Origin: Flavobacteriales bacterium
GTDB taxonomy: Bacteria > Bacteroidota > Bacteroidia > M30B66
Length of the DNA: 64,000 nt
NCBI GenBank assembly: GCA_046294625.1
Contig: JBKBKN010000002.1
Span: 24,250 to 88,249, forward strand
Reading direction: 5' to 3'
Shown here piece after piece: positions 1-64,000 of the stretch; position 1 is the stretch's first letter; the number at the start of each line of letters is the position of its first letter. A program made the position numbers and the translations under genes. The notes under the pieces are model-generated. The model ran no database searches and was not told the DNA's origin. It worked only from the letters and a program-made list of their open reading frames with translations.

Positions 1-3000
1 GGAATCAATACATCTGTAGTTGGTGTTGGAACAGTTCCGCAACCCCAGTTGGCAGGTGTATCCCAATCGGTGCCTGCACCCAGCCATTGACCAGGGAATT
101 CAACATTGAGCAATGATGCATCTGAAGTTGTTGAAGCCGGACAAACGCTGCTGTTCACAATCACACGATACAAGTATCCATTAAGGGCCGAACTTGCAGT
201 GAAGGATAAATTATCTGTATTGCTTCCGCTGTAAGTAGGTGCGGTAGCATTGTTCCAAGTGCTGCCATTGTCGGTTGAAAACTGCCATTGATAAGTCAAT
301 CCCAATCCGGAAACATTCACATCAATATTTACTAAAGATCCAGTACACACCGTTTGCTCATCAACCGGTTGCGCATCGATAAATGCAACACCAATAATAA
401 GCGTACCTTCATTAGAAATCAACTCTTCGCCGCAGGCATCAGTGATGATTAAACGATACTTATTCCCATTCAAGTTTGGCGGCGGAATATTGCTAAAGCT
501 CAGCAAATTGGTAGTTGCTCCACTGTATGGTGCAACATTCAATACGTCACTCCAACTAGTGCCACCGTCTGTACTTTCCTGCCACTGATAGGTTAATCCA
601 ACACCTGTAGCAGTTACAGAGAAATTAGTATTGCCACTGCAAATGGAGTTGATAAAGGTAATAGGGCTGTATCCCGTGATTTGAATTCCGGGAACTAAGG
701 TAAGCAATACCGCATTCGTTTGGCCATTGCCGCAGGCATTATTGGCCTGCAGTCGGTATTGATTGTTATTCATGCCCGAACTCACTGCGCTAATGTTGAG
801 CGTGTTGGTATTCACACCTGAATAGATACCGGCATTGCTCAGGTTGCTCCAGGTGGCACCTCCGTCGGTACTTTCCTGCCACTGAAAATTAATTGGATTA
901 AGACCAATTACAGTAGCGGTAAATGTTGCCGGTGCATTAGGGCAAATATCTAATTGATCTACCGGCTGCACGGTGACAATCGGTTGCAGACAGGAATTGA
1001 ACTCATCGGCACCAAAATCAGGCGCAAAAGGATCGCGTGGATCTCCATCTATATCATCAATCACAGATGCAAGCGGGGTGCCTTTGTTATCAATGAAATC
1101 AGATGCAGCCGGATTGGCGCTGGAAATACGCAGGTTGCCGAAGAGGAAGTCTGTTTCAAACAAATCTTCGGGATTCAATTGTGTATTGGCAATAGTAGTC
1201 GCCGCTACAGGCACGTAGTCGCTATTTGCATCGCCGCCAGAAGTGGTACGCCAGTTCGCAAAGGTCAAGTCAGTAGTGCCCCAGCGAGTAGCAACAGCTG
1301 AATTTAACGTAGCTACGAAATTGTAGTTCGATGCGCTACTGTTCCATCCGGTGGCAGGCACACTGGCATTGATATTTCCAATAGCGCGGTGCGAACCAAT
1401 GCCCGTTCTTCCATTGATAAAAATATTATTGCGCAAAGTTACCGGAGCCCCAGCTACCGTGCCGGTATTATTAGGAATACGCACATAACAATAACTTGGA
1501 TTGGCACCGCCTGCACCGCCATTTGTGCCATAGATGTAAACCGAATTGTAGAGATAATTAGCTCCCTGTCCGGTGAGGTTGCGCAAATGGTCTCGAATAC
1601 CATTTACCAAGGTGTTTCTAAAATCAATGTGCGTGCCGGTGGTGCCATTACGCAATGAAATCATGTTGTTAGACACTTCCCAGTTGCCATAATTCAGCAC
1701 CAGGCCGTTCACTTCAGGCGCATTGTTGGGCGAAGCTTGCCCTACATTGGCATTGGCTAAGGCGGCTATGGTATTTTTTCTGAAAATACCTCCGTGATTT
1801 TGCGCCTGGCCTAAAATACCCAGCATCGCGCCATGATTTCTCACGTTGGCGTTTGCTACAGCATTCAATTCATTGTTCTGAATCAGGTTGCCTTCCACCA
1901 GATTATTCATGGAATTGGTGTGCAGAAACAGGCTAATCATGCCTTCGTTAGATACCGCAGAATTTTGCAAGTTGCTAGAAGAGCGGTTGTTGGCAATCAC
2001 ATTGTTGCGAATGGTAGCTCCACCGCCTGGCGCATTGAACAATACATCGTTGAAGTACAAATTACTGCCATGCACAATACCATCGAGGAAACAGAAGGTA
2101 CCCAATCCGGTAGATAAGCCACTCACGATATTGTTTTCAATTACCACTTCTTCGGCCGATTGGGTCCAGATGCCCATCACAGCCGCATCTTGAGTTATAA
2201 ACGAGCCTCCGCTTCCGTTACTGATAATATTTTCCTGCGAATTATCCTCTGAACCAATCACATTACCCACTTCATCACCAATGCGCACTCTACCGTTTTG
2301 TACACGCATACCCACAAAATTAGTCCAACCGGTGCCTGAGATATTGAAGTTTTGAATTTTATTGCCTTGAATAGACAAAGCTTCGGCTTGCGTAGGCGAA
2401 TTACCCACATTGGCAAAAATCGCCACTACTTCGCCATCCACTTTATTATTCTCCCAGGTTCCTGTTATTTCAGGATTTGGCTTAGCACTTCCGCCGATTT
2501 TGTTACCGGAAATCACATGCCCGTTGGTTGTTCCATTGGCGTCGAGCACGATCGGATACTGATAGGTAGGTATCGTAAGTGTTTGATAAATGTTGTTGTT
2601 GGTAATGCTGATGTTGTTGCCAATGCTATTTGCTGCTGTTCCACCATTATCAGCTCGTATAGCTGAAGCCTGGAAGTTGAACATATCATTACCGGTAATG
2701 GTAATGTTGTTGATGTTGGCACTATTGTTTGCCCCACCCAAATAAATTAGGTTCATAGGCACATTGGTAAGAGTCGGTGTCACATTGCTCAGGTTGCGGA
2801 TTTCGTTGTCCTGAATGGTGATGTTGTTCAGGTTGCCGCTGGCAAAGCCCATACTGCCGCCGATGCGTACTACTCCCACGCTACCTGTGGTATTGTTGGA
2901 GTTGTTGATGTTGGCACCTTCGATGATGCAGCTGCGCAACACGTTGTTGTTCGCACCATTGTTATATTCCACAGTAGATGCATAAATCGAAGTCACCCTA

Positions 3001-6000
3001 TTGTGGCGCAAACGAAGGAATCTTCCATCACCATCAAAGCGACCATCAATAATTACCCTTCTTGCACCCAAGAAGCTAAACATGGCATTGGCAGCAAATG
3101 AGTTTGCTTCAACTGTATAAAGTGTAGGTGCATTCGGTCTGATAGTAATGGTGTAACCTGAGCCGCAGAATTCCTGAGGGGCATTCAATGGCGTCCAGTT
3201 GGCTGTTTCGTTGATATTCGAAATCACCAATACTTCCAAATCGCCGCTCAAACCGCGGGTATTGATGGCATGGAACAAACCTCCCGGATTCAGGTTGAAG
3301 CTGGGGAAATCACCGCCGGAACCTACCGTTACCGTACCACTCAAAGGATTGCTAAAGCTAAAGCTCGACGGTGCAGCAGGGTGGGTTACCGGATTGTTTA
3401 CGTTGTTATTGGTAAACGACACATTCGCATCGAAATGGCTTAATCCTAAGTTCGGGTTCACCGGATTAGTAGCCAAGTCTTGCGCTACAATGTAGTACTG
3501 ATAAGTTTCACCACCCACAGGGGTAATGGACAACAACGAGTAATCCAGTTCAAATTGCCAGTTGCCATTGAATTGGTTGCCTGAAACGAGCGTACCCGGC
3601 ACACTGGCCCATGCACTGATAGTAGGTGCACTGCGGCGGAAGTAAGCTCTTGGTCGATTCGCTCCTGTAGTAGGCACTCCAGCACCCCCATCGAAAATGG
3701 TGGCATCGAGCAAGGTGGTCACAGGGGTGGAACAAATCGCCGCACCCGATATAGGGGTAAAGGTAATTTGCGGCGGGAAGATATCGGTGCTCGGCACAAT
3801 GGCATTGAAGTTGGCCGCATCGGCTCCTATATCGGCCGGAGTGAAGTCGGCGCGGATTTCACCATCGAAATCTTCCACTACAGAAGCAATCAACACGCCC
3901 GAGCCTTCGGCAGGATTGCTGGCTTGCAAGTGCAGGTCAACTTGTGAAGCATTGCCTGTCGGATTCACAAAATTCGGATTGCCCACGCCGGACGTGATTT
4001 CAATGCCCTGCGTCAATAAGCCGAGGAAATTGAGCGGAGTGGTTCCGCCATTCACGCTTCCGATAGAACCGCCTGTTCCCGGAGAAAACAAGATGTTGAA
4101 ACCGCCGGTGTAAGTAGTCGTTGCATTGAGCGTCAGTGAATAATGAAGGCCTCCGGTGGTGGCATTGCTGCGGGCGTTGAGGAAAATGTTGTTGCGCACA
4201 TTATCAATACCAGTTGCTGTTCTGCGGAAAGCAAAAGTATTGGCAGCTCCCGAAACCACATTGGCTCCGCCGATATACACACTGTTGTGCCAGATGTTGT
4301 GGTTGTTTGCAGTTTCTTTCAAGATACCTTGAATGACGCGTGCGGCTGTGATGCTGTTACCGGCGGCATCAATGCCTAATCGCACCATGTTGTTGGTCAC
4401 GGTGGTTAATCCGCCGCCCAGCACGATACCATTCAACTGCAGGGCAGTGCTTGAGCTGGTGGCATTCAGGCTGTGTACAAAGTTACCATCCACCAAATTG
4501 GTGCCCGAAGTAGGCCCGTTGTAATAAATACCAGTTACAGTGGCTGCGGCTGATGCGTTGGTGTGAGTCAAGCCATATACAGTATTGCCTTTGAGTGTTT
4601 GTCCGGCCGAAGTGGAGCGGTGAGAGATACCAATTAATGCAGCTACTGCGCCCGTTTGTGCGTAAGGACTGGAAGTACTCAGACTATGCACCACATTGTT
4701 TTGAATCACGTTGTTGGCTGCTGCCGCACTCACTCTTTCAATACCTATAACACTGAAGGCATTGGTAGCTGAAGATGAAGTACCATTGGCCGTATAGTGA
4801 ATGTTGTTCACCAAATTGTTGCTCACTGTTGTAGGCCTTGCATTAGACACATGAATACCGGCTATGGTAGCGCCATTAGTAGCATTGAAGGTATTTCCGG
4901 TAGCATTGGTTAAGGGGGCATCTGCACTACCAATGGTATTGCCCGTTACAGTGATACTTTGCGAGATAGTAGAAGAACCTACCCTGATGCCATACATATT
5001 CACAATGTTGGCACTCGAGGTGGTATTGGATAGGTTAATGCCGCCGATGGTATTGTTTAGCACATTGATGGCTGCATTGCCACTATGGAAAATACCATGC
5101 ACATTGGTGAATTGTCCGGCACTGCAGGCGATGGTAATGCTGCCTGCATGCGTAAGGCTACCGATGGTATTGTTGCGAATTTCATATTCACCATTACTTC
5201 CCAAAATGCCCGTGAAGGTGGAGCCTTGGGTTTGGAAGCCAGTACCTGTGGTGATATTGAAATTACGAATCACATTATTTTCTACCACATTGCCCGCGGT
5301 AATGCCGGTGGACATGGAAATGGCCGAGAAGCGATAATCCTGTCCCGAAGCATTTACCTGCCAGGTGCCAATGGCATTGTCACTATTACCGCCAATGAAA
5401 TTATTGGTTACTACCATGTTGGCTGCGTTACCCGTGGCTGCACTCACCAAAATACCATACTTATCCGAAGTAGTAGTATGGGTGGCGGTCATGTAAATAT
5501 GGTTATCGCTGATGGTGTAATCGGAGTTGTGCGAATCAATATACACCGCGGCATGCGAACTGGTGGATGCCAAGTGGTAATTGTAGAAATGGTTTTGGCT
5601 GATGGTGACATTGTCATTCACGCGGGTGCTGGTACCGGCTGCATAAATCCCCGACGATGGTTGACCGGCTAAGTTGGTCAGGTTGCGGATGTGATTGTGC
5701 GAAATGGTGATAAAATCGTTTCCGCTGCCACTGGCCGATGCCGTAGAAATGCGAACGGCACCGTTGAGCGTACCTTGCGTACCTGCTTCAATATTTGCAT
5801 TGCGAATGGTGATGTTTTTCGCATCGTTAATCAAAGTAAAAGTGGAATTGAAGTTAGAAGCCGTAGTACTGTTGTTTCTGAACGTAAGGTGGCGTCCGCC
5901 CGCTGCTAAGTTGGAAGGATCGCGTCCATCAACAATAAAGCGGTCGGCACCGTTTATCCTGATCAAGCCAGCTACCGCAGCATTAGCACCCACATAATTG

Positions 6001-9000
6001 CCTTCAATCAAACGATCGGAATTGTTACTTGGGCGAAGCGTGAGCGTGTAGTTTCCTACACCAATTTCGGCCCATTCGTTCAGGGCATGTGTGCCTGATT
6101 CTGCCGTGAGATCGCTGATAATAGTAGCTGTAACGTTCCCGCTCAATGTAGCTTGGTTCACAATATCAAACAATCCACCGGGATTGGTGATGGATGGGAA
6201 TACCCCACCGTTACCCACAGTGTAGTCTCCATTGAGAATGAGTGGAGCTGTCATCAAGCAGGTTGGCGGTGGGCCACCAAACATCGAAACATTGTCCAGC
6301 TTCACGCTAAACAGGTTGCTGTTGTTGTAGCCATTGCGTGGCTCGGCATAAAAGAAGATGGCTGATTTATCCACCACCGATGAGATATCGAAGGTCACTT
6401 CTAGATTCACGCAGTTGCGCAGCTCGTTGAAAGGAATGAACCGGCCATTGATATCGGTTTGGCTCACTTCTACCCCATTGATTTTGATGGATGTGCAAGC
6501 GCCGTTTACAAATTGATTGTCGGCCCACATGTAAAAGCGCATTCTGTCCAAAGGCTGTGAAACAAAAAAGGAATGCGACACATCGAGGAACATTTTCATG
6601 CTGGTGTTTCCGGTGCAATTCACCAAAGGCGTACGCAAGAAACAGCTGAAGAAATTGGTGAAGGTACCCGAGCGGCCCACATGGCCATCGGGACAACCAT
6701 CAGTAGCCGAATACAATAAACCACCTGTGGTGCAAGTAGAAGGCGACCAGAAGACATTGGATGGGCCTGTAGGGCCAACTGTACTAAAGTTGGCATTGTT
6801 GGTGAATGGCTCCACCGGCAATACATTACCCCCAAGACCTTCGCGCACATCGCCATCATTGTTGCGGGCACGTGCATAGAAACAATACTCTGTATTGGCC
6901 TGCAAACCGATGATAGTAGTAGTACCCCATGCAGCCATGGTTTGGAACACTTCCGTAGCTCCTAAGCTTCCATCGGCTTGCACGAATTGGTTGGTCGCCG
7001 GGCTAAAGATGGAGTAAGTGGTTGTAGCCGGATTGGCCGTTGGCGTTTCCGGTTGCAAGCTTACATCCATGGTAAATGGGGTAGCATTGCTTAGCACCAC
7101 CGGAGCCGGCGCATCAGCCGCTGTATGAATCGGGAATGTTGATCCATTGGTCCAGTTGCAAGAAGTTGGCCCAAATACACTGCGCACACGATAATAGAAA
7201 GGTGCATTGGGTGAATCGCCGGTATTGTGCGAGAAGGAAGTATTCAATCCGGTGTATAAGCTGTTCCACGTAAGGTTATTTGTCGAAAACTCTACTTCAT
7301 AAGCAGTTACCCCGGCCACGCTCGACCAGTTGAGCTCGATAAAATGCGATGGGCCATTGGCTGGATTGCCAATTGTAGGCGTGAGCGTGGTAGGTGAGTT
7401 TTGTACCTGCACATTCACAGCGCTTGGTAAACTTTTAATACAATCAGGCTGTGTGCTGCAGCGGGCATTCACGGTATAAGTGGTGTTAGCCATCGGTGCA
7501 TTGAAATTGATGTTTTCATAAGCACTGTTGAATACCGGCGTAGCCAAAGCAAATGCTGTTCCGTTCCAGAACAAGCTGCCATTGCTCCAGGAATATTCCC
7601 AAGTGCCGGAGCATCCTGAACCTCCACTTGGATTTGCCGCTAAAGTCACCGCTGAACCATTGCATACGGTAATGCTTGATGGTGTGGCATTGGCAGTGGC
7701 TGAAAGCGTTGGCCCGTTGCCGGCAATAAAGTTACCGGAGTGCGCACCAATATCAGTCGGTGTGAGTGTGCTGCGGTCGTTGCCGTCGAAGTCAATGTTG
7801 ATGGCCAGAGATGTTCCGTTACCTTCGGCAGCGCTGTATTGCGTGGTGGAAATGCGCAAATTCACATTGGCCGAATTGCCGTCGGCATTGATGAAGGATG
7901 GGTCGCAAGCCAAACTATTGGCATCCTGATTGGTGGCCGTTTGCCAATTGAGCAAAGTAGCATAATCAGTAGTGGCTATGAATCCGGTGAAACCGCCCGT
8001 GCCACCGGCATTCAGAATATTGAAATTGGAATTGTTGGCAGGGCTGGTAAAGTTGGTCACACTGTTAGCCGAAATAGCATAATGCTTCCCGGTGCCCGAA
8101 ACATTGGAGCGAGAATTGTTGAAAATGTTGTTCTTGATGTCGAGCGCAGCCGTATTAGCCTGACGAGAGAAGGCTATCGAATTGCCCGAACCGGAAGTGG
8201 TGCTTCCACCAATATGCACGGAGTTGAAGTAATATTGATGTCCGGCAGTGGCAGAATGATGCGAGAAACCAATGATAAATGGACTATTGGCCACACTGTT
8301 GCCGTTCACATCTATCCCCAAACGAATCATATTGTTGTGATACGTGGCCACCCCGGTCAGGGCCATCACACCCATTAAGCTGGCCGATGAATTAGTGCTT
8401 GGCGTATTGAAACTATGGATAAGGTTGCGCGAAACTTCGTTGGTTCCTGTGGCATTTCTAAACAGAATACCCAATGCCTGAGTAGCCGCAGTAGTGGAGC
8501 TATTTTCCAAGCCATAAATGGTATTTTGCGAGATCAACTGTCCGGCGCTGTTGCTGCCCTGATTAATTCCTATCAAAGTGGCTGTGAGCCCCGAACCAGC
8601 CGAAGTGGAATTGTTCACCAGCGAGTGAAGGGTATTGCCCGTAACGCTGCTTACCCCCCCTGACAGGTTGATTCCTATCAGTTGGTAAGTCGTGGTAGAG
8701 CCGGTGTAAGCTAAAGTAAGGTTGCGAATGGTATTGTTGCTGATGGTCGTATTTCCGGCCACTTGCGAAATACCAATCAATGAAGTGGCTCCGGCTGTCG
8801 TGAGCGTTTGCATATTTGAAATGGTGTTTCCGCTCACCGTAGCATTTCCCGAAGTAATATAAATACCATGGATCACATTGGCATTAGTGGTTTGGTTTTC
8901 GGTCACGCTGATCAGGTCAATCAGGTTGTTGGAGATGGTATTGGCAGCGCCTACCGAATTAATACCGGCAAAAGCAATGGCATTGGCTGCCGTGCCTCTC

Positions 9001-12000
9001 GACAGATTAATTCGGCGAATGGTATTGCCGCTCACTACAGAATTGCTCGAAGCTGCATTGGGATTCAGGAAAATTGCCTGATAAGATTGATTCACCGCGC
9101 CGGTAATGGTCATGTCCGTACCGCTGGAGTTGGCTTGCGTGCCTCCGATATGGTTATCACTGATGGTGTAGTTATCGCCGGTATTGTTCACCTGAATCCC
9201 GTATTTAATCACAGCTCCGGTACCAGTACGATCGGCATTTTGGTAAATGGAGTTGCCGGTGATGGTCCAAGCAGAATTGTTGGTGCTTACCCATATGGCG
9301 CTCGAAGTCTGATTAGGACTCCAAATATTGAAAAGTTCATTTTCCAGAATGGAAATATTGTCGTTTTCACGCGTAGCGGTACCCAAAGCAAAAATTCCGT
9401 TTGCGGGAAGGCCTGCCGATTCTTTAATATGGTTGTTGCGAATGGTGATGTTGTCATTACCATTGCCTGCTCCGGCGGTGCCAATGCGAATTACTCCATT
9501 GGTAGCGCTGGTTGAGGCACCTTCTATAATACTGTTGCGCAAAGTGTGATTGGTCGCATCGTTGATGTAAAGGAAGGTGGCATTAAAGTCCGAAGCATTG
9601 GTATTGTTGTTTACAAAACGTAGGTGGCGACCATTGGCAGCCATATTGTTGGGGTCGCGACCATCAATCACTACCCTATCTGCACCATCGAAACGGAACA
9701 AGCCCGCCACAGCGGAATTTGCCCCAATATAGTTGCCCGAAATGGTTCGGGCGGTATTGTTGCTTGGACGAATGGTGAGGGTATAATTGCCCGCACCCAA
9801 TTCTACCCATTCGTTTAGGGCATGCAAGCCGGATTCGGCTGTAAGGTCAGAAATGATCTCTGCCACCAAATTGCCTGATAATGCAGCATTGTTGATGGAT
9901 TGAAATAAGCCACCAGCATTGGTAATAGAAGGATAGGTTCCACCTGAACCTACGGTTACCACACCTGACAAAACATTAATCAAATAGCTGTTGATGCTGC
10001 CAGTGGCCGGGAAATTGGCAGCAGTGAGCACCACTGAATTAGGCGTAGTATTGAAAGTGGCAGCATTCACAGCAAAATTGGGCGTTGCAGCCACATCTTG
10101 CGCTACCACAAAATATTGTATGGTTTCCCCACCGCTTACCCCACCGCCAAACAGCAAAGTGTAATTGATGCTGAAATCAAACGGAGAAGTAGATGAGGAA
10201 GACTCTATAAACTTCCAGCCATTGGTGGCCGAAGTATTATCCACAAAAGTATTGGCATCGGTGCTGCGTTTGTAGTAAATTCGAGGCGCCAGACCCGGTG
10301 TAGTTTCCACCGCAATGTTATCGGTAATGGTAGCCGAGAAAGGGGGTGGCGTCAATACGGTTTGCGTGCCAATGGGGGTGTAGGTAATCACGGGAGGCGT
10401 AAAGTCAAGTCCGCCGAAATTGTTTTCATCAGCGCCGATGTCAGGAGCTGTACCTGTGCCCGCATAGCCTACCCCGCCAAAGCGAACATCGCCGTCGTAG
10501 TCAATGTAGATATTCACATCCACCCCGCCGCTTTCGGCCTGTGTCGGAATAGCAGTATCCAGACGAAGATTCACTAAAGTAGCATTGCCAGTGGCATTGA
10601 GGAAAGGTGGATTTTCGTTAAACGAGTTGGCATCTAATCCGCTCAACTGCCAATCGGCAATGGTGGTGCGTTGAGTAGCCACCTGCAAGCCCACATGGCC
10701 GCCTGTGCCTCCGGCAAACAAGATGTTGTTGGTAGAAGTTACTCCGGCAATGGAATTAGTTAAGCCAATGGCATAGTGCGCTCCGGTGCCTGCCCCATTG
10801 CTGCGGTTGTTCACAAAAATATTGTTGCGCAACACAGTGGCGGCTGTTCCTGCTGTTTTACCGAAGGCAAATGTATTATTGGCATTGGCTACACCTGTTC
10901 CACCCACAAATACTGAGTTGAAGAAGTAGCTGATGTTGGCTGTGGTAGAAAGGTGATGAATACCGTAGGTGAGCAAACCTTGCGTCACACTATTGCCATC
11001 GCCATCAATGCCCATACGAATTTTGTTATTGCTAATGGTGGCTTGCCCGGCAATGAAATGAATACCGCGAATCACCGCGGTGGTGCCGGTGGTGGCGCTG
11101 GATAAACTATGCACAAAATTATTCGAAATATCGTGAATAGGCGTTGTTCCGGCAGAAAACACAATACCGCTGATATTCACTGCCGCCGTGCCGGTGGTGG
11201 TGCTGCGCAAGTTAAATACGGTATTGCCTCTAATGATTTGAGGCGATGTCGTAGTGCTGCTAATGTCGGCAATACCCACCAAGGCCGCATTTGCATTGGT
11301 AGAAGTAATGGTGGTGGTTGCCGAAAGATTACTGATAGTGTTATTGGTGATTACATTGATTCCTGTGGTGCTTGTGGCAATACCACGCATGTAGGTAAGC
11401 CCCAAATTGCCTGAATAAACATTGCTGATGTTGTTGATGGTATTGCCATCTGCAATTGCATTGCCTGATGAACCAAGAAATATACCGGTAAAGCCTACAG
11501 CACCGCCTGCACCGGTAAATGAAATACCTGAAATGGTATTATTTAAAATGGTGTCGATGCCGGCGGTGATTTGAATACCAAATGCCTGGCTGGCCGTGGT
11601 GGTGTTCCAGTTGCTGGCTATACTGATGCTACCGGCTGCCCCACCGATGATATTGTTCTCTATATTGTTGTTACCCGCATCGCTTTTTATACCAGCAAAA
11701 AGTATGGCATTGGCAGCTGCACCATGTGCGAAATTCAGGTTGCGAATGGTATTGTTTTCTACTATACAATTAATAGCAGCATTGGCCGGATTCAATTGAA
11801 TACCAATGAACGATTGATTTACATTACCGAGAATTGTCCATGGCGAACCGGCTGAAAGCGCTTCGCTGCCACCAATGTGGTTATTACGCAGGATAAAATT
11901 ATCGCCGGTGGTATTAGTTACTTGAATACCGTATCGAGCTACTGCCCCTGTTCCGGTTCTGGAAAAGGTTTGATAAAAGCTATTATTCTCAATGGTCCAG

Positions 12001-15000
12001 GCAGAATTAAATCCTGCGACAAAGATTCCGTTGTTGCTCACCCCCGGTTGCCAGAAATTGAAAATTTCGCAGTTGCTAACGGTAATGTTATCGTTTTCAC
12101 GACCAGTGGTGCCTAAAGCATAAATACCATTGGCAGGAGTTCCTGCTGCATCGCTGCGGTCGCGGATGTAGCAATTGTCTATGGTGATAAAATCATTACC
12201 CGAACCGGTAGCCAAAGCGGTACTGAAGCGAATTACCCCGTTGGTGGCACTGGCAGTAGCGCCTTCGGCGATAATATAGCGCATGGTGTGGTTTTGGGCA
12301 TCATTTACATAGTTGAAAGTTCCTGCCCATGCCCCTGTATTGATATTTCTAAAGGTCAAGTGACGGCCACCCGCTGCCTGATTGGCCGGATCACGCCCGT
12401 CAATAATCACGCGGTCGGCTCCATCGAAGCGAATCAAGCTTGAATTAAGCGCCGTAGTCCCGGTATAAGTTCCTGAAACCAAACGGTTGGTATTGTTATT
12501 GGGGCGAATGGTAAGGGTGTAATTGCCCGAGCCAATCTCTAACCACTGGTTTAGAGCATGTGTCCCACTTTCTGCTGTCAGGTCAGAAATGATTTCGGCA
12601 ATCAGATCGCCGCTCAAAGCTCCGGTATTGATGGCTTCAAACAATCCACCGTTGTTTGTGAGTGACGGATACATCCCTGATGTTCCAACTGTTACCACAC
12701 CCGACAATACATTAATGAAATAGCTATTGATGGTGCCGGTAAGCGGGAAGGCAGCGGCAGTAAATGCCACGCTCGAAGGTGCCGCATTAAAAGTGCCACT
12801 GTTGATACCCACATTAGGCACCGGTGCGATGTCCTGCGCTACCACAAAATATTCGATGGTTTCGCCTCCTGAAGGTACTCCACCAAAAAGTAAGCTGTAG
12901 TCAATGTTGAAGGTAAAGGGTGAAGACGCCCCTGTGGCTTCTACCCATTTCCAGCCATTGGTGGCCGATGTGTTGTTCACGAAGGTGTTGGCATTGCCTA
13001 AATATTTGTAATACAGGCGAGGACGTGTGCCACTGCTGCCGTTCACCCCGCTGATGTCGGTGATGGTGGCTGTGAGCGATGGAGGCGTGAGCACCGTTTG
13101 CGTAGGAATAGGAGTATAATTGATGTTGGGTGGGGTGAGGTCGGCCGGAATAAAGTTACCTTCGTCAGCGCCCACATCAGGTGCTGTACCTTCTATATCG
13201 CCTACAATGGGATAGGGCCCGCGGGCATCGCCATCAATGTCTATGCTCACCGATGCAATCACCGTTCCTGCGCTCTCTATCTGGGCCGGAACAGCTGAGT
13301 CTATGCGCAAATTCACCTGCGAAGCATCGCCCAATGCATTAACAAAGGGCACCGGACCATAGATAGAATTGGCATCGTTGCCAAACACATTTTGCCAATC
13401 GCCAAGGCCGGGATATTGCGTAGTGGCAATGATCCCCACTCTACCATTTTGCCCATCAGCCTTGTAGAGGTTAAAATTACTTATCACTCCGGCGCTGGTG
13501 CTTAAGCCCATGGCAAAATGCTCTCCGGTTCCCGAGGTTTGCGCGCGGTCATTGATGAAAATATTGTTGCGAACGTCCAATGCCGAAGTGCCTGCCAATC
13601 GGTTGAAGGCAAAGGTATTGGTCGTACCCGAAGCTACTTCGCCGGCGAGCAATACGGTATTGTAATAGTACTGATTGTTGGCAGTAGTAGAAGAATGGCG
13701 AATTCCCATGATGCTTATGGGATTGGTAATAGCATTTCCATCGCTGCTCAAGCCTAAGCGAATCATATTGTTGTGGTATGTAGCCATCCCTGATAGTGCA
13801 TTGATACCCAATTGCGCCGCAGCCGCATTGTTAGAAGCTGTATTAAAGCTATGGATGGTATTACGGCTTATAGCATTAGCACCAGAAGTGGGACCGGTAT
13901 AGTGAATGCCGATAATGCTGTTGGCCACTGTAGTGTTTGTAGTCGAAAGTGTATGAATTATGTTTTGACTGATGTTTTGCCCTGGTAGAGTGCGCTGAAA
14001 TTGAATACCGATATTAACCGAATTGGCATCTATCCCAGTGGAAGCACTCGCAACGCTCAAACTAAAAATGGTGTTTCCGGTTATAGTGAATCCACCTGCT
14101 GCTGATGCGTTGGTGGCAATGCCACGAATATTGCTGGCAGCAACAGCCGAAACCGCGTTATTAGTAAGGTTGGCAATGGTGTTATTGCTGATGGTATGTG
14201 CAGTACTTGCTGCCGTACTTAAGTAATTGATCCCATTCAAAAATTGACCTGAGCCATTGGTGCTGGCCGTGATGCAGTGAATGCTATTGGCCAAAGTGCT
14301 ACTGCCTATGGTGTTTTCGTTCACAGTGCAAATCCCCCCTGAAATCAATATCCCATTGAAACTATGCCCTACACCAGCTACCGAGCCCGCCAGAGTAATT
14401 CCAGAAATCGTATTTCGTTCGATGGTACTGTTGCCTGCTAAATTGATGATGCCATTGGATGTGGATGGAGTGGTAGCAAAATTTTCTGTATTGGTAATAT
14501 TGCCATTAGCAGAAGTAGAGCCGATAAGGTTATCAGCAATCAAACCCGCCCCGTTGGCATTTCTAATACCTACAAAGGATACAGCTGTAGAACTCGTGCC
14601 TCGGGAGAAACTGATGTTCGCCACCACATTGCTGTCCACTACGCATCCTGTGGCAGTGGTAGCGGGATTTAAGTCTACTCCAAAAAAGGTACCCGCCCCA
14701 ACACCCGTGTAGGTTAAAGCTGCACCGGCAGCTAATGGCTCCGAACCCCCAATATAGTTGTGGCGCACCGTGAAGTTATCGCCGGTGTTGGAGATGGAAA
14801 CAGCTGTATGAGTAAATGTGGTTCCATTAGCTCGGCTCACGGTTTGATAGAAGCTGTTGCGTTCTATAGTCCAGCCGGTACTGTTGGCTCCGATACTCAC
14901 CCCTGAATGGGTAGATGCCGCATTCACATAGTAGTTTCTGATGTTATTCCAGCGAATTATATTGTTCTCATTCAAGGCGCCTGCTGTTCCAGATGAGTGA

Positions 15001-17888
15001 ATTCCATTAGCCGGAGTGGCATTGTTAGCCGTATTCTCGCGGATTTCGCAGAATTCAATAAGGTTTTCACTATTGCCCCCTAGTAAGGTGGTGGAAGTGC
15101 TGAATAAGATGGTTCCGCTGGTGGTAAGTGTATTCTGACTTTCAATGTTCAGGTAGCGCAACACATTCGCAGTGGCGCCGTTGATAAAGCGAAAAGTGGG
15201 GTCGAAAGTTGCCGTAGACCGGGCATTTCTAAAGCCCCACTGAATAGGGCCGCTGCCGCCAGCACGGCCATCGAATGTCAATCGGTCTATGCCGTTTAAG
15301 TTAATCAACGCGCTTGTTGTAGAAGGTATTCCGGCTGTTAACAGGTTTACGCTACCGGCCGCAGGACGAATCGTCACCGTATGCGCAGGGCCATTGGTGG
15401 TGAATTCGGTAAAATTAACCGGATAGGCCGGTTCGCCGCTGTAAGTGGTAGGTAATTCGAAAATTACGTTTCCGGTTACCAATTGGATGCGGAGTAAATC
15501 GGCAATTACTGTAAGGTTTAAGGCCGGAACTACACCGCTCAAAGTGCTTGATGTGCCGATGGTGTAAAAGGCATTCTGATTGGTGTTGTCAATGGTATTG
15601 CTAAGCACCGAAGTGATGCTAGCTCCGATGTTCGTTCCCCCTTGGTTGGCGTAAGCGCCGGTGATGGTATTGGAATAGCCCACACGCGAATCGCTCAGCA
15701 ATCCGGCAATTTCCAACTCCACGGTGTAATTCACAGGGTTGGTGCCGGCCATGCGCTCCACGCGCCAATGATAGGGTTGAATCGAAGATAATCCACCGCC
15801 AGCTGAGCCTCCCGGAGCGGCATTAACATGTTGCACGCGCAATTGCACGCCCGAAGCCGCTGCAGACGTAATCATGCTATAGCCGCCAAATTGTGCTCCA
15901 TCCCCAACCGGAAAACGGTAGGTGCCCACCGCATTGATAGCTCTGGTCAGGGGGCCATTCACATAGCTCGTAGCATCACCACCAATAATAGCGGTTGCAG
16001 GTGTAGCGTTTAAAACACTCAATACATTAGTGGTGGTGGTGGTAAGAATACCGGACGTTAAGGTTAAAATTCCATTGGCAGGCAAATCGCGTGCAGCATG
16101 CAGCGTGACTCCATTGGGATTGTTGATGGTTAACCTTCTTGGACCATTTGTGGCAGGAAATTCATTGTTAGCAGAAGTTTGAGCTGCAATACCTTCATAA
16201 GTCAAAGTACTTGCTGTAGCATTTGTAAAAGATAAGGTATTTGCCACCCTTCCGCTTCTGATGCGCACATTCACGCCATTGCCACTTAAGGTGGGATTAG
16301 TGAAGGTCAATTCATCCGTATCATTCACCAAATCAAGCAAAATAAAACCTGTTGTAGCCGCCGGTTGGCCATTACCGGTTACTTGGCCGTTGGTGCCGGT
16401 GTAAATAAGATTAATACCTGCATTGTATGTTCTCGTGCCTGTACTTTGAATATTGCCCGTTGCACCGGTGGTGGTGATTCCATCCTGAGAGCCCAAACTC
16501 AATGTTGAGCCCGCTACTGTGGTAAAGTTGCCGGTATTATTTAATACACCGCTGGGACCAAAAATGGCATGAGCAGTGGCATTCATGGCTACGGGTGCGG
16601 TAAACGTTAAAGTGTTGTTTCCAAAATTAACCGTTGAGCCTGTGATGTTGACGTTAGAAAAAGTTCCTAAAATATCAGCCTTGGCCGCATTGTAGGTGGT
16701 ATTGCCATTGAGAAAGATGAAATTTCTATTGCCGGTGGCTGTGGTACTGTTGATTTGCCCAGTAAAATTGCCCGTTTGGGTAAAATTGCCCGAAAGATTG
16801 ATTACTTCCGTTTGAGTGGTTAATCCACCACGGTACTGAATAATGTTAGTATGCACATTGTTCTGTGCCAGAATGATTTCCAAGTTACCATTTATGGAAA
16901 GGGTATTCGTGAATGCGGTTGTGTTTTGTGTGTAGGCCGGACTGTTTAAAATAAGCTGAGCATTGGCATTTGATGTATTGTTAACGGTCACGTTATTGAC
17001 GGTAAGGATTTGAGTTGCAGCGAGCGTACCTTTAGTCGCAAAACGCCCGCCGGTAATGATTAGATCACCCGTATTGCCTGTGGTCCAATTACGTGTACCA
17101 AAATTATTACCTACAATTTGATTATTTGTATTTCTAAATTCAAAAGAATTTACTGAAATCGGAAAGGTCGCTAAATTGATTTGCGTGCTTTGTGCAGGGC
17201 AATCCCAAACTACTTTACCAAAGTTTTGATTCAAACCCGCAGGAATTCCTGTAGTAACTCCGGTAATATTAAGGTTTGACTCTACACTCCAGTTGGCTGT
17301 AGGTACCGTTAAGGCTGTGGCGCTGTTATAAGTGTAAGTAGCATTGTCTTCAAAGACTAAAGTAGCCACAGAGCCATTTATGGCACCACCAAAATGATTT
17401 ATCACCCCGGATGCAGACACCGTAACTATTGTTGAACCTACCGCAGTGGTCGTAAATGCACCTGCCCTTACAGTCAAAGTCCCTGAAATAAGTCCCCGCT
17501 GATTGGCAGTGGTAGCTATAGTGATGGTCAGTGCATTTGTGGCTGATGTTTGTAATGTTGATCCAGCTTCAACCAAGAAATTGTCATCGAAACCTGGACC
17601 ATTAATGGTTAAAGTGGTGGTCCCAGAAGAGGTCAAGGTAACGTTGGTATTGTTAGTCACCAAAAGTTGCCGTATCGTTTGCGTTGGAACTGCAGTGACT
17701 ACATGTGTGCCTCCATCATTGAATCGGAGAATATCCGTCGCAGCAGGAGTAGTTCGGTTAGGCGACCAATTAGCTGCTACTGCCCAAGAGCCGTTGCCTC
17801 CGTTCCAAGTGTAGGTGGTTTGGGCATGGATAGACAGTGAAAAAAAAACAAAAATTGAAAATACTACAAAGCGTATTGTTAGGTGCAT
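1..17888 (-). CDS. Giant secreted cell-surface protein, N-terminal ~5,962 aa (3' end beyond the window): signal peptide, 5 parallel beta-helix (PbH1-like) super-modules each ending in D[IF]GA[DH]E (choice-of-anchor-Q-like), Ig-like linkers, and 3 C-proximal Ig-like repeats. Probable adhesin / T9SS-type cargo; the C-terminal domain is not in the window.
   Basis: The minus-strand frame is open from the ATG (complement of 'cat' at 17886-17888) to position 3, with a partial codon at 1-2. The ORF track lists no minus-strand ORF fragment in this frame, consistent with there being no in-window stop. The translation starts MHLTIRFVVFSIFVFFSLSIHAQTTYTWNGGNGSWAVAANWSPNRTTPAATDILRF... and keeps a sensible repetitive domain composition throughout. 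Recurrent motifs: GNYTLTIRP (5 times), DGRDPxNxAAxGRHL, NNTI(S/R)N.., DIGADE / DIGAHS / DFGADE, TPPxIxYTPI..QTVLTPP, YQWQESTDGGxxW. Confidence 0.9.
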   Translation of the reverse strand, partial: MHLTIRFVVFSIFVFFSLSIHAQTTYTWNGGNGSWAVAANWSPNRTTPAATDILRFNDGGTHVVTAVPTQTIRQLLVTNNTNVTLTSSGTTTLTINGPGFDDNFLVEAGSTLQTSATNALTITIATTANQRGLISGTLTVRAGAFTTTAVGSTIVTVSASGVINHFGGAINGSVATLVFEDNATYTYNSATALTVPTANWSVESNLNITGVTTGIPAGLNQNFGKVVWDCPAQSTQINLATFPISVNSFEFRNTNNQIVGNNFGTRNWTTGNTGDLIITGGRFATKGTLAATQILTVNNVTVNNTSNANAQLILNSPAYTQNTTAFTNTLSINGNLEIILAQNNVHTNIIQYRGGLTTQTEVINLSGNFTQTGNFTGQINSTTATGNRNFIFLNGNTTYNAAKADILGTFSNVNITGSTVNFGNNTLTFTAPVAMNATAHAIFGPSGVLNNTGNFTTVAGSTLSLGSQDGITTTGATGNIQSTGTRTYNAGINLIYTGTNGQVTGNGQPAATTGFILLDLVNDTDELTFTNPTLSGNGVNVRIRSGRVANTLSFTNATASTLTYEGIAAQTSANNEFPATNGPRRLTINNPNGVTLHAARDLPANGILTLTSGILTTTTTNVLSVLNATPATAIIGGDATSYVNGPLTRAINAVGTYRFPVGDGAQFGGYSMITSAAASGVQLRVQHVNAAPGGSAGGGLSSIQPYHWRVERMAGTNPVNYTVELEIAGLLSDSRVGYSNTITGAYANQGGTNIGASITSVLSNTIDNTNQNAFYTIGTSSTLSGVVPALNLTVIADLLRIQLVTGNVIFELPTTYSGEPAYPVNFTEFTTNGPAHTVTIRPAAGSVNLLTAGIPSTTSALINLNGIDRLTFDGRAGGSGPIQWGFRNARSTATFDPTFRFINGATANVLRYLNIESQNTLTTSGTILFSTSTTLLGGNSENLIEFCEIRENTANNATPANGIHSSGTAGALNENNIIRWNNIRNYYVNAASTHSGVSIGANSTGWTIERNSFYQTVSRANGTTFTHTAVSISNTGDNFTVRHNYIGGSEPLAAGAALTYTGVGAGTFFGVDLNPATTATGCVVDSNVVANISFSRGTSSTAVSFVGIRNANGAGLIADNLIGSTSANGNITNTENFATTPSTSNGIINLAGNSTIERNTISGITLAGSVAGVGHSFNGILISGGICTVNENTIGSSTLANSIHCITASTNGSGQFLNGINYLSTAASTAHTISNNTIANLTNNAVSAVAASNIRGIATNASAAGGFTITGNTIFSLSVASASTGIDANSVNIGIQFQRTLPGQNISQNIIHTLSTTNTTVANSIIGIHYTGPTSGANAISRNTIHSFNTASNNAAAAQLGINALSGMATYHNNMIRLGLSSDGNAITNPISIMGIRHSSTTANNQYYYNTVLLAGEVASGTTNTFAFNRLAGTSALDVRNNIFINDRAQTSGTGEHFAMGLSTSAGVISNFNLYKADGQNGRVGIIATTQYPGLGDWQNVFGNDANSIYGPVPFVNALGDASQVNLRIDSAVPAQIESAGTVIASVSIDIDGDARGPYPIVGDIEGTAPDVGADEGNFIPADLTPPNINYTPIPTQTVLTPPSLTATITDISGVNGSSGTRPRLYYKYLGNANTFVNNTSATNGWKWVEATGASSPFTFNIDYSLLFGGVPSGGETIEYFVVAQDIAPVPNVGINSGTFNAAPSSVAFTAAAFPLTGTINSYFINVLSGVVTVGTSGMYPSLTNNGGLFEAINTGALSGDLIAEIISDLTAESGTHALNQWLEIGSGNYTLTIRPNNNTNRLVSGTYTGTTALNSSLIRFDGADRVIIDGRDPANQAAGGRHLTFRNINTGAWAGTFNYVNDAQNHTMRYIIAEGATASATNGVIRFSTALATGSGNDFITIDNCYIRDRSDAAGTPANGIYALGTTGRENDNITVSNCEIFNFWQPGVSNNGIFVAGFNSAWTIENNSFYQTFSRTGTGAVARYGIQVTNTTGDNFILRNNHIGGSEALSAGSPWTILGNVNQSFIGIQLNPANAAINCIVENNTIRNLNFAHGAAANAILFAGIKSDAGNNNIENNIIGGAAGSISIASNWNTTTASQAFGIQITAGIDTILNNTISGISFTGAGGAVGFTGIFLGSSGNAIADGNTINNISNVYSGNLGLTYMRGIATSTTGINVITNNTISNLSATTTITSTNANAALVGIADISSTTTSPQIIRGNTVFNLRSTTTGTAAVNISGIVFSAGTTPIHDISNNFVHSLSSATTGTTAVIRGIHFIAGQATISNNKIRMGIDGDGNSVTQGLLTYGIHHLSTTANISYFFNSVFVGGTGVANANNTFAFGKTAGTAATVLRNNIFVNNRSNGAGTGAHYAIGLTNSIAGVTSTNNILFAGGTGGHVGLQVATQRTTIADWQLSGLDANSFNENPPFLNATGNATLVNLRLDTAIPTQAESGGVDVNIYIDYDGDVRFGGVGYAGTGTAPDIGADENNFGGLDFTPPVITYTPIGTQTVLTPPPFSATITDNIAVETTPGLAPRIYYKRSTDANTFVDNTSATNGWKFIESSSSTSPFDFSINYTLLFGGGVSGGETIQYFVVAQDVAATPNFAVNAATFNTTPNSVVLTAANFPATGSINSYLINVLSGVVTVGSGGTYPSITNAGGLFQSINNAALSGNLVAEIISDLTAESGLHALNEWVELGAGNYTLTIRPSNNTARTISGNYIGANSAVAGLFRFDGADRVVIDGRDPNNMAANGRHLRFVNNNTNASDFNATFLYINDATNHTLRNSIIEGASTSATNGVIRIGTAGAGNGNDNITIRNNHIKESAGLPANGIFALGTATRENDNISILENELFNIWSPNQTSSAIWVSTNNSAWTITGNSIYQNADRTGTGAVIKYGIQVNNTGDNYTISDNHIGGTQANSSGTDMTITGAVNQSYQAIFLNPNAASSNSVVSGNTIRRINLSRGTAANAIAFAGINSVGAANTISNNLIDLISVTENQTTNANVIHGIYITSGNATVSGNTISNMQTLTTAGATSLIGISQVAGNTTISNNTIRNLTLAYTGSTTTYQLIGINLSGGVSSVTGNTLHSLVNNSTSAGSGLTATLIGINQGSNSAGQLISQNTIYGLENSSTTAATQALGILFRNATGTNEVSRNLIHSFNTPSTNSSASLMGVMALTGVATYHNNMIRLGIDVNGNSVANSPFIIGFSHHSATAGHQYYFNSVHIGGSTTSGSGNSIAFSRQANTAALDIKNNIFNNSRSNVSGTGKHYAISANSVTNFTSPANNSNFNILNAGGTGGFTGFIATTDYATLLNWQTATNQDANSLACDPSFINADGNSANVNLRISTTQYSAAEGNGTSLAINIDFDGNDRSTLTPTDIGAHSGNFIAGNGPTLSATANATPSSITVCNGSAVTLAANPSGGSGCSGTWEYSWSNGSLFWNGTAFALATPVFNSAYENINFNAPMANTTYTVNARCSTQPDCIKSLPSAVNVQVQNSPTTLTPTIGNPANGPSHFIELNWSSVAGVTAYEVEFSTNNLTWNSLYTGLNTSFSHNTGDSPNAPFYYRVRSVFGPTSCNWTNGSTFPIHTAADAPAPVVLSNATPFTMDVSLQPETPTANPATTTYSIFSPATNQFVQADGSLGATEVFQTMAAWGTTTIIGLQANTEYCFYARARNNDGDVREGLGGNVLPVEPFTNNANFSTVGPTGPSNVFWSPSTCTTGGLLYSATDGCPDGHVGRSGTFTNFFSCFLRTPLVNCTGNTSMKMFLDVSHSFFVSQPLDRMRFYMWADNQFVNGACTSIKINGVEVSQTDINGRFIPFNELRNCVNLEVTFDISSVVDKSAIFFYAEPRNGYNNSNLFSVKLDNVSMFGGPPPTCLMTAPLILNGDYTVGNGGVFPSITNPGGLFDIVNQATLSGNVTATIISDLTAESGTHALNEWAEIGVGNYTLTLRPSNNSDRLIEGNYVGANAAVAGLIRINGADRFIVDGRDPSNLAAGGRHLTFRNNSTTASNFNSTFTLINDAKNITIRNANIEAGTQGTLNGAVRISTASASGSGNDFITISHNHIRNLTNLAGQPSSGIYAAGTSTRVNDNVTISQNHFYNYHLASTSSHAAVYIDSHNSDYTISDNHIYMTATHTTTSDKYGILVSAATGNAANMVVTNNFIGGNSDNAIGTWQVNASGQDYRFSAISMSTGITAGNVVENNVIRNFNITTGTGFQTQGSTFTGILGSNGEYEIRNNTIGSLTHAGSITIACSAGQFTNVHGIFHSGNAAINVLNNTIGGINLSNTTSSANIVNMYGIRVGSSTISQSITVTGNTIGSADAPLTNATGNTFNATNGATIAGIHVSNARPTTVSNNLVNNIHYTANGTSSSATNAFSVIGIERVSAAAANNVIQNNVVHSLSTSSPYAQTGAVAALIGISHRSTSAGQTLKGNTVYGLTHTNASAAATVTGIYYNGPTSGTNLVDGNFVHSLNATSSSTALQLNGIVLGGGLTTVTNNMVRLGIDAAGNSITAARVIQGILKETANNHNIWHNSVYIGGANVVSGAANTFAFRRTATGIDNVRNNIFLNARSNATTGGLHYSLTLNATTTYTGGFNILFSPGTGGSIGSVNGGTTPLNFLGLLTQGIEITSGVGNPNFVNPTGNASQVDLHLQASNPAEGSGVLIASVVEDFDGEIRADFTPADIGADAANFNAIVPSTDIFPPQITFTPISGAAICSTPVTTLLDATIFDGGAGVPTTGANRPRAYFRRSAPTISAWASVPGTLVSGNQFNGNWQFELDYSLLSITPVGGETYQYYIVAQDLATNPVNPNLGLSHFDANVSFTNNNVNNPVTHPAAPSSFSFSNPLSGTVTVGSGGDFPSFNLNPGGLFHAINTRGLSGDLEVLVISNINETANWTPLNAPQEFCGSGYTITIRPNAPTLYTVEANSFAANAMFSFLGARRVIIDGRFDGDGRFLRLRHNRVTSIYASTVEYNNGANNNVLRSCIIEGANINNSNNTTGSVGVVRIGGSMGFASGNLNNITIQDNEIRNLSNVTPTLTNVPMNLIYLGGANNSANINNITITGNDMFNFQASAIRADNGGTAANSIGNNISITNNNIYQTLTIPTYQYPIVLDANGTTNGHVISGNKIGGSAKPNPEITGTWENNKVDGEVVAIFANVGNSPTQAEALSIQGNKIQNFNISGTGWTNFVGMRVQNGRVRIGDEVGNVIGSEDNSQENIISNGSGGSFITQDAAVMGIWTQSAEEVVIENNIVSGLSTGLGTFCFLDGIVHGSNLYFNDVLFNAPGGGATIRNNVIANNRSSSNLQNSAVSNEGMISLFLHTNSMNNLVEGNLIQNNELNAVANANVRNHGAMLGILGQAQNHGGIFRKNTIAALANANVGQASPNNAPEVNGLVLNYGNWEVSNNMISLRNGTTGTHIDFRNTLVNGIRDHLRNLTGQGANYLYNSVYIYGTNGGAGGANPSYCYVRIPNNTGTVAGAPVTLRNNIFINGRTGIGSHRAIGNINASVPATGWNSSASNYNFVATLNSAVATRWGTTDLTFANWRTTSGGDANSDYVPVAATTIANTQLNPEDLFETDFLFGNLRISSANPAASDFIDNKGTPLASVIDDIDGDPRDPFAPDFGADEFNSCLQPIVTVQPVDQLDICPNAPATFTATVIGLNPINFQWQESTDGGATWSNLSNAGIYSGVNTNTLNISAVSSGMNNNQYRLQANNACGNGQTNAVLLTLVPGIQITGYSPITFINSICSGNTNFSVTATGVGLTYQWQESTDGGTSWSDVLNVAPYSGATTNLLSFSNIPPPNLNGNKYRLIITDACGEELISNEGTLIIGVAFIDAQPVDEQTVCTGSLVNIDVNVSGLGLTYQWQFSTDNGSTWNNATAPTYSGSNTDNLSFTASSALNGYLYRVIVNSSVCPASTTSDASLLNVEFPGQWLGAGTDWDTPANWGCGTVPTPTTDVLI
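100..985 (-). repeat. Three tandem ~290-nt (~97-aa) Ig-like domain repeats at the C-proximal end of the in-window part of the giant protein.
   Basis: Translations: ...INFQWQESTDGGATWSNLSNAGIYSGVNTNTLNISAVSSGMNNNQYRLQANNACGNG..., ...TYQWQESTDGGTSWSDVLNVAPYSGATTNLLSFSN...GNKYRLIITDACGEE..., ...TYQWQFSTDNGSTWNNATAPTYSGSNTDNLSFTASSALNGYLYRVIVNSSVCPAS... The period is ~290 nt (plus-strand landmarks at ~870, ~585, ~285). Confidence 0.65.
1015..13180 (-). repeat. Four tandem in-frame super-repeats (~2.7-3.9 kb each) inside the giant gene, diverged. Approximate module spans: 1015-3830, 3830-7750, 7750-10440, 10440-13180. A fifth, more divergent module lies at ~13180-16000.
   Basis: The same conserved stretches recur at ~3140-3350, ~6030-6130, ~9770-9860 and ~12500-12600 (e.g. 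ggtaagggtgtaattgcccgagccaatctct... vs ggtgagggtataattgcccgcacccaattct...). By eye, 9541-10400 and 12241-13100 are ~75-80% identical. The protein-level TLTIRP and D-I-G-A-D-E landmarks recur with the same spacing. Confidence 0.75.
17840..17848 (-). repeat. Homopolymeric tract: A9 on the plus strand, which is T9 on the coding strand, within signal-peptide codons ~16-20 of the giant gene.
   Basis: Plus strand ...agtga aaaaaaaa ca aaaattg... Coding strand TTT GTT TTT TTT TCA (F V F F S). Confidence 0.8.
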
Positions 17889-17913
17889 ACTTAAGTTTTT
17901 AACAAAAAGGTCA

Positions 17914-17921
17914 CAAAATTA
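17914..17921 (-). promoter_or_regulatory. Candidate Bacteroidota sigma-A -7 element (TAATTTTG, matches TAnnTTTG) for the giant gene, ~25 nt upstream of the ATG.
   Basis: The minus-strand sequence upstream of the ATG reads ...taatatttacTTAATTTTGtgacctttttgttaaaaacttaagtATG. It lies in an AT-rich 175-bp intergenic region. No experimental support. Confidence 0.3.
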
Positions 17922-18062
17922 AGTAAATATTACGCAGATATTAAAGTAAGTTATCACCAAGGCCATTGCTCTGCAAAACAATAGACATCAAACCACTAAT
18001 TATCAACCCTTTGAACAAAACCTTGATAGGTCAATGGGTATCAGATACGTTGAATTTGACTC

Positions 18063-19316
18063 TTATTTCGCAGGTGTGAAGAATCGAATTTGTTCCTGTT
18101 TTTTAACAAACATGGTAGGCGTACCACGAAAGTCGTCCACCTTACCGGTCACGCAAATGCACTGCTTGAAATACTCCTTGGTAGGATCGAAGGAGAAGTT
18201 TACCAAATCAGCCCCATTGATAAACACTGAAAACAACTGATCAGGATAAGGTTTTTCAAAATTGAGAAACACATTACCTTTCTTCGACAAAAATTTACCG
18301 GCCACGGTGCCACATACCGTAATCACATCTTCCTTACCGGCATAGATTTTTGCCTGCACGGAGTTAAAGGTTTTCTTTGGGAGCTTGGTTGGATCGAGTG
18401 GCGGAAATTCACTTTTCGCAAAATCACTGTTCAGGAAATAGCTCAGATTGCTTTGTCCCAAATAGGTCTCGCGCTCAGGAAGATTAGGAAAAAAGGCGAT
18501 CCCGGTTAACTTTTCAATTTCGCCAATGCTCGTTACATAGGTTTCGGCAGCACTTAATTCTTTATAATTAGGAACCAGAAAAGCTATTCCTTTTTTCTCC
18601 ACCGGATCAACGGCCACTTTATAGTATTTCCTGGGTATGGTTACCTTATTTATACTGCGCTCAAGCACCGGCAAATCATCTTCGAGCACCCCGCCAGTAA
18701 CTACATACAACTGATTTTTTGAAGTGAAAACATATTTTCGGAGCAAAGACTCCACATCTGACCAGGTGCCCCTATTGAAGTTGGGCAACTGCGGAGACAT
18801 GTTGGAATAGTAATAACTCTCGGCCAATGCCTTTGGATTCCAGCGAAAATCGGCACTTGGTGCAAGATGTCCACGATCATAGCCAAATCCGTCGTATTTG
18901 ACCTCGCCTTCATCATTCACCTGTTTCAGAAAATAGTCCTGCTCCACGGTGCTTCCGGTCGAAACTTTCGGATCGGGCATGAAAATGTTGGTACGACCTT
19001 CATTGCCGGTAATGATATCAGGCAAGATGATGTGGTAAACCCAAGAAGCTTGTTCATGCTGTTCAACATACTCTAATGCCATCGCACTATGCTCGACCAA
19101 TTCACCTTTGAAAGGACTCAGCGGATAGCCTAATTTTTTCATGTCAATCCGGAGCAAATCGAGTTTGAGTTCGGCTAACTCGTCTTTTTTCTTATCGAGC
19201 GACTGCGAAATCTGCTCAATTTCGGCTTCTTTGCTTGCAATTTGCTCTCTGACCTGTGCGGACAAAAAGAGAGGAAACAGAAACAAAAAAAGCCACTTGC
19301 TTTTCCTAAAAATCAT
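18063..19316 (-). CDS. Secreted DNA/RNA non-specific endonuclease (NUC / Serratia-nuclease family) with N-terminal signal peptide, coiled-coil segment and C-terminal OB-fold-like domain.
   Basis: Active-site motif GFGYDRGHLAPSADF...NMSPQLPNFNRGTW is the DRGH nuclease signature. The ORF track start at 19322 is a TTG, so I used the first ATG at 19316 (MIFRKSKWLFLFLFPLFLSAQ, signal peptide). The C-terminal ~120 aa look like an OB-fold (KIYAGKEDVITVCGTVAGKF...VTGKVDDFRGTPTMFV). Confidence 0.85.
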   Translation of the reverse strand: MIFRKSKWLFLFLFPLFLSAQVREQIASKEAEIEQISQSLDKKKDELAELKLDLLRIDMKKLGYPLSPFKGELVEHSAMALEYVEQHEQASWVYHIILPDIITGNEGRTNIFMPDPKVSTGSTVEQDYFLKQVNDEGEVKYDGFGYDRGHLAPSADFRWNPKALAESYYYSNMSPQLPNFNRGTWSDVESLLRKYVFTSKNQLYVVTGGVLEDDLPVLERSINKVTIPRKYYKVAVDPVEKKGIAFLVPNYKELSAAETYVTSIGEIEKLTGIAFFPNLPERETYLGQSNLSYFLNSDFAKSEFPPLDPTKLPKKTFNSVQAKIYAGKEDVITVCGTVAGKFLSKKGNVFLNFEKPYPDQLFSVFINGADLVNFSFDPTKEYFKQCICVTGKVDDFRGTPTMFVKKQEQIRFFTPAK

Positions 19317-19453
19317 ATTCAAATCCTATCCCTAAATATTTATTCCAAGCCATAGTAATCATAGTGTATCCATGATTTTTCAATTGGCACTTCATTGCAA
19401 AATGAGCAATCCATTCAACCGAAATACCACTCATAGGAAGCGAATATTCAGAT

Positions 19454-19487
19454 AAAAAAAACGCCCGACAAAAGACGGGCGTTTTTC
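19454..19487. terminator. Bidirectional Rho-independent terminator. It serves as the 3' end of the convergent-side transcript of the alpha-oxoamine synthase gene on the minus strand.
   Basis: aaaaaaaaCGCCCGacaaaagaCGGGCGtttttc: a 6-bp GC-rich stem flanked by an A-run and a T-run. Confidence 0.6.
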
Positions 19488-19512
19488 TTAGGTTTTACTT
19501 AAAGAGAGCTAG

Positions 19513-20754
19513 TTATACCACAGTCTCCATCGCACGCTGATAGAAGCCATCCTTCAATTTTCCACGAATGCTTGAGAATGCTTCAATGGTGTATTTCACA
19601 TCTTCTAAAGTGTGAACAGCTGTTGGAATCAATCGCAACATGATGATTCCTTTTGGAACTACCGGGTACACCACCATGGAGCAGAAAATATCAAAATTTT
19701 CGCGCAAATCATAAATCAAATTGGCAGCTTCTGGAATGGTGCCATTCAAATAAACAGGAGTTACCGGCGATTGCGTCTTGCCGATTTCAAATCCGGCTTC
19801 CTTCAATCCATTTTGCAGTGCATGAACGATTTTCCAGAGATTGTCTTTTAACTCCGGACGTGTGCGAAGCAACTCAAGTCGCTTCAATGCACCAACCACC
19901 AATGGCATCGGCAATGATTTAGCAAAAATCTGTGAGCGCATGTTGTAGCGAAGATATTCTACTACCTGCGCATCGGCAGCGATGAAAGCACCGATGGTAG
20001 CCATAGCCTTTGCAAAAGTGCCAAAATAGATATCTATACCATTCTGTACACCTTGTTCTTCGCCAGTTCCGGCTCCGGTTTTGCCCATGGTGCCAAATCC
20101 ATGTGCATCGTCCACCATCAAGCGGAATTCGTATTTTGATTTCAAAGCCACAATCTCTTTCAACTTACCCTGATCGCCGCTCATGCCAAACACACCTTCG
20201 GTGATAACCAAAATAGCGCCACCGGTTTCGTTAATGATTTTAGTGGCACGCTGAAGTTGTTTCTCCAGATTATCAATATCGTTGTGCGGAAATACAAAGC
20301 GTTTGCCCATGTGCAATCTCACCCCATCAATGATGCAGGCGTGCGATTCCGAATCATAGACAATCACATCCTTGCGATCGACCAAGGCATCGATAGCTGA
20401 AAGTATGCCCTGATAACCGTAGTTAAGCAGAATAGCATCTTCTTTGCCTTCAAATTCAGCCAATTGCTTTTCGAGCAACTCATGATTGTCAGAATTGCCC
20501 GACATCATTCTTGCACCCATTGGATGAGCCATACCATACTGTGCAGCTGCTTCAGCGTCAGCTTTGCGCACTTCAGGATGATTTGCCAATCCCAAGTAGT
20601 TATTCAAACTCCAGTTCAGTCGTTCTTTGCCTTTGAAAACCATTCTAGGCCCTATGTCGCCTTCAAGTTTAGGAAAGGTAAAATAACCGTGCACATCCTT
20701 GGCATAGCTTCCCAAAGGACCGCGGTTAAGCTTTAGTTTTTCAAATAAATCCAT
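19513..20754 (-). CDS. PLP-dependent alpha-oxoamine synthase family enzyme (Kbl / BioF / serine palmitoyltransferase / cysteate-acyltransferase-like), 413 aa.
   Basis: Conserved ...NNYLGLANHP..., DSESHACIIDG, MVDDAHGFGTMG and PLP-lysine motif GTFAKAMATIGAF. The track start at 20865 is preceded by 37 poorly conserved residues. I chose MDLFEKLKLNRGPLG (ATG at 20752-20754). Confidence 0.8.
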   Translation of the reverse strand: MDLFEKLKLNRGPLGSYAKDVHGYFTFPKLEGDIGPRMVFKGKERLNWSLNNYLGLANHPEVRKADAEAAAQYGMAHPMGARMMSGNSDNHELLEKQLAEFEGKEDAILLNYGYQGILSAIDALVDRKDVIVYDSESHACIIDGVRLHMGKRFVFPHNDIDNLEKQLQRATKIINETGGAILVITEGVFGMSGDQGKLKEIVALKSKYEFRLMVDDAHGFGTMGKTGAGTGEEQGVQNGIDIYFGTFAKAMATIGAFIAADAQVVEYLRYNMRSQIFAKSLPMPLVVGALKRLELLRTRPELKDNLWKIVHALQNGLKEAGFEIGKTQSPVTPVYLNGTIPEAANLIYDLRENFDIFCSMVVYPVVPKGIIMLRLIPTAVHTLEDVKYTIEAFSSIRGKLKDGFYQRAMETVV

Positions 20755-20870
20755 GCTTGATTTTAATTTGGTGCAAAGATATGTTAATTTCCTGCTCCAT
20801 TTCACATGGTTAATAAGATGTGTAAGGCTTGTTAATAAGCTTTTAATCCTGAAGCACAATGGCAAGCAGT

Positions 20871-21470
20871 TTAGCTCATCAGCTCGTTTAACTCCTGAAG
20901 CAAAACGCTATCTTCTCCTTCTGTTTCTTCGATATGCTTTATTAATTTATTCATTGCATTTTCCAAAATCTGATGTAGTTCCAACAAGTGCAAGTCATGT
21001 TGGACGAAATATATGCGACTGATATAGTCATCCATAAACACTGAGGCGATCATATCATCGTTTTTTTCTTGTTTTCTTATTCTGTCTATCGCATCAAGCA
21101 TGGCTTTGAATAGTATTTCTTTATCAGCTTGTACAATCCAAAAAATCACATAATTTTCGCCAAACAAATCCATATCAGTACTTTCGCCTGCAAGCGATGA
21201 AGGGGTATCGTCGAAAAACAAAAATGCTTCATCTACTTGACCATCATCGTCGGCAAAGCGCCAGTCAAACATTTCTCTCTTCTCGGGATGGGTTGGCATT
21301 TCCGGTTTTGGAATCCTGTTTCGTAAATCTGAAATATTGTTGGAAGTGACAATCTCGTCGAAACCCATGATGGTGAAAGCGCCCGAATTATCAGATTTTA
21401 CACGCACATTACTTGCTAATGCAAAAATTGGTATTTCCTTTGCATCAAACCATGCTTTAAATGTATTCAT
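20871..21470 (-). CDS. Hypothetical acidic cytoplasmic protein (~199 aa), no recognisable family.
   Basis: ORF of 207 aa from a TTG at 21494; the first ATG is at 21470 (MNTFKAWFDAKEIP...). Highly acidic (D/E-rich), no TM segment and no signal peptide. Divergent from the DUF2141 gene. Confidence 0.5.
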   Translation of the reverse strand: MNTFKAWFDAKEIPIFALASNVRVKSDNSGAFTIMGFDEIVTSNNISDLRNRIPKPEMPTHPEKREMFDWRFADDDGQVDEAFLFFDDTPSSLAGESTDMDLFGENYVIFWIVQADKEILFKAMLDAIDRIRKQEKNDDMIASVFMDDYISRIYFVQHDLHLLELHQILENAMNKLIKHIEETEGEDSVLLQELNELMS

Positions 21471-21570
21471 ATTATAATTGAGTTGAATTGCCAAGCGAAA
21501 CTACATATTTAACAATAGCCGCAAGAAAAATCTTAAAACAATCTGAGTTAAATTTCATTTACAAAGTTTC

Positions 21571-22011
21571 ATGCAAATCATCTACACTTGTCTAATTTCT
21601 ATCCTTGCCTTTATGAACATGGACAGCCAACAATCCAATAGCAAATTGACTATCAATCTGAATGGTCTACGAAACGACAAAGGAAATGTGATGATCGGCG
21701 TGTACGATAAAGCCGATGGATTCCCGGACGACTATCAGAAAATCTATCTGCAGAAAATTTATCCCGCATCTGATGTGATTAGTAAACCTATCATAATCGA
21801 AGTTCCTAGAAATAAAAAATACGCAGTAGCGATTATTCACGACGAAAATAAAAACAATAAACTGGATACCAATTTTTTAGGCATGCCCACTGAAGGATAT
21901 GGCTTTAGCAACAACAAAACAGGGGTGTTCGGTGCTCCTTCGTTTAAGGATTGCTGTTTCGACATTGGGGATGTTTCGCAAAAATCAATCCATATCAAAT
22001 TGAAATATTGA
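21571..22011 (+). CDS. DUF2141-family small secreted protein.
   Basis: N-terminal hydrophobic signal, then ...GNVMIGVYDKADGFPDD...YAVAIIHDENKNNKLDTNFLGMPTEGYGFSNN..., which matches my memory of the DUF2141 pattern (HDxNxNxKLDxNxxGxPxExYGFSNN). Confidence 0.6.
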   Translation: MQIIYTCLISILAFMNMDSQQSNSKLTINLNGLRNDKGNVMIGVYDKADGFPDDYQKIYLQKIYPASDVISKPIIIEVPRNKKYAVAIIHDENKNNKLDTNFLGMPTEGYGFSNNKTGVFGAPSFKDCCFDIGDVSQKSIHIKLKY

Positions 22012-22204
22012 TGATGCTGCTCGTATTTGCATTGCAAACTTATAGAGTGACTAAACGCCGAAAAGGTGAATAATGGTGCCTGTAAAGCTCTATTTAAAAA
22101 CCTGTTAGGACTGCCTAAATCGAATGCAGAATACTGTTCTCAGCAAAATTGCATGTGTTATTCGGGATAAATCTTTATTTTCGCGACCACTAAATTGAAA
22201 ACGA

Positions 22205-24244
22205 ATGTACAAAAGAGTCTGTTTAATCGCACTAGCGTGTGCCATGAGCAGTGCCATAATGGCCCAAACGGGAAAAACTAGCACTTCCAACAGAAACCTG
22301 AATAAGCAAACCACGAAGGCAGAAGCCAACCCTCAAGTAGTGAAAGCGGCTGAAGATCCTGTGCTGATGACCATTAGCGGTAAAAACATTACCCGGTCGG
22401 AATTTGAGCACATTTTCAAAAAAAACAATCCCAAGGATGCTAAAATAGACCGTCAGGCATTGGATGAATATCTTGAGTTGTTTATCAATTTCAAACTCAA
22501 AGTGGCAGCTGCTGAAGCTGAAGGAAAAGACACGATGCGTTCATTTAAGAATGAACTTGCAGGCTATCGCCGTCAGTTGGCAGAACCCTATCTTCGCGAC
22601 AAAGATGTGAGCGAAATGCTCATTCAGGAAGCTTACGAACGCGGAAAGACCGATGTGCACGCAAGCCATATTTTGATTGCGGTTGATCAGAACGCGTCAC
22701 CAAAGGATACGCTTGAAGCATTTAAAAAAATCATTCGTGCACGTGAACGTGTTTTAAGGGGCGAAAGCTTTGATAATGTGGCTCGTCAGGTTTCTGAAGA
22801 CCCTTCGGCAAAACAAAATGGCGGTGATTTGGGCTATTTCACTTCCATGATGATGGTTTACCCTTTCGAAACTGCTGCCTACAACACCCCTATCGGTGAA
22901 GTTTCTATGCCGGTTCGCACGCGATTTGGTTACCATATTGTGAAGGTGCACGACCGGCGCCCTGCTCAGGGACAAGTGCGTGTGGCACACATCATGGTGC
23001 GTGTGCCCGAAAATGCTTCAGATTCAACCGAAAAGGAATTAAAAGCTAAGATTGATGAGATTTATCAACGAGTGCTCAAAGGAGAAGACTTTGGCGATTT
23101 GGCACAAAAATATTCCGACGACCGCACTTCAGGTAAAAGCGGTGGACAATTGGCTTGGTTTGGAACCGGGCGAATGGTGCCTGAATTTGAAAAAGCGGCA
23201 TTCGCTTTGAAAAGAGAAGGTGAAGTAGCCCCCCCGGTGCGCACTTCATTTGGCTATCACATTATCAAACTACTCGAAAGAAAAGGTATTCCAAGTTTTG
23301 ATGAAGTAAAAGGAGAGTTAAAACTCAAAATCAGCAAGGATTCCCGCTCTCAACTGAGCCGCACTGCCATCATCGAAAGAGTAAAAACGGAAAACAATTT
23401 CCGCGAAGACCTTAAGGCCTTAGACGAATTAATCAAGGTGGTGGACACTACCTATTTGAATGCCAAATGGGATAAAGACAGAGCAGAAAAACTGAGAAAG
23501 CCCTTGTTTTCCATAGGGAATAAAACATTCACCCAATTCGATTTTGCCGACTACCTAGAGTTTAACCAATCAAGGCTAGCCTTCGATACAGATATTCCGG
23601 CATTGGTTCGTAAGACTTATCGCACTTGGGTAGAAGACAAAATTATCGAATTTGAAGATGCACAATTGGAACAAAAATATGATCAGTTCCGTCTGCTCAT
23701 GCAAGAATATCGCGATGGTATTTTGCTATTCGAAATCACTGATAAAATGGTATGGTCAAAGGCTTTGGAAGACTCAGCCGGCCTTGCAGCATTTCATGAA
23801 GCAAATCGCTCCAAATACATGTGGGGTGAGCGTTTAGATGCTGTAATTTATACTGCAAAAGATGAGAAAACAGCAAAAGCCGCTCGCAAACTTATTGCCA
23901 AGCGCAGTAAAAAAGGCTATCAGCCGGAAGAAATCGTGAAAGAACTCAATAAAACTTCGCAACTCAACCTGCAAATGCAAAAAGGTTTATTCTCTGCCGG
24001 CGAAAACGAAGTAATTGACATGGCTCCACGTCAGACAGGTATTTCGCAGAACTACAACAGACCTGAAGGAGTGGTTTTTGTAGTGGTGAATAGTGTGCTT
24101 GCACCTATGCCAAAATCGATCAGTGAAGCAAGAGGACTCATCACTTCCGATTATCAAAATTATCTGGAGAAGGAATGGCTGAAATCGCTCAGACAAAAAT
24201 TCCCGGTGAATGTGAATAAAGATGTACTTTACAGTATTCAATAA
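22205..24244 (+). CDS. Periplasmic peptidyl-prolyl cis-trans isomerase with two parvulin (PpiC-type) domains, SurA/PpiD-like, 679 aa.
   Basis: Signal peptide MYKRVCLIALACAMSSAIMAQ. Two parvulin cores: GGDLGYFTSMMMVYPFETAAY...FGYHIVKVHDRR and GGQLAWFGTGRMVPEFEKAAF...FGYHIIKLLERK. Confidence 0.85.
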   Translation: MYKRVCLIALACAMSSAIMAQTGKTSTSNRNLNKQTTKAEANPQVVKAAEDPVLMTISGKNITRSEFEHIFKKNNPKDAKIDRQALDEYLELFINFKLKVAAAEAEGKDTMRSFKNELAGYRRQLAEPYLRDKDVSEMLIQEAYERGKTDVHASHILIAVDQNASPKDTLEAFKKIIRARERVLRGESFDNVARQVSEDPSAKQNGGDLGYFTSMMMVYPFETAAYNTPIGEVSMPVRTRFGYHIVKVHDRRPAQGQVRVAHIMVRVPENASDSTEKELKAKIDEIYQRVLKGEDFGDLAQKYSDDRTSGKSGGQLAWFGTGRMVPEFEKAAFALKREGEVAPPVRTSFGYHIIKLLERKGIPSFDEVKGELKLKISKDSRSQLSRTAIIERVKTENNFREDLKALDELIKVVDTTYLNAKWDKDRAEKLRKPLFSIGNKTFTQFDFADYLEFNQSRLAFDTDIPALVRKTYRTWVEDKIIEFEDAQLEQKYDQFRLLMQEYRDGILLFEITDKMVWSKALEDSAGLAAFHEANRSKYMWGERLDAVIYTAKDEKTAKAARKLIAKRSKKGYQPEEIVKELNKTSQLNLQMQKGLFSAGENEVIDMAPRQTGISQNYNRPEGVVFVVVNSVLAPMPKSISEARGLITSDYQNYLEKEWLKSLRQKFPVNVNKDVLYSIQ

Positions 24245-24260
24245 AAATTAAAACTTCGAA

Positions 24261-24297
24261 AACCAAAGTTCTGTGAAATGACAGAACTTTGGTTTTT
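24261..24297 (+). terminator. Rho-independent terminator after the PPIase gene.
   Basis: AACCAAAGTTCTGtgaaatgaCAGAACTTTGGTTtttc: a perfect 13-bp inverted repeat plus a T-run. Confidence 0.65.
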
Positions 24298-24318
24298 CAT
24301 TTCTATCCTATCACGAAA

Positions 24319-25185
24319 ATGCTAACAGGCATTGCCAATTACAAGGTACTTCTCTTCCTTACCACTTTGCTGGCATGCTATTCGTGTGGGAATAAGAACA
24401 ACAAGAATGAAGCGTATATAGCCAGGGTGTATGATAAATATCTCTTCCCCGACGACATTGATAACCTGGTTCCTTATGGTACACCAAAGGAAGACTCTAT
24501 CAATATTGTAAATGATTATGTTCAAAACTGGATTAGACAAATGCTTTTGCTGAAAAAGGCAGAACTCAACCTTTCACCAGAGTTAATGGACATAGAGAAA
24601 CAGCTGGAAGACTATCGAAACTCGCTGATTATTTTTAACTACGAAAGAGAATTGCTTCAGCAAAAACTGGACACTGTGGTGAGTATGGATGAAATCACGC
24701 AGTATTATAAAGATAATGAGCGCAATTTTCAATTGCGAAACAACATCATTCGTCTGCGCTACCTGAAACTTTCGGCCAAAACCCCTAATCTGGACAAGGT
24801 GCGTCGCTGGTACCGTTCCGAAAATGCTGATGACCTCGACAAACTTGCCAAGCTTGCAACCTTATATGCAGTAAACTATCTGCTTGATGATAACAATTGG
24901 CTCATTTTTGACGAAGTACTTAAAGAGATTCCCTTGTCAGGCTATGGAATTGACGATTTTAACAGAAATAAACGTTATTTTGAGATTAATGACGGACAAT
25001 ATATTTACTTTGTAGCCGTCAAAGGATTTATGATGAAAGAAAGTCGATCGCCACTCAGTTTCGAGATGGACAACATTCGCAAAATCATTATCAATCAACG
25101 CAAAAGACAACTAATTGACCAAATGCAACAGGATATCTACAATGATGCATTAAATAAAAATGAAGTGGAAATACGTGAGAAATAA
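24319..25185 (+). CDS. SurA-N-terminal-domain-like periplasmic lipoprotein (chaperone-like, no PPIase domain), 288 aa.
   Basis: The first ATG after the terminator gives MLTGIANYKVLLFLTTLLACYSCGNK (lipobox). The body resembles SurA/PpiD N-terminal chaperone regions. The track start at 24289 is a TTG inside the terminator. Confidence 0.6.
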   Translation: MLTGIANYKVLLFLTTLLACYSCGNKNNKNEAYIARVYDKYLFPDDIDNLVPYGTPKEDSINIVNDYVQNWIRQMLLLKKAELNLSPELMDIEKQLEDYRNSLIIFNYERELLQQKLDTVVSMDEITQYYKDNERNFQLRNNIIRLRYLKLSAKTPNLDKVRRWYRSENADDLDKLAKLATLYAVNYLLDDNNWLIFDEVLKEIPLSGYGIDDFNRNKRYFEINDGQYIYFVAVKGFMMKESRSPLSFEMDNIRKIIINQRKRQLIDQMQQDIYNDALNKNEVEIREK

Positions 25186-26512
25186 ACTCTTTGCATTTAT
25201 CGTGCTGCTTATGGCAGGCTTTCTTCATGCTCAACCCACTTTAATCGACAAAGTAGTGGCTGTGGTAGGCGATAAACCCATTCTCTTTTCTGATATTGAA
25301 AATCAATATTTGCAGGTGGTAGGAAAAGACAAAGAAGACCTCGACTTTAAATGTGAGCTGCTGGAAGAATTGCTTTTTCAAAAATTACTTTTTGCACAAG
25401 CAGAAAAAGATTCTGTGGAAGTTAACGATCAGCAGGTAGATGCTGAGTTGAATAAAAAAATCAGGTATTTTGTAAGTCAAATCGGCTCGGTAGAGAGGCT
25501 CGAAGCGCAATTAGGCAAATCATTAATTGAGCTCAAAGATGAATTTCGCGATCGCATTAAGGAGCAACTCATCGTGCAAACCATGCAACAAAAAATTGCA
25601 GGCGATGTAAATGTTTCACCCGCCGAAGTGAAAGCTTACTACGAACGCATTCCGAAAGATAGCCTGCCACTCATACCTAGCGAAGTGCAGGTAGCCCACA
25701 TTTTGAAAAAACCGCCCATCAACGATAAGGAAAAACAGCGCGTGCGCGAAGAACTGCAGCGAATAAGAAAAGACATTATCAATGGTCGCAGTTTTGCTTC
25801 CATGGCTGTGATTTATTCCGAAGATCCCGGCTCAGCCACCAAAGGCGGAGAGCTTGGATTTGTGAACCGTGGCGAATTGATGCCCGAATTTGAAGCTGCG
25901 GCTTTCAATCTTCAAGGAAAAGAGATATCAGATATCGTAGAAACCGTGTATGGTTTTCACATCATTCAGCTGATTGAACGAAGAGGTGAAACCATTAACT
26001 GCCGCCACATTTTGCTTACGCCCAAAGCTTCGTCGGCCGATTTGGAAAAAGCCAGGGTTACGTTGGATAGCCTTTACAACGAAATTGAAAAAGGAACCAT
26101 CACTTTCGAAGATGCTGTCTTGAAATTTTCTGATGATGCGGAGACCAAATATAACCGAGGCCTTTTGGTAAACCCAATGTCCGGCTCCACCTGGTTTGAA
26201 ATTGCTCAACTCGATCAACAACTCTTTTTTGTGATTGATAAAATGAAAGCGGGCGATGTTTCCATACCGGCATTGGTTAGAGTGGGTGAAAAAAAGGAAG
26301 CTTACCGTCTGATCAAATTAGTAAACAGAACAGATCCACATCGTGCTAATTTAAAGGACGACTACAGCCGTATTCAAATGGCTGCAGAAGCAGAAAAGCG
26401 CGATAAAATTTTAGGTGACTGGATTAAACGCAAGAAAAAAAATTATTTCATTAAAATTGACCCCATGTTCAACTTCTGCAATCTGGAAGAAGAGTGGAGC
26501 AACAAAAACTAA
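25160..26512 (+). CDS. surA: Peptidyl-prolyl isomerase SurA (periplasmic chaperone), 450 aa.
   Basis: Signal peptide MKWKYVRNKLFAFIVLLMAGFLHAQ; parvulin domain ...SEDPGSATKGGELGFVNRGELMPEFEAAAF...VYGFHIIQLIERR; a second, degenerate parvulin follows. Overlaps the upstream gene by 26 nt. Confidence 0.8.
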   Translation: MKWKYVRNKLFAFIVLLMAGFLHAQPTLIDKVVAVVGDKPILFSDIENQYLQVVGKDKEDLDFKCELLEELLFQKLLFAQAEKDSVEVNDQQVDAELNKKIRYFVSQIGSVERLEAQLGKSLIELKDEFRDRIKEQLIVQTMQQKIAGDVNVSPAEVKAYYERIPKDSLPLIPSEVQVAHILKKPPINDKEKQRVREELQRIRKDIINGRSFASMAVIYSEDPGSATKGGELGFVNRGELMPEFEAAAFNLQGKEISDIVETVYGFHIIQLIERRGETINCRHILLTPKASSADLEKARVTLDSLYNEIEKGTITFEDAVLKFSDDAETKYNRGLLVNPMSGSTWFEIAQLDQQLFFVIDKMKAGDVSIPALVRVGEKKEAYRLIKLVNRTDPHRANLKDDYSRIQMAAEAEKRDKILGDWIKRKKKNYFIKIDPMFNFCNLEEEWSNKN

Positions 26513-26523
26513 GCGAACTGAAA

Positions 26524-27498
26524 ATGAAGAAAAATTTTAGTAACGACGCCGAGGCCGTAGATGGACTTAGAGATGCCTACAAAACCCTAAAGGCTGAAAT
26601 TGGCAAAGTGGTGATTGGTCAAGACGATGTGATTAAAGATGTGTTGATTTCAATTTTCAGCAAAGGGCATTGTTTGCTGGTGGGTGTACCCGGGCTTGCT
26701 AAAACCCTTCTGGTAACCACCATCTCAAGGGTTTTGGGACTGGAATACAACCGTATTCAGTTCACACCCGATCTCATGCCTTCTGATATCATCGGGGCTG
26801 AAATACTCGATGAAGACCGCCATTTCAAATTCATAAAAGGGCCGATTTTTGCCAATATCATCTTAGCCGATGAGATCAACCGTACCCCGCCTAAAACGCA
26901 AGCTGCACTGCTGGAAGCGATGCAGGAAAAAGCCGTAACCGCTGCAGGCAAAAGATATGAACTGGGTAGGCCATTTTTTGTGCTTGCCACCCAAAACCCT
27001 ATCGAGCAAGAAGGAACCTATCCCCTGCCCGAAGCGCAGCTTGACCGTTTCATGTTTAATATCTGGGTGGACTATCCAAAATATGAAGATGAACTGCTGG
27101 TGGTGAAAAGCACCACATCTGACCAACAGGTAGAATTGAGAAATGTAATTAGTGGAGAAGAAATTCTGTATTTCCAGGAGCTTGTTCGCCGCATTCCAGT
27201 CACAGATCATGTGTTGGAATATGCCGTAAAACTATCTGTTAAAACACGTCCCAACTCTGAGCATGCGCCTGATGTGGTGAAGAAATACATCGGCTGGGGA
27301 TCAGGCCCACGTGCTTCGCAGTTTTTGGTGCTTGGTGCTAAATGCCATGCTGCACTAAATGGAAAATATGCCCCCGATATTGAAGATGTGAACGCTGTAG
27401 CCAAAGCCATTCTTCGCCACCGACTGGTGCGAAACTATAAGGCAGAAGCTGAGGGTCTAACCGTAGATCACATCGTAGATCAGCTAATGAGTAAATAG
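26524..27498 (+). CDS. MoxR-family AAA+ ATPase.
   Basis: ...VIGQDDVIKDVLISIFSKGHCLLVGVPGLAKTLLV (Walker A), ...PIFANIILADEINRTPPKTQAALLEAMQE (Walker B / sensor). The ATG at 26524 (MKKNFSND) is preferred over the upstream 26494 start that overlaps surA. Confidence 0.85.
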   Translation: MKKNFSNDAEAVDGLRDAYKTLKAEIGKVVIGQDDVIKDVLISIFSKGHCLLVGVPGLAKTLLVTTISRVLGLEYNRIQFTPDLMPSDIIGAEILDEDRHFKFIKGPIFANIILADEINRTPPKTQAALLEAMQEKAVTAAGKRYELGRPFFVLATQNPIEQEGTYPLPEAQLDRFMFNIWVDYPKYEDELLVVKSTTSDQQVELRNVISGEEILYFQELVRRIPVTDHVLEYAVKLSVKTRPNSEHAPDVVKKYIGWGSGPRASQFLVLGAKCHAALNGKYAPDIEDVNAVAKAILRHRLVRNYKAEAEGLTVDHIVDQLMSK

Positions 27499-27602
27499 GC
27501 ATAACCTGCGACTTTAACAAAATTTTTAGTACCCAAATTCGAAAGCTGACATAGGTCATTGTTTTGCATGTGCGAAGGGAAATACTTTCGTAGTATCAAA
27601 AA

Positions 27603-28973
27603 ATGTATCTGATGGAAAGTTTGTTTCGCAAATATCTGACCGCTGCACCGCGCTATACATCCTACCCTACTGTTCCTGCATGGAATCACAAGAATTTTGA
27701 CTTGGACAGCTACAAGGAAAGACTGAAAAACTCATTTATGACCGCTTCGGCTCATGGCGAAAGTATCAGTCTGTATATTCACTTGCCTTTTTGCGAAAGC
27801 TTGTGTACCTATTGTGGATGCAATACCCGAATTACCAAAAATCACGCAGTAGAGCAACCTTATATTCAATCGCTTTTGTTGGAATGGAGCATGTATTTGG
27901 AACTGTTTGAAACCACTCCTGTGATTGGCGAAATTCACTTAGGTGGTGGCACACCCACCTTTTTTACCCCCGAAAATCTAGGTATGTTAATAGAAAGCAT
28001 TTCGAGTTCTGCCATTATCGCTGAAGATGCTCAACTGAGTTTCGAAGGGCATCCGGGCAATACCACCCTACAGCATCTCAAGGTGCTTTATGAAGCCAGA
28101 TTTCGCAGAGCAAGCTTTGGTATTCAGGACTTTTCGCCGGATGTGCAACAAATCATCAATCGTCATCAATGTGTAGAACAGGTGGAAACAGTAACCCGTC
28201 AGGCACGCAGTATCGGATATGAGTCTGTTAACTATGATCTTGTATATGGTCTTCCCGGGCAAACGGTAGAAAGCCTGAAGAATACCTTGATGGAAGTGAA
28301 AAAACTAAAGCCCAACCGGATTGCATTTTACAGTTATGCACATGTGCCCTGGCTTAAACCGGCTCAAAAAAGTTTCTCAGCTGAGATTTTACCCGATGCA
28401 AATTTGAAGATGAAACTGTACCTTCTCGGGAAAGAAATGCTAAAAGAGTATGGCTATGTGGAAATCGGAATGGATCACTTCGCCTTACCCGGCGATAGAT
28501 TGGTGAGAAGCATGAAAGAAGGTGAACTGCATCGAAATTTTATGGGTTACACTACCAGTAAAGCGCATGTAATGATTGGTCTTGGCGTTTCTTCCATTAG
28601 CGATGCCTGGACCGGATTTGCACAAAATCATAAAACACTCGAAGCATATTCAGAAGCACTGCAAAAGGGTGAGCTTCCCATTTTCAGAGGCCACCTGCAT
28701 AGCAGAAATGACTTGGTGCTACGTTGCCATATTTTGAATATCATCTGCCATTTTAAAACATCGTGGCATAAAGCCCATCAGCAGTCCGACATGATTTACG
28801 AAGCCACCAAAAGTTGGAAAAAAATGGAAGAAGATGGACTAATAGAGCTGCACCCTTATGAACTCCATGTGACGGAAACAGGTCGGCATTTTCTGCGCAA
28901 CATCTGTGCAGCACTCGATCCATTTCTAGAACAAAGTGCTGAGAAGAAAAATCTCTTCAGCTCGACGGTTTAA
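27603..28973 (+). CDS. hemN: Oxygen-independent coproporphyrinogen III oxidase (radical SAM, HemN).
   Basis: ...PRYTSYPT..., radical-SAM cluster motif YIHLPFCESLCTYCGCN, HemN C-terminal region. Confidence 0.85.
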   Translation: MYLMESLFRKYLTAAPRYTSYPTVPAWNHKNFDLDSYKERLKNSFMTASAHGESISLYIHLPFCESLCTYCGCNTRITKNHAVEQPYIQSLLLEWSMYLELFETTPVIGEIHLGGGTPTFFTPENLGMLIESISSSAIIAEDAQLSFEGHPGNTTLQHLKVLYEARFRRASFGIQDFSPDVQQIINRHQCVEQVETVTRQARSIGYESVNYDLVYGLPGQTVESLKNTLMEVKKLKPNRIAFYSYAHVPWLKPAQKSFSAEILPDANLKMKLYLLGKEMLKEYGYVEIGMDHFALPGDRLVRSMKEGELHRNFMGYTTSKAHVMIGLGVSSISDAWTGFAQNHKTLEAYSEALQKGELPIFRGHLHSRNDLVLRCHILNIICHFKTSWHKAHQQSDMIYEATKSWKKMEEDGLIELHPYELHVTETGRHFLRNICAALDPFLEQSAEKKNLFSSTV

Positions 28974-28990
28974 ATGTTCTATTCGCTAGA

Positions 28991-30286
28991 TTATTTGCCT
29001 TGCTGCATCAATTCTTCGATATGGTCTGCTTCGATGGGAATAGTTTCCATCAAATCTACATTGCCACCTTCGGTGATCAGAATATCATTTTCAATGCGAA
29101 TGCCGAAACCTTCTTCGGGGATGTAAATACCCGGCTCGCAGGTAAACACCATTCCTGCACGCATATCGGCAAATCGAGAGCCTACATCGTGCACATCAAT
29201 ACCTAAGTAATGCGAAGTGCCATGCATGAAATACTTTTTATAAAGTGGATTATCTGGATTTTGTGCTTTCACTTCCTGCGCATCGAGCAAGCCCAGCTTG
29301 ATGAGTTCTTCCTGCATAATTTCACCAACAGCTTTGTGATAAGTGTCAAGGTTATTACCCGGAATCAACATGGCCTTGGCCCGGTATAATACTCTCAATA
29401 CAGCATTATACACATCTTTCTGTCTTGGAGTAAACTTACCGCTAACCGGAATGGTGCGGCTCAAATCGGCACAATAGTTAGCATAATCAGCTCCAAAATC
29501 CATTAATATGAGCTCTCCTGCTTTGCATGGCTGATTGTTGTCATTGTAATGCAAAACATTGGCATTGGCACCTGATGCGATAATAGGCTCGTAGGCATGA
29601 CCGCTGGCACGGTTGCGAATAAACTCATGGATAATTTCAGCTTCGATTTCATATTCATACACACCCGGCTTTACATATGCAAGCACCCGACGAAATGCTT
29701 TTTCGGTTATTTCGCAGGCTTTTCGCATCAAGGCTATTTCAATTGGCGATTTGATCGACCTAAGTTTGTGCATCAGCAAAGATGCGCGCTCATAGGTATG
29801 AAGCGGATAAGCCTGACGAATCTCCTGCGCAAATCTCAATTCATGATAAGGCACATTGGTGTTGGCCCGATCATGATCATTTTGATTGAGATAGATATTT
29901 TTGGCATAAGTAATCAGCACATGCAAAAGACCTCGGAATTGCTCATTCCAAAGCACATGCTCAATACCTGATGCAGACATAGCTTCCTCTTTGGTGTATT
30001 TATGGCCTTCCCAAATGGCAATCTGTTGATTGGTTTTGCGGATAAAAAGGACCTCCCTGTGCGCAGGATTGGGAGCATCAGGAAATAAAATGAGCATGGT
30101 TTGTTCCTGATCTATACCGGTGAGGTAAAACAAGTCAGGGTTTTGGCGAAACTTATAGAGACCGTCTGCGCTACGCGGCATTTCATCGTTTGAAACAAAT
30201 ATAGCGATTGACTCAGGCTTCATCATCCCGACAAATCGTTTTCTGTTTTCAATAAAGAGCCTGTTATCTATTTGATCGTATTTCAT
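28991..30286 (-). CDS. Xaa-Pro aminopeptidase (M24B family, PepP-like).
   Basis: M24 metal-binding signature HGTSHYLGIDVHDVG plus ...DFGADYANYCADLSRT... and ...FTCEPGIY.... Confidence 0.85.
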   Translation of the reverse strand: MKYDQIDNRLFIENRKRFVGMMKPESIAIFVSNDEMPRSADGLYKFRQNPDLFYLTGIDQEQTMLILFPDAPNPAHREVLFIRKTNQQIAIWEGHKYTKEEAMSASGIEHVLWNEQFRGLLHVLITYAKNIYLNQNDHDRANTNVPYHELRFAQEIRQAYPLHTYERASLLMHKLRSIKSPIEIALMRKACEITEKAFRRVLAYVKPGVYEYEIEAEIIHEFIRNRASGHAYEPIIASGANANVLHYNDNNQPCKAGELILMDFGADYANYCADLSRTIPVSGKFTPRQKDVYNAVLRVLYRAKAMLIPGNNLDTYHKAVGEIMQEELIKLGLLDAQEVKAQNPDNPLYKKYFMHGTSHYLGIDVHDVGSRFADMRAGMVFTCEPGIYIPEEGFGIRIENDILITEGGNVDLMETIPIEADHIEELMQQGK

Positions 30287-30391
30287 GGCTGTGTTCTTTT
30301 AATTTGTACCCCTGACTGCATCCTTTTTTATGCCACCGAGGTGAAGTTGTGTATTGAGCTCAAATATACTTCAATGGATTGTTTTTAAAAT

Positions 30392-30802
30392 TCATTTCGT
30401 CTTTTCCTGACAAAGCTCTACGAGCAAGCCGCCTGTGGAGCGCGGGTGCAAAAAGCAAATCAGTTTGTTGTCTGCACCATCTTTAGGCTGCTCATTGAGC
30501 AATTCAAATCCCGCTTCGCGTAAGCGGTTCATTTCTTCATGAATATCTTGTACATCGAAGGCTACATGATGAAAGCCTGGTCCTTTTTTTGCCAAAAACT
30601 TTGCAATTGGACTTTGCTCATTTGTGGCTTGAAGCAACTCTACCTTATTGTTTCCGACTTTAAAAAACAGGGTACTCACCCCTTCCGATTCCACCTTTTC
30701 TTCTTTGTAAGCGGGTGTACCTAAAAGCATTTCAAAAACTTTCGAAGCTTTGTCAAGATCTTCTACCGCAATGCCGAGGTGTTCGATATGATTAAATGAC
30801 AT
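30392..30802 (-). CDS. Methylmalonyl-CoA epimerase (VOC / glyoxalase fold).
   Basis: MSFNHIEHLGIAVEDLDKASKVF...PGFHHVAFDVQDIHEEM...; 136 aa. Confidence 0.8.
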   Translation of the reverse strand: MSFNHIEHLGIAVEDLDKASKVFEMLLGTPAYKEEKVESEGVSTLFFKVGNNKVELLQATNEQSPIAKFLAKKGPGFHHVAFDVQDIHEEMNRLREAGFELLNEQPKDGADNKLICFLHPRSTGGLLVELCQEKTK

Positions 30803-30812
30803 AGACTAACTC

Positions 30813-31295
30813 TTATTTGGCATGTATTGAATCGGCTAGGTCTTTTTCTACGCTCACTCGCGGGGTTTCCACTATTCGGGTCATCTCACGGCCATCTTTC
30901 AGCAAGATTATAGTAGGAACATAGGTGATATTTAATGCTTCAAATCCTGCCACCTTGCTCTTCTTGTCACGATCTACTGCAATAATTCGAATTGACTTAA
31001 ATTTTGCACCTGACTGCTCAATTGTTTTCCATAAAGCCGGGAAATGCATTCGACTGTCTTCGCACCAGGTGCCGATCACTACCACCAAATCAAACTCCGA
31101 TGCATATTGTGCAATGTGCTTCATGGCTTCTGCATCGGGATGATAGTTATTTTGATTTTGCTGCCATTCCGGTGCATCAGAAAGCTGTGCAATAAATGTC
31201 GGGCTTAATTCGCCTTCCAGCACTGTTTCCTGAGCTTTTAGTTTTAAGCAAGCAAAGCTGATTAGGCAGATGATGAAAAAAAGTTTTTTGCTCAT
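30813..31295 (-). CDS. Secreted thioredoxin-like protein with a monothiol CxxS motif (WCEDSR).
   Basis: Signal peptide [22 protein letters not shown]. Thioredoxin-fold context ...[17 protein letters not shown]...[11 protein letters not shown].... The resolving Cys is replaced by Ser. The start overlaps the upstream gene (ATGA). Confidence 0.7.
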
Positions 31296-33427
31296 GCGAT
31301 CTTTGATTTAAGAATGTTCAACAACTTGATGGCTGCATCAGGTATTGATGTGCCGGGACCAAAAATGGCTGCCACGCCGGCCTGATAGAGAAAGTCATAA
31401 TCTTTGGGCGGAATCACTCCACCTGCTATCACAATCACATCTTTCATGCCTATTTTTTCCAGTTCGGCAATCAATGCAGGGATGAGTGTTTTGTGTCCTG
31501 CTGCAAGCGACGAAATGCCCAGGAAATGGACATCATTATCGAGCGCTTGTTGAGCCACTTCTTCGGGGGTTTGAAACAACGGACCAATATCCACATCGAA
31601 GCCCAGATCGGCAAATCCGGTAGCAATTACCTTTGCACCACGATCGTGCCCGTCCTGACCCATTTTAGCTACAAGAATGCGCGGACGACGGCCGCACAAA
31701 GCCGCTATTTCGTCAGATAGTGCCTTGGCTTCATTGATTTGTTTATTGTTTTCCACTGTTTTTGAATAAACTCCTGAAATGGTTCTAATTTGTGCTTTGT
31801 ATCGGCCATATACTTTTTCCATAGCCGAAGATATTTCACCAAGCGTTGCACGCGCTGATGCTGCTTCTACTGCCAGTTCAAGCAAATTTTGCGAAGTATC
31901 GTTGCAGGCAAGTGTAATCTTCTCGAGACATTCATCTACCTTTTTTTGATCCCTACCTGATTTGATTCGCTGCAGACGTTCAATTTGAAGCTGTCTTACA
32001 CGTGTGTTATCCACTTCAAGCGTATCGAGTTGAATATCATTCTCCACTTTGAAGTTATTCACCCCAACGATAATGTCCTCTCCGGCATCTATACGTGCCT
32101 GTTTTTTGGCAGCTGATTCTTCAATCCTCATTTTCGGAATGCCCGTTCCGATTGCCTTAGCCATGCCTCCAAGCGACTCCACTTCTTCAATATGTTTCCA
32201 TGCTTTGGCGGCAAGTTCTTGTGTAAGGTACTCTACATATGCTGAGCCTCCCCAGGGATCTATCGCTTTGGTCACATCAGTTTCATATTGAATGAATAGC
32301 TGAGTATTTCTTGCTATGCGAGCCGAAGCATCGGTTGGAAGGGCAATAGCTTCGTCGAGCGCATTGGTATGCAAGGATTGGGTATGTCCTAAAATAGCCG
32401 CCATCGCTTCGATGCAGGTTCTCGCAACATTGTTATATGGGTCTTGTTCGGTGAGACTCCAACCTGATGTCTGGCAATGCGTGCGAAGCATCAGCGATTT
32501 ATCACTTTTCGGGTCAAACTGCTTCACCAGCTTGGCCCAGAGCATTCTTCCTGCACGCATTTTGGCAATTTCCATGAAGTGATTCATGCCAATGCCCCAA
32601 AAAAATGAAAGTCGTGGTGCAAATTCATCAATGCTTAAGCCGGCTGCTATTCCGGTTTTGATATATTCCAAGCCATCGGCAATCGTGTAAGCCAGCTCAA
32701 TATCGGCCGATGCACCTGCTTCGTGCATGTGATAGCCCGAAATGCTGATGGAGTTGAATTTGGGCATGCGTTTGCTTGTGTAGGCAAAGATGTCAGCGAT
32801 AATGCGCATACTGGCTGCAGGAGGATAAATGTAAGTATTGCGCACCATGAATTCCTTAAGGATATCGTTTTGAATGGTGCCGCTCAATAATGCTTCGTTC
32901 ACCCCTTGCTCCCTTGCCGCTACAATGAAAAAAGCCATAATCGGAATCACAGCGCCATTCATGGTCATCGACACCGACATTTGATCGAGTGGAATGCCAT
33001 CGAAGAGTATTTTCATATCTTCTACACTGTCAATGGCCACACCAGCTTTACCCACATCGCCAATCACACGCTCATGGTCAGAGTCGTAGCCGCGGTGGGT
33101 TGCCAAATCAAATGCCACAGAAAGCCCTTTCTGACCTGCTGCGAGATTTCGTCTGTAAAAAGCATTAGACTCTTCGGCGGTAGAAAATCCTGCATATTGT
33201 CTGATTGTCCAAGGCTTGGTCAAATACATGCTGGTGTATGGCCCGCGCAGATAAGGGGGCAATCCGGCATCAAAAGCCAAATGCCTGATTGTCTTCAAAT
33301 CAGCTTCGCCATAGGCTCCTTCAATGGCAATTCCTTCCGAACTTTGCCATGCTTTGGAGTGTTCCTTCGAAATACTTTTTTCAGGTGAAAAAATATCAAT
33401 GCGCTTAAAATCCGGCTTATTACTCAT
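31292..33427 (-). CDS. Methylmalonyl-CoA mutase large (catalytic, B12-binding) subunit, 711 aa.
   Basis: ...[44 protein letters not shown]... and a C-terminal B12-binding domain ...[30 protein letters not shown]... (DxHxxG). Confidence 0.9.
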
Positions 33428-33463
33428 TGCTTTGTCTGAGATGACAAATTAAGGAAATTATTT

Positions 33464-36139
33464 TTAATCAAAATCCAATCGCATCTGACCGTCGTTTCGC
33501 TCTAAATCAATCACCACTTTAACAGGACTTAGGTTTTCGAGCGAGACCGGTTTTGATGAATCGGCTTGTTCCGAATCTTTAGCCTCAGTTTCATCATTGG
33601 GTTCAGCTTCATTCACTACCGGCTTTTCCGGTTCGGGCAATGGCTCAAGTGCATCGACCTGAATCACCGGGTACACGCCTAGTTTTTTCCCTTTAGCCTT
33701 GAATCCTTTTACACCAATGTAGTTCCATATTTTAATTTGCTGCGGTTCTCTTTTAATTTTCCCGGTCGACTCATAGTGAACCTGCACCTGGGGGAATGTA
33801 TCTGAGAATACGTTTAACAAGTGAGTACCAATTGATTCGGGTAAGAACAAATTTTTCTTGTCATTGAGTTCTGCCACAAATCTTTTCACCATCACCTGAC
33901 CTGTTTCGCCATCTTTGTAAATGGCTGTGATTGGTTTCTCAGGAATCCATTTTTCTAAAATGAGTAAATCATCATCGAAATGGTGGCTCAAGTCGGTATT
34001 GTAGAGTTTGTAAAATCCGCTTTCTGTGATGGCCAATATTCGGTCGTCTGCTGCAAACTCACCTAGTAATCTTCCACGCTCATCAGCATTAAGTCGTTTC
34101 ACGGCTTCGTCGTACCAGATTTTTCTCGCGCCAAGGGTGGATAAACCTTTCTCCTTGAGTAAGATTTTACGGATAGGGTTTTTCGTCAGAATGTTTCCTC
34201 CTGCCCCTCTTCCTTTGATTGCAATAGTGGCAAAATCGAAATCGAATGCCGTTTTTTTCAATTTAAGCTTTGGCTTAAGCACGACTTGCAAAGTCTCCGA
34301 TTCCCCATTTGGATTGGCCGACAGATAAATAATTGATGAACCCTTAGTTCCCTTGGTAAGGTCATATTCTTTATCGCGAATCACGCCACCGGCTGCAAAC
34401 CGCTTTACATAATACGGACCTGTTTTACCGTCTTGATAAACCATATTGTAAATGGTTCGGTCATCGTTTTTTCGGAACACACCAATGTGCATCACATCCT
34501 TGCCTACAAAGGTTTTTTCGCTGACTTTGGTCACTAGGAGTTGACCATCAGCCCTGATAACGATAATGTCGTCGATGTCTGAACAATCGCAGACATATTC
34601 GTCTTTTTTCAAGCCATATCCGGCAAATCCTTCTTCACGATTTACATAGAGCTTCTCATTGTTGATCACCACCTTCGACAATTCAATATTGTCAAAAGCT
34701 CTGATTTCTGTTCGGCGCTCACGACCTGGACCATATTTCTTTAGCAATCGCTCATAATAAGCAATGGCATACTCGATGAGGTGCTTAAGATGATGATTAA
34801 CTTCTTCAATTTCATTTTCGAGTGATTTAATCTGCTCATCGGCTTTGAAGCTGTCAAACTTGGAAATTCGCTTGATTTTAATTTCCGTCAGGCTTATGAT
34901 GTCGTCCTGTGTGATTTCTCGTTTGAATTTCTTTTTGTGCGGCTCAAGTCCTTTATCAATAGCCTCTATCACAGCTTCCCATGTCTCGCATTCTTCAATA
35001 TCGCGATAAATGCGTTCTTCAATAAATATTTTCTCTAGCGAAGAAAAATGCCAAGCTTCTTCCAGCTCTTTTTTTTGAATTTCAAGCTCTGCACGCAGCA
35101 GATTAACGGTGTTATCAACCGACATCTGCAATATTTCTGTAACACTAACAAAACGCGGTTTGTCATCTTCAATCACTACGGCATTGGGTGACACAGACAC
35201 TTCGCATGCTGTGACAGCATAGAGCGCATCAATCGTTTTATCAGGTGAAATACCGGGTGCGAGATAGATATTAATTTCTACATGTTCAGCTGTGTTGTCT
35301 TCTATTTTTTTGATTTTAATCTTACCCTTTTCATTGGCCTGTAGAATAGAATCAATCAGCGAACCAGTGGTAGTACCAAATGGGATTTCGGTGATTTGAA
35401 GCGTTTGCTTATCAACTTGGTTGATTCTTGCACGAATGCGCACCTTTCCGCCGCGTTGTCCATCATTGTACTTGCTAAAATCTGCAAGCCCTCCGGTAGC
35501 AAAGTCAGGAAAAATTTCCACTTCCTGATCTTTGAGAATGGCAATACTACCTTCGATAAGTTCAATGAAATTATGTGGTAAAATTTTGCAGGATAGTCCA
35601 ACAGCAATGCCTTCGACACCCTGAGCAAGCAAAAGTGGAAATTTCACCGGTAAGGTTAAGGGCTCCTTGTTTCTGCCATCATAGGAAAGCCCCCAATTGG
35701 TGGTTTTGGGATTAAACAACACTTCGTTGGCAAACTTCGAAAGTCTTGCTTCAATATATCTTGGTGCGGCTGCTCCGTCGCCTGTTAGTATGTTGCCCCA
35801 GTTTCCCTGACAATCAATCAATAAATCCTTCTGTCCCATTTGCACCAGTGCATCACCGATAGATGCATCGCCGTGAGGATGGTATTTCATGGTATGCCCG
35901 ATGATATTGGCCACTTTGTTGTAGCGCCCATCGTCGAGTTCTTTCATGGCATGCAAAATACGGCGCTGAACAGGCTTCAAACCATCTTCAACATAGGGCA
36001 CAGCTCTTTCAAGTATGACATACGATGCATAATCGAGAAACCAATTTTCGTAAAGCCCTGACACGGAACGAACCTTTTCCTGATCGCCCTGCTCGTCACT
36101 TCCTTGTATAGATTCCAGCTCTTCGTGATTTTCTTCCAT
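33464..36139 (-). CDS. parC: DNA topoisomerase IV subunit A (ParC; GyrA-like type IIA topoisomerase subunit).
   Basis: ...WFLDYASYVILERAVPYVEDGLKPVQRRILHAM... (ParC-like Q in KPVQRR); ~890 aa. The track start at 36157 is a TTG, so I used the first ATG at 36139 (MEENHEELE). Confidence 0.8.
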   Translation of the reverse strand: MEENHEELESIQGSDEQGDQEKVRSVSGLYENWFLDYASYVILERAVPYVEDGLKPVQRRILHAMKELDDGRYNKVANIIGHTMKYHPHGDASIGDALVQMGQKDLLIDCQGNWGNILTGDGAAAPRYIEARLSKFANEVLFNPKTTNWGLSYDGRNKEPLTLPVKFPLLLAQGVEGIAVGLSCKILPHNFIELIEGSIAILKDQEVEIFPDFATGGLADFSKYNDGQRGGKVRIRARINQVDKQTLQITEIPFGTTTGSLIDSILQANEKGKIKIKKIEDNTAEHVEINIYLAPGISPDKTIDALYAVTACEVSVSPNAVVIEDDKPRFVSVTEILQMSVDNTVNLLRAELEIQKKELEEAWHFSSLEKIFIEERIYRDIEECETWEAVIEAIDKGLEPHKKKFKREITQDDIISLTEIKIKRISKFDSFKADEQIKSLENEIEEVNHHLKHLIEYAIAYYERLLKKYGPGRERRTEIRAFDNIELSKVVINNEKLYVNREEGFAGYGLKKDEYVCDCSDIDDIIVIRADGQLLVTKVSEKTFVGKDVMHIGVFRKNDDRTIYNMVYQDGKTGPYYVKRFAAGGVIRDKEYDLTKGTKGSSIIYLSANPNGESETLQVVLKPKLKLKKTAFDFDFATIAIKGRGAGGNILTKNPIRKILLKEKGLSTLGARKIWYDEAVKRLNADERGRLLGEFAADDRILAITESGFYKLYNTDLSHHFDDDLLILEKWIPEKPITAIYKDGETGQVMVKRFVAELNDKKNLFLPESIGTHLLNVFSDTFPQVQVHYESTGKIKREPQQIKIWNYIGVKGFKAKGKKLGVYPVIQVDALEPLPEPEKPVVNEAEPNDETEAKDSEQADSSKPVSLENLSPVKVVIDLERNDGQMRLDFD

Positions 36140-36269
36140 GGAAGGCAAAAGTATCAAAAAGGCAGTGTGAAAAGATTAACAAAAGGCCTGAGATATCAAC
36201 AAAATCAAGTGTTTTTATAAAGCCATAAGATGCTGAAAAACTTATCAAAAACCGCTCAACAGTCCAAAA

Positions 36270-37205
36270 TCATTCAATAATCGGAATCATTCCTCTCACG
36301 CCCATATCCACCACCGCATCGCCGGCTGAAGGTTCATAGAAATTATCCCCTGAATTTTCGATCCACTCAAAACTGTTATTGGTCGATAAGGAAACAATAA
36401 TGACAATGTCTTGTGTTTCATCACCTGTAATTTGAAGATTGGTTTGCGTGCCTGTGGCATTAACAAAAAATCCGGTAACTACACACGAGCCCGCAGGGAT
36501 GGGAGAAGTAGAATGCAATGGATTTACCACTGTAGTAGAGCCGGCAGGCGCTTGTCCGGTGATGGTATAATCACCCAGGAAGGGAATGGTCGTTTCAAAA
36601 CCCCAAAAGCCTTGTAGTTTATTGGCATTCACTGTGATATTTTGGTTTTTAATTCGAAATGAATTGATGAAGGTGTTGAAACCGATGAATGAAGCCACTG
36701 TACCTGTACCATGATAGGCGCCGGACTTAAAACGAATATCGTAATTCTGATAAGCCAATGACACACGTAACCACTTATATGTACCAGGAGTTATTTCCTT
36801 GATTGGTTTGCTGTAGAAAACTTCGTTTTGTCCTACCTTTAAAGTTTTGCTAAAATCTATGGCTGTACTACCTCCTTGTTCGGTTTCAACTGCATGATAG
36901 AGTATTTTCCCACTTCCAAGCGGGGTCAAATCGCCCGGAGCCAATTCGATATAATGGGCAGCCATGGTATTAAAGCGGGGTGACTGCGCCCTGTGATTAG
37001 ATGGCATGGAGGAAGGCATACCAATATTGTTTAATCTGGTTTGGGTGGAGTCAAAACGAAATTTCATTATTAATCTGGGACCTTCCGGTAAGGTTTTATC
37101 TTCATCCTTTTTACAGGAAACAAAATTTCCGGCTAATAAAAGTGTAACCGCAAAAATGAATAACACTTTAACTATCTTTCTCTTTGTGTTTTGAATAGCG
37201 TGCAT
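36270..37205 (-). CDS. Lipoprotein of unknown function (311 aa), downstream of and co-oriented with the DtxR-family regulator.
   Basis: The lipobox ...LLLAGNFVSCKKDEDK is read from the sequence. I predict a mostly beta-structure body and could not assign a family. Confidence 0.55.
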   Translation of the reverse strand: MHAIQNTKRKIVKVLFIFAVTLLLAGNFVSCKKDEDKTLPEGPRLIMKFRFDSTQTRLNNIGMPSSMPSNHRAQSPRFNTMAAHYIELAPGDLTPLGSGKILYHAVETEQGGSTAIDFSKTLKVGQNEVFYSKPIKEITPGTYKWLRVSLAYQNYDIRFKSGAYHGTGTVASFIGFNTFINSFRIKNQNITVNANKLQGFWGFETTIPFLGDYTITGQAPAGSTTVVNPLHSTSPIPAGSCVVTGFFVNATGTQTNLQITGDETQDIVIIVSLSTNNSFEWIENSGDNFYEPSAGDAVVDMGVRGMIPIIE

Positions 37206-37312
37206 GAGATTCTTATAATTGAAAAATATTCAGTCGAGTGCGAAATGTATTTTCAAATATAATCATTTTATTTGCATTCAATGGTAACGAAATGTAATGA
37301 ACAGTAGTTAAA

Positions 37313-37975
37313 TCAATGACTCAATTTTTTCACTAACAGTCTTTCACAAACCTTGCTGCTAAATATTTCATGCGTGTGATCGAGATAGCTAAGCGTCATT
37401 GAATCATCAAACAATTCCTTTGCTTTCACTAGAAAAACCAGTCCTAGATTTACATTTCTGCTATTCAGAAATCGTAAAAAATCATCCGATGCATTGGTCA
37501 CTGCTTCGAGTTGGACTTGGTCGCCAATAAGACAGTCGCTCAAACGACTAAGTTCCTTCCAAACTACTTTCCCCTGTTTATCAGGTATTGGTGAACCATG
37601 TGGGTCAATTTTAGGAAAACCCAAAAGGGCATCCATTTTATCGAAAAACTTCGGCGCATCTATGTGCTCGATTTGCTCGGCAATGTTGTGAACTTCGTCC
37701 CACCCAAATCCCATTTTCTCGACTAAATACATCTCGGTAAGTCTATGTTTACGAATAATGAGTGCTGCCTGTTTAGCTCCTTCTTCTGTTAGCTTCAATG
37801 GCTTGTAACTCTCATAATGAACCAAGCCTTTAGCGGCTAGCTTCTTCATCATGCTGGTTACCGTAGGCATTTTTATGTTGAGCCTTTCCGAAAGTTCACT
37901 CACATTCACCTCTCCTGTTTCGTTGGAGAGTGCAAACAGTGCTTTCAGATAATTCTCAACTGCAAGGGAGTTCAT
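37313..37975 (-). CDS. DtxR/MntR-family metal-dependent transcriptional regulator with C-terminal FeoA/SH3-like domain.
   Basis: N-terminal wHTH MNSLAVENYLKALFALSNETGEVNVSELSERLNIKMPTVTSMMKKLAAKGLV..., metal-binding/dimerisation region ...RKHRLTEMYLVEKMGFGWDEVHNIAEQIEHI..., and a C-terminal ~70-aa FeoA-like domain. Confidence 0.8.
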   Translation of the reverse strand: MNSLAVENYLKALFALSNETGEVNVSELSERLNIKMPTVTSMMKKLAAKGLVHYESYKPLKLTEEGAKQAALIIRKHRLTEMYLVEKMGFGWDEVHNIAEQIEHIDAPKFFDKMDALLGFPKIDPHGSPIPDKQGKVVWKELSRLSDCLIGDQVQLEAVTNASDDFLRFLNSRNVNLGLVFLVKAKELFDDSMTLSYLDHTHEIFSSKVCERLLVKKLSH

Positions 37976-38040
37976 TTAGCAAAAATAGTATTTGCAAAAT
38001 AGCTTTAAGGATTTCATTCAAAATATTTGCAAAATAATAT
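37976..38040. promoter_or_regulatory. Divergent promoter region between the regulator and the TonB-dependent receptor, carrying two copies of the near-palindromic 13-mer TATTTGCAAAATA (37989-38001 and 38024-38036). Related TATTTGCA boxes occur at 37269-37276 and around 37978. These are candidate operator sites.
   Basis: Direct reading of the intergenic sequence; no experimental support. Confidence 0.4.
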
Positions 38041-38130
38041 TGTTTGATCTATCTAACTATTTACTTTTGCGAAGTGAAAAAACATCAGTATAGATTTAGA
38101 AATTTCGTTATATTACACTATTTACTGAGC

Positions 38131-40485
38131 ATGATTTTATTTCTATTGCCATTAACCGCTCAAGCTCAAGACGGTGGATCGTTGATAGGCGTAATCTCCC
38201 ACAATAATGAAACATTGGTGGGCACCAGCGTAAGCATTCCTTCGTTGGGCGTTGGGGCCAACAGCAATAAAGATGGGAATTATGCTTTGAATGGATTGAT
38301 TTCAGGAAAGCATGTAGTCAAGATTAAAATGTTGGGCTATCTGCCGATAACAGATACGATTACGATCAGTGAAGGAGAAACACTTACCCGCAATTATGAT
38401 TTGAAAAAGGACTTGCTGCTGTTGTCAGAGTTTGTGATTTCCGGAAGCCGAAACCTAATTCCCCGTCAGGAATCGCCGGTATTGATAAATTCCATTTCAT
38501 CGAAAACACTCAGCAATCTGCAATCTAACAGCATTGCAGATGGCTTGAGTTTTAGTCCGGGCCTTCGCCTAGAGAATAATTGTCAAAATTGTGGATTCAC
38601 GCAAGTGCGCATGAATGGCTTGGAAGGTCCTTACACGCAAATTCTGATTAACAGTCGGCCGGTGTTTTCTGCCTTAGCGGGGGTGTATGGTCTTGAGATG
38701 ATTCCACCCAACATGGTTGAAAGACTTGAGGTAATTCGTGGTGCGGGTTCTGTGTTATACGGAGGCAATGCCATAGCAGGGACTTTAAACATTATTACCA
38801 AAGAACCCATTCAAAACTCCTTTGAAGCATCGATTAATCAAGCTTATATCATGCCCGACACACCTGACCGAACGGTGAGTTTGAATGGATCGTTGGTGAA
38901 CAAAAAACTAAATAAAGGTGTGCGCTTTTTTGCCTTCAATAGAAACCGCAATGCATGGGATGCAAACGGTGATGGTTTTTCAGAACTGACAAAAATTCGG
39001 AACAGCACTATGGGCCTTGATGCTTACTATCAAATTCATGAGCGGAGTAAATTGAAAGCCGGACTATTTTACATTCACGAATTTCGTCGTGGAGGAAGTG
39101 ATATGGAACTTTTGCCACATCAAAGCCGGCTTGCAAAGCAGGCAAAGCATAAAGTGCTTAGTTCAAATGTTTCTTACGAAGCATTTAGTAGAAATTTGAA
39201 AAATAAATTTTCTATCTACAGCTCTTTGCAACACATTCAGCGAGACAGCTATTATGGGGTCGGTGGGCGCATTCTTATGCCCGGCGACACACTCACCGAG
39301 ACAGATATGATTGCCTTAAACGCATATGGTGAATCTCAAGATTTATCATGGGTTTCAGGTGTGCAATTTAACCGAACTCTAAACAAAAATCTTTCGCTCA
39401 TCAGTGGAATAGAACACATTCAAAATGATGTGAAGGATAGGATGATTGGCTATGGTAGAAAAATTGAACAACAAACCAATGCTTCGGGCACCTATGCAGA
39501 ACTCACCTATAAAGGTAATCGCAATTGGCAAATCACAGCCGGAGCAAGGAACGATTTGTTACACATTAATGGCGTTTACAATCTTGGCGATGAACGTTTC
39601 GTCCAACAAAAAGCAATGATCGTGCCTGTTCCCAGAATTTCAACTATGTATCAGTGGAATGAAAACTGGGCTTGGCGTGCAACACTCGCTCAAGGCTATC
39701 GCGGTCCACAGGCTTTTGATGAAGATTTGCACATCGAAACAGTTGGTGGAAACGCACGATTTATTCGATTAGCCGAAGACCTGAAAACCGAAAAATCGAA
39801 CAGTTTGAGCATGTCGATCAGTCATGAGAAAAGTGCGGGAAAAAGACAACTAAACATTGTATTGGAAGCCTTCTACACTCAGCTTCTCAACCCCTTCATT
39901 CTGACCGATTTGGAAGAAATATCCACCGGTGTTTCAGTGCTCACCAAAAGAAATGCATCAGGGGCTTCTGTTGGAGGCTTCAATATGGAAGCAAATTTTG
40001 CTTTTGGCGAAAAAATAATTCTGCAATCCGGCGCTACAATTCAATATGCGCAATACGATCAGAATGAGACACTATGGAGCCCTGATGATGAGTTAGGCGA
40101 AAATGAAGTAAGTACTAAAAGAATATTGAGAACTCCAAATAGCTATGGATATGCTCATGTAACGTATCGACTTCGAGAAAACATTGCTTTTTACTATTCA
40201 GCAATTTATACCGGCAAAATGCTATTAACGCATATGGTCGATCCGGAAACAGAACGAATCGAACTTAAAGAAACACCACGTTTTTTTGAGCATAATATTA
40301 AGATATCGTACACCTTAAAGAGAACGAAAAGCTTGAAGTACGAGATTCATGCAGGGGTTCACAATATTTCGAACAGCTTTCAGCGTGATTTTGATCGAGG
40401 TGCGGAAAGAGATGCAGGTTATGTTTACGGTCCTGTGCGACCACGAACAGTTTTCTTTGGCATTAGAATGGGTTTAGGAACCTAA
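38131..40485 (+). CDS. TonB-dependent outer-membrane receptor with N-terminal carboxypeptidase-regulatory-like domain and plug domain.
   Basis: Signal peptide MILFLLPLTAQA, then ...LIGVISHNNETLVGTSVSIPSLGVGANSNKDGNYALNGL... and plug domain ...FVISGSRNLIPRQESPVLINSI...VERLEVIRGAGSVLYGGNAIAGTLNIITKEP. The track start at 38044 is a TTG 29 codons upstream. Confidence 0.85.
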   Translation: MILFLLPLTAQAQDGGSLIGVISHNNETLVGTSVSIPSLGVGANSNKDGNYALNGLISGKHVVKIKMLGYLPITDTITISEGETLTRNYDLKKDLLLLSEFVISGSRNLIPRQESPVLINSISSKTLSNLQSNSIADGLSFSPGLRLENNCQNCGFTQVRMNGLEGPYTQILINSRPVFSALAGVYGLEMIPPNMVERLEVIRGAGSVLYGGNAIAGTLNIITKEPIQNSFEASINQAYIMPDTPDRTVSLNGSLVNKKLNKGVRFFAFNRNRNAWDANGDGFSELTKIRNSTMGLDAYYQIHERSKLKAGLFYIHEFRRGGSDMELLPHQSRLAKQAKHKVLSSNVSYEAFSRNLKNKFSIYSSLQHIQRDSYYGVGGRILMPGDTLTETDMIALNAYGESQDLSWVSGVQFNRTLNKNLSLISGIEHIQNDVKDRMIGYGRKIEQQTNASGTYAELTYKGNRNWQITAGARNDLLHINGVYNLGDERFVQQKAMIVPVPRISTMYQWNENWAWRATLAQGYRGPQAFDEDLHIETVGGNARFIRLAEDLKTEKSNSLSMSISHEKSAGKRQLNIVLEAFYTQLLNPFILTDLEEISTGVSVLTKRNASGASVGGFNMEANFAFGEKIILQSGATIQYAQYDQNETLWSPDDELGENEVSTKRILRTPNSYGYAHVTYRLRENIAFYYSAIYTGKMLLTHMVDPETERIELKETPRFFEHNIKISYTLKRTKSLKYEIHAGVHNISNSFQRDFDRGAERDAGYVYGPVRPRTVFFGIRMGLGT

Positions 40486-40517
40486 TTTGTTCTATTGAAA
40501 GCGAGGGGCGTCATGCC

Positions 40518-41849
40518 TTAATACCTCAGCCACTTCCAAAGCTCTTTATAATTCACCTTTTTACCATACATGAGAATACCTGTTCGGTAAATTCTTCCGG
40601 CAAGCCAAGTAGTGAATATAAACCCTGCCACGAGCAAGCCCATAGACAAGAGCAATTCAAAAACATGCACCTGAAAGGGCAAGCGAACCATCATAACCAC
40701 CGGGGAAGTGAAGGGAATGATAGAAAACCAGAATGCGAGCTTTCCGGTGGGGTCTTGCATCACCGTTTGTGCCACCATGATAGCCAAGATTAAAGGCACT
40801 GTGATGGGTAACATAAACTGCTGGGTGTCTGCTTCATTGTCCACCGCTCCGCCGATAGCGGCAAAGAGTGCACCATAGAGCAAATATCCGCCAAGGAAAT
40901 AAAAGATAAACACCGGAATCATCAGCCCCCAGTTAATTCCTTTTATGCGGTCGATGATTTGACTGGTTTCTATCATTTTATCTACATTCTCCACCGACGT
41001 TCCTTCCGGAGCAGTTTGCACGATTTGCTCAATTCTTTCCTTGTTAAAATTATCTTTAACAAACACACCCATTACTCCTGAATAAATTGCAAAAGTTAAT
41101 ACTACCCAAAGCAAAAATTGCGTGAGCCCAACCAATGCAATTCCAATGATTTTGCCCATCATGAGTTGAAAGGGTTTAACGGATGAAATAATAACTTCCA
41201 CGATTCGGCTCGTTTTCTCCTCAATTACGCCCCGCATGACTTGCGCACCATATAGGAATATGAAAAAATAAATCATAATGCCTCCGACAAAACCTAAGGC
41301 AGTGCTCACCTCCACATCGGCTGAGCGACCCTTCTTTTCATCTTCTTCGGTGATATTGGCCAAATTGATTTTCACTGATTTTTTCACACTTTCCACCAGT
41401 TCAGGATCCACACCTTCGCTTTTGAGCATAATTTTCTCCACTTGCCGCTCAAGCTGATTCTCGATATAAATTTTTACTGTGAGACTAATTTGTGATGCCG
41501 AATAGATCTTAAAGTTGCGCTGATTGTGTGCAAAGTTTTCATCGGTTATTTTAGGCAAATGAAGTATTGCATAATACTTATTCTGCTCCAGATTTGCTCT
41601 TGCGTCATCAATCGGCTGCTGCGTGTAAGCAAAGCGAATAGTTTCGTTTTCTTTCAATTGATAAGCCGCAATGCCCAATTCGTCGATTACCTGAATAACC
41701 CGCATTTCCTTACTAGCCGTGGCTAACCAAATCGGCACAATCGCTATCGCTGCCATTAGAATTGGCCCGATGATGGTCATAATGATAAACGACTTCTTTC
41801 TAACCCTTGTTAAATATTCTCTTTTGATGATCAATCCGATTTTTCCCAT
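40518..41849 (-). CDS. ABC-2 family transporter permease (NatB-like).
   Basis: N-terminal TM segment, large extracytoplasmic loop, then 5 C-terminal TM segments. Immediately downstream of the ABC ATPase. Confidence 0.75.
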   Translation of the reverse strand: MGKIGLIIKREYLTRVRKKSFIIMTIIGPILMAAIAIVPIWLATASKEMRVIQVIDELGIAAYQLKENETIRFAYTQQPIDDARANLEQNKYYAILHLPKITDENFAHNQRNFKIYSASQISLTVKIYIENQLERQVEKIMLKSEGVDPELVESVKKSVKINLANITEEDEKKGRSADVEVSTALGFVGGIMIYFFIFLYGAQVMRGVIEEKTSRIVEVIISSVKPFQLMMGKIIGIALVGLTQFLLWVVLTFAIYSGVMGVFVKDNFNKERIEQIVQTAPEGTSVENVDKMIETSQIIDRIKGINWGLMIPVFIFYFLGGYLLYGALFAAIGGAVDNEADTQQFMLPITVPLILAIMVAQTVMQDPTGKLAFWFSIIPFTSPVVMMVRLPFQVHVFELLLSMGLLVAGFIFTTWLAGRIYRTGILMYGKKVNYKELWKWLRY

Positions 41850-41852
41850 GAC

Positions 41853-42773
41853 TTAGTTTTGAACGGTTTTGATAAAAATTTCTTCCATTGTAGGTATCGA
41901 CTCTCTCAGACCTGTGATTTGCACATGCGGAATTAAGGCTTTAAGCAAATCATTCACTGAATTGTCTCCAAGTAATTTAATGGTGAAAGTATGATGATCT
42001 TGATCGTCACTTCTTTTGGTTAGTATCTCTGCACCTGCCCATAATGCAGTGGTGAAGGCGATTACACTGCCTACAAATGAAATCTCAAAAGAGTTGTTTT
42101 TATACGCATCGCGAATTTCCGTCACACGGCCATCCAAAATCTTTTTTGACTTATTGATCAATGCGATGTGATCGCAGAGCTCTTCGACTGAATCCATACG
42201 GTGTGTAGAGAAGATAATGGTGACACCTTTTTTAGAAATCTCAAGAATCTCTCGTTTAATCAGATTTGCATTCACCGGGTCGAAGCCGGAAAAGGGTTCA
42301 TCAAAAATGAGCAGCTCCGGCTCATGCAACACCGTAACGATAAACTGCACTTTCTGAGCCATTCCCTTAGATAACTCTTCCACTTTTTTATTCCACCAGG
42401 CTTGAATCTCAAACTTTTCGAACCAATATCGAAGCCTGCGCTTGGCCTCTTCTTTACTTAAGCCTTTGAGTCGCGCCAGGTACAAACACTGTTCCCCTAC
42501 TTCCATCTTTTTATAGAGTCCGCGCTCTTCGGGTAAATAACCAATTCGCTCAACATGCTCCGGACGTAAAGGCTGTCCATTAAAAAACAGCTCACCTGTA
42601 TCAGGCGCAGTAATTTGGTTGATAATTCGGATAAAAGATGTTTTACCGGCACCATTCGGGCCGAGTAAACCAAAAATAGATCCCTTGGGAACTGCGATAC
42701 TGATATCTTCCAGTGCAATATAATTTCCATATTGCTTTCTGACGTTTACTGCTTCGAATATATTTGGATGCAT
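41853..42773 (-). CDS. ABC transporter ATP-binding protein (NatA-like).
   Basis: Walker A GLLGPNGAGKTS, signature LSKGMAQKV, Walker B LLIFDEPFSGFD. Confidence 0.85.
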   Translation of the reverse strand: MHPNIFEAVNVRKQYGNYIALEDISIAVPKGSIFGLLGPNGAGKTSFIRIINQITAPDTGELFFNGQPLRPEHVERIGYLPEERGLYKKMEVGEQCLYLARLKGLSKEEAKRRLRYWFEKFEIQAWWNKKVEELSKGMAQKVQFIVTVLHEPELLIFDEPFSGFDPVNANLIKREILEISKKGVTIIFSTHRMDSVEELCDHIALINKSKKILDGRVTEIRDAYKNNSFEISFVGSVIAFTTALWAGAEILTKRSDDQDHHTFTIKLLGDNSVNDLLKALIPHVQITGLRESIPTMEEIFIKTVQN

Positions 42774-42900
42774 GCGGCGAAATTAATGATTTAGCTTTTG
42801 CTTACTTATTGAATTGCTGTTTGATGCTATGTGTATCATTCTTCAAAAAGAAATTACAGTCAATCGCACATCAATTTGAATGGTGCTATCGATATCTCAA

Positions 42901-42940
42901 TAAAAAAAAGGCGATAATCTAACTTGTGTAGATTACCGCC
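42901..42940 (-). terminator. Rho-independent terminator of sodA.
   Basis: Plus strand tAAAAAAAAgGCGATAATCTAacttgtgTAGATTACCGCC: a 12-bp stem with one mismatch. On the minus strand the stem is followed by a U-run. Confidence 0.55.
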
Positions 42941-42960
42941 TGTAATAATTTCCGAGTTCT

Positions 42961-43566
42961 TTATTTTGCTTGATTAAAGCGTTGTGCAACTGCATTCCAG
43001 TTCACTACATTCCACCAAGCACCAATGTAGTCAGGGCGACGATTTTGATAATGTAGATAATAGGCATGCTCCCAAACATCAAGCCCCATGATCGGGAAAC
43101 CTTTTACTTCAGCTATATCCATCAATGGATTATCTTGATTAGCTGTAGAAGTGATGGTTAATTTGCCATCGTGCAAAACCAACCATGCCCAGCCGCTGCC
43201 AAATCTTGTTGCTGCAGCTTTATTGAACTCTTCTTTCATTTTGTCAAATGAGCCAAAGGCAGTATTGATAGCACTGGCAAGGTCTCCGGTGGGCGCTCCC
43301 CCGGCATTCGGACCCATAATTTGCCAAAACATAGCATGATTGTAGTGCCCGCCACCATTGTTGCGAACAGCCGGGCCATATTTAGAAACATTTGCTAATA
43401 TTTCTTCAAGACTCAGTTTTTCCGCATCAGTTCCAGCGATAGCATTATTCAGATTGGTTACATAGGCATTGTGGTGCTTGGTATGGTGAATTTCCATAGT
43501 GCGCGCGTCAATATGCGGTTCCAACGCATTGTAGTCGTAAGGTAATTTTGGGAGTTCGAATGACAT
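42961..43566 (-). CDS. sodA: Superoxide dismutase, Mn-type (Fe/Mn SOD family).
   Basis: ...HHTKHH..., [13 protein letters not shown] (SodA-like), ...TANQDNPLM...[20 protein letters not shown].... Confidence 0.85.
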
Positions 43567-43679
43567 GTTTATTGGGTTTTAAATGTTTAAATGTTGCGGT
43601 CAAAATTAGACAAACTTGGGCAATGTCAAATTCAAGCTTTCAAACAAGATTCAACAAATTATGTTCGCCATTTCGCCTT

Positions 43680-44432
43680 TTAACGGTGAAAGAATGTGAG
43701 AATATCATTGATATCCACCGGCTTATTTTCAGCTTTTTTAACATCGCGAGCAATCATCCCTTGCCGCATAAACAAAATTCGGTCACCATAATCAATTGCA
43801 TGCTGAAGTTGATGTGTAATCATGATGGCCGTTATATTTTTTGCTCTGATCAAATCATTACTCAAATGCATTACTTTCTCAGAAACTGCGGGATCGAGTG
43901 CGGCAGTAGGCTCGTCGAGTAGCAATAAATCGGGGTTAACAGCTGTTGCCATAAGCAAGGAGAGCACCTGCCGCTGCCCACCTGACAAGCTCCCTACCAG
44001 AGCATTTACTTTGTTTTCCAGTCCCATAGCAGGCCATGCCAATGCTGTCATCAGTCGTTCTGTAAATTCATGATTCTTACCAAACCTGAAGCCTTTAGAC
44101 TTATCGCGCAATTCTGCAAGCCTGTAATTGTCACTAACTGTTAAGTCTGATGCCACACCATCGGAAGGGTTTTGAAACACACGTCCGATGAACTTGGCCC
44201 TTTCAAAATCATTCAGCCGACTGATTTCTTTTTTGTTAATTGTAATTTTTCCCTTATCTGGCATCAAACTCCCTGCTATACAGTTAAAAAAGGTAGATTT
44301 TCCGGAGCCGTTATCTCCCACAACAACCACAAATTCGCCGGCATTAATCTCAAGATTAATATTTCTAAGTGCCTGGACTTCATCCGGAGTGCCTTTGCCA
44401 AAGGTTTTAGATAATTCTTTGATTTTGAGCAT
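43680..44432 (-). CDS. ABC transporter ATP-binding protein (uncharacterised-substrate ABC system).
   Basis: Walker A GDNGSGKSTF, signature LSGGQRQ, Walker B LLLLDEPTAALD. Confidence 0.85.
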   Translation of the reverse strand: MLKIKELSKTFGKGTPDEVQALRNINLEINAGEFVVVVGDNGSGKSTFFNCIAGSLMPDKGKITINKKEISRLNDFERAKFIGRVFQNPSDGVASDLTVSDNYRLAELRDKSKGFRFGKNHEFTERLMTALAWPAMGLENKVNALVGSLSGGQRQVLSLLMATAVNPDLLLLDEPTAALDPAVSEKVMHLSNDLIRAKNITAIMITHQLQHAIDYGDRILFMRQGMIARDVKKAENKPVDINDILTFFHR

Positions 44433-44435
44433 ACT

Positions 44436-45311
44436 TCAGAATTTTAACTTGAAAGATGATTTGGAAGGATATGCCACAAATATCAAAACGAATAGCGCAG
44501 TGATAGCTTTGAGCCACAAGGGGTCTATTCCTGAAGAAATGGCTAAGGCAATTGCTCCTCTGAAAATCAGGCAGCCTAACAAAACACCAAGCATCCGCCA
44601 CAATAGGCTTTGTCTATTAATCATTTGTGTGATTCGTTCTCCAATCATGGCCGCACCCAATCCGAAAATCACAATACCTATTCCCATGTTAATATCTGCA
44701 AATCCTTGCAACTGCGCCACCAAGGAACCACTCAAAGCGGTCATACCATTGGCTATTGCCAATCCGGCTATTTTTAACTTTTGGGGATTAACACCAAAAG
44801 CACTCACCATTTTTTCATTGTTGCCGGTGGCACGCATGGCAATGCCATAGTCGGTATGCAAAAGCATGAGAATAACGGCGAATACTACAAATCCTATGGT
44901 TGCGAAAACAAAAATAGCCCAATTAGTTTGATATGGGCCACCATCTGGATAATTGAGAATGCTCACTTTTTGAAGCAAAGGAATATTTGACCTACCCATT
45001 ATAAAAAGATTAAAAGAGTACAGGGCGGTCATCACCAAAATTCCCGCCAACAGCGGGTTAACTTTCAAGCGGGTATTGATGATTCCCGTAGCTATTCCGG
45101 ATAGCATACCTGATAAGGTGCCACACAACATGGCCAGCCAAGGCGATTGATCCAAAAACAGCATGACAGCAGTGGTGGCCGCGCCTAAAGTGTAAGAGCC
45201 ATCCGTAGTGATATCGGGAAAATTGAAAATTCTTAAGGTAATGAATATGCCCCAGCACATCGGCGCTAAGGCAAGTCCCAAGAGCAATGATTGCAGATAA
45301 TAATCCATCAA
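44436..45311 (-). CDS. ABC transporter permease (partner of the preceding ATPase).
   Basis: Polytopic membrane protein, 291 aa, in an operon between the substrate-binding protein and the ATPase. Confidence 0.75.
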   Translation of the reverse strand: MMDYYLQSLLLGLALAPMCWGIFITLRIFNFPDITTDGSYTLGAATTAVMLFLDQSPWLAMLCGTLSGMLSGIATGIINTRLKVNPLLAGILVMTALYSFNLFIMGRSNIPLLQKVSILNYPDGGPYQTNWAIFVFATIGFVVFAVILMLLHTDYGIAMRATGNNEKMVSAFGVNPQKLKIAGLAIANGMTALSGSLVAQLQGFADINMGIGIVIFGLGAAMIGERITQMINRQSLLWRMLGVLLGCLIFRGAIALAISSGIDPLWLKAITALFVLIFVAYPSKSSFKLKF

Positions 45312-46264
45312 TTGGCTTTAATATAGGATGGTTCCAAGTTAAGTTGAAAACGGCTTGCTTGGGCTTCATTATACATTTTCACTCGCTTTTTGAGTTTTCG
45401 GGGAACAGGAATTTTACCTTTTTTTAAATATCGAGCAGCTTCCATTCCCGATTCATAACCCCAATCGTACATATCGGCGCCAAAACCTGCTACAGCGCCA
45501 CGCACCACCAATCCTGATTCGCTGGTGATGATCGGCACATTGGCTTCATTACATGCTTGCAAAATGGTTTCAAATGAGGCAAAAATGGTATTGTCGGGCA
45601 GGGCAAAGAAAAGGTCGATACCGTCTTTGGTGAGTGAACGAATGGCAGTGTAACACTCGGCAGAATTAGCTACGCCACGCGAAAGAATTTTGTATTCGCC
45701 CAATTTTTCAAAAGCTGAAGTTATTCTTTTCAAAGCATCTACGCTTTGTGGTTCACTTTGATTAAATATCACCCCGATGATTTTACCTTCGGGTCTGATT
45801 TCCTTGGCAAGTGTGGCTGCGGTATCTATATACTCTAATGTCTCATACACCCCAAAAAGATTGACCGGGTCTTTTCCTTTTTTATCTCTCAGTCCTGCCA
45901 AATCGGGACTTGGTGATACCATCATGCAAACCGGTATGGTACGCGTTCTTTGCACGGCGGTGATGGTACTCAGTGTAGAATTGGCCGCAATCAAATCTAC
46001 ACGCTCATTAATAAGATAGTCAACCGATTGCACAAGCATGGGAATATCTCCCTGCGCATTTCGGTAGATCACTTCAAAATCTTGTTTTAATGTCAAACCG
46101 CTATCTTTCAATGCATCGAAAAAACCTTTCTTGGCGCGGTCTAGAGTTTCATCTTCAACTGCATCAACAAAACCAATAACAGGTAAGCCTTTTTGCTTGG
46201 GCTGACAGGAATAAAAGGTGATTGTAAGGCAAAGTAAAAAAATGATTTTTTGAAGGTTTACCAT
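45308..46264 (-). CDS. ABC transporter substrate-binding protein (periplasmic component of the uncharacterised ABC system).
   Basis: Signal/lipoprotein N-terminus MVNLQKIIFLLCLTITFYSCQPKQ. Periplasmic-binding-protein-like alternating beta-alpha pattern. Overlaps the permease start by 4 nt. Confidence 0.7.
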   Translation of the reverse strand: MVNLQKIIFLLCLTITFYSCQPKQKGLPVIGFVDAVEDETLDRAKKGFFDALKDSGLTLKQDFEVIYRNAQGDIPMLVQSVDYLINERVDLIAANSTLSTITAVQRTRTIPVCMMVSPSPDLAGLRDKKGKDPVNLFGVYETLEYIDTAATLAKEIRPEGKIIGVIFNQSEPQSVDALKRITSAFEKLGEYKILSRGVANSAECYTAIRSLTKDGIDLFFALPDNTIFASFETILQACNEANVPIITSESGLVVRGAVAGFGADMYDWGYESGMEAARYLKKGKIPVPRKLKKRVKMYNEAQASRFQLNLEPSYIKAN

Positions 46265-46527
46265 AGCATATGTGTTGGATGAACGATGGGGCTAACTTAG
46301 TTTTTAATCCTGTAGGTGCAATTGATCTTCAATACAAATTCATCAAAAACCTATTTTGAAGTAAAAGTTTTACGCTAATGTCCTTTAAAACTACAGAAGA
46401 TAAAACCCGGAACTCTCAAAAGGTTCATCGTATCGCCAAAAATGCGGATATCAACAATAAGAAGAAGTACTATTTCTCAAACAAAACACCGAATTTACTG
46501 TTATTTAAAATAACAAAAAACCAAAAC

Positions 46528-47028
46528 ATGATTAAGAAATTCTTTGCAATCGGCTTATTATCTATAGCCGTAGCTTGTGGCAATCAAGCTGAAAAAACTG
46601 AAGCTACTGAAAGTAAGGAGCAAACCACACAAGAAGAAAATACCGAACCTGGTGAAAGAGAAATCACCGTGAAAGTAATAGGTAACTCAATGGCCGATAT
46701 GGCTTATGATCAAACTTCAATCACAGTGAATTCGGGTGACCAAATCAAACTCACCCTGATTAATGAGAATGAAGCAGAAGGCATGTATCACAACATCGTG
46801 TTTGTAAAAATAGGCAGTGGTGCTGAAGTAGCTGCTGAAGCTATCAAAGCAGGAAAAGATAAGGCTTATATCCCCGAAAATCCAAATGTGATTGCTGCTT
46901 CTCCTATGGCTGCGCCAAAAGAAACCGTTACGATGGAATTTACTGCACCTGAAAAAGGTTCTTACAATTTCATTTGCACCTATCCGGGACACTTTCCTTT
47001 GATGGTGGGTAAGCTTATCGTGAAGTAA
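46528..47028 (+). CDS. Cupredoxin (azurin/plastocyanin-like blue copper) lipoprotein.
   Basis: MIKKFFAIGLLSIAVACGNQ (lipobox). Copper-ligand pattern ...MYHNIVF... (His) and ...FICTYPGHFPLMVGKLIV (Cys, His, Met). The track start at 46378 adds 50 low-complexity residues. Confidence 0.75.
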   Translation: MIKKFFAIGLLSIAVACGNQAEKTEATESKEQTTQEENTEPGEREITVKVIGNSMADMAYDQTSITVNSGDQIKLTLINENEAEGMYHNIVFVKIGSGAEVAAEAIKAGKDKAYIPENPNVIAASPMAAPKETVTMEFTAPEKGSYNFICTYPGHFPLMVGKLIVK

Positions 47029-47072
47029 GACAAGGTTTAACAATAATTTGTTAGCATATTGAAAAGCGCGCA

Positions 47073-47429
47073 ATGTTTAATGCGTGCTTTTCGTTTACAT
47101 TTGCGACTATGCTTCGTTGGATTAAAATCATCAACCAAAAAGCCCCTTGGGTAAAAAACAGGTATTTTATTGCCTGTTTCATCTTCTTGGTTTATGTCTC
47201 TTTTTTCGACCGAAACAGCATACTCAATCAAATCGAGCAAAAAGCTGAAATCCGCGAACTGAAAAGACAAACCGAATTTTATCAGAACGAAATTGAAGCT
47301 ACCAAAAAATCTCTTCACGACCTTTCGACCAACTACCAGACGATGGAAAATTATGCGCGCGAAACTTTTCTGATGAAGAAAGACAATGAAGATATCTTTT
47401 TGGTGATTAACGAAGGGAAAACTGATTAG
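47073..47429 (+). CDS. Septum formation initiator (FtsB/DivIC family).
   Basis: Single TM segment, then coiled coil ...EQKAEIRELKRQTEFYQNEIEATKKSL... and conserved tail ENYARETFLMKKDNEDIFLV. An alternative start at 47109 (MLRW...) is possible. Confidence 0.7.
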   Translation: MFNACFSFTFATMLRWIKIINQKAPWVKNRYFIACFIFLVYVSFFDRNSILNQIEQKAEIRELKRQTEFYQNEIEATKKSLHDLSTNYQTMENYARETFLMKKDNEDIFLVINEGKTD

Positions 47430-47495
47430 CTTCTAAATCCCCTCTTCCTCACGGACAAGTGATTATTTTATTTAGGTTTGACCCCACGACTGGAT

Positions 47496-49271
47496 ATGGA
47501 AAACCTATTTCAAGATTTCAACACAGCAAGCCGCGAAGAATGGCTGCAACAGCTCAAAAAAGACCTTAAAAAAGATGATGTTGATGCCTTGTTGCATCCC
47601 TTGATAGATGGTATCGTGACGCAGGCTTATCTTCGAAACGATGATCGGATCAAAGAGCATTCCATTGTCAAAAAAACGGAAGAAAAGAGAAAATTGATTT
47701 TTCATCCCAATGATTGGGAAATTTGCTTCTCCATCAATGCCAATGATGCACTCCATGCCAATAAAGAAGCGCTGCACTTTTTGCAACACGGAGCTGATGC
47801 TATTCGTTTCACCGGCGACCAATTATCCAATCAGGAAGAATTGCGCCTATTGCTTCGCAATATTCTGCCCGATGTGGTGAGCCTGCATTTCAGCAATGGA
47901 GAGGCAAGTATCGCCATTGCGTTAATGCTTGACCAAGAGTTTTCAGACAAAGAAAAAGATGCCATATCCGGCTCGGTTTCTTTTGATTTTCTCTCGGAAT
48001 ATGCCTTTATCGGCCATTTGCTTTACGGACCAAAAGACAGCTTCAGTGCACTTCGCCACATGAGCGATACGCTGAAGAAAAATTTACCCGGCTACCATAG
48101 TATTGCCATAGATGTGACAAAGTTTCACAACGCAGGCGCAAAGGCTGCGCAGGAAATAGCCCTTGCATTAAGTATTGGAGCAAGCTATGGAGCGTATTAT
48201 GCCGAACAAGGACTCTGGAGCGATTTCGCACAAAAAAGCTTTGTGAACATGGCCCTTGACAGTAGCTATTTTATGAATATCGCCAAGTTGAGAGCCATGC
48301 GCCTGCTTTGGCAAAAAATGTGTAAAGCATTTGACAACAACCATGACGCGACCTTAAGACTGCATACTGAAAGCAGCCAAAGAAACAAATCATCGCACGA
48401 CATTCACAACAACTTGCTTCGCTTAACTTTAGAGTCAATGGCTGCAGCCGTGGGAGGCAGCGACCTGCACATCTGCCACCGGCACGATGAAGGCTTTGTG
48501 CCTTACAACAGAGATGCTATGCGCTATGCGCTCAATATTCAACATCTGCTTAAGCACGAAAGCCATCTCGACAAGGTGCTTGATCCTGCTTTCGGAGCGT
48601 GGTATATCGAAAATCTAACCGAAGAGCTCATGAAAGAAACCTGGAAATACTTCCTTGAATTAGAAGATGCCGGGGGCTATCTGAAGGCGGTAGAATCAGC
48701 CAAAGTGTTTGAAATGGTGCATAGTGCCGCTGAAAAACGCCGTCAAGATTTTAATACCTTAAAATCTGTTACGGTGGGCTTAAATAAATATACCGGTGCC
48801 AAAACCTTTGAGCCTACACAATCTGCTCCGGCAATGACCGATTATAACCCCGAAGCCGATTTCCCTTTGCTGGAACCCATGAGGGTGATTGCCGATTTTG
48901 AAAAACTTAGAGCTGAAGTGGAATCAAAAAAACGTCAAGCCATACTTGTTTCCTTTGGCGACCCCAAAATGAGCAAAGCCCGACTGGAGTTTTGCAGTGG
49001 ATTGCTTCATACAGCCGGCATACTTTTCACGGAAGCACCTTATGCCGAGCGTCCTGATTTATCAAAACTCTCCAAAGAAAAAGCTGACCTGTTCATTTTC
49101 TGCGCTGCTGATCAGGATTATGCTGTGCTATCCGATACAAGCCATCCAGCAATTGTTAAAGAAAAAGGATTTATTGCCGGAAAATTCACCGATGATGCTT
49201 TGCGCAAAAGCTTGAAAGGTAATCTTTTCGCAGGAATGGATGTGGTAGAATGGATGAAGGGATTAGTCTGA
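47496..49271 (+). CDS. Methylmalonyl-CoA mutase small (beta, non-catalytic) subunit-like protein.
   Basis: MCM-family TIM-barrel region ...NIAKLRAMRLLWQKMCKAF...RLHTESSQRNKSS...NNLLRLTLESMAAAVGGSD..., and a C-terminal Rossmann-like domain lacking DxHxxG. The track start at 47478 is a TTG; the first ATG is at 47496. Confidence 0.75.
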   Translation: MENLFQDFNTASREEWLQQLKKDLKKDDVDALLHPLIDGIVTQAYLRNDDRIKEHSIVKKTEEKRKLIFHPNDWEICFSINANDALHANKEALHFLQHGADAIRFTGDQLSNQEELRLLLRNILPDVVSLHFSNGEASIAIALMLDQEFSDKEKDAISGSVSFDFLSEYAFIGHLLYGPKDSFSALRHMSDTLKKNLPGYHSIAIDVTKFHNAGAKAAQEIALALSIGASYGAYYAEQGLWSDFAQKSFVNMALDSSYFMNIAKLRAMRLLWQKMCKAFDNNHDATLRLHTESSQRNKSSHDIHNNLLRLTLESMAAAVGGSDLHICHRHDEGFVPYNRDAMRYALNIQHLLKHESHLDKVLDPAFGAWYIENLTEELMKETWKYFLELEDAGGYLKAVESAKVFEMVHSAAEKRRQDFNTLKSVTVGLNKYTGAKTFEPTQSAPAMTDYNPEADFPLLEPMRVIADFEKLRAEVESKKRQAILVSFGDPKMSKARLEFCSGLLHTAGILFTEAPYAERPDLSKLSKEKADLFIFCAADQDYAVLSDTSHPAIVKEKGFIAGKFTDDALRKSLKGNLFAGMDVVEWMKGLV

Positions 49272-49482
49272 GACAATCAGGGCTGCTATTGGATGCTGAT
49301 GAAAAGATAATTTTTGCTTGCATATAAATGTATTGCGGTGTCTAAACAAAACATCTTTCTTCGAATCACCGAACAGTCGACAACACACGTAAAAAACTTT
49401 TCAAAAATTAGCAGTTAGTAGGCAAACATCAACAACTTGCACGATAGCGTTGATATATTTTAGGTAATCGCGTTGACTTGCT

Positions 49483-49490
49483 TATATTTG
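49483..49490 (+). promoter_or_regulatory. Candidate -7 promoter element TATATTTG (TAnnTTTG) upstream of ychF, with a second TATATTTT copy at ~49454-49461.
   Basis: ...gcgttgatatattttaggtaatcgcgttgacttgcttaTATTTGcgggcttttt..., 23 nt before the ATG. Confidence 0.35.
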
Positions 49491-49512
49491 CGGGCTTTTT
49501 ACAAAAAATATT

Positions 49513-50616
49513 ATGGCTCTCAAATGCGGAATTGTAGGTTTACCTAATGTCGGAAAATCAACCCTGTTCAATTGCTTATCGAATGCCAAGGCGCAAGCGG
49601 CAAACTTCCCCTTCTGCACCATTGAACCCAATGTGGGGGTAATTACTGTTCCCGATGAGCGACTCACCGAACTGGCTCGTTTGGTGAATCCTGAAAAAAT
49701 TGTTCCCACCACGGTGGAGATTGTTGATATTGCCGGCTTAGTAAAGGGCGCAAGCAAAGGCGAAGGGCTTGGCAATCAATTTTTAGGAAATATCCGCGAA
49801 TGCGATGCCATTTTACACGTGTTGCGTTGTTTCGACGACCCCAATGTAGTGCACGTGGATGGTAGTGTAAATCCGATTCGCGATAAAGAAGTGATTGACC
49901 TTGAATTGCAGTTGAAAGACCTTGAAACGGTGGAGAAACGATTGCAAAAAGTGGAGAAACAAGCCCGTACAGGCGGCGATAAAGAGGCCAAAAGAGCATT
50001 CGATATTCTCACACAAATAAAAGCGGTGCTGGAGCAAGGAAAATCCGCACGTACCTTGAGTTTTGATAAGCCGGATGATATTGAATTTGTAAACGAATTG
50101 TACTTGCTCACCGAAAAACCGGTATTGTATATCTGCAATGTGGATGAATCTTCGGCTGTATCAGGCAACACTTACACCGAAGCCATCAGTAAAATTGCCG
50201 CCGAAGAACATGCCGAAACATTGATCATCACCGCTGCGATGGAAGCAGAAATTGCACAATTGGAATCCTATGAAGATAAAATGGCTTTTCTGGATGAGAT
50301 TGGATTGTCAGAACCGGGCGTGAATAAGCTCATAAAAAAAGCTTACAAACTTTTAAATCTAGAGACCTATTTCACTGCCGGAGTTAAAGAAGTGCGCGCC
50401 TGGACCATCACCAAAGGAATGAAAGCACCACAAGCCGCAGGTGTGATTCATAGCGACTTTGAAAAAGGTTTTATCCGAGCCGAAGTGATTAAATACGAAG
50501 ATTACATCAAATACGGCTCTGAATCATCTTGTCGCGAAGCCGGCAAACTATCCATTGAAGGCAAGGAATATGTAGTGCAAGATGGCGACATCATGCATTT
50601 CAGATTTAATGTGTAA
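49513..50616 (+). CDS. ychF: Redox-regulated ribosome-binding ATPase YchF (Obg-family GTPase).
   Basis: MALKCGIVGLPNVGKSTLFN...; TGS domain at the C-terminus; 367 aa. Confidence 0.9.
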   Translation: MALKCGIVGLPNVGKSTLFNCLSNAKAQAANFPFCTIEPNVGVITVPDERLTELARLVNPEKIVPTTVEIVDIAGLVKGASKGEGLGNQFLGNIRECDAILHVLRCFDDPNVVHVDGSVNPIRDKEVIDLELQLKDLETVEKRLQKVEKQARTGGDKEAKRAFDILTQIKAVLEQGKSARTLSFDKPDDIEFVNELYLLTEKPVLYICNVDESSAVSGNTYTEAISKIAAEEHAETLIITAAMEAEIAQLESYEDKMAFLDEIGLSEPGVNKLIKKAYKLLNLETYFTAGVKEVRAWTITKGMKAPQAAGVIHSDFEKGFIRAEVIKYEDYIKYGSESSCREAGKLSIEGKEYVVQDGDIMHFRFNV

Positions 50617-50668
50617 TCAAGCTGAACCGATTTACCCAATAAGGGTTTAACAAAAAAGAATGTAGAAA

Positions 50669-51928
50669 ATGATGCAGATAGAATCAGGAAGATACAAAAT
50701 ATCAGGGGTGGATGTGCTCGATATGTGCACTGAATTCGACACTCCGCTTTATGTGTATGACAGTGCCACCATAAACCGTCAATACAATCGATTGGTAAAT
50801 GCATTCCAAAATGTGGATACAAAGTTTAATTATGCCTGCAAAGCGCTGACCAATATTAACATACTCCGATTCATGAATAGTCTCGGTGCAGGGCTTGATA
50901 CCGTGAGCATACAAGAAGTATGGTTGGGGCTCAAAGCCGGATTCAAACCTGAAGACATCATTTACACGCCCAACTGTGTTTCGATGGAAGAAATTGACAT
51001 GGCTGTGGAAGCAGGCGTGAAAATCAATATTGATAATCTGTCTATACTCGAACAATTCGGTCACAAATACGGAAACAAAGTTCCGGTTTGTGTGCGCTTG
51101 AATCCACATATTTTAGCCGGAGGAAATGTAAAAATCTCTACCGGACATATCGATAGCAAGTTTGGTATCAGTGTGTATCAGCTACGTCATCTGGAGCGCG
51201 TGATTGAGTCTGAAAACATTGTGGTGGAAGGCCTGCACATGCACACCGGCTCCGATATTCTCGATGTGGATGTATTCCTTCGCGGAGCAGACATTCTGCT
51301 CGAATGTGCGACTCAATTTAAAGATTTGAAATACGTTGACTTTGGCAGTGGATTTAAAGTAGCCTATAAACCCAACGATATTGAAACCGATATTGAATTG
51401 TTGGGCGAAAAAATGTCGGAGCGATTCAATGCGTTTTGCAAAGATTATGGAAGAAAACTTACCATCATATTTGAACCGGGCAAATTTTTGGTGAGTGAAG
51501 CTGGCTACTTTTTTGCCAAAGTGAATGTGATTAAACAGACCACTGCTACCGTATTTGCGGGCATTGATACCGGGTTGAATCATTTAATTCGCCCGATGTT
51601 TTACGATGCCTATCATCATATTCTAAACGTATCTAATCCTGAAGGAAAGCCGCGGATTTACACCGTAGTAGGCTATATCTGCGAAACCGATACCTTTGGA
51701 TGGGACAGAAAAATAAATGAAATCACCGAAGGGGATATACTTTGTTTTAAAAATGCCGGCGCTTATGGCATGGCCATGGCCAGCAATTATAATTCGCGAT
51801 TCCGTCCAGCTGAAGTATTGATTCACGGTGGACAAGCACATTTGATTCGAAGAAGAGAAACTTTAGATGATCTACTGCAAACTCAAATAGAGTTAAAGTT
51901 GGAAAAAGCTCAAGAAGCATCAACATAA
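50669..51928 (+). CDS. lysA: Diaminopimelate decarboxylase.
   Basis: Fold-III PLP decarboxylase. The K in ...FNYACKALTNI... is likely the PLP lysine. ...EPGKFLVSEAG..., ...YICETDTFG... Confidence 0.8.
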   Translation: MMQIESGRYKISGVDVLDMCTEFDTPLYVYDSATINRQYNRLVNAFQNVDTKFNYACKALTNINILRFMNSLGAGLDTVSIQEVWLGLKAGFKPEDIIYTPNCVSMEEIDMAVEAGVKINIDNLSILEQFGHKYGNKVPVCVRLNPHILAGGNVKISTGHIDSKFGISVYQLRHLERVIESENIVVEGLHMHTGSDILDVDVFLRGADILLECATQFKDLKYVDFGSGFKVAYKPNDIETDIELLGEKMSERFNAFCKDYGRKLTIIFEPGKFLVSEAGYFFAKVNVIKQTTATVFAGIDTGLNHLIRPMFYDAYHHILNVSNPEGKPRIYTVVGYICETDTFGWDRKINEITEGDILCFKNAGAYGMAMASNYNSRFRPAEVLIHGGQAHLIRRRETLDDLLQTQIELKLEKAQEAST

Positions 51929-52008
51929 TGCTTTAACCGTCTTTTTTCAGAATATTTTCAACATTTCAAGCCCATATTTTGGCTACCTTGCCGCGCGAAT
52001 ACTGATTA

Positions 52009-53442
52009 ATGTACAACATGGAGGAAGGTAGAAAACTCAGCACCAAAGAAAAAGCCCTAAAAATAAATCTCGATCGCTCATTGTACGGCTCTTTTGCCGA
52101 AATAGGTGCCGGTCAGGAAGTGGCTGCTAATTTTTTCAAGGCAGGAGCTGCTTCAGGCACAGTAGCTAAAACCATGTCAGCTTATGATATGGCTTTTTCT
52201 GATGCAATATATGGTAAAGGTGGCAGATACGTTTGTGAAGAACGGCTCATCCGAATGCTCGACAAAGAGTATAGCCTTTTGGGTAAGCGTTTGGCTTTCC
52301 GTGAGCATGAAACAAGTTTTTTTGCCTTCGCAGATACCGTTGAAACCTTGAATTTTCAACGTACCAACCAAGGCCGTGGATGGTTGGGTCTTCGTTTTCA
52401 ACTGCACCCCATGTCGGAACCAAATGAATGTATCATTCACCTCGTGCTCAACGATAATGAAAACACCTGGCAGCAAAGAGCAATAGGAATCATTGGGGTA
52501 AATTTGATACATGCTTGTCTTTACCTCACACACGACATGGATATCTTTATCAAGTCACTGCTTGATGGTGTCGTGAGCGGAAGTGTTGAAATCGATCTCT
52601 TAAGGCTTACAGGACCCGATTTCAGGCATATTGACAATCGACTGCTTGCACTTAAATTGGTAAAAATCGGCCTTTGCAAAGCCACCATGTTTGGTCCTGA
52701 TGGTAATGTACTGCAACCATCTGAAGCACTTTACAAAAAAAATGCATTGGTCATGAGTGGTCGTTTTAGACCATACACTAATGTGAATGAAGACATGCTT
52801 CAACAAGCGATGAAGAGTTTTGCCAATGATCAAGAAGTGAAGGCTGACAACATTATCACCGTTTCAGAACTTTCACTCAACACTTTGATTGATAAAAATG
52901 GAAATATCGACGAACAAGATTTTTTGGACAGAGCAGAAATACTTTGCTCCCTTGGCCACACGGTCATGATTACCAATTTTTTCGATTATTATTATCTCGT
53001 CCCCTATCTGTCTAAACTTACTCGAAACCAGAAAGTGGGTTTCGTACTGGGTATCCCAGCCATTGAAAGGATATTTGAAAATCAGCACTATGACAATCTG
53101 CGCGGTGGCTTCTTGGAAGCTTTCGCCATGTTGTTTGGCACCAATGTAAAAGCCTATGTTTATCCAACCTTAAAAAGCGCTTCAGGAAAATTAGTAACAT
53201 GCAAAAACATTGATATTGCCCGTAAACTTCGTCCCCTGTTCGAGTATCTGCTCTTAAATGAAAAATTACAAGACCTGCAATATGCTTCATTGGATTACTT
53301 ACATTTACAGGCAGACGATGTATTGGAATTAATTAAAGAAAATAAAACGGGATGGGAAAATTTTGTCCCCAAAAAAGTAGCAGAAGCAATCAAAAGAAAC
53401 TGTTTATTTGGCTTTCCATGCGAACCATTCCTCACACGATAA
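52009..53442 (+). CDS. Conserved hypothetical cytoplasmic protein, 477 aa, family not recognised.
   Basis: Long ORF with typical codon usage between lysA and the DEAD-box helicase. Conserved-looking stretch SFAEIGAGQEVAANFFKAGAASGTVAKTMSAYDMAF. No TM segment and no signal peptide. Confidence 0.6.
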   Translation: MYNMEEGRKLSTKEKALKINLDRSLYGSFAEIGAGQEVAANFFKAGAASGTVAKTMSAYDMAFSDAIYGKGGRYVCEERLIRMLDKEYSLLGKRLAFREHETSFFAFADTVETLNFQRTNQGRGWLGLRFQLHPMSEPNECIIHLVLNDNENTWQQRAIGIIGVNLIHACLYLTHDMDIFIKSLLDGVVSGSVEIDLLRLTGPDFRHIDNRLLALKLVKIGLCKATMFGPDGNVLQPSEALYKKNALVMSGRFRPYTNVNEDMLQQAMKSFANDQEVKADNIITVSELSLNTLIDKNGNIDEQDFLDRAEILCSLGHTVMITNFFDYYYLVPYLSKLTRNQKVGFVLGIPAIERIFENQHYDNLRGGFLEAFAMLFGTNVKAYVYPTLKSASGKLVTCKNIDIARKLRPLFEYLLLNEKLQDLQYASLDYLHLQADDVLELIKENKTGWENFVPKKVAEAIKRNCLFGFPCEPFLTR

Positions 53443-53453
53443 ATTGATATAAA

Positions 53454-54698
53454 ATGACCTTCAGCGAATTTGGTTTCAGCGATTCAGTGCTTGAGAGCAT
53501 AGAAGCTATGAATTTTAAAGACCCAACACCCATTCAAAAGCTAGCCATTCCTGAAATCTTAAACGACAAGGATATCATTGCCTGTGCACAAACAGGAACA
53601 GGCAAAACAGCGGCCTTTATATTACCCCTGCTCGAAAAAGCCATTAAAGCAAAATCGCAAACTGTTGATACGCTTGTGATTGTGCCTACCCGAGAACTAG
53701 CTTTACAGATTGATCAGCAATTAGAGGGTATGGGATATTTCACCGGCATCAGCTCAATGGCCATTTATGGCGGTGGCGACGGCATCAGCTGGGAAGCTCA
53801 GAAAGCAGCACTGTCAAGGGGAACAAATATTGTTATTGCCACTCCCGGAAAGATTCTTTCTTACCTGATTCTCGATCATCAATGGACCAAAAGCATTCGG
53901 CATTTGGTGCTCGACGAAGCCGACCGAATGCTCGATATGGGCTTCAATGAAGATATATTGCGGATTTTAAAATTTCTCCCATCAGAAAGGCAATCTATCA
54001 TGTTCTCGGCCACCATGCCGCCCAAAATCAGACAATTAGCTTCCAAGCTCTTGAAACATCCGGTTGAAATTAATTTGGCGATATCTAAACCTGCTGCCGG
54101 TATTGACCAAAAAGCTGCTGTGCTATACGAAAATCAAAAACTTCCCTTGTTGATGGAATTGCTCCAAGAGAGAAATATTCGCAGTGCCATCATTTTTGCT
54201 TCCACTAAACAAAAGGTGAAGGACATTGAACAACAAATGAAAAAGCTCAAGCTCAATGTAAATGCCATACATTCCGACCTTGACCAAAAACAGCGCGAAG
54301 AGGTGCTCCTCAGCTTCAGAAATAAAAATTTAAAATTGCTTGTGGCCACTGACATTGTTGCTCGAGGTATTGATATTGACAGCATTGATCTTGTTGTAAA
54401 CTATGATGTGCCCGGCGATGCAGAAGATTATGTGCACCGTGTAGGCCGAACAGCGCGTGCAGCTACCAAAGGAGAAGCTATAACATTAATAAGCAAAGAA
54501 GACCAACGAAAATTTGCTTCCATTGAACGGCTCATTGAGTTCATCGTACCTAAAATTACTGTTCCTGAGAACTTGGGTGAAACACCTGTCTATCAGCCAT
54601 TGGAACGCAGCTCATCTAGCCATCCGGCAAAAAAATCCTTCAACAAAAACAAAGGAAAAAGACCGTTTAAGAGAAGGAATCAAGTTCAAAATAAATAA
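53454..54698 (+). CDS. DEAD-box ATP-dependent RNA helicase (RhlE-like) with basic C-terminal tail.
   Basis: Q-motif ...FKDPTPIQ, Walker A AQTGTGKT, DEAD (VLDEADRMLDMGF), SAT, HRVGRTARA; C-terminus KKSFNKNKGKRPFKRRNQ. Confidence 0.9.
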   Translation: MTFSEFGFSDSVLESIEAMNFKDPTPIQKLAIPEILNDKDIIACAQTGTGKTAAFILPLLEKAIKAKSQTVDTLVIVPTRELALQIDQQLEGMGYFTGISSMAIYGGGDGISWEAQKAALSRGTNIVIATPGKILSYLILDHQWTKSIRHLVLDEADRMLDMGFNEDILRILKFLPSERQSIMFSATMPPKIRQLASKLLKHPVEINLAISKPAAGIDQKAAVLYENQKLPLLMELLQERNIRSAIIFASTKQKVKDIEQQMKKLKLNVNAIHSDLDQKQREEVLLSFRNKNLKLLVATDIVARGIDIDSIDLVVNYDVPGDAEDYVHRVGRTARAATKGEAITLISKEDQRKFASIERLIEFIVPKITVPENLGETPVYQPLERSSSSHPAKKSFNKNKGKRPFKRRNQVQNK

Positions 54699-56095
54699 GT
54701 CAGCAATAATAGTACTGCAAAAAAACCTACACTTATCACATTCCAGCCGATCACCTTTTTGAGTGGAGCACTTTGTGGAAATACGGCATTTACTATTACA
54801 ATATTTTGCAAGGAAATAGCATTTCCCAAAGCGCCGCCAATATGCAATAACACCATCACTTGCAAGAGATTGTCAGTGTAACCAAGTACCGTTTCAAAAG
54901 TTTGATGCAGCAAAAGATTACTCATCGTGAGACTCCCTGTGGTGAAACTGCCAAGAATACCAACAAAAGGAGAAATCCATATAATAAATGACTCAGACAA
55001 ACCTGAATTTAAAATCAATTCAGATACTGGCTTTCGCATCATGCCCGAGAGAAAAACCAACAACAAAATGGTGACTAAAGTAATACCAGATTTCATGACA
55101 CTTTTCGTAAAAATCTGCCCAAATGTTAGCATAGATTTTTTTTGAGACATTTTTAAGCTAAACCAAGCGAATGAGAACAACAAAATCAACAAACCCGGCT
55201 GATACGTGGCTACTTTTCGAATACCCGAAATTAGCTCCACATTGGCATAGCCAATAGCATGACGTGCAATAAACAAAACGATGACGAGCATTAGGTAAGG
55301 TTTGAAAAACTGTAACCAAAAAACGAGCTCAGGCTTCAAATCAGTCCAACGAGTACGAAAAAGCAGATAAATAATGAAGCCTGACAAACCTGCTATCACA
55401 GAAGGAAATTCAAGCGAATAATGTGACAACAAAAAGAGCATAGAAGCCGGTATCAAACCGGCTAAAAGCCCAAACGGAATCAACTGCCATCTCAATTTCA
55501 CTTTTTCTGGTTCAAGTATCGATGCCAAACCAATCAACCATAATGGCATGATGAGCATCAAAGGAAAAAGTTTTACGCTCATTGCAGTGCTGAAAGGATG
55601 AGAAGTAGAAACTATATCTAATCCAATTTTGATGGGTGTGCCTAATGCACCATAACAAACCGAAAGCGTGTTGGCCGAGAGCAATAGTACTACAGTGGAC
55701 AATGGTTTGTAGCCTAAGCTTATCATAATCGGTGCTATGAGCAGAGCAGGTACACCAAAGCCTGCCACACCTTCGAAAAAAGTGCATAAAAACCAAGCCA
55801 TCAATAACAGAATATCGACTTGATCATAACGACTTTGCAAACGACTTGAAAATTCTTTGAAATGACCTGTGTGTTCTAGTAATCGATAAAAACTTATAGA
55901 CCCAATGATCAATAATGCTAATTCAAAAGTGATGAGTATTGCATTCGCAGCATGCGAAGAAAGTTGGAAAGCTTCTTCCCCTGAAAAAAGAGTATGCACA
56001 ATTACCATAGTAATCGATAAAACAAGACCCGGGAGCACTTTGTTAAACACAAAAACGCTGGCAACGAGAAAGATAAAAGCAAGCAACACGATCAT
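54686..56095 (-). CDS. lctP: L-lactate permease (LctP family).
   Basis: Polytopic membrane protein with ...FEGVAGFGVPALLIAPIMISLGYKPL...ALGTPIKIGLD... typical of LctP. Its 3' end overlaps the helicase gene by 13 nt (convergent). Confidence 0.75.
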   Translation of the reverse strand: MIVLLAFIFLVASVFVFNKVLPGLVLSITMVIVHTLFSGEEAFQLSSHAANAILITFELALLIIGSISFYRLLEHTGHFKEFSSRLQSRYDQVDILLLMAWFLCTFFEGVAGFGVPALLIAPIMISLGYKPLSTVVLLLSANTLSVCYGALGTPIKIGLDIVSTSHPFSTAMSVKLFPLMLIMPLWLIGLASILEPEKVKLRWQLIPFGLLAGLIPASMLFLLSHYSLEFPSVIAGLSGFIIYLLFRTRWTDLKPELVFWLQFFKPYLMLVIVLFIARHAIGYANVELISGIRKVATYQPGLLILLFSFAWFSLKMSQKKSMLTFGQIFTKSVMKSGITLVTILLLVFLSGMMRKPVSELILNSGLSESFIIWISPFVGILGSFTTGSLTMSNLLLHQTFETVLGYTDNLLQVMVLLHIGGALGNAISLQNIVIVNAVFPQSAPLKKVIGWNVISVGFFAVLLLLTYLF

Positions 56096-56134
56096 GATAA
56101 CCGATACAATTTTAGGCTAAAGATAGTGTGGCAT

Positions 56135-56797
56135 TTATTGTTGTAAAGCACCATTTTCACCAAGGGCAAATCGCACAATTCCGGCTGTGTTGTTCACCCC
56201 AAGTTTATTCATGATGTTTTTTCGGTGCGTTTTCACCGTTAAGGGACTGATAAACAAGAGTTCTGCAATCTCTTTATTTGATTTTCCTTCTGCGATATAG
56301 CTAATAATCTGTAATTCACGATCTGATATGTTCAACCCTTCACAGCTTGGTGTTGGTTCATGCATGCTATCGGGTTTTTCGGCGTGATGAATAATCGCAT
56401 CTACCACCTTACCACAATAGAATTGCTCCCCAGCGTTCAAGAATCGGATTGCATCAAAGAATTCATCTTCACTACAATCGTGAAGCAAATAACCCTTCAA
56501 GCCCTGTTCACGTAGCCAGCGAGCATCTTCTGCTACAGTGTAGGATGTGAGTGCCATCACAGGTCTGCCTTCACGATTCTTACATAACTCATACACCAGT
56601 TGTTTGTCAAATCCGTAAGAATAAAAGTCAACAATTACCAAGTCATCATTATTCTCTTTTTGCTTTTCAATAAGCTCCGTGGGCGTATCGACGGTGTAGA
56701 CTATTTCATACCCAGGTGTCTTCCTGAAAATGGAACAAATCCCTTCTCTCACGAGAAGATTATTAATCGCAATACCTATCCTGATGTTTGTTGTCAT
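56135..56797 (-). CDS. LuxR/FixJ-family response regulator with a degenerate receiver domain (orphan; no kinase gene nearby).
   Basis: C-terminal LuxR HTH ...SDRELQIISYIAEGKSNKEIAELLFISPLTVKTHRKNIMNKLGV. The receiver has NN where the acidic DD pair is expected (IGIAINNLLVREG) and His where the conserved Lys is expected (GLKGYLLHD). Confidence 0.75.
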   Translation of the reverse strand: MTTNIRIGIAINNLLVREGICSIFRKTPGYEIVYTVDTPTELIEKQKENNDDLVIVDFYSYGFDKQLVYELCKNREGRPVMALTSYTVAEDARWLREQGLKGYLLHDCSEDEFFDAIRFLNAGEQFYCGKVVDAIIHHAEKPDSMHEPTPSCEGLNISDRELQIISYIAEGKSNKEIAELLFISPLTVKTHRKNIMNKLGVNNTAGIVRFALGENGALQQ

Positions 56798-56878
56798 TTA
56801 ACGAAGCGAAAATACATAACAACTTGCAGCTTCACAAGTTATTTAGAAATATTCTAAATAGAGTTTTTAACACCCCAA

Positions 56879-57457
56879 TTAAGGTTTGAAGTTTCTTAAT
56901 GCAGTGTAAAGCTCAAAAACCGGTAAGCCAACCACATTGTAAAATGAGCCAATAATTCGCTCCACACCAATGAAACCAATCCATTCCTGAATACCATATG
57001 CACCTGCCTTATCAAACGGTTTGAAATGCTGGATGTAGTATTGAATTTCGTCATCGGAAATCTGTCTGAAATAAACTTCCGTAACTGCAAAGAAACTTTG
57101 GATATGCTCTCGGCTGCTTAAACTGCAAGCCGTGATTACTTCATGCTTTCTTCCTGAAATGGATTGCAACATTGCTGTTGCTTCAAGGGCATTTTCGGCT
57201 TTATTAAGCACATGGTCATCGAGCCAAACAATGGTGTCGGCAGTGAGGCATACCTGATTGTCTTGGAGCTGCTGTTGGGCTGTTCTGGCTTTGAGTTCGC
57301 TTAGAAATAATGGAATTTGTTCTCGCTTTAATTTATTAGAGAAATCTTCATTGACATCAATTTTCATCACTTTGAAATCAACACCTAATTCGCGGAGCAA
57401 TTGTTGTCGCCTTGGAGATTTTGAGGCCAGTAGGAGTTCAAAAGGTAATTGAATCAT
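56879..57457 (-). CDS. maf: Maf-like nucleoside triphosphate pyrophosphatase (septum-formation protein Maf).
   Basis: MIQLPFELLLASKSPRRQQLLRELGVDFKV...; 192 aa from the ATG at 57457. The track start at 57484 is a TTG. Confidence 0.85.
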   Translation of the reverse strand: MIQLPFELLLASKSPRRQQLLRELGVDFKVMKIDVNEDFSNKLKREQIPLFLSELKARTAQQQLQDNQVCLTADTIVWLDDHVLNKAENALEATAMLQSISGRKHEVITACSLSSREHIQSFFAVTEVYFRQISDDEIQYYIQHFKPFDKAGAYGIQEWIGFIGVERIIGSFYNVVGLPVFELYTALRNFKP

Positions 57458-57468
57458 TGTTTTATTGC

Positions 57469-58479
57469 TTAAATCGTAGCCCAAATAACCGTCATAGAAA
57501 TGACACCACTAAGAATAATGAGCTTACAAATCAAACTCATTTTGCTGAAATCGGATTTTTGTTGCGCATTATTGGCCAAAAAAAACAAATAAACCAGGGG
57601 GATTTGAACAAAAACAAGTAGATAGTAAAATAAAACCTTTAACTTGTAGGTATCTAACAGCATTTGCTGCACAAAACCAAGAAGAATAACTGAAATTCCA
57701 ATAAGAGCCATTAAAATAAACCTTGTATTTCTCAACCCGACAGAAATCGGTAATGTGCGCATACCTGCTTGATAGTCTCCCTTGGTGTCTTCGCTGTCTT
57801 TGATAATTTCTCTAATCATATTCATCAGGAATGCAAAAATGGCATAACCCATCACAAACAGGGCAATAATCATCATCATCCGCGAACCTGCACCAGATTC
57901 TACTCCATTAATGAGCTGCACCAACGATAGACCACCAAAACTAAATTCATATAAAACCACCGTGAGTGGAACCAGTGCTGCCAACCCTGCAATGATAATA
58001 TTGCCCACCAACATTTGTCTTTTGAAATGGGTGGAGTAAAACCATAATGAAACAATGCTGAAAAGCTGGATGAAAATCAACTGATACTTGCCGCTTTTGA
58101 AGCATAAATACCCTGCTAGTAGAACTGCTATGCTGTTTAGCACAATATGCATACCCATAGCAGCTCTGCGTTTGATGGTTTTCCCTACAATCAATCGATC
58201 TGGTTTGTTAATCCGATCTGGTTTAGTATCAAAATAATCATTAATTACATAGCCCGCGGCTGCTATAAAAACTGTTGATATAACCAGCAGCACAAAGTCA
58301 AAATGACTCATGAGCAACTGTGGCTGAATAAAGTAAATGTTGTTTAATCTAAGGGTTACGTTTACTTTTTCTAAAATGGGCTCAATGATACCATAGCGAA
58401 TAAAAATCTGGGTAAGTGCAATAATGACCAAATTCAATACCCTGAATAAACGAAACAACTCTAGAAACAAGTTTGCCAT
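57469..58479 (-). CDS. UbiA-family prenyltransferase with archaeal DGGGPS-like motifs (digeranylgeranylglyceryl phosphate synthase-like).
   Basis: First Asp-rich motif NDYFDTKPDRINKPDR (NDxxDxxxDRINKP), second motif IKDSEDTKGD; 8-9 predicted TM segments. Start chosen at the ATG at 58479 (MANLFLELFRLFRVLNLVI, typical UbiA N-terminus). An ATG 32 codons upstream (58575) is possible. Confidence 0.75.
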   Translation of the reverse strand: MANLFLELFRLFRVLNLVIIALTQIFIRYGIIEPILEKVNVTLRLNNIYFIQPQLLMSHFDFVLLVISTVFIAAAGYVINDYFDTKPDRINKPDRLIVGKTIKRRAAMGMHIVLNSIAVLLAGYLCFKSGKYQLIFIQLFSIVSLWFYSTHFKRQMLVGNIIIAGLAALVPLTVVLYEFSFGGLSLVQLINGVESGAGSRMMMIIALFVMGYAIFAFLMNMIREIIKDSEDTKGDYQAGMRTLPISVGLRNTRFILMALIGISVILLGFVQQMLLDTYKLKVLFYYLLVFVQIPLVYLFFLANNAQQKSDFSKMSLICKLIILSGVISMTVIWATI

Positions 58480-58611
58480 GTTGCAAATGTAATTGAAAAT
58501 GAAGATGGAAAAAGAAAGCCTTACCGGATGCAACGAAGCAAACCAATGAGCAAGCATTCCGTATGTCCAGCTCATGAAATGATGTTAACAAATAGATTTG
58601 CGCAGATGGGT

Positions 58612-59682
58612 CTACTTTTTCAAATACAAATCCACAATCACGGGAAGGTGATCACTAAATCCACCCTGATATTTATTGCCATCGTAGGTGCTGAAGGGTT
58701 TTTCGGTTTCCGGTTTGCGTTTACCTTTTTGCAATAAGAAAGGTTCTCGATAAGCTCTAGCCTGATTGAAATGCGTGTAAGTCCTGTCCTTACCGTCTAA
58801 TAAACTACCTGACACAATGAAATGATCTAAAAATCCCCATTGGTTCCTAAAATTATAGGTACCAGCGCCTTCTTTCATTTGCCAACCCATCAGATTGTAT
58901 AGCTGACCCGGTCTGCGCTCCGCCGCTGAGTCAATATTGGCTTGAAGGGTTTCGCGCACACTACGATTGTCGGGATAATCGTTGAAATCGCCCATGATTA
59001 ATATGTGTGACCTTGGCGCCTGTAAAAACAAGGAATCTACTACCCTTCTTAAATTTTGCGCAGCCGTAATCCGCTTAAATTCACTACCTTCTTCTCCACC
59101 CACGCGCGATGACCAATGGTTTACAAACACATGAAGATGTTCACCACTAGGCAATTTCCCTTTGGTATAAAGAATATCTCTTGTGTTGCGCTCACTATTG
59201 GGTGAAGATAACACTACAGGATAAGCGTTGAATTTTTCTGGTTTAAAGGTGCTTTTTCTGTAGAGCAAAGCTACATCTATGCCGCGTGGGTCAGGACTAT
59301 CGAAATGAATGATGAAATAGTCATATTCCTTGAGTTTGGTGCGTTGCAATAAAAAAGTCAGCACTTTTTGATTTTCCACTTCGCAAAGCCCGATGAGATC
59401 GGGTAGCCTGTCCTGTCCCACATGCTCAATCACTTTAGTCAGTTGGTTCAGCTTGTGCGACAAGCGCTCATCTGTCCAATTTTTCTTGCCGTCGGGTAAA
59501 AAGTCATTGTCATTTTTAGTAGGGTCGTCAAGCGTATCGAACAGATTTTCGACATTGTAGAACATCACCCTGAAGAAATCACCTTTAGACGATGTTCGGG
59601 CTTGTGTTATTTTCTTCGAACAGGCATAAATCAGCACAGTTGTGCCTGCAATCAACAAAAAGAGCTTGAGATACTTTTTCAT
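58612..59682 (-). CDS. Endonuclease/exonuclease/phosphatase (EEP) family lipoprotein.
   Basis: MKKYLKLFLLIAGTTVLIYACSKK (lipobox). EEP-fold motifs ...RVMFYNVENLFD..., ...GDFND..., ...SDHLPV.... Confidence 0.75.
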   Translation of the reverse strand: MKKYLKLFLLIAGTTVLIYACSKKITQARTSSKGDFFRVMFYNVENLFDTLDDPTKNDNDFLPDGKKNWTDERLSHKLNQLTKVIEHVGQDRLPDLIGLCEVENQKVLTFLLQRTKLKEYDYFIIHFDSPDPRGIDVALLYRKSTFKPEKFNAYPVVLSSPNSERNTRDILYTKGKLPSGEHLHVFVNHWSSRVGGEEGSEFKRITAAQNLRRVVDSLFLQAPRSHILIMGDFNDYPDNRSVRETLQANIDSAAERRPGQLYNLMGWQMKEGAGTYNFRNQWGFLDHFIVSGSLLDGKDRTYTHFNQARAYREPFLLQKGKRKPETEKPFSTYDGNKYQGGFSDHLPVIVDLYLKK

Positions 59683-60656
59683 TTTTCAGCGTAGTGTAAT
59701 GCAAAATCTTTGGCAAAATAGCTGAGAATGATGTCGGCTCCTGACCTTTTAATGGAAGTTAACACTTCCAGCACTGCTTTTCGTTCATCTATCCAGCCAT
59801 TCATGGCCGATGCTTTGATCATGCTATACTCTCCGCTTACATTGTAGGCCGATATTGGCAAATGCGAATGTTGCTTCAAATCGCTGATGATATCTAAATA
59901 GGCCATGGCTGGCTTTACCATAAGAAAATCAGCCCCTTCCATAACATCTAATTCGGCTTCGCGCAATGCCTCACGACGATTGGCAGGGTGCATTTGATAA
60001 CTTAGCTTGTCGCCAAACTTCGGTGTAGAGGCTAATGCATCACGAAAAGGCCCATAGAAACAGCTAGCATATTTTGCGGTGTAAGCCATGATAGACACTT
60101 CGGTAAAACCATGGTTATCTAACACCCTTCGAATATATGCCACACGTCCGTCCATCATATCGCTCGGACCAACAATATCTGCTCCGGCTTTAGCTTGTGC
60201 CAAGGCCATTTTACCTAGAATCTCCAAAGTTTCGTCGTTAAGAATTTTTCCTTCCCGCACCAACCCATCATGTCCATCGCTGCTGTATGGATCCATGGCC
60301 ACATCGGTCATCAGGCATGCTTCGGGAAAAGCTATTTTTAGCTCACGTAATGCCTGATGATAAAAATTATTGTCGATACAACCATAGCTTGCGGTTTGAT
60401 CTTTCAACTCTTCATCAACCACCGGAAAAATTACGAATTGTTGAAGGCCGGCTTGCATGCATTGCTCAATTTCCTTTTTTATGACCTCCAATCCCATTCT
60501 CGAAATACCCGGCATAGATGCTATGGGTATCTGAGCTTGGGCATCGGGCAATAAAAACAGAGGGTACATTAAATCGTGCACCCCAACATGGGTTTCTTGC
60601 ACCATGGCTCGAATGGCGGCACTCTTTCTGTTTCTTCTTGGACGTTCGGTAATCAT
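59679..60656 (-). CDS. hemB: Porphobilinogen synthase (delta-aminolevulinic acid dehydratase).
   Basis: MITERPRRNRKSAAIRAMVQETH...; active-site lysines in ...MVKPAMAYLD... and ...SGEYSMIKAS...; first ATG at 60656. The track start is a TTG 3 codons upstream. Confidence 0.9.
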   Translation of the reverse strand: MITERPRRNRKSAAIRAMVQETHVGVHDLMYPLFLLPDAQAQIPIASMPGISRMGLEVIKKEIEQCMQAGLQQFVIFPVVDEELKDQTASYGCIDNNFYHQALRELKIAFPEACLMTDVAMDPYSSDGHDGLVREGKILNDETLEILGKMALAQAKAGADIVGPSDMMDGRVAYIRRVLDNHGFTEVSIMAYTAKYASCFYGPFRDALASTPKFGDKLSYQMHPANRREALREAELDVMEGADFLMVKPAMAYLDIISDLKQHSHLPISAYNVSGEYSMIKASAMNGWIDERKAVLEVLTSIKRSGADIILSYFAKDFALHYAEK

Positions 60657-60904
60657 TCGCTTCAAATTTTCGGTGCGAAATTAACTTAAAAAATCCAAGC
60701 GATTTATGCTCACTCCTTCGAATAGTTTACTTTAAGATTTCCATTCTTAACAATGATTCGCTTCTCCATTCATTTGTGTGATATAAGCGCTTCATCTATC
60801 CTCATGCACTTTCGACTTACGAAAATCTACGTTATGCGAAATAGAAATCTGCAGGGTATGGTTGTTTTCATAATGAATAACATCTCCCTTGAAAATCAAT
60901 TGAT

Positions 60905-61570
60905 CTATGTATCCAGCCGGATATGAGTGGCCGGAAGCAATTGATATCCTAAGGCAATATACAGCCTGTTCTGATCAAAAATATTCCTTTGTGCATTGGA
61001 ACCAAACGACGCGAAAGCTTCATCATAACATCTTATGAAAACTGCATCTTTTTGTAACTCTTTTTTGTTCAAGGGCAAAGTCACTGAAAGCATGTAGCGC
61101 ATTCGGTTGGTGTAATTCACTTTATCAATATTTATTGAACCATTTTCATCCACTTTGTAGGTATCTGTGAATCGATGTTCCAATCGGTAGCGATGCGACA
61201 AATAGATTCGTCCAAAATTTTGTTTAAGCAATACGGTTTGCCATATTCTATTTTCGTGATAGGGATTGAGGCAATGTTGTTCGCCATACGGATAAGTGGT
61301 GATAGAACCATAGCCTACCGATACAATCGCATTGTCGCGTAAATGATAATCTACTCCTAATCTTAAAAGAGACTGTTGCCATTTTTCAATCCATTGATTT
61401 CTTCGCCATTGATATTCGGTATGAATACTTATTTTATCCGATATCCGGTGATTGCCAAAATACATATACCAACCATCATGATTCACACTTTCTATTCTTT
61501 GCTGTGCTTCAACTATGTTCAGCTTGACGGACAACAAAATCAATATGATTATCTTAATTGCTCTCATCAT
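60905..61570 (-). CDS. DUF2490-family predicted outer-membrane beta-barrel protein.
   Basis: Signal peptide MMRAIKIIILILLSVKLNIVEAQ, alternating amphipathic beta-strand pattern, 221 aa. Overlaps the SulP gene stop by 4 nt, so it is co-transcribed. Confidence 0.6.
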   Translation of the reverse strand: MMRAIKIIILILLSVKLNIVEAQQRIESVNHDGWYMYFGNHRISDKISIHTEYQWRRNQWIEKWQQSLLRLGVDYHLRDNAIVSVGYGSITTYPYGEQHCLNPYHENRIWQTVLLKQNFGRIYLSHRYRLEHRFTDTYKVDENGSINIDKVNYTNRMRYMLSVTLPLNKKELQKDAVFIRCYDEAFASFGSNAQRNIFDQNRLYIALGYQLLPATHIRLDT

Positions 61571-63156
61571 GCTTTTTTTCTTACTCTGGTGGCCAAAGGG
61601 TGTTTTGACAAGGGCTTATGAAGCTCTAAGCCGACTAAACTTACTTCTTTTTGCTGCTCTTTCATTTCAAAATCATAATGGTGTACGAAATTCATGAAAG
61701 AATGATCGATCAGTTTTGCATTTTTAAAATCCAACACCACCTTGTTATTACTTGAATAGGTAGATAACATTTTTTTAAAGGCAATGAGATTAGAAAATAC
61801 TGCTACACCTTTGATATATATGGTGGTCACTTCGGCGGCATTATCTATAGTGTATTGTGCTTTAAATAAAGATGTTAATGTAGCACCATTGATGAGATGA
61901 AAGATGATTTTTACAGTGATCCCTGCAAATATTCCGAGCAATAAATCTTCGGCTAGTGTAACCACAATCGTAGTGAGAAAGATAAACAGTTGTTCCTTGC
62001 CGATATAATAGGTATGAATGAATTCCCTTGGCGCTGCAAGTCTGTAACCTGCATAAATGAGCATGGCAGCTAAAGCCGAATTAGGAATTAACTCTATGTA
62101 AGGAATCAGAAATATCATAGCCAATAGCAAAAACAAACCATGAAAAAAATTAGACCATTTGCTCTTAGCGCCAAAACCGATGTTGGAAGAGCTGCGCACC
62201 ACTTCTGAAATCATGGGTAGTCCGCCTAGCAGTCCAGCTAGAAAATTACCTGCTCCCTGCCCGATTAAGTCTCCGTTATAATTTGATTGTCTTTTTTCAG
62301 GATCTAAGCTATCCACTGCCTTCACAGTAAGCAGCGATTCCAGCGAGCTCACAAATAAAAACATGAATACATATTTCCAAAAAACAAAAGTGTCAATAGC
62401 AGAGAAATCGGCATTGAAAGTAAGGTTTCCCCAAAAATCACCAATAGATACCAGCGAATAATTGGGTTCTGTTTGCTTAAAATGCCAGAATATGGTCAGC
62501 GGAATCGCCACCAGAAGCACAATCATCGGGGCAGGTACTTTCTTCAGCATTTGAATTTTCAATAAAGGGAAAACAAACATGATGATCAACGAAATAATAC
62601 CTATTGCCGCAATATGCCAATGTGCATGAAGGATAAATTTTGGAATATCCATGAATAGCTCAATAGGTCCTTCCCCCTTATAAATCGTAGGGTCATCGCC
62701 CAACAAAACAGGGATTTGCTTGGCAATGATGATGATGCCTATCGCAGCCAACATGCCATGAACGGCAGAATGTGGAAAAAAATCGCTGAGCGAACCAAAT
62801 TTCAAAAAACCAAATGCAATTTGGATAACAGACATTACCAGCACCACGGCACAAGCCACCTTCCACCCCTGTTCATCACCTCCAAAGTCCATCACTGCCC
62901 CTGCAGCAATGGTTATCAGGCCAGCAGCCGGCCCTTTGATGCTCAATTCCGATACTTTGAAAAAAACGGTAGTCAAGCCACCCACCATTGCAGTTAATAC
63001 CCCCATAGAAGCGGGAAAACCACTGGCTTTCGCTATCCCCAAACTAAGGGGTAAAGCAAGAAGGAAAACTAAAAAACCAGATACCATGTCGTTCTTCCAA
63101 TATTTGCGTAGCATCTGGAGAGCGGTCAATTTTGATGATTGAATATTTTTCTTCAT
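61567..63156 (-). CDS. SulP-family anion transporter (sulfate permease / bicarbonate transporter-like) with C-terminal STAS domain.
   Basis: Polytopic SulP core ...GLLGGLPMISEVVRSSSNIGFGAKSKWSNF... and STAS domain ...VTTIYIKGVAVFSNLIAFKKMLSTYSSNNKVVLDFKNAKLIDHSFMNFV.... Confidence 0.85.
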   Translation of the reverse strand: MKKNIQSSKLTALQMLRKYWKNDMVSGFLVFLLALPLSLGIAKASGFPASMGVLTAMVGGLTTVFFKVSELSIKGPAAGLITIAAGAVMDFGGDEQGWKVACAVVLVMSVIQIAFGFLKFGSLSDFFPHSAVHGMLAAIGIIIIAKQIPVLLGDDPTIYKGEGPIELFMDIPKFILHAHWHIAAIGIISLIIMFVFPLLKIQMLKKVPAPMIVLLVAIPLTIFWHFKQTEPNYSLVSIGDFWGNLTFNADFSAIDTFVFWKYVFMFLFVSSLESLLTVKAVDSLDPEKRQSNYNGDLIGQGAGNFLAGLLGGLPMISEVVRSSSNIGFGAKSKWSNFFHGLFLLLAMIFLIPYIELIPNSALAAMLIYAGYRLAAPREFIHTYYIGKEQLFIFLTTIVVTLAEDLLLGIFAGITVKIIFHLINGATLTSLFKAQYTIDNAAEVTTIYIKGVAVFSNLIAFKKMLSTYSSNNKVVLDFKNAKLIDHSFMNFVHHYDFEMKEQQKEVSLVGLELHKPLSKHPLATRVRKKA

Positions 63157-63183
63157 TTTAATTAATGTTTGATCATAAATTGA

Positions 63184-64000
63184 TTATGCTGATTTTATGG
63201 CGGTAGGATGAGTCGTTTTAATGTGACTCCCCAATAACAAACGGGCATATACGCGTACCAATGCTATTCCCGAAATGATATAAGACGAAGCAAAGAAGAA
63301 AGCCAACAGAAATTGATCTTCATGAATGTGACTGAAAATCAAATCCTCGCCAATAAATGAAGGCGTAATGGGAAATCCCATTAGACCTAAGATGGACAGT
63401 AGAAATAAAAATGCAATAGTTCTGTATTCATGAACATGACCATAGTAGGTATTCAACCCAAAATAAAACGGTTCTTTTCGCTTCATATACTCAAGCAGCC
63501 CAATTGCCAACAGCGCCGATGGTACAATTCCCATCAAATAAACAATCACGTGCTCGCTTCCAAAATGCTCATTAAAAGAAATACCTATGGCCATAAATAG
63601 GTGATTGCTCAGAACCATTGCCACGCTCAAACGGGGATCATTTCTCTCGGCAAATGCTTTCATAACCATCACTAATCCTACGAATGCATACCCTATGGGG
63701 ATAAAATTGATGGTCAGCAGATTCAATTCAATAGCTGATAATTTAATCCACAGACCTACCGCAAAGAGCGGAATGATAAAAACCCCAACGTTACCATAAT
63801 GGATAAATTTGATTTTTCTACCTATAAGCTTAACAGGCCTAAAAATGAGTTTATTCAATAAAGCATCTAGATAAAATTCCTTAATGGCAAGTAAATACAA
63901 GGTTTGGAACACTCTTTTCGATACATCAAATCGTTTATTATGAATGCGTGGTCGATAATGGTAAAACATATCGCGAATCTTATAAGCTACAACCGATGGG
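63184..64000 (-). CDS. Proton-conducting antiporter-type membrane subunit (NuoL/M/N, MnhA, DabB-like; Proton_antipo_M-like), C-terminal part. The 5' end lies beyond the window.
   Basis: ...YRTIAFLFLLSILGLMGFPITPSFIGEDLIFSHI... matches the conserved NuoL/M/N segment (AF..L...G.PP.aGF.sKd.I). The frame remains open upstream of the listed Met to position 64000 (...PSVVAYKIRD-MFYHY...). Confidence 0.6.
   Translation of the reverse strand, partial: PSVVAYKIRDMFYHYRPRIHNKRFDVSKRVFQTLYLLAIKEFYLDALLNKLIFRPVKLIGRKIKFIHYGNVGVFIIPLFAVGLWIKLSAIELNLLTINFIPIGYAFVGLVMVMKAFAERNDPRLSVAMVLSNHLFMAIGISFNEHFGSEHVIVYLMGIVPSALLAIGLLEYMKRKEPFYFGLNTYYGHVHEYRTIAFLFLLSILGLMGFPITPSFIGEDLIFSHIHEDQFLLAFFFASSYIISGIALVRVYARLLLGSHIKTTHPTAIKSA

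Follow-up and report, generated by a model that had tools for sequence, protein, structure and literature searches.

A giant gene of a Flavobacteriales bacterium predicted to encode a T9SS-secreted beta-helix surface protein

The first 17.9 kb of the 64,000-nt stretch of Flavobacteriales DNA analysed here (the window) raise the question of what they encode, since the supplied ORF track reported only antisense shadow ORFs of 157-215 aa within this region. The original prediction was that an uninterrupted frame runs on the minus strand from an ATG at positions 17886-17888 to the window edge, and that it specifies a giant secreted surface protein built of beta-helix modules. To answer the question we considered the reality of the gene, the architecture and fold of its product, its relatives and its probable role.

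The reading frame and its genomic setting

Translation of complement(3..17888) bore out the proposed frame: its 5,962 codons contain no stop and form a single open frame. This frame begins with the ATG at 17886-17888, and 33 nt before it, at 17921, lies an in-frame stop. Given the base composition of the coding strand itself, the probability of finding no stop in 5,962 codons is ~1e-130, and the remaining five frames across the same region contain 154-499 stops apiece. The frame is unclosed at window base 3, which indicates that the gene is truncated by the window at its 3' end; the part within the window (3..17888, minus strand) corresponds to the N-terminal ~93% of a predicted protein of ~6,430 aa, whose 3' end lies beyond window base 1. 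The gene is indeed missing from the ORF track, as had been pointed out, because the track omits ORFs running off either end. Its absence is therefore a matter of the listing rule and not of biology.

The GC content of the giant gene (46-50%) differs from that of the rest of the window (~41%), and this step prompted us to consider horizontal acquisition. The excess sits at codon position 2 (0.498 vs 0.348) and thus reflects the amino acid composition of the protein, which is rich in N, T, G, A and S, while its synonymous codon preference is that of 24 neighbouring genes (r = 0.93). Horizontal acquisition was rejected on these grounds. The remaining window is ordinary chromosome, with genes for ParC, SodA, YchF, LysA, methylmalonyl-CoA mutase and transporters.

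The source genome is a MAG and repetitive genes misassemble readily, so that the long frame could also be non-functional, either a chimera that assembly produced from repeated modules or a pseudogene in decay. A related gene, L080, on a JGI contig from an old metagenome assembly, is in fact broken by frameshifts into many fragments. Such an origin is at odds with 17.9 kb free of stop codons. DNA repeats within the giant gene do not exceed 58 nt and are 60-81% identical, which makes a repeat-collapse artefact unlikely, and the encoded modules, at 33-68% identity, are likewise too diverged to collapse or chimerise. Furthermore, modules, insert and Ig-like triplet occur in the same order in two independent assemblies. 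This alternative is close to refuted, and we give it almost no weight. Recent tandem duplication, or a phase-variable repeat number, was also rejected since the DNA repeats are too short and too diverged. Altogether, the giant gene is confirmed as a genuine, chromosomal gene of the Flavobacteriales bacterium.

An intergenic gap of 174 bp separates the giant gene from the upstream gene. Within it, TAATTTTG (17914..17921, minus strand), located 25 nt upstream of the ATG, matches the Bacteroidota -7 promoter consensus TAnnTTTG. This consensus is not enriched across the window (50 occurrences found, 62 expected), and the match, which is statistically not meaningful, is weak evidence that is consistent with a putative promoter. 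Scans for sigma-70 promoters and terminators upstream of the gene scored no better than shuffles, and a search of Rfam over the whole window returned no RNA family. The upstream neighbour in the window encodes an endonuclease, dnaE lies upstream of the related gene P0159, and ABC transporter genes are found downstream in the relative L001. A conserved operon partner was rejected because the neighbours in the window, in L001 and in L082 all differ. No T9SS or gliding components were found encoded in the 64-kb window; the T9SS is usual in the order Flavobacteriales.

Domain architecture and predicted fold

All features described below lie on the minus strand. The predicted Sec signal peptide comprises aa 1-22 (17823..17888; MHLTIRFVVFSIFVFFSLSIHA, followed by QTT) and was assigned by eye and by hydropathy. 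It has an Arg at position 6, a 14-residue hydrophobic core with a mean Kyte-Doolittle value of 2.64, and ends in IHA before Q, in agreement with the claim of a signal peptide; the equivalent position in P0159 reads ...AAQA, followed by QTTYTW. No other TM-like stretch is present in the protein. The N-terminal module (aa 23-781; 15546..17822) consists of a beta-helix, which opens with the motif TYTWNGGNGSWAVAANWSP, and a beta-sandwich (FPVGD region) C-terminal to it.

Five super-modules of ~900 aa each follow, matching the number originally proposed. By self-BLAST they are paralogous, with 33-68% identity, and they were delimited with a module HMM built from 42 aligned sequences. Super-module 1 (aa 782-1727; 12708..15545) was identified by self-BLAST and by HMM matches at aa 791-1195 and 1200-1726. 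Super-module 2 (aa 1728-2639; 9972..12707; HMM match at aa 1728-2637) is ordered as a cap, a predicted right-handed parallel beta-helix of ~18 rungs, the end motif D.DG..R...DIGADE and an Ig-like beta-sandwich. Super-module 3 (aa 2640-3390; 7719..9971; HMM match at aa 2640-3435, 690 bits) is up to 68% identical to super-module 2. Super-module 4 (aa 3885-4848; 3345..6236) is covered by two HMM matches, at aa 3885-4383 and 4309-4836, and super-module 5 (aa 4849-5632; 993..3344; HMM match at aa 4849-5725, 260.8 bits, of which 4849 to ~5640 is counted as the module) is the most diverged copy.

Super-modules 3 and 4 are separated by an insert (aa 3391-3884; 6237..7718) that contains an Ig-like domain rich in Cys, a pair of fn3-like domains (24.6 bits, cutoff 25) and an orphan domain of ~190 aa, termed X (aa ~3690-3885), with six invariant Cys. 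Domain X had no Pfam or PDB match at E≤10, and the insert is conserved in L001, P0159, P0177 and P0274. Super-module 5 is followed by three Ig-like repeats (aa 5633-5930; 99..992) with the motif YQWQxSTD and an internal identity of 48%, which are conserved in L001 and P0159 and matched the I-set profile with 22.8 bits (cutoff 23.7). The I-set and fn3 scores both fall just below their cutoffs and, together with the structural match described below, agree with the Ig-like domains that had been postulated. The last residues encoded within the window (aa 5931-5962; 3..98) mark the start of a C-terminal tail module. Their motif GQWLGAGTDWDTPANWGCGTVP weakly repeats the beginning of the N-terminal module, whose HMM matches aa 5933-5961. 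The 481-aa tail of L001 matches the same HMM with an E value of 2e-13, suggesting that the giant protein is bracketed by two related modules.

The original prediction had proposed profile searches for a beta-helix and had held that a lack of such matches would refute it. When the whole protein and eight domain-sized pieces were compared with Pfam and NCBIfam, neither the N-terminal module nor any of the five super-modules gave a match at E≤0.5. This includes PF13229 (Beta_helix), PF05048 (NosD) and the NCBIfam choice-of-anchor Q models, and for the modules there was no NCBIfam match of any sort at this threshold; L001 yielded a PF13229 match with an E value of 0.005 that is below cutoff. Profile searches of the PDB with module, N-terminal, insert, C-terminal and X-domain queries gave one weak match, to a 'parallel beta-helix repeat protein', and otherwise only T9SS CTDs, which homologues in the profiles had contributed. 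All of the proposed beta-helix profile tests were thus negative, so that about 5,000 residues of the giant protein lie outside every curated family.

The fold nevertheless emerged from structure prediction, which had been suggested for individual modules. AlphaFold2 modelled super-module 2 from the 42-sequence alignment with a mean pLDDT of 90.3 and a pTM of 0.85. It consists of beta structure throughout: 54 short strands across residues 92-680, amounting to ~18 three-stranded rungs, precede a beta-sandwich. The predicted fold is a right-handed parallel beta-helix of the pectate-lyase-like type, made of stacked three-stranded rungs, and it is visible by structure prediction only and not by sequence profiles. 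Lower-scoring structural matches of the model were Pel9A, PL6 lyases and PfbA, with which Foldseek agreed, and in the Foldseek search the beta-sandwich at the end of the module additionally matched an Ig-like domain, that of PPAD from P. gingivalis. The N-terminal module was modelled with moderate confidence (pLDDT 79.6), and its best structural match was CBM89 (7jvi), followed by adhesins and autotransporter passengers.

Relatives, full length and secretion

Two related genes are colinear with the giant gene. L001, from the Bacteroidia MAG SJ364, shares 50.7% identity over ~3,700 aa, and P0159, a complete protein of 5,533 aa from a Logan contig of 21 kb, shares 52-58% along its entire length. 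P0159 lacks one module of ~880 aa and has four modules where the window protein has five, which indicates that module copy number varies even among close relatives. The homologue listing contained no protein longer than ~1,600 aa, and giant relatives became visible only through a search of cluster representatives. An exhaustive phmmer search with super-module 2 against 1.84 billion representatives retrieved 4,071 at E≤1e-3, 2,033 of them at E≤1e-30. Among the best 150 of the 4,071, 89 are at least 3,000 aa and 17 at least 5,000 aa long, the longest having 6,424 aa, and each carries about 2 to 7 module equivalents.

Proteins with a single module, annotated as 'T9SS type A sorting domain-containing protein' or 'beta strand repeat-containing protein' and including Ignavibacteriota and Acidobacteriota annotations, are true homologues (E values down to 1e-123); they differ from the giant protein, in which five modules are chained and combined with accessory domains. 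Such chaining is itself common. The giant protein is large but not exceptional, an ordinary member of an abundant family, and attention to giant genes has been described as beginning at >10,000 aa (10.1101/2023.11.21.568195). We found no paper describing this ~900-aa module family, which is large, uncharacterised and without a curated model. Asp-Ser/Thr dipeptides, the core of the Bacteroidota O-glycosylation sequon, are strongly avoided family-wide.

The relatives also bear on how the protein ends. L001 continues for 481 aa past the equivalent of the window end and closes with TIGR04183 (39.9 bits, cutoff 23) and PF18962, and P0159 continues for 467 aa and scores 29.3 bits against TIGR04183. 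Six more complete giants matched TIGR04183 with 27-44 bits, so that all seven complete giant relatives tested were positive, and PF18962 is very frequent in relatives with a single module or with the N-terminal module only. From the tails of L001 and P0159, which are ~470-480 aa longer, the full window protein is predicted to have ~6,430 aa. By homology, it is probably a type A T9SS cargo whose sorting domain is encoded just beyond the window, as originally anticipated together with a length above 6,000 aa. In the T9SS, recognition of a type A CTD by the translocon is followed by its cleavage by PorU, after which the new C-terminus is attached to anionic LPS or the protein is released (PMC10202324).

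The earlier description was accurate in essentially all structural respects, and our results support its reading of the product as a giant, T9SS-secreted surface protein with beta-helices. T9SS cargoes that are large, repetitive, beta-helical and located at the surface are a kind already known, and biologically this is another large surface adhesin candidate and no new kind of system. Annotators gain an identification for the window's largest gene, which is confirmed as real. Standard profile libraries are blind to about 5,000 of its residues, and the gene clearly exemplifies a very abundant beta-helix module, covered by no curated model, that makes up many of the largest T9SS cargoes of environmental Bacteroidota. 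With a curated model for the family, thousands of 'hypothetical' giants could be better annotated.

Binding stalk, enzyme or gliding adhesin

Across the 42 module sequences, 105 columns are conserved at a level of at least 75%, and 75 of these are G, I or N. The conserved Gly, Ile and Asn columns form a pattern of rungs and an Asn ladder. The only charged conserved columns are D103, R635, D692, D736 and R742, all of which are located at the caps and, except for D103, in C-terminal cap motifs (RSN..GTG.HYA, DANS and D.DG..R...DIGADE). Neither a conserved His, Glu or Lys nor a conserved catalytic cluster was found among the 42 sequences, and no CAZyme-type Pfam or NCBIfam match was obtained at E≤0.5. 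The Gly/Ile/Asn conservation and the lack of a CAZyme-type profile match favour a structural or binding role over an enzymatic one, and as judged from sequence conservation a rigid, non-catalytic adhesin or stalk appears more likely than an enzyme. The explanation that we regard as best, and as reasonably probable, is that the gene encodes a T9SS-secreted beta-helix surface fibre of ~6,430 aa which functions as a non-enzymatic binding stalk. In this sense we infer that the giant protein is an adhesin.

Such a fibre would be assembled as follows. The predicted signal peptide would direct the protein through Sec to the periplasm, where the type A sorting domain expected beyond the window, as found in the two colinear relatives and in the complete giants, would hand it over to the T9SS. 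By analogy with other type A cargo, PorU would then remove the sorting domain and join the new C-terminus to anionic LPS, resulting in C-terminal anchoring. With the C-terminus anchored in this way, the N-terminal module would come to lie distally. The modelled folds suggest a stiff, segmented stalk of five tandem right-handed parallel beta-helices of ~18 rungs, with Ig-like, fn3 and beta-sandwich domains as spacers. Its length is estimated at ~100 nm, assuming 4.8 Å per rung and ~4 nm per sandwich domain, and gain or loss of whole modules would alter it. The stalk would display the distal N-terminal beta-helix, which in its model resembles non-catalytic carbohydrate-binding and adhesin beta-helices, and the Cys-rich insert domain. 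Its likeliest role would be non-enzymatic binding of polysaccharide, particles or other cells.

Comparison with known beta-helix proteins sets limits to these resemblances. CBM89 (PDB 7JVI) is a non-catalytic beta-helix xylan-binding module of a GH10 enzyme from a capybara-gut Bacteroidaceae member. It shares 9% identity with the N-terminal module and was not retrieved at E≤10 when the sequence profile of that module was searched against the PDB, revealing no sequence relationship; moreover, CBM89 is appended to a glycoside hydrolase, whereas the giant protein has no detectable catalytic domain. For the autotransporter passengers Vag8, pertactin, Pet, Hap and Hbp, identity is 9-16%. Autotransporters use type V secretion through their own C-terminal beta-barrel, while the giant protein is expected by homology to carry a T9SS sorting domain. 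A type V autotransporter was rejected, as the colinear relatives end in a T9SS CTD and not in a barrel and no autotransporter family matched.

Two other functions have to be weighed against a binding stalk. The giant protein could be a multi-catalytic polysaccharide-degrading enzyme, in which every module is a catalytically active member of the pectate-lyase-like superfamily (lyase, glycosidase or epimerase) and the tandem array is displayed at the surface against a complex glycan. Many of the top structural neighbours of the modules are indeed polysaccharide lyases, hydrolases and epimerases, with PL6 alginate lyases, the AlgE4/AlgE6 epimerases, Pel9A, GH87, GH110 and phage depolymerases among the fold neighbours, and active sites specific to single lineages would not show as family-wide conserved columns. 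Many CAZymes are, moreover, secreted by Bacteroidota through the T9SS (PMC10202324). The pectate-lyase-like enzymes and NosD proteins nevertheless differ from the giant protein, which matches neither of their profiles (PF13229, PF05048) and whose modules show no family-wide conserved catalytic residues in the 42-sequence alignment. With this pattern of conservation and no CAZyme-type profile match, we consider an enzymatic function unlikely.

Even less probable, in our view, is a SprB/RemA-like gliding adhesin, a giant filament that is propelled by the gliding machinery and pulls the cell over surfaces. SprB of Flavobacterium johnsoniae is likewise giant (>6,000 aa), repetitive and located at the cell surface of a Flavobacteriia-class bacterium, which it reaches through Sec and then the T9SS. 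The window protein comes close to it in size (~6,400 aa), belongs to a Flavobacteriales lineage and is a T9SS cargo by homology, and the adhesin RemA has a type A CTD (PMC10202324). SprB itself, however, has a type B CTD and needs the product of the cognate adjacent PorP/SprF gene (PMC10202324), whereas the relatives of the giant protein have type A CTDs. Neither a type B CTD (TIGR04131/PF13585) among the relatives nor an adjacent PorP/SprF gene was found, no SprF-like gene being present upstream in the window, downstream in L001 or upstream in L082. SprB repeats or a lectin domain were not detected either. The occurrence of single-module relatives among Ignavibacteriota and Acidobacteriota annotations also speaks against this function, since these phyla are not known for SprB-type gliding.

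Returning to the binding stalk, a more far-reaching version can be put forward as a speculation that we think improbable as a whole. Here, the ~900-aa module would define a very large beta-helix family without a curated model or a studied member, and its copy number, between 1 and at least 7, would set the length of the stalk like a ruler, holding a CBM89-like binding tip and the six-Cys domain as far as ~100 nm away from the outer membrane. The Asp-Ser/Thr avoidance would then reflect selection that keeps giant cargoes unglycosylated for T9SS transit. Apart from this speculation, points of note in the giant protein and its family are the orphan domain X with its six cysteines, the paralogous modules at the two ends and the avoidance of Asp-Ser/Thr dipeptides.

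Modular architecture of the giant protein

The giant protein is colinear with P0159, a complete relative from a Logan contig, which contains one ~880-aa module fewer (4 vs 5). Comparison with P0159 and the related locus L082 placed this whole-module difference at window ~9000-10400 (-), and about 1-7 module equivalents per protein were found across the family. As judged from these sequence comparisons, close relatives differ in copy number by whole modules.

The opening motif of the N-terminal module (window 15546-17822, (-)), G.W....NW..P, was seen again at aa 5933-5961 (window 3-98, (-)). Furthermore, an HMM of the N-terminal module matched the tail of L001, the colinear homologue in the Bacteroidia MAG SJ364, at L001 11198-12640, which follows the equivalent of aa 5933-5961 (E 2e-13). 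At the sequence level, paralogous modules are thereby placed at both ends of the giant protein. An N-terminal module joined to the C-terminal sorting domain (CTD) is, moreover, frequent as an architecture of standalone T9SS cargo.

Modules 3 and 4 are separated by a region in which two fn3-like domains are followed by an orphan domain of ~190 aa, named X (aa ~3690-3885; window 6234-6821, (-)), that carries six invariant cysteines and is kept in L001, P0159 and two further relatives (P0177 and P0274). Domain X found no match in a Pfam search or, at E<=10, in a PDB sequence-profile search, and we consider it a candidate ligand-binding domain.

Asp-Ser/Thr avoidance

Over its whole length (window 3-17888, (-)), the giant protein is strongly depleted of Asp-Ser/Thr dipeptides, with 41.5 expected and 9 observed, and it contains 3 copies of D[ST][AILVMT], the O-glycosylation sequon of Bacteroidota, compared to ~18 expected (z -3.8). 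The avoidance is likewise present in L001 and relatives from the range P0156-P0189; it is common to 11 of the 13 giant relatives checked (z -2.9 to -5.5), the remaining two, P0200 and P0204, lacking it. The pooled cytoplasmic proteins encoded in the window showed no such depletion (z -0.7). Selection against periplasmic glycosylation could have caused this avoidance; alternatively, it could merely stem from fixed structural contexts of Asp.

Neighbouring genes

Upstream of the giant gene by 174 bp, and on the same strand, lies a DNA/RNA non-specific endonuclease gene (PF01223; window 18063-19322, (-)), whose product has its own signal peptide and a C-terminal extension of ~130 aa without domain assignment. 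Neither for this predicted secreted nuclease nor for a second one, an endonuclease of the ExeM/NucH extracellular type (window 58612-59682, (-)), was an association with the giant gene seen among relatives. Divergent from the block holding the giant gene is a cluster of a MoxR-type AAA ATPase and two multi-domain PPIC-type peptidyl-prolyl isomerases, one of them SurA-like (window 22205-27498, (+)), whose products are candidate periplasmic chaperones. Four ORFs of 207-477 aa were profile orphans in the sole library scanned for each, namely Pfam for 20871-21494 (-) and 24289-25185 (+), and NCBIfam for 36270-37205 (-) and 52009-53442 (+).

Giant relatives in databases

A related giant gene, its N-terminal module 59% identical, was found on L080 (JGI 3300003281, contig Y607_1002122), where apparent frameshifts split it into >10 separate called genes, exemplifying how giants are lost from protein databases. 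Among the matches listed in the protein homologue search the longest relative had ~1,600 aa; the cluster-representative search returned many relatives of 3,000-6,400 aa.

Follow-up and report, generated by a model that had tools for sequence, protein, structure and literature searches.

Related cargo proteins and comparison with giant adhesins

The closest single-module relatives of the protein described here are stand-alone T9SS type A cargos found in Bacteroidota, Ignavibacteria, and Kapabacteria. They are homologous to its repeated unit from head to tail, with 30 to 37% identity and 95 to 100% coverage, and are annotated as "hypothetical," "beta strand repeat-containing," or "T9SS type A sorting domain-containing" proteins. 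In these homologues, the module extends from residue ~25, directly after the signal peptide, to residue ~880 and is followed by other domains and a sorting domain, which in many of them is PF18962. The giant protein, in contrast, chains five modules, and the Ig-like connector seen in it is absent in 108 of the 120 listed stand-alone cargos. The repeated unit equals the mature body found in a widespread family of stand-alone T9SS cargos of ~1,000 to 1,300 aa, and the giants are concatenations of it. A profile of the head, the N-terminal part of the module, recovers 1,580 cluster representatives; the best 150 of these mostly carry 2 to 7 heads.

Several metagenomic or MAG-derived "hypothetical proteins" (P0122, P0123, P0124, and L002) follow the same plan as the giant protein. 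They, too, have an N-terminal region, modules with connectors, an insert, a last module of a special kind, and Ig repeats, and their C termini are of the T9SS type A kind. They have 4 modules versus 5 here, with middle bodies of other types, and their identity to the giant protein alternates between 70 to 86% and ~40 to 50% along the length.

SprB of Flavobacterium johnsoniae and other giant adhesins are similar in size class, repetitive build, T9SS surface location, and probably an extender-plus-tip logic. SprB consists of short repeats and carries a type B domain, whereas the unit here is a ~750-aa beta-helix with an Ig-like connector, and the relatives carry type A domains. The Ig-like (IgSF) domain of P. 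gingivalis PPAD and of gingipain-type T9SS cargos resembles the connector in lying on the C-terminal side of a cargo's functional domain. However, it precedes the sorting domain, whereas the connector joins two modules.

Gene structure and module order

The window, a 64-kb stretch of DNA, contains at positions 1 to 17888 a single minus-strand ORF that starts with an ATG at 17888 and has at least 5,962 codons. Its frame holds only two stops, both upstream of 17888, and is unbroken for 17.9 kb down to the window edge; the 3' end lies beyond the window. The orthologue L002 extends ~480 aa further, and by orthology ~480 aa more would be expected beyond the edge. Positions 1 to 17888 represent about 93% of one chromosomal gene of an uncultured Bacteroidota bacterium; a YchF protein with 100% identity is assigned at NCBI to a "Flavobacteriales bacterium" MAG. 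This ORF is absent from the ORF listing because it runs past the window edge, a general lesson for genome scanning, as such lists miss ORFs that cross the edge. A Logan contig from an independent assembly is 100% identical over window positions 8063 to 27808. It calls the same giant gene, also incomplete, at 5,697 aa, which is consistent with collinearity down to window position ~797.

All features listed below are on the minus strand. Inspection of the translation reveals a putative Sec-type signal peptide (17820..17888), MHLTIRFVVFSIFVFFSLSIHA, with a cleavage context in which this sequence is followed by QTT. The 766-aa N-terminal region behind it (15522..17819) belongs to no known family, with no sequence match in Pfam, NCBIfam, or PDB, and is 63% identical to P0123.

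A tiled BLASTP self-comparison of the protein shows five collinear module copies, whose heads begin at aa ~790, 1728, 2640, 3885, and 4849, and a head HMM finds exactly five matches. Both searches bear out the tandem super-modules described in the initial annotation. Tail motifs are located at aa 1571, 2483, 3379, 4686, and 5624; the modules are 745 to 807 aa long, and the super-modules measure ~0.9 to 1.25 kaa. All five modules begin with a ~136-aa head, continue with a body built as an Asn ladder, and close with a D-x-D-G-x-x-R...D[IVF]GA[DH] tail.

Module 1 (13161..15521, aa 790-1576) has a divergent head (15114-15521) and a DVGADE tail (13161-13178). It is followed by Ig-like connector 1 (12708..13160, aa 1577-1727), which belongs to the same family as the modeled connector 2. 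Module 2 (10425..12707, aa 1728-2488; head at 12300-12707) ends in DIGADE and leads to connector 2 (9972..10424, aa 2489-2639). After module 3 (7737..9971, aa 2640-3384; head at 9564-9971, tail DIGAHS) comes a segment of another kind, a ~500-aa insert (6237..7736, aa 3385-3884). The insert combines an Ig-like part rich in Cys, a part resembling fn3 (24.6 bits, slightly below the Pfam cutoff of 25), and a further domain of ~190 aa; it shares 76% identity with P0122 and 67% with L002. Module 4 (3816..6236, aa 3885-4691; head at 5829-6236, tail DIGADA) is followed by connector 4 (3345..3815, aa 4692-4848), a divergent copy. Module 5 (1002..3344, aa 4849-5629) has a divergent head (2937-3344) and a DFGADE tail (1002-1019). 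Behind it are three Ig-like repeats of ~95 aa each (84..1001, aa 5630-5935), which are 38 to 49% similar to one another and give weak Pfam matches to CHB_HEX_C, I-set, Ig_7, and PKD_6.

The array had been placed at 1015-13180, a span that runs from the module 5 tail to the module 1 tail and omits module 1 itself. Its proposed grammar holds for the head-body-tail order; the ~150-aa linker (TPPxIxYTPI...PRxYYK...NGWKW) is found only after modules 1, 2, and 4. The same grammar is common across the family: among 137 related proteins with at least 2 heads, the linker count is most often the number of heads minus one, and the linker starts a median of 150 aa ahead of the next head. The heads are related to each other, as had been claimed, with pairwise identities of 24 to 68% (62 to 68% within modules 2 to 4, 41 to 47% versus module 5, and 24 to 33% versus module 1). 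Their well-conserved part spans ~136 to 140 aa rather than ~180 aa. Head conservation exceeds that of the bodies of modules 1 to 4, but not that of the module 5 body.

At the DNA level, inter-module identity is 66 to 73% over 250 to 370 bp and reaches 79% over 112 bp only, so the by-eye figure of ~75 to 80% over hundreds of base pairs was an overestimate. The longest exact repeat in the gene is 20 nt, and TRF finds no tandem arrays. With such values, neither current recombination nor assembly collapse, both raised in the initial annotation, is to be expected. It is true that the modules are tandem and homologous, that relatives differ in module number, and that some of them (P0191) have near-identical modules. 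Still, the idea that these modules recombine now at the DNA level and collapse in short-read assemblies, leaving a mis-assembled array, is very improbable, the more so as the Logan assembly is identical over the stretch given above, its gene length fits, and the frame is intact.

Predicted folds and the question of enzymatic activity

The modules lie outside all Pfam and NCBIfam models. Pfam searches with six module segments at E values up to 10 return a single noise-level match, and PF13229 (Beta_helix), PF07602 (DUF1565), and NosD-type repeats are unmatched in all five modules even at that threshold. A precomputed PF13229 assignment is found on 2 of the 120 listed homologues. The tails resemble the choice-of-anchor Q, DUF1565, and Beta_helix proteins in having a D-x-D-G-x-x-R...D-I-G-A-x-E-like C-terminal cap after a beta-helix. 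However, their earlier assignment to these caps is not supported: all five tails score below the 25-bit cutoff of NF041518 (choice-of-anchor Q), one of them reaching 13.9 bits (E = 0.05), and a search of half-proteins with this model gives no match. The one marginal sequence-profile match to solved structures is 9rx2 (E = 0.003).

The AlphaFold (AF2) model of module 3 has a pLDDT of 93.6 and a pTM of 0.94 over 756 residues and is nearly all beta. Every top match in a Foldseek search of PDB is a right-handed beta-helix protein. The module body, described as a beta-helix from the start, is predicted on these grounds to be a right-handed beta-helix that forms a single-domain beta-solenoid. In the model, the head belongs to the single rigid beta-helix body, and residues 22 to 27 form a short capping helix. 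Since AlphaFold models the whole module as one rigid right-handed beta-helix, the head is probably its N-terminal cap. Together with the position of the head directly after the signal peptide in stand-alone homologues, this model speaks against a separable binding domain, the role first suggested for it.

The linker shows no family match in sequence searches. The AF2 model of linker 2 (pLDDT 81, pTM 0.79 for the top one of 5 models; the other four are not confident) is a beta-sandwich. Foldseek ranks the Ig-like domain of PPAD, a T9SS cargo, as its first match (TM ~0.5, rmsd 3.8 Å, 12 to 13% identity), and the matches, with E values from 7e-3 upward, also include the Ldt Ig-like, cadherin, and FN3 domains. 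Fold and structural neighbors agree with the Ig-like label given initially, and the linker is predicted to be an Ig-like beta-sandwich.

Foldseek neighbors of the module include PL6 alginate lyases (7dmk/8bwk), the HK620 and CBA120 tailspikes, the lacto-N-biosidase LnbX, DFA-IIIase, AlgE6, and the PfbA adhesin (4mr0). T9SS commonly exports glycan-degrading enzymes, and distinct body types would suit distinct specificities. The giant protein might therefore be seen as a cell-anchored carbohydrate-active enzyme array, in which the beta-helix modules would act as polysaccharide lyases, hydrolases, or epimerases with individual specificities and, as in a multi-tailspike phage, divergent bodies would reflect different substrates. 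However, the structural matches have ~10% identity and TM scores of 0.15 to 0.45, which indicates fold class only, and no common catalytic motif was identified. Searches of Pfam, NCBIfam, and PDB show no lyase or hydrolase match even at E values up to 10, and CAZy-type Pfam families are unmatched at any threshold. For beta-helix enzymes such as those of the PL1, PL6, PL9, and GH28 types, no HMM match was found, nor do the alignment columns show a conserved set of catalytic or Ca-binding groove residues. The family-invariant residues are almost all Asn and Gly of the ladder. Conserved charged residues are confined to E46 and D103 in the head, D683, D727, and R733 in the tail, and R621 just upstream of the tail; judged from the alignment columns, the central groove of the body has no conserved acidic or basic cluster. 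An enzyme array is thus unlikely.

Mosaicism, export, and proposed role

In a block-wise comparison, the best-matching relative of the giant protein differs from block to block. At 73 to 82% identity, P0122 matches best in module 1 (head and first part), in most of the insert, in head 4, and in module 5. P0123 is the best match for the N terminus and module 2, and the P0124 cluster for linkers 1 and 2. The body of module 4 is closest to P0133 and the P0124 cluster (53 to 55%), and that of module 3 has no relative above 40%. Identity changes in steps at aa ~1300 to 1340, ~3517, ~4000 to 4035, and ~4878. The first part of the module 1 body is 82% identical to P0122, and the module 5 body is 78 to 80% identical to P0122 and 63 to 65% to L002. 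The module 4 head shares 79% identity with P0122.3, but for the module 4 body the figure is only 45%. Corresponding bodies of the more distant pair P0122 and L002 are 65 to 67% identical. Module number among the relatives ranges from 2 to 7, with 4 in the closest one versus 5 here. Judging from these sequence comparisons, the giant protein is most likely a mosaic relative to its relatives, its modules having been gained, lost, and replaced block-wise over evolutionary time. Some of this mosaicism could have arisen without recombination, by differential loss of ancient paralogous modules or by an accelerated rate in particular lineages. Synonymous sites are probably saturated, as protein and DNA identity are equal.

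The low identity of the module 2 to 4 bodies to any relative (only 40 to 55%) and the varying copy number, a feature also of the extender regions of giant RTX adhesins, would fit a passive structural coat or spacer, such as an S-layer-like or stand-off fiber, with no specific ligand and with weakly constrained extenders as middle modules. This reading is quite unlikely, as the same body types are 65 to 69% identical among P0122, L002, and P0124, which indicates constraint rather than drift, and the conserved insert and distinct N-terminal region suggest specific functions.

The C-terminal region begins with GQWLGAGTDWDTPANW... (3..83) and is collinear with L002 and P0122, both of which end in Por_Secre_tail. 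In L002, the C terminus matches PF18962 at E = 6.7e-9 (36.4 bits versus a cutoff of 27). This domain is matched in all 10 related giants tested and is above the Pfam cutoff in 7 of them. Among the ten C termini, CHU_C is matched only once, by a secondary hit of 17.8 bits, below its cutoff of 27, in a C terminus where Por_Secre_tail scores far higher. No T9SS genes are found within the 64-kb window. Because the orthologue and related giants carry Por_Secre_tail, we infer that a type A sorting domain just outside the window hands the protein to T9SS.

In its size of thousands of amino acids, its repetitive surface-protein character, its occurrence in Bacteroidota, its inferred T9SS dependence, and the weak matches of its C-terminal repeats to Ig_7 ("CHU_C associated"), the giant protein resembles SprB, a mobile gliding-motility adhesin propelled along the cell surface. 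However, the SprB repeat family is undetected in it, the relatives carry type A PF18962 rather than the type B/CHU_C domain (TIGR04131) of SprB, and no sprF-like gene is adjacent, the flanking genes being housekeeping ones. An SprB-like role is highly unlikely.

The reading that we favor, as moderately probable, is a long nonenzymatic surface fiber or adhesin attached by its C terminus. The putative adhesin label draws on architecture and the absence of catalytic signatures. The protein would be exported by Sec and passed by its C-terminal type A domain to T9SS. It would form a segmented rod in which a 766-aa N-terminal region is followed by five right-handed beta-helix modules; the head would cap each of them at its N end and the D-x-D-G-x-x-R...DIGADE tail at its C end. 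Dedicated ~150-aa Ig-like connectors would join modules, with the conserved ~500-aa insert and the three Ig-like repeats as further segments. The fiber might be, as a rough estimate, on the order of 100 nm long. With the C terminus anchored, the N-terminal region and module 1 would be distal, and the N-terminal region is presumed to be the distal tip.

More tentatively, such segmented fibers might carry exchangeable beta-helix "cassettes," with the conserved head caps and Ig-like connectors as portable junctions for swaps of whole bodies between homologous genes of different lineages. Surface specificity or antigenicity in Bacteroidota might then vary by module, by analogy with the mosaicism of phage tail fibers and tailspikes; we regard this as possible but doubtful.

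Pfam and NCBIfam are blind to ~4,900 of the 5,962 residues, comprising the five modules, three connectors, and N-terminal region, and most of the head-bearing cluster representatives are multi-kilodalton proteins labeled "hypothetical." This is a widespread protein family without a description in any curated database. Three profiles, for the capped beta-helix, the Ig-like connector, and the insert, would annotate a large class of T9SS cargos that is abundant among environmental Bacteroidota. For the module, a model with a pLDDT of 93.6 already exists. If the block-wise mosaicism reflects cassette exchange, the family would be a cellular counterpart of the shuffling of phage receptor-binding proteins, and a tractable one in which to study the building of very long beta-solenoid fibers and their export by T9SS.

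A giant minus-strand gene with five modules

Counting stops per frame reveals, over 18 kb, a minus-strand frame with just two, each lying upstream of 17888. The giant ORF begins with an ATG at 17888, located 30 nt past an in-frame TAA, is open at the left edge of the window, and encodes at least 5,962 aa. It is absent from the ORF listing, where the longest entry for window 1-17888 has 215 aa, because it runs off that edge. The protein contains 12.4% Asn, 12.1% Thr, 10.7% Gly, and only 0.5% Lys, and its N terminus (MHLTIRFVVFSIFVFFSLSIHA, continuing as QTT) reads, by inspection, as a Sec signal peptide. The G+C content is 46 to 50% in the giant gene (window 1-16000) versus 39 to 45% elsewhere (18000-64000), which may reflect the odd amino acid composition (Asn/Thr/Gly/Ala/Ser-rich and Lys-poor) or a foreign origin.

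The N-terminal region of 766 aa (aa 24 to 789; window 15522-17819, minus strand) has no match in Pfam, NCBIfam, or PDB. It begins with a T-Y-T-W-x-G-G-x-G-x-W-x-x-A-x-N-W motif, which is seen again at aa ~5941 (GQWLGAGTDWDTPANW; window 3-83), at the start of another region. A related giant protein, P0133, carries ~2,800 aa resembling the N-terminal region ahead of its first head.

Whole-protein BLASTP of the giant protein against itself returns the self-hit alone; repeat detection rests on BLASTP with tiles of the protein and on a comparison of DNA tiles. The tile-wise searches recover five collinear modules, each consisting of a head, an Asn-ladder body, and a tail, with module 1 nearest the N terminus. 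A head HMM likewise picks out five heads and no more (aa ~790, 1728, 2640, 3885, and 4849), and there are five copies of the tail motif D[IVF]GA[DH][ESA] (aa 1571, 2483, 3379, 4686, and 5624). The tandem super-module grammar proposed in the initial annotation is thus real. Its range, 1015-13180, spans the module 5 tail to the module 1 tail but omits module 1 (13161-15521), and the gene lies on the minus strand. The linker with the PRxYYK and NGWKW motifs, previously placed after each module, follows modules 1, 2, and 4 but not modules 3 or 5, and the head, put at ~180 aa, measures ~136 to 140 aa.

Heads of modules 2 to 4 share 62 to 68% identity with each other, 41 to 47% with that of module 5, and 24 to 33% with that of module 1; bodies of modules 1 to 4 share 35 to 46%. 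At the DNA level, the best intermodule stretches are 66 to 73% identical over 250 to 370 bp and reach 79% over 112 bp only, short of the by-eye estimate of 75 to 80% over hundreds of base pairs. The longest exact repeat between modules is 20 nt, and TRF detects no DNA tandem repeats in the giant gene. Contigs from an independent assembly of the same gene (Logan; SRR31360865) are 100% identical to window 8063-27808, and the protein called from them, 5,697 aa, has a length consistent with collinearity to window ~797. These data speak against assembly collapse: the giant gene is real, correctly assembled, and modular. The suggested recombinational expansion and contraction holds as evolutionary history, because relatives differ in copy number (2 to 7), but does not describe the sequence as it stands today.

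A parallel β-helix with Ig-like spacers

Pfam and NCBIfam searches leave the modules unmatched, whether submitted as halves, modules, heads, or tails, up to an E value of 10. One of the five tails has a subthreshold match to choice-of-anchor Q (E = 0.05; 13.9 bits versus a cutoff of 25), so the earlier comparison with choice-of-anchor Q or DUF1565-type caps reflects a loose motif likeness, not membership. An AlphaFold2 model of module 3, built from a 70-sequence alignment reduced from 111 sequences (A1), has a mean pLDDT of 93.6 and a pTM of 0.94 over 756 residues and is nearly all β, with a short helix at residues 22 to 27. Foldseek searches of PDB with this model retrieve right-handed parallel β-helix proteins exclusively, including PL6 alginate lyases, the HK620 tailspike, LnbX, the adhesin PfbA, DFA-IIIase, and AlgE6, all at ~10% identity and TM scores of 0.15 to 0.45. 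Against PDB sequences, the module family profile gives one marginal match (E = 0.003), annotated as a “parallel beta-helix repeat protein”; otherwise, nothing useful came from searching PDB with sequences or profiles of the module family, insert, linker, and N terminus.

The very high pTM indicates that a module is a single rigid unit from the head through the body to the tail. The head, previously put forward as a possible binding or recognition domain, is modeled within a single β-helix and, because it also directly follows the signal peptide in stand-alone homologues, is best read as the N-terminal cap plus the first helix turns. Judged by pTM, secondary structure, and position, the tail is likewise best read as the C-terminal cap. 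Ladder motifs recur every ~31 to 39 aa, a spacing that would give a module roughly 22 turns and a length of ~11 nm; the whole protein might measure on the order of 100 nm.

The linker is Ig-like at the level of fold. Residues 2489 to 2639 model as a β-sandwich (pLDDT 81; pTM 0.79) in the best of five models, the only confident one. The best structural match is the Ig-like domain of the T9SS cargo PPAD (TM ~0.5; root mean square deviation, 3.8 Å), followed by Ldt Ig-like domains, cadherin, and FN3. Modules 3 and 4 are separated by an insert of ~500 aa (aa 3385 to 3884; window 6237-7736, minus strand), which comprises an Ig-like part rich in Cys, an fn3 match just short of the threshold (24.6 bits versus 25), and an unassigned, Cys-containing domain of ~190 aa, and which may be a ligand-binding unit. 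From aa ~3517 onward, the insert is among the best-kept parts of the protein, with 76% identity to the related giant P0122 and 67% to the orthologue L002. Module 5 is followed by three Ig-like repeats of ~95 aa (aa 5630 to 5935; window 84-1001, minus strand), each with a Cys pair and with weak matches to CHB_HEX_C, I-set, Ig_7, and PKD_6. The sole near-identical DNA repeat of the gene (27 nt, 93%; 562-588 versus 859-885) is found in these repeats, within which the Logan contig also stops, at window ~797.

A large family and a mosaic gene

A search with module 3 retrieves 285 proteins, the best of them merely 34 to 37% identical. Among the best 120, nearly all are unnamed proteins of ~1,000 to 1,300 aa, many with PF18962. 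In the stand-alone homologues, residue ~25 aligns with the start of the heads and the match stops near residue 880, so the repeated unit corresponds to the mature body of a stand-alone T9SS cargo. This word-indexed search lists nothing above 1,321 aa among its best 120 matches; many homologous giants are present in the representative library. With the linker as query, the word-indexed database gives only 8 fragments, the giants being missed with an index list of ≤1,321 aa.

When the representative library is searched exhaustively with a profile of the five heads, 1,580 cluster representatives emerge, of which 1,075 reach E ≤ 1e-10 and 167 reach E ≤ 1e-30. The best 150 are mostly 2,000 to 6,400 aa long and contain one (13 proteins), two (47), three (53), four (28), five (5), six (2), or seven (2) heads, with a head-to-head period of 479 to 1,492 aa. 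Within this set, linkers number one fewer than heads in 76 of the 137 proteins with at least two heads and start a median of 150 aa ahead of the next head. Only 12 of the best 120 short matches to module 3 contain the linker; most of the 12 have a head ~140 to 160 aa downstream and so read as fragments of multimodule proteins. The connector, being mostly absent from short proteins, is thus specific to intermodule junctions. Every named relative is annotated as “hypothetical protein,” and searches of the literature on T9SS β-helix cargo, choice-of-anchor domains, and SprB turned up no account of this family. Two relatives have seven modules each. Those of P0191 (6,424 aa) are nearly identical, so that in this protein collapse of the repeats, or recombination between them, would have to be taken seriously; P0121 (5,932 aa) combines the same head and connector with a shorter body of another type, at a period of ~630 aa.

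P0122 (5,533 aa), the nearest of the full-length relatives, carries four modules, with one fewer ahead of the insert, and its identity to the giant protein is strongly block-wise: 70 to 95% in module 1 up to aa ~1300, 30 to 50% at aa ~1340 to 3500, 70 to 85% in the insert and head 4 (aa ~3517 to 4000), 22 to 68% (mostly 28 to 50%) in body 4, tail 4, and connector 4 (aa ~4035 to 4870), and 77 to 90% between aa ~4878 and the point where module 5 ends. Comparison of all module heads and bodies of five proteins resolves discrete body types. Head 4 is 79% identical to that of the third module of P0122, whereas body 4 shares just 45% with the same module and 55% with the third module of P0124. Across ~140 giants, the closest partner differs from block to block: P0123 for the N terminus and module 2; P0122 for the head and first part of module 1, most of the insert, head 4, and module 5; the P0124 cluster for linkers 1 and 2; P0133 and the P0124 cluster for body 4; and P0217 for linker 4. 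Body 3 has no relative above 40%.

This change of partner marks the gene as a mosaic. The pattern could also stem from lineage-specific acceleration or from ancient paralogous modules having been lost differentially. In L002 and P0124, which are more distant, the body types of the middle modules of P0122 are still 65 to 69% conserved, so these types are not intrinsically fast-evolving. Synonymous sites are probably saturated between modules and orthologues (40 to 80% protein and ~70% DNA identity), and dN/dS was set aside for that reason. From these comparisons, block replacement through recombination among homologous giant genes is the favored origin of the mosaic.

Export, neighborhood, and likely function

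A genome collection scan identified L002, a collinear orthologue from the metagenome-assembled genome “Bacteroidia bacterium SJ364,” which extends ~480 aa past the window edge and ends in a Por_Secre_tail domain scoring above the cutoff (E = 6.7e-9). The same domain is found at the C termini of all 10 related giants examined, above the cutoff in 7; none of the 10 has a significant type B domain. In P. gingivalis, PorU cleaves the C-terminal domain of type A cargo and the new C terminus is joined to A-LPS (PMC5445135). By inference, the giant protein would be ~6,440 aa long and anchored C-terminally, with its N-terminal region distal.

Beyond the giant gene, the window consists of ordinary chromosome, with genes for an Endonuclease_NS protein, an aminotransferase, DUF2141, two SurA-like PPIases, MoxR, topoisomerase IV subunit A, methylmalonyl-CoA mutase, SOD, a TonB-dependent receptor, and ABC transporters. 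YchF is also encoded in the window. The DNA/RNA nonspecific endonuclease (18063-19286) lies immediately upstream of the giant gene start on the same strand; it, DUF2141 (21571-22011), and the two SurA-like PPIase chaperones (22205-24244 and 25160-26512) may have a link to how the giant protein is exported or folded. The 30 ORFs scanned at 18 to 56 kb include no T9SS gene, recombinase, or reverse transcriptase, and a search upstream (17600-18400) for an invertible promoter or regulatory repeats gave chance-level matches only. Downstream of the orthologous giant gene, L002:16631-20240 encodes two MacB/FtsX-type permeases and an HlyD-family membrane fusion protein.

Architecture, fold class, T9SS sorting in relatives, family size, and mosaicism are shown by the analysis; the role is an inference. 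The giant protein is probably a long, nonenzymatic surface fiber or adhesin. Several features point this way: rigid rods are concatenated with Ig-like spacers; the family-invariant alignment columns are almost all Asn and Gly of the ladder, and the conserved charged residues lie in the caps (E46 and D103; D683, D727, and R733) or shortly ahead of the tail (R621), not in a central groove; no carbohydrate-active enzyme signature is detected at any threshold; and variability is block-wise, as is typical of exposed surfaces. The main competing view, an array of glycan depolymerases with multiple specificities, draws on the lyases and tailspikes among the structural neighbors of the module and, set against the features that favor a fiber or adhesin, appears unlikely. 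The giant protein probably represents a T9SS-exported β-helical surface protein and belongs to a large family that has no coverage in curated databases.
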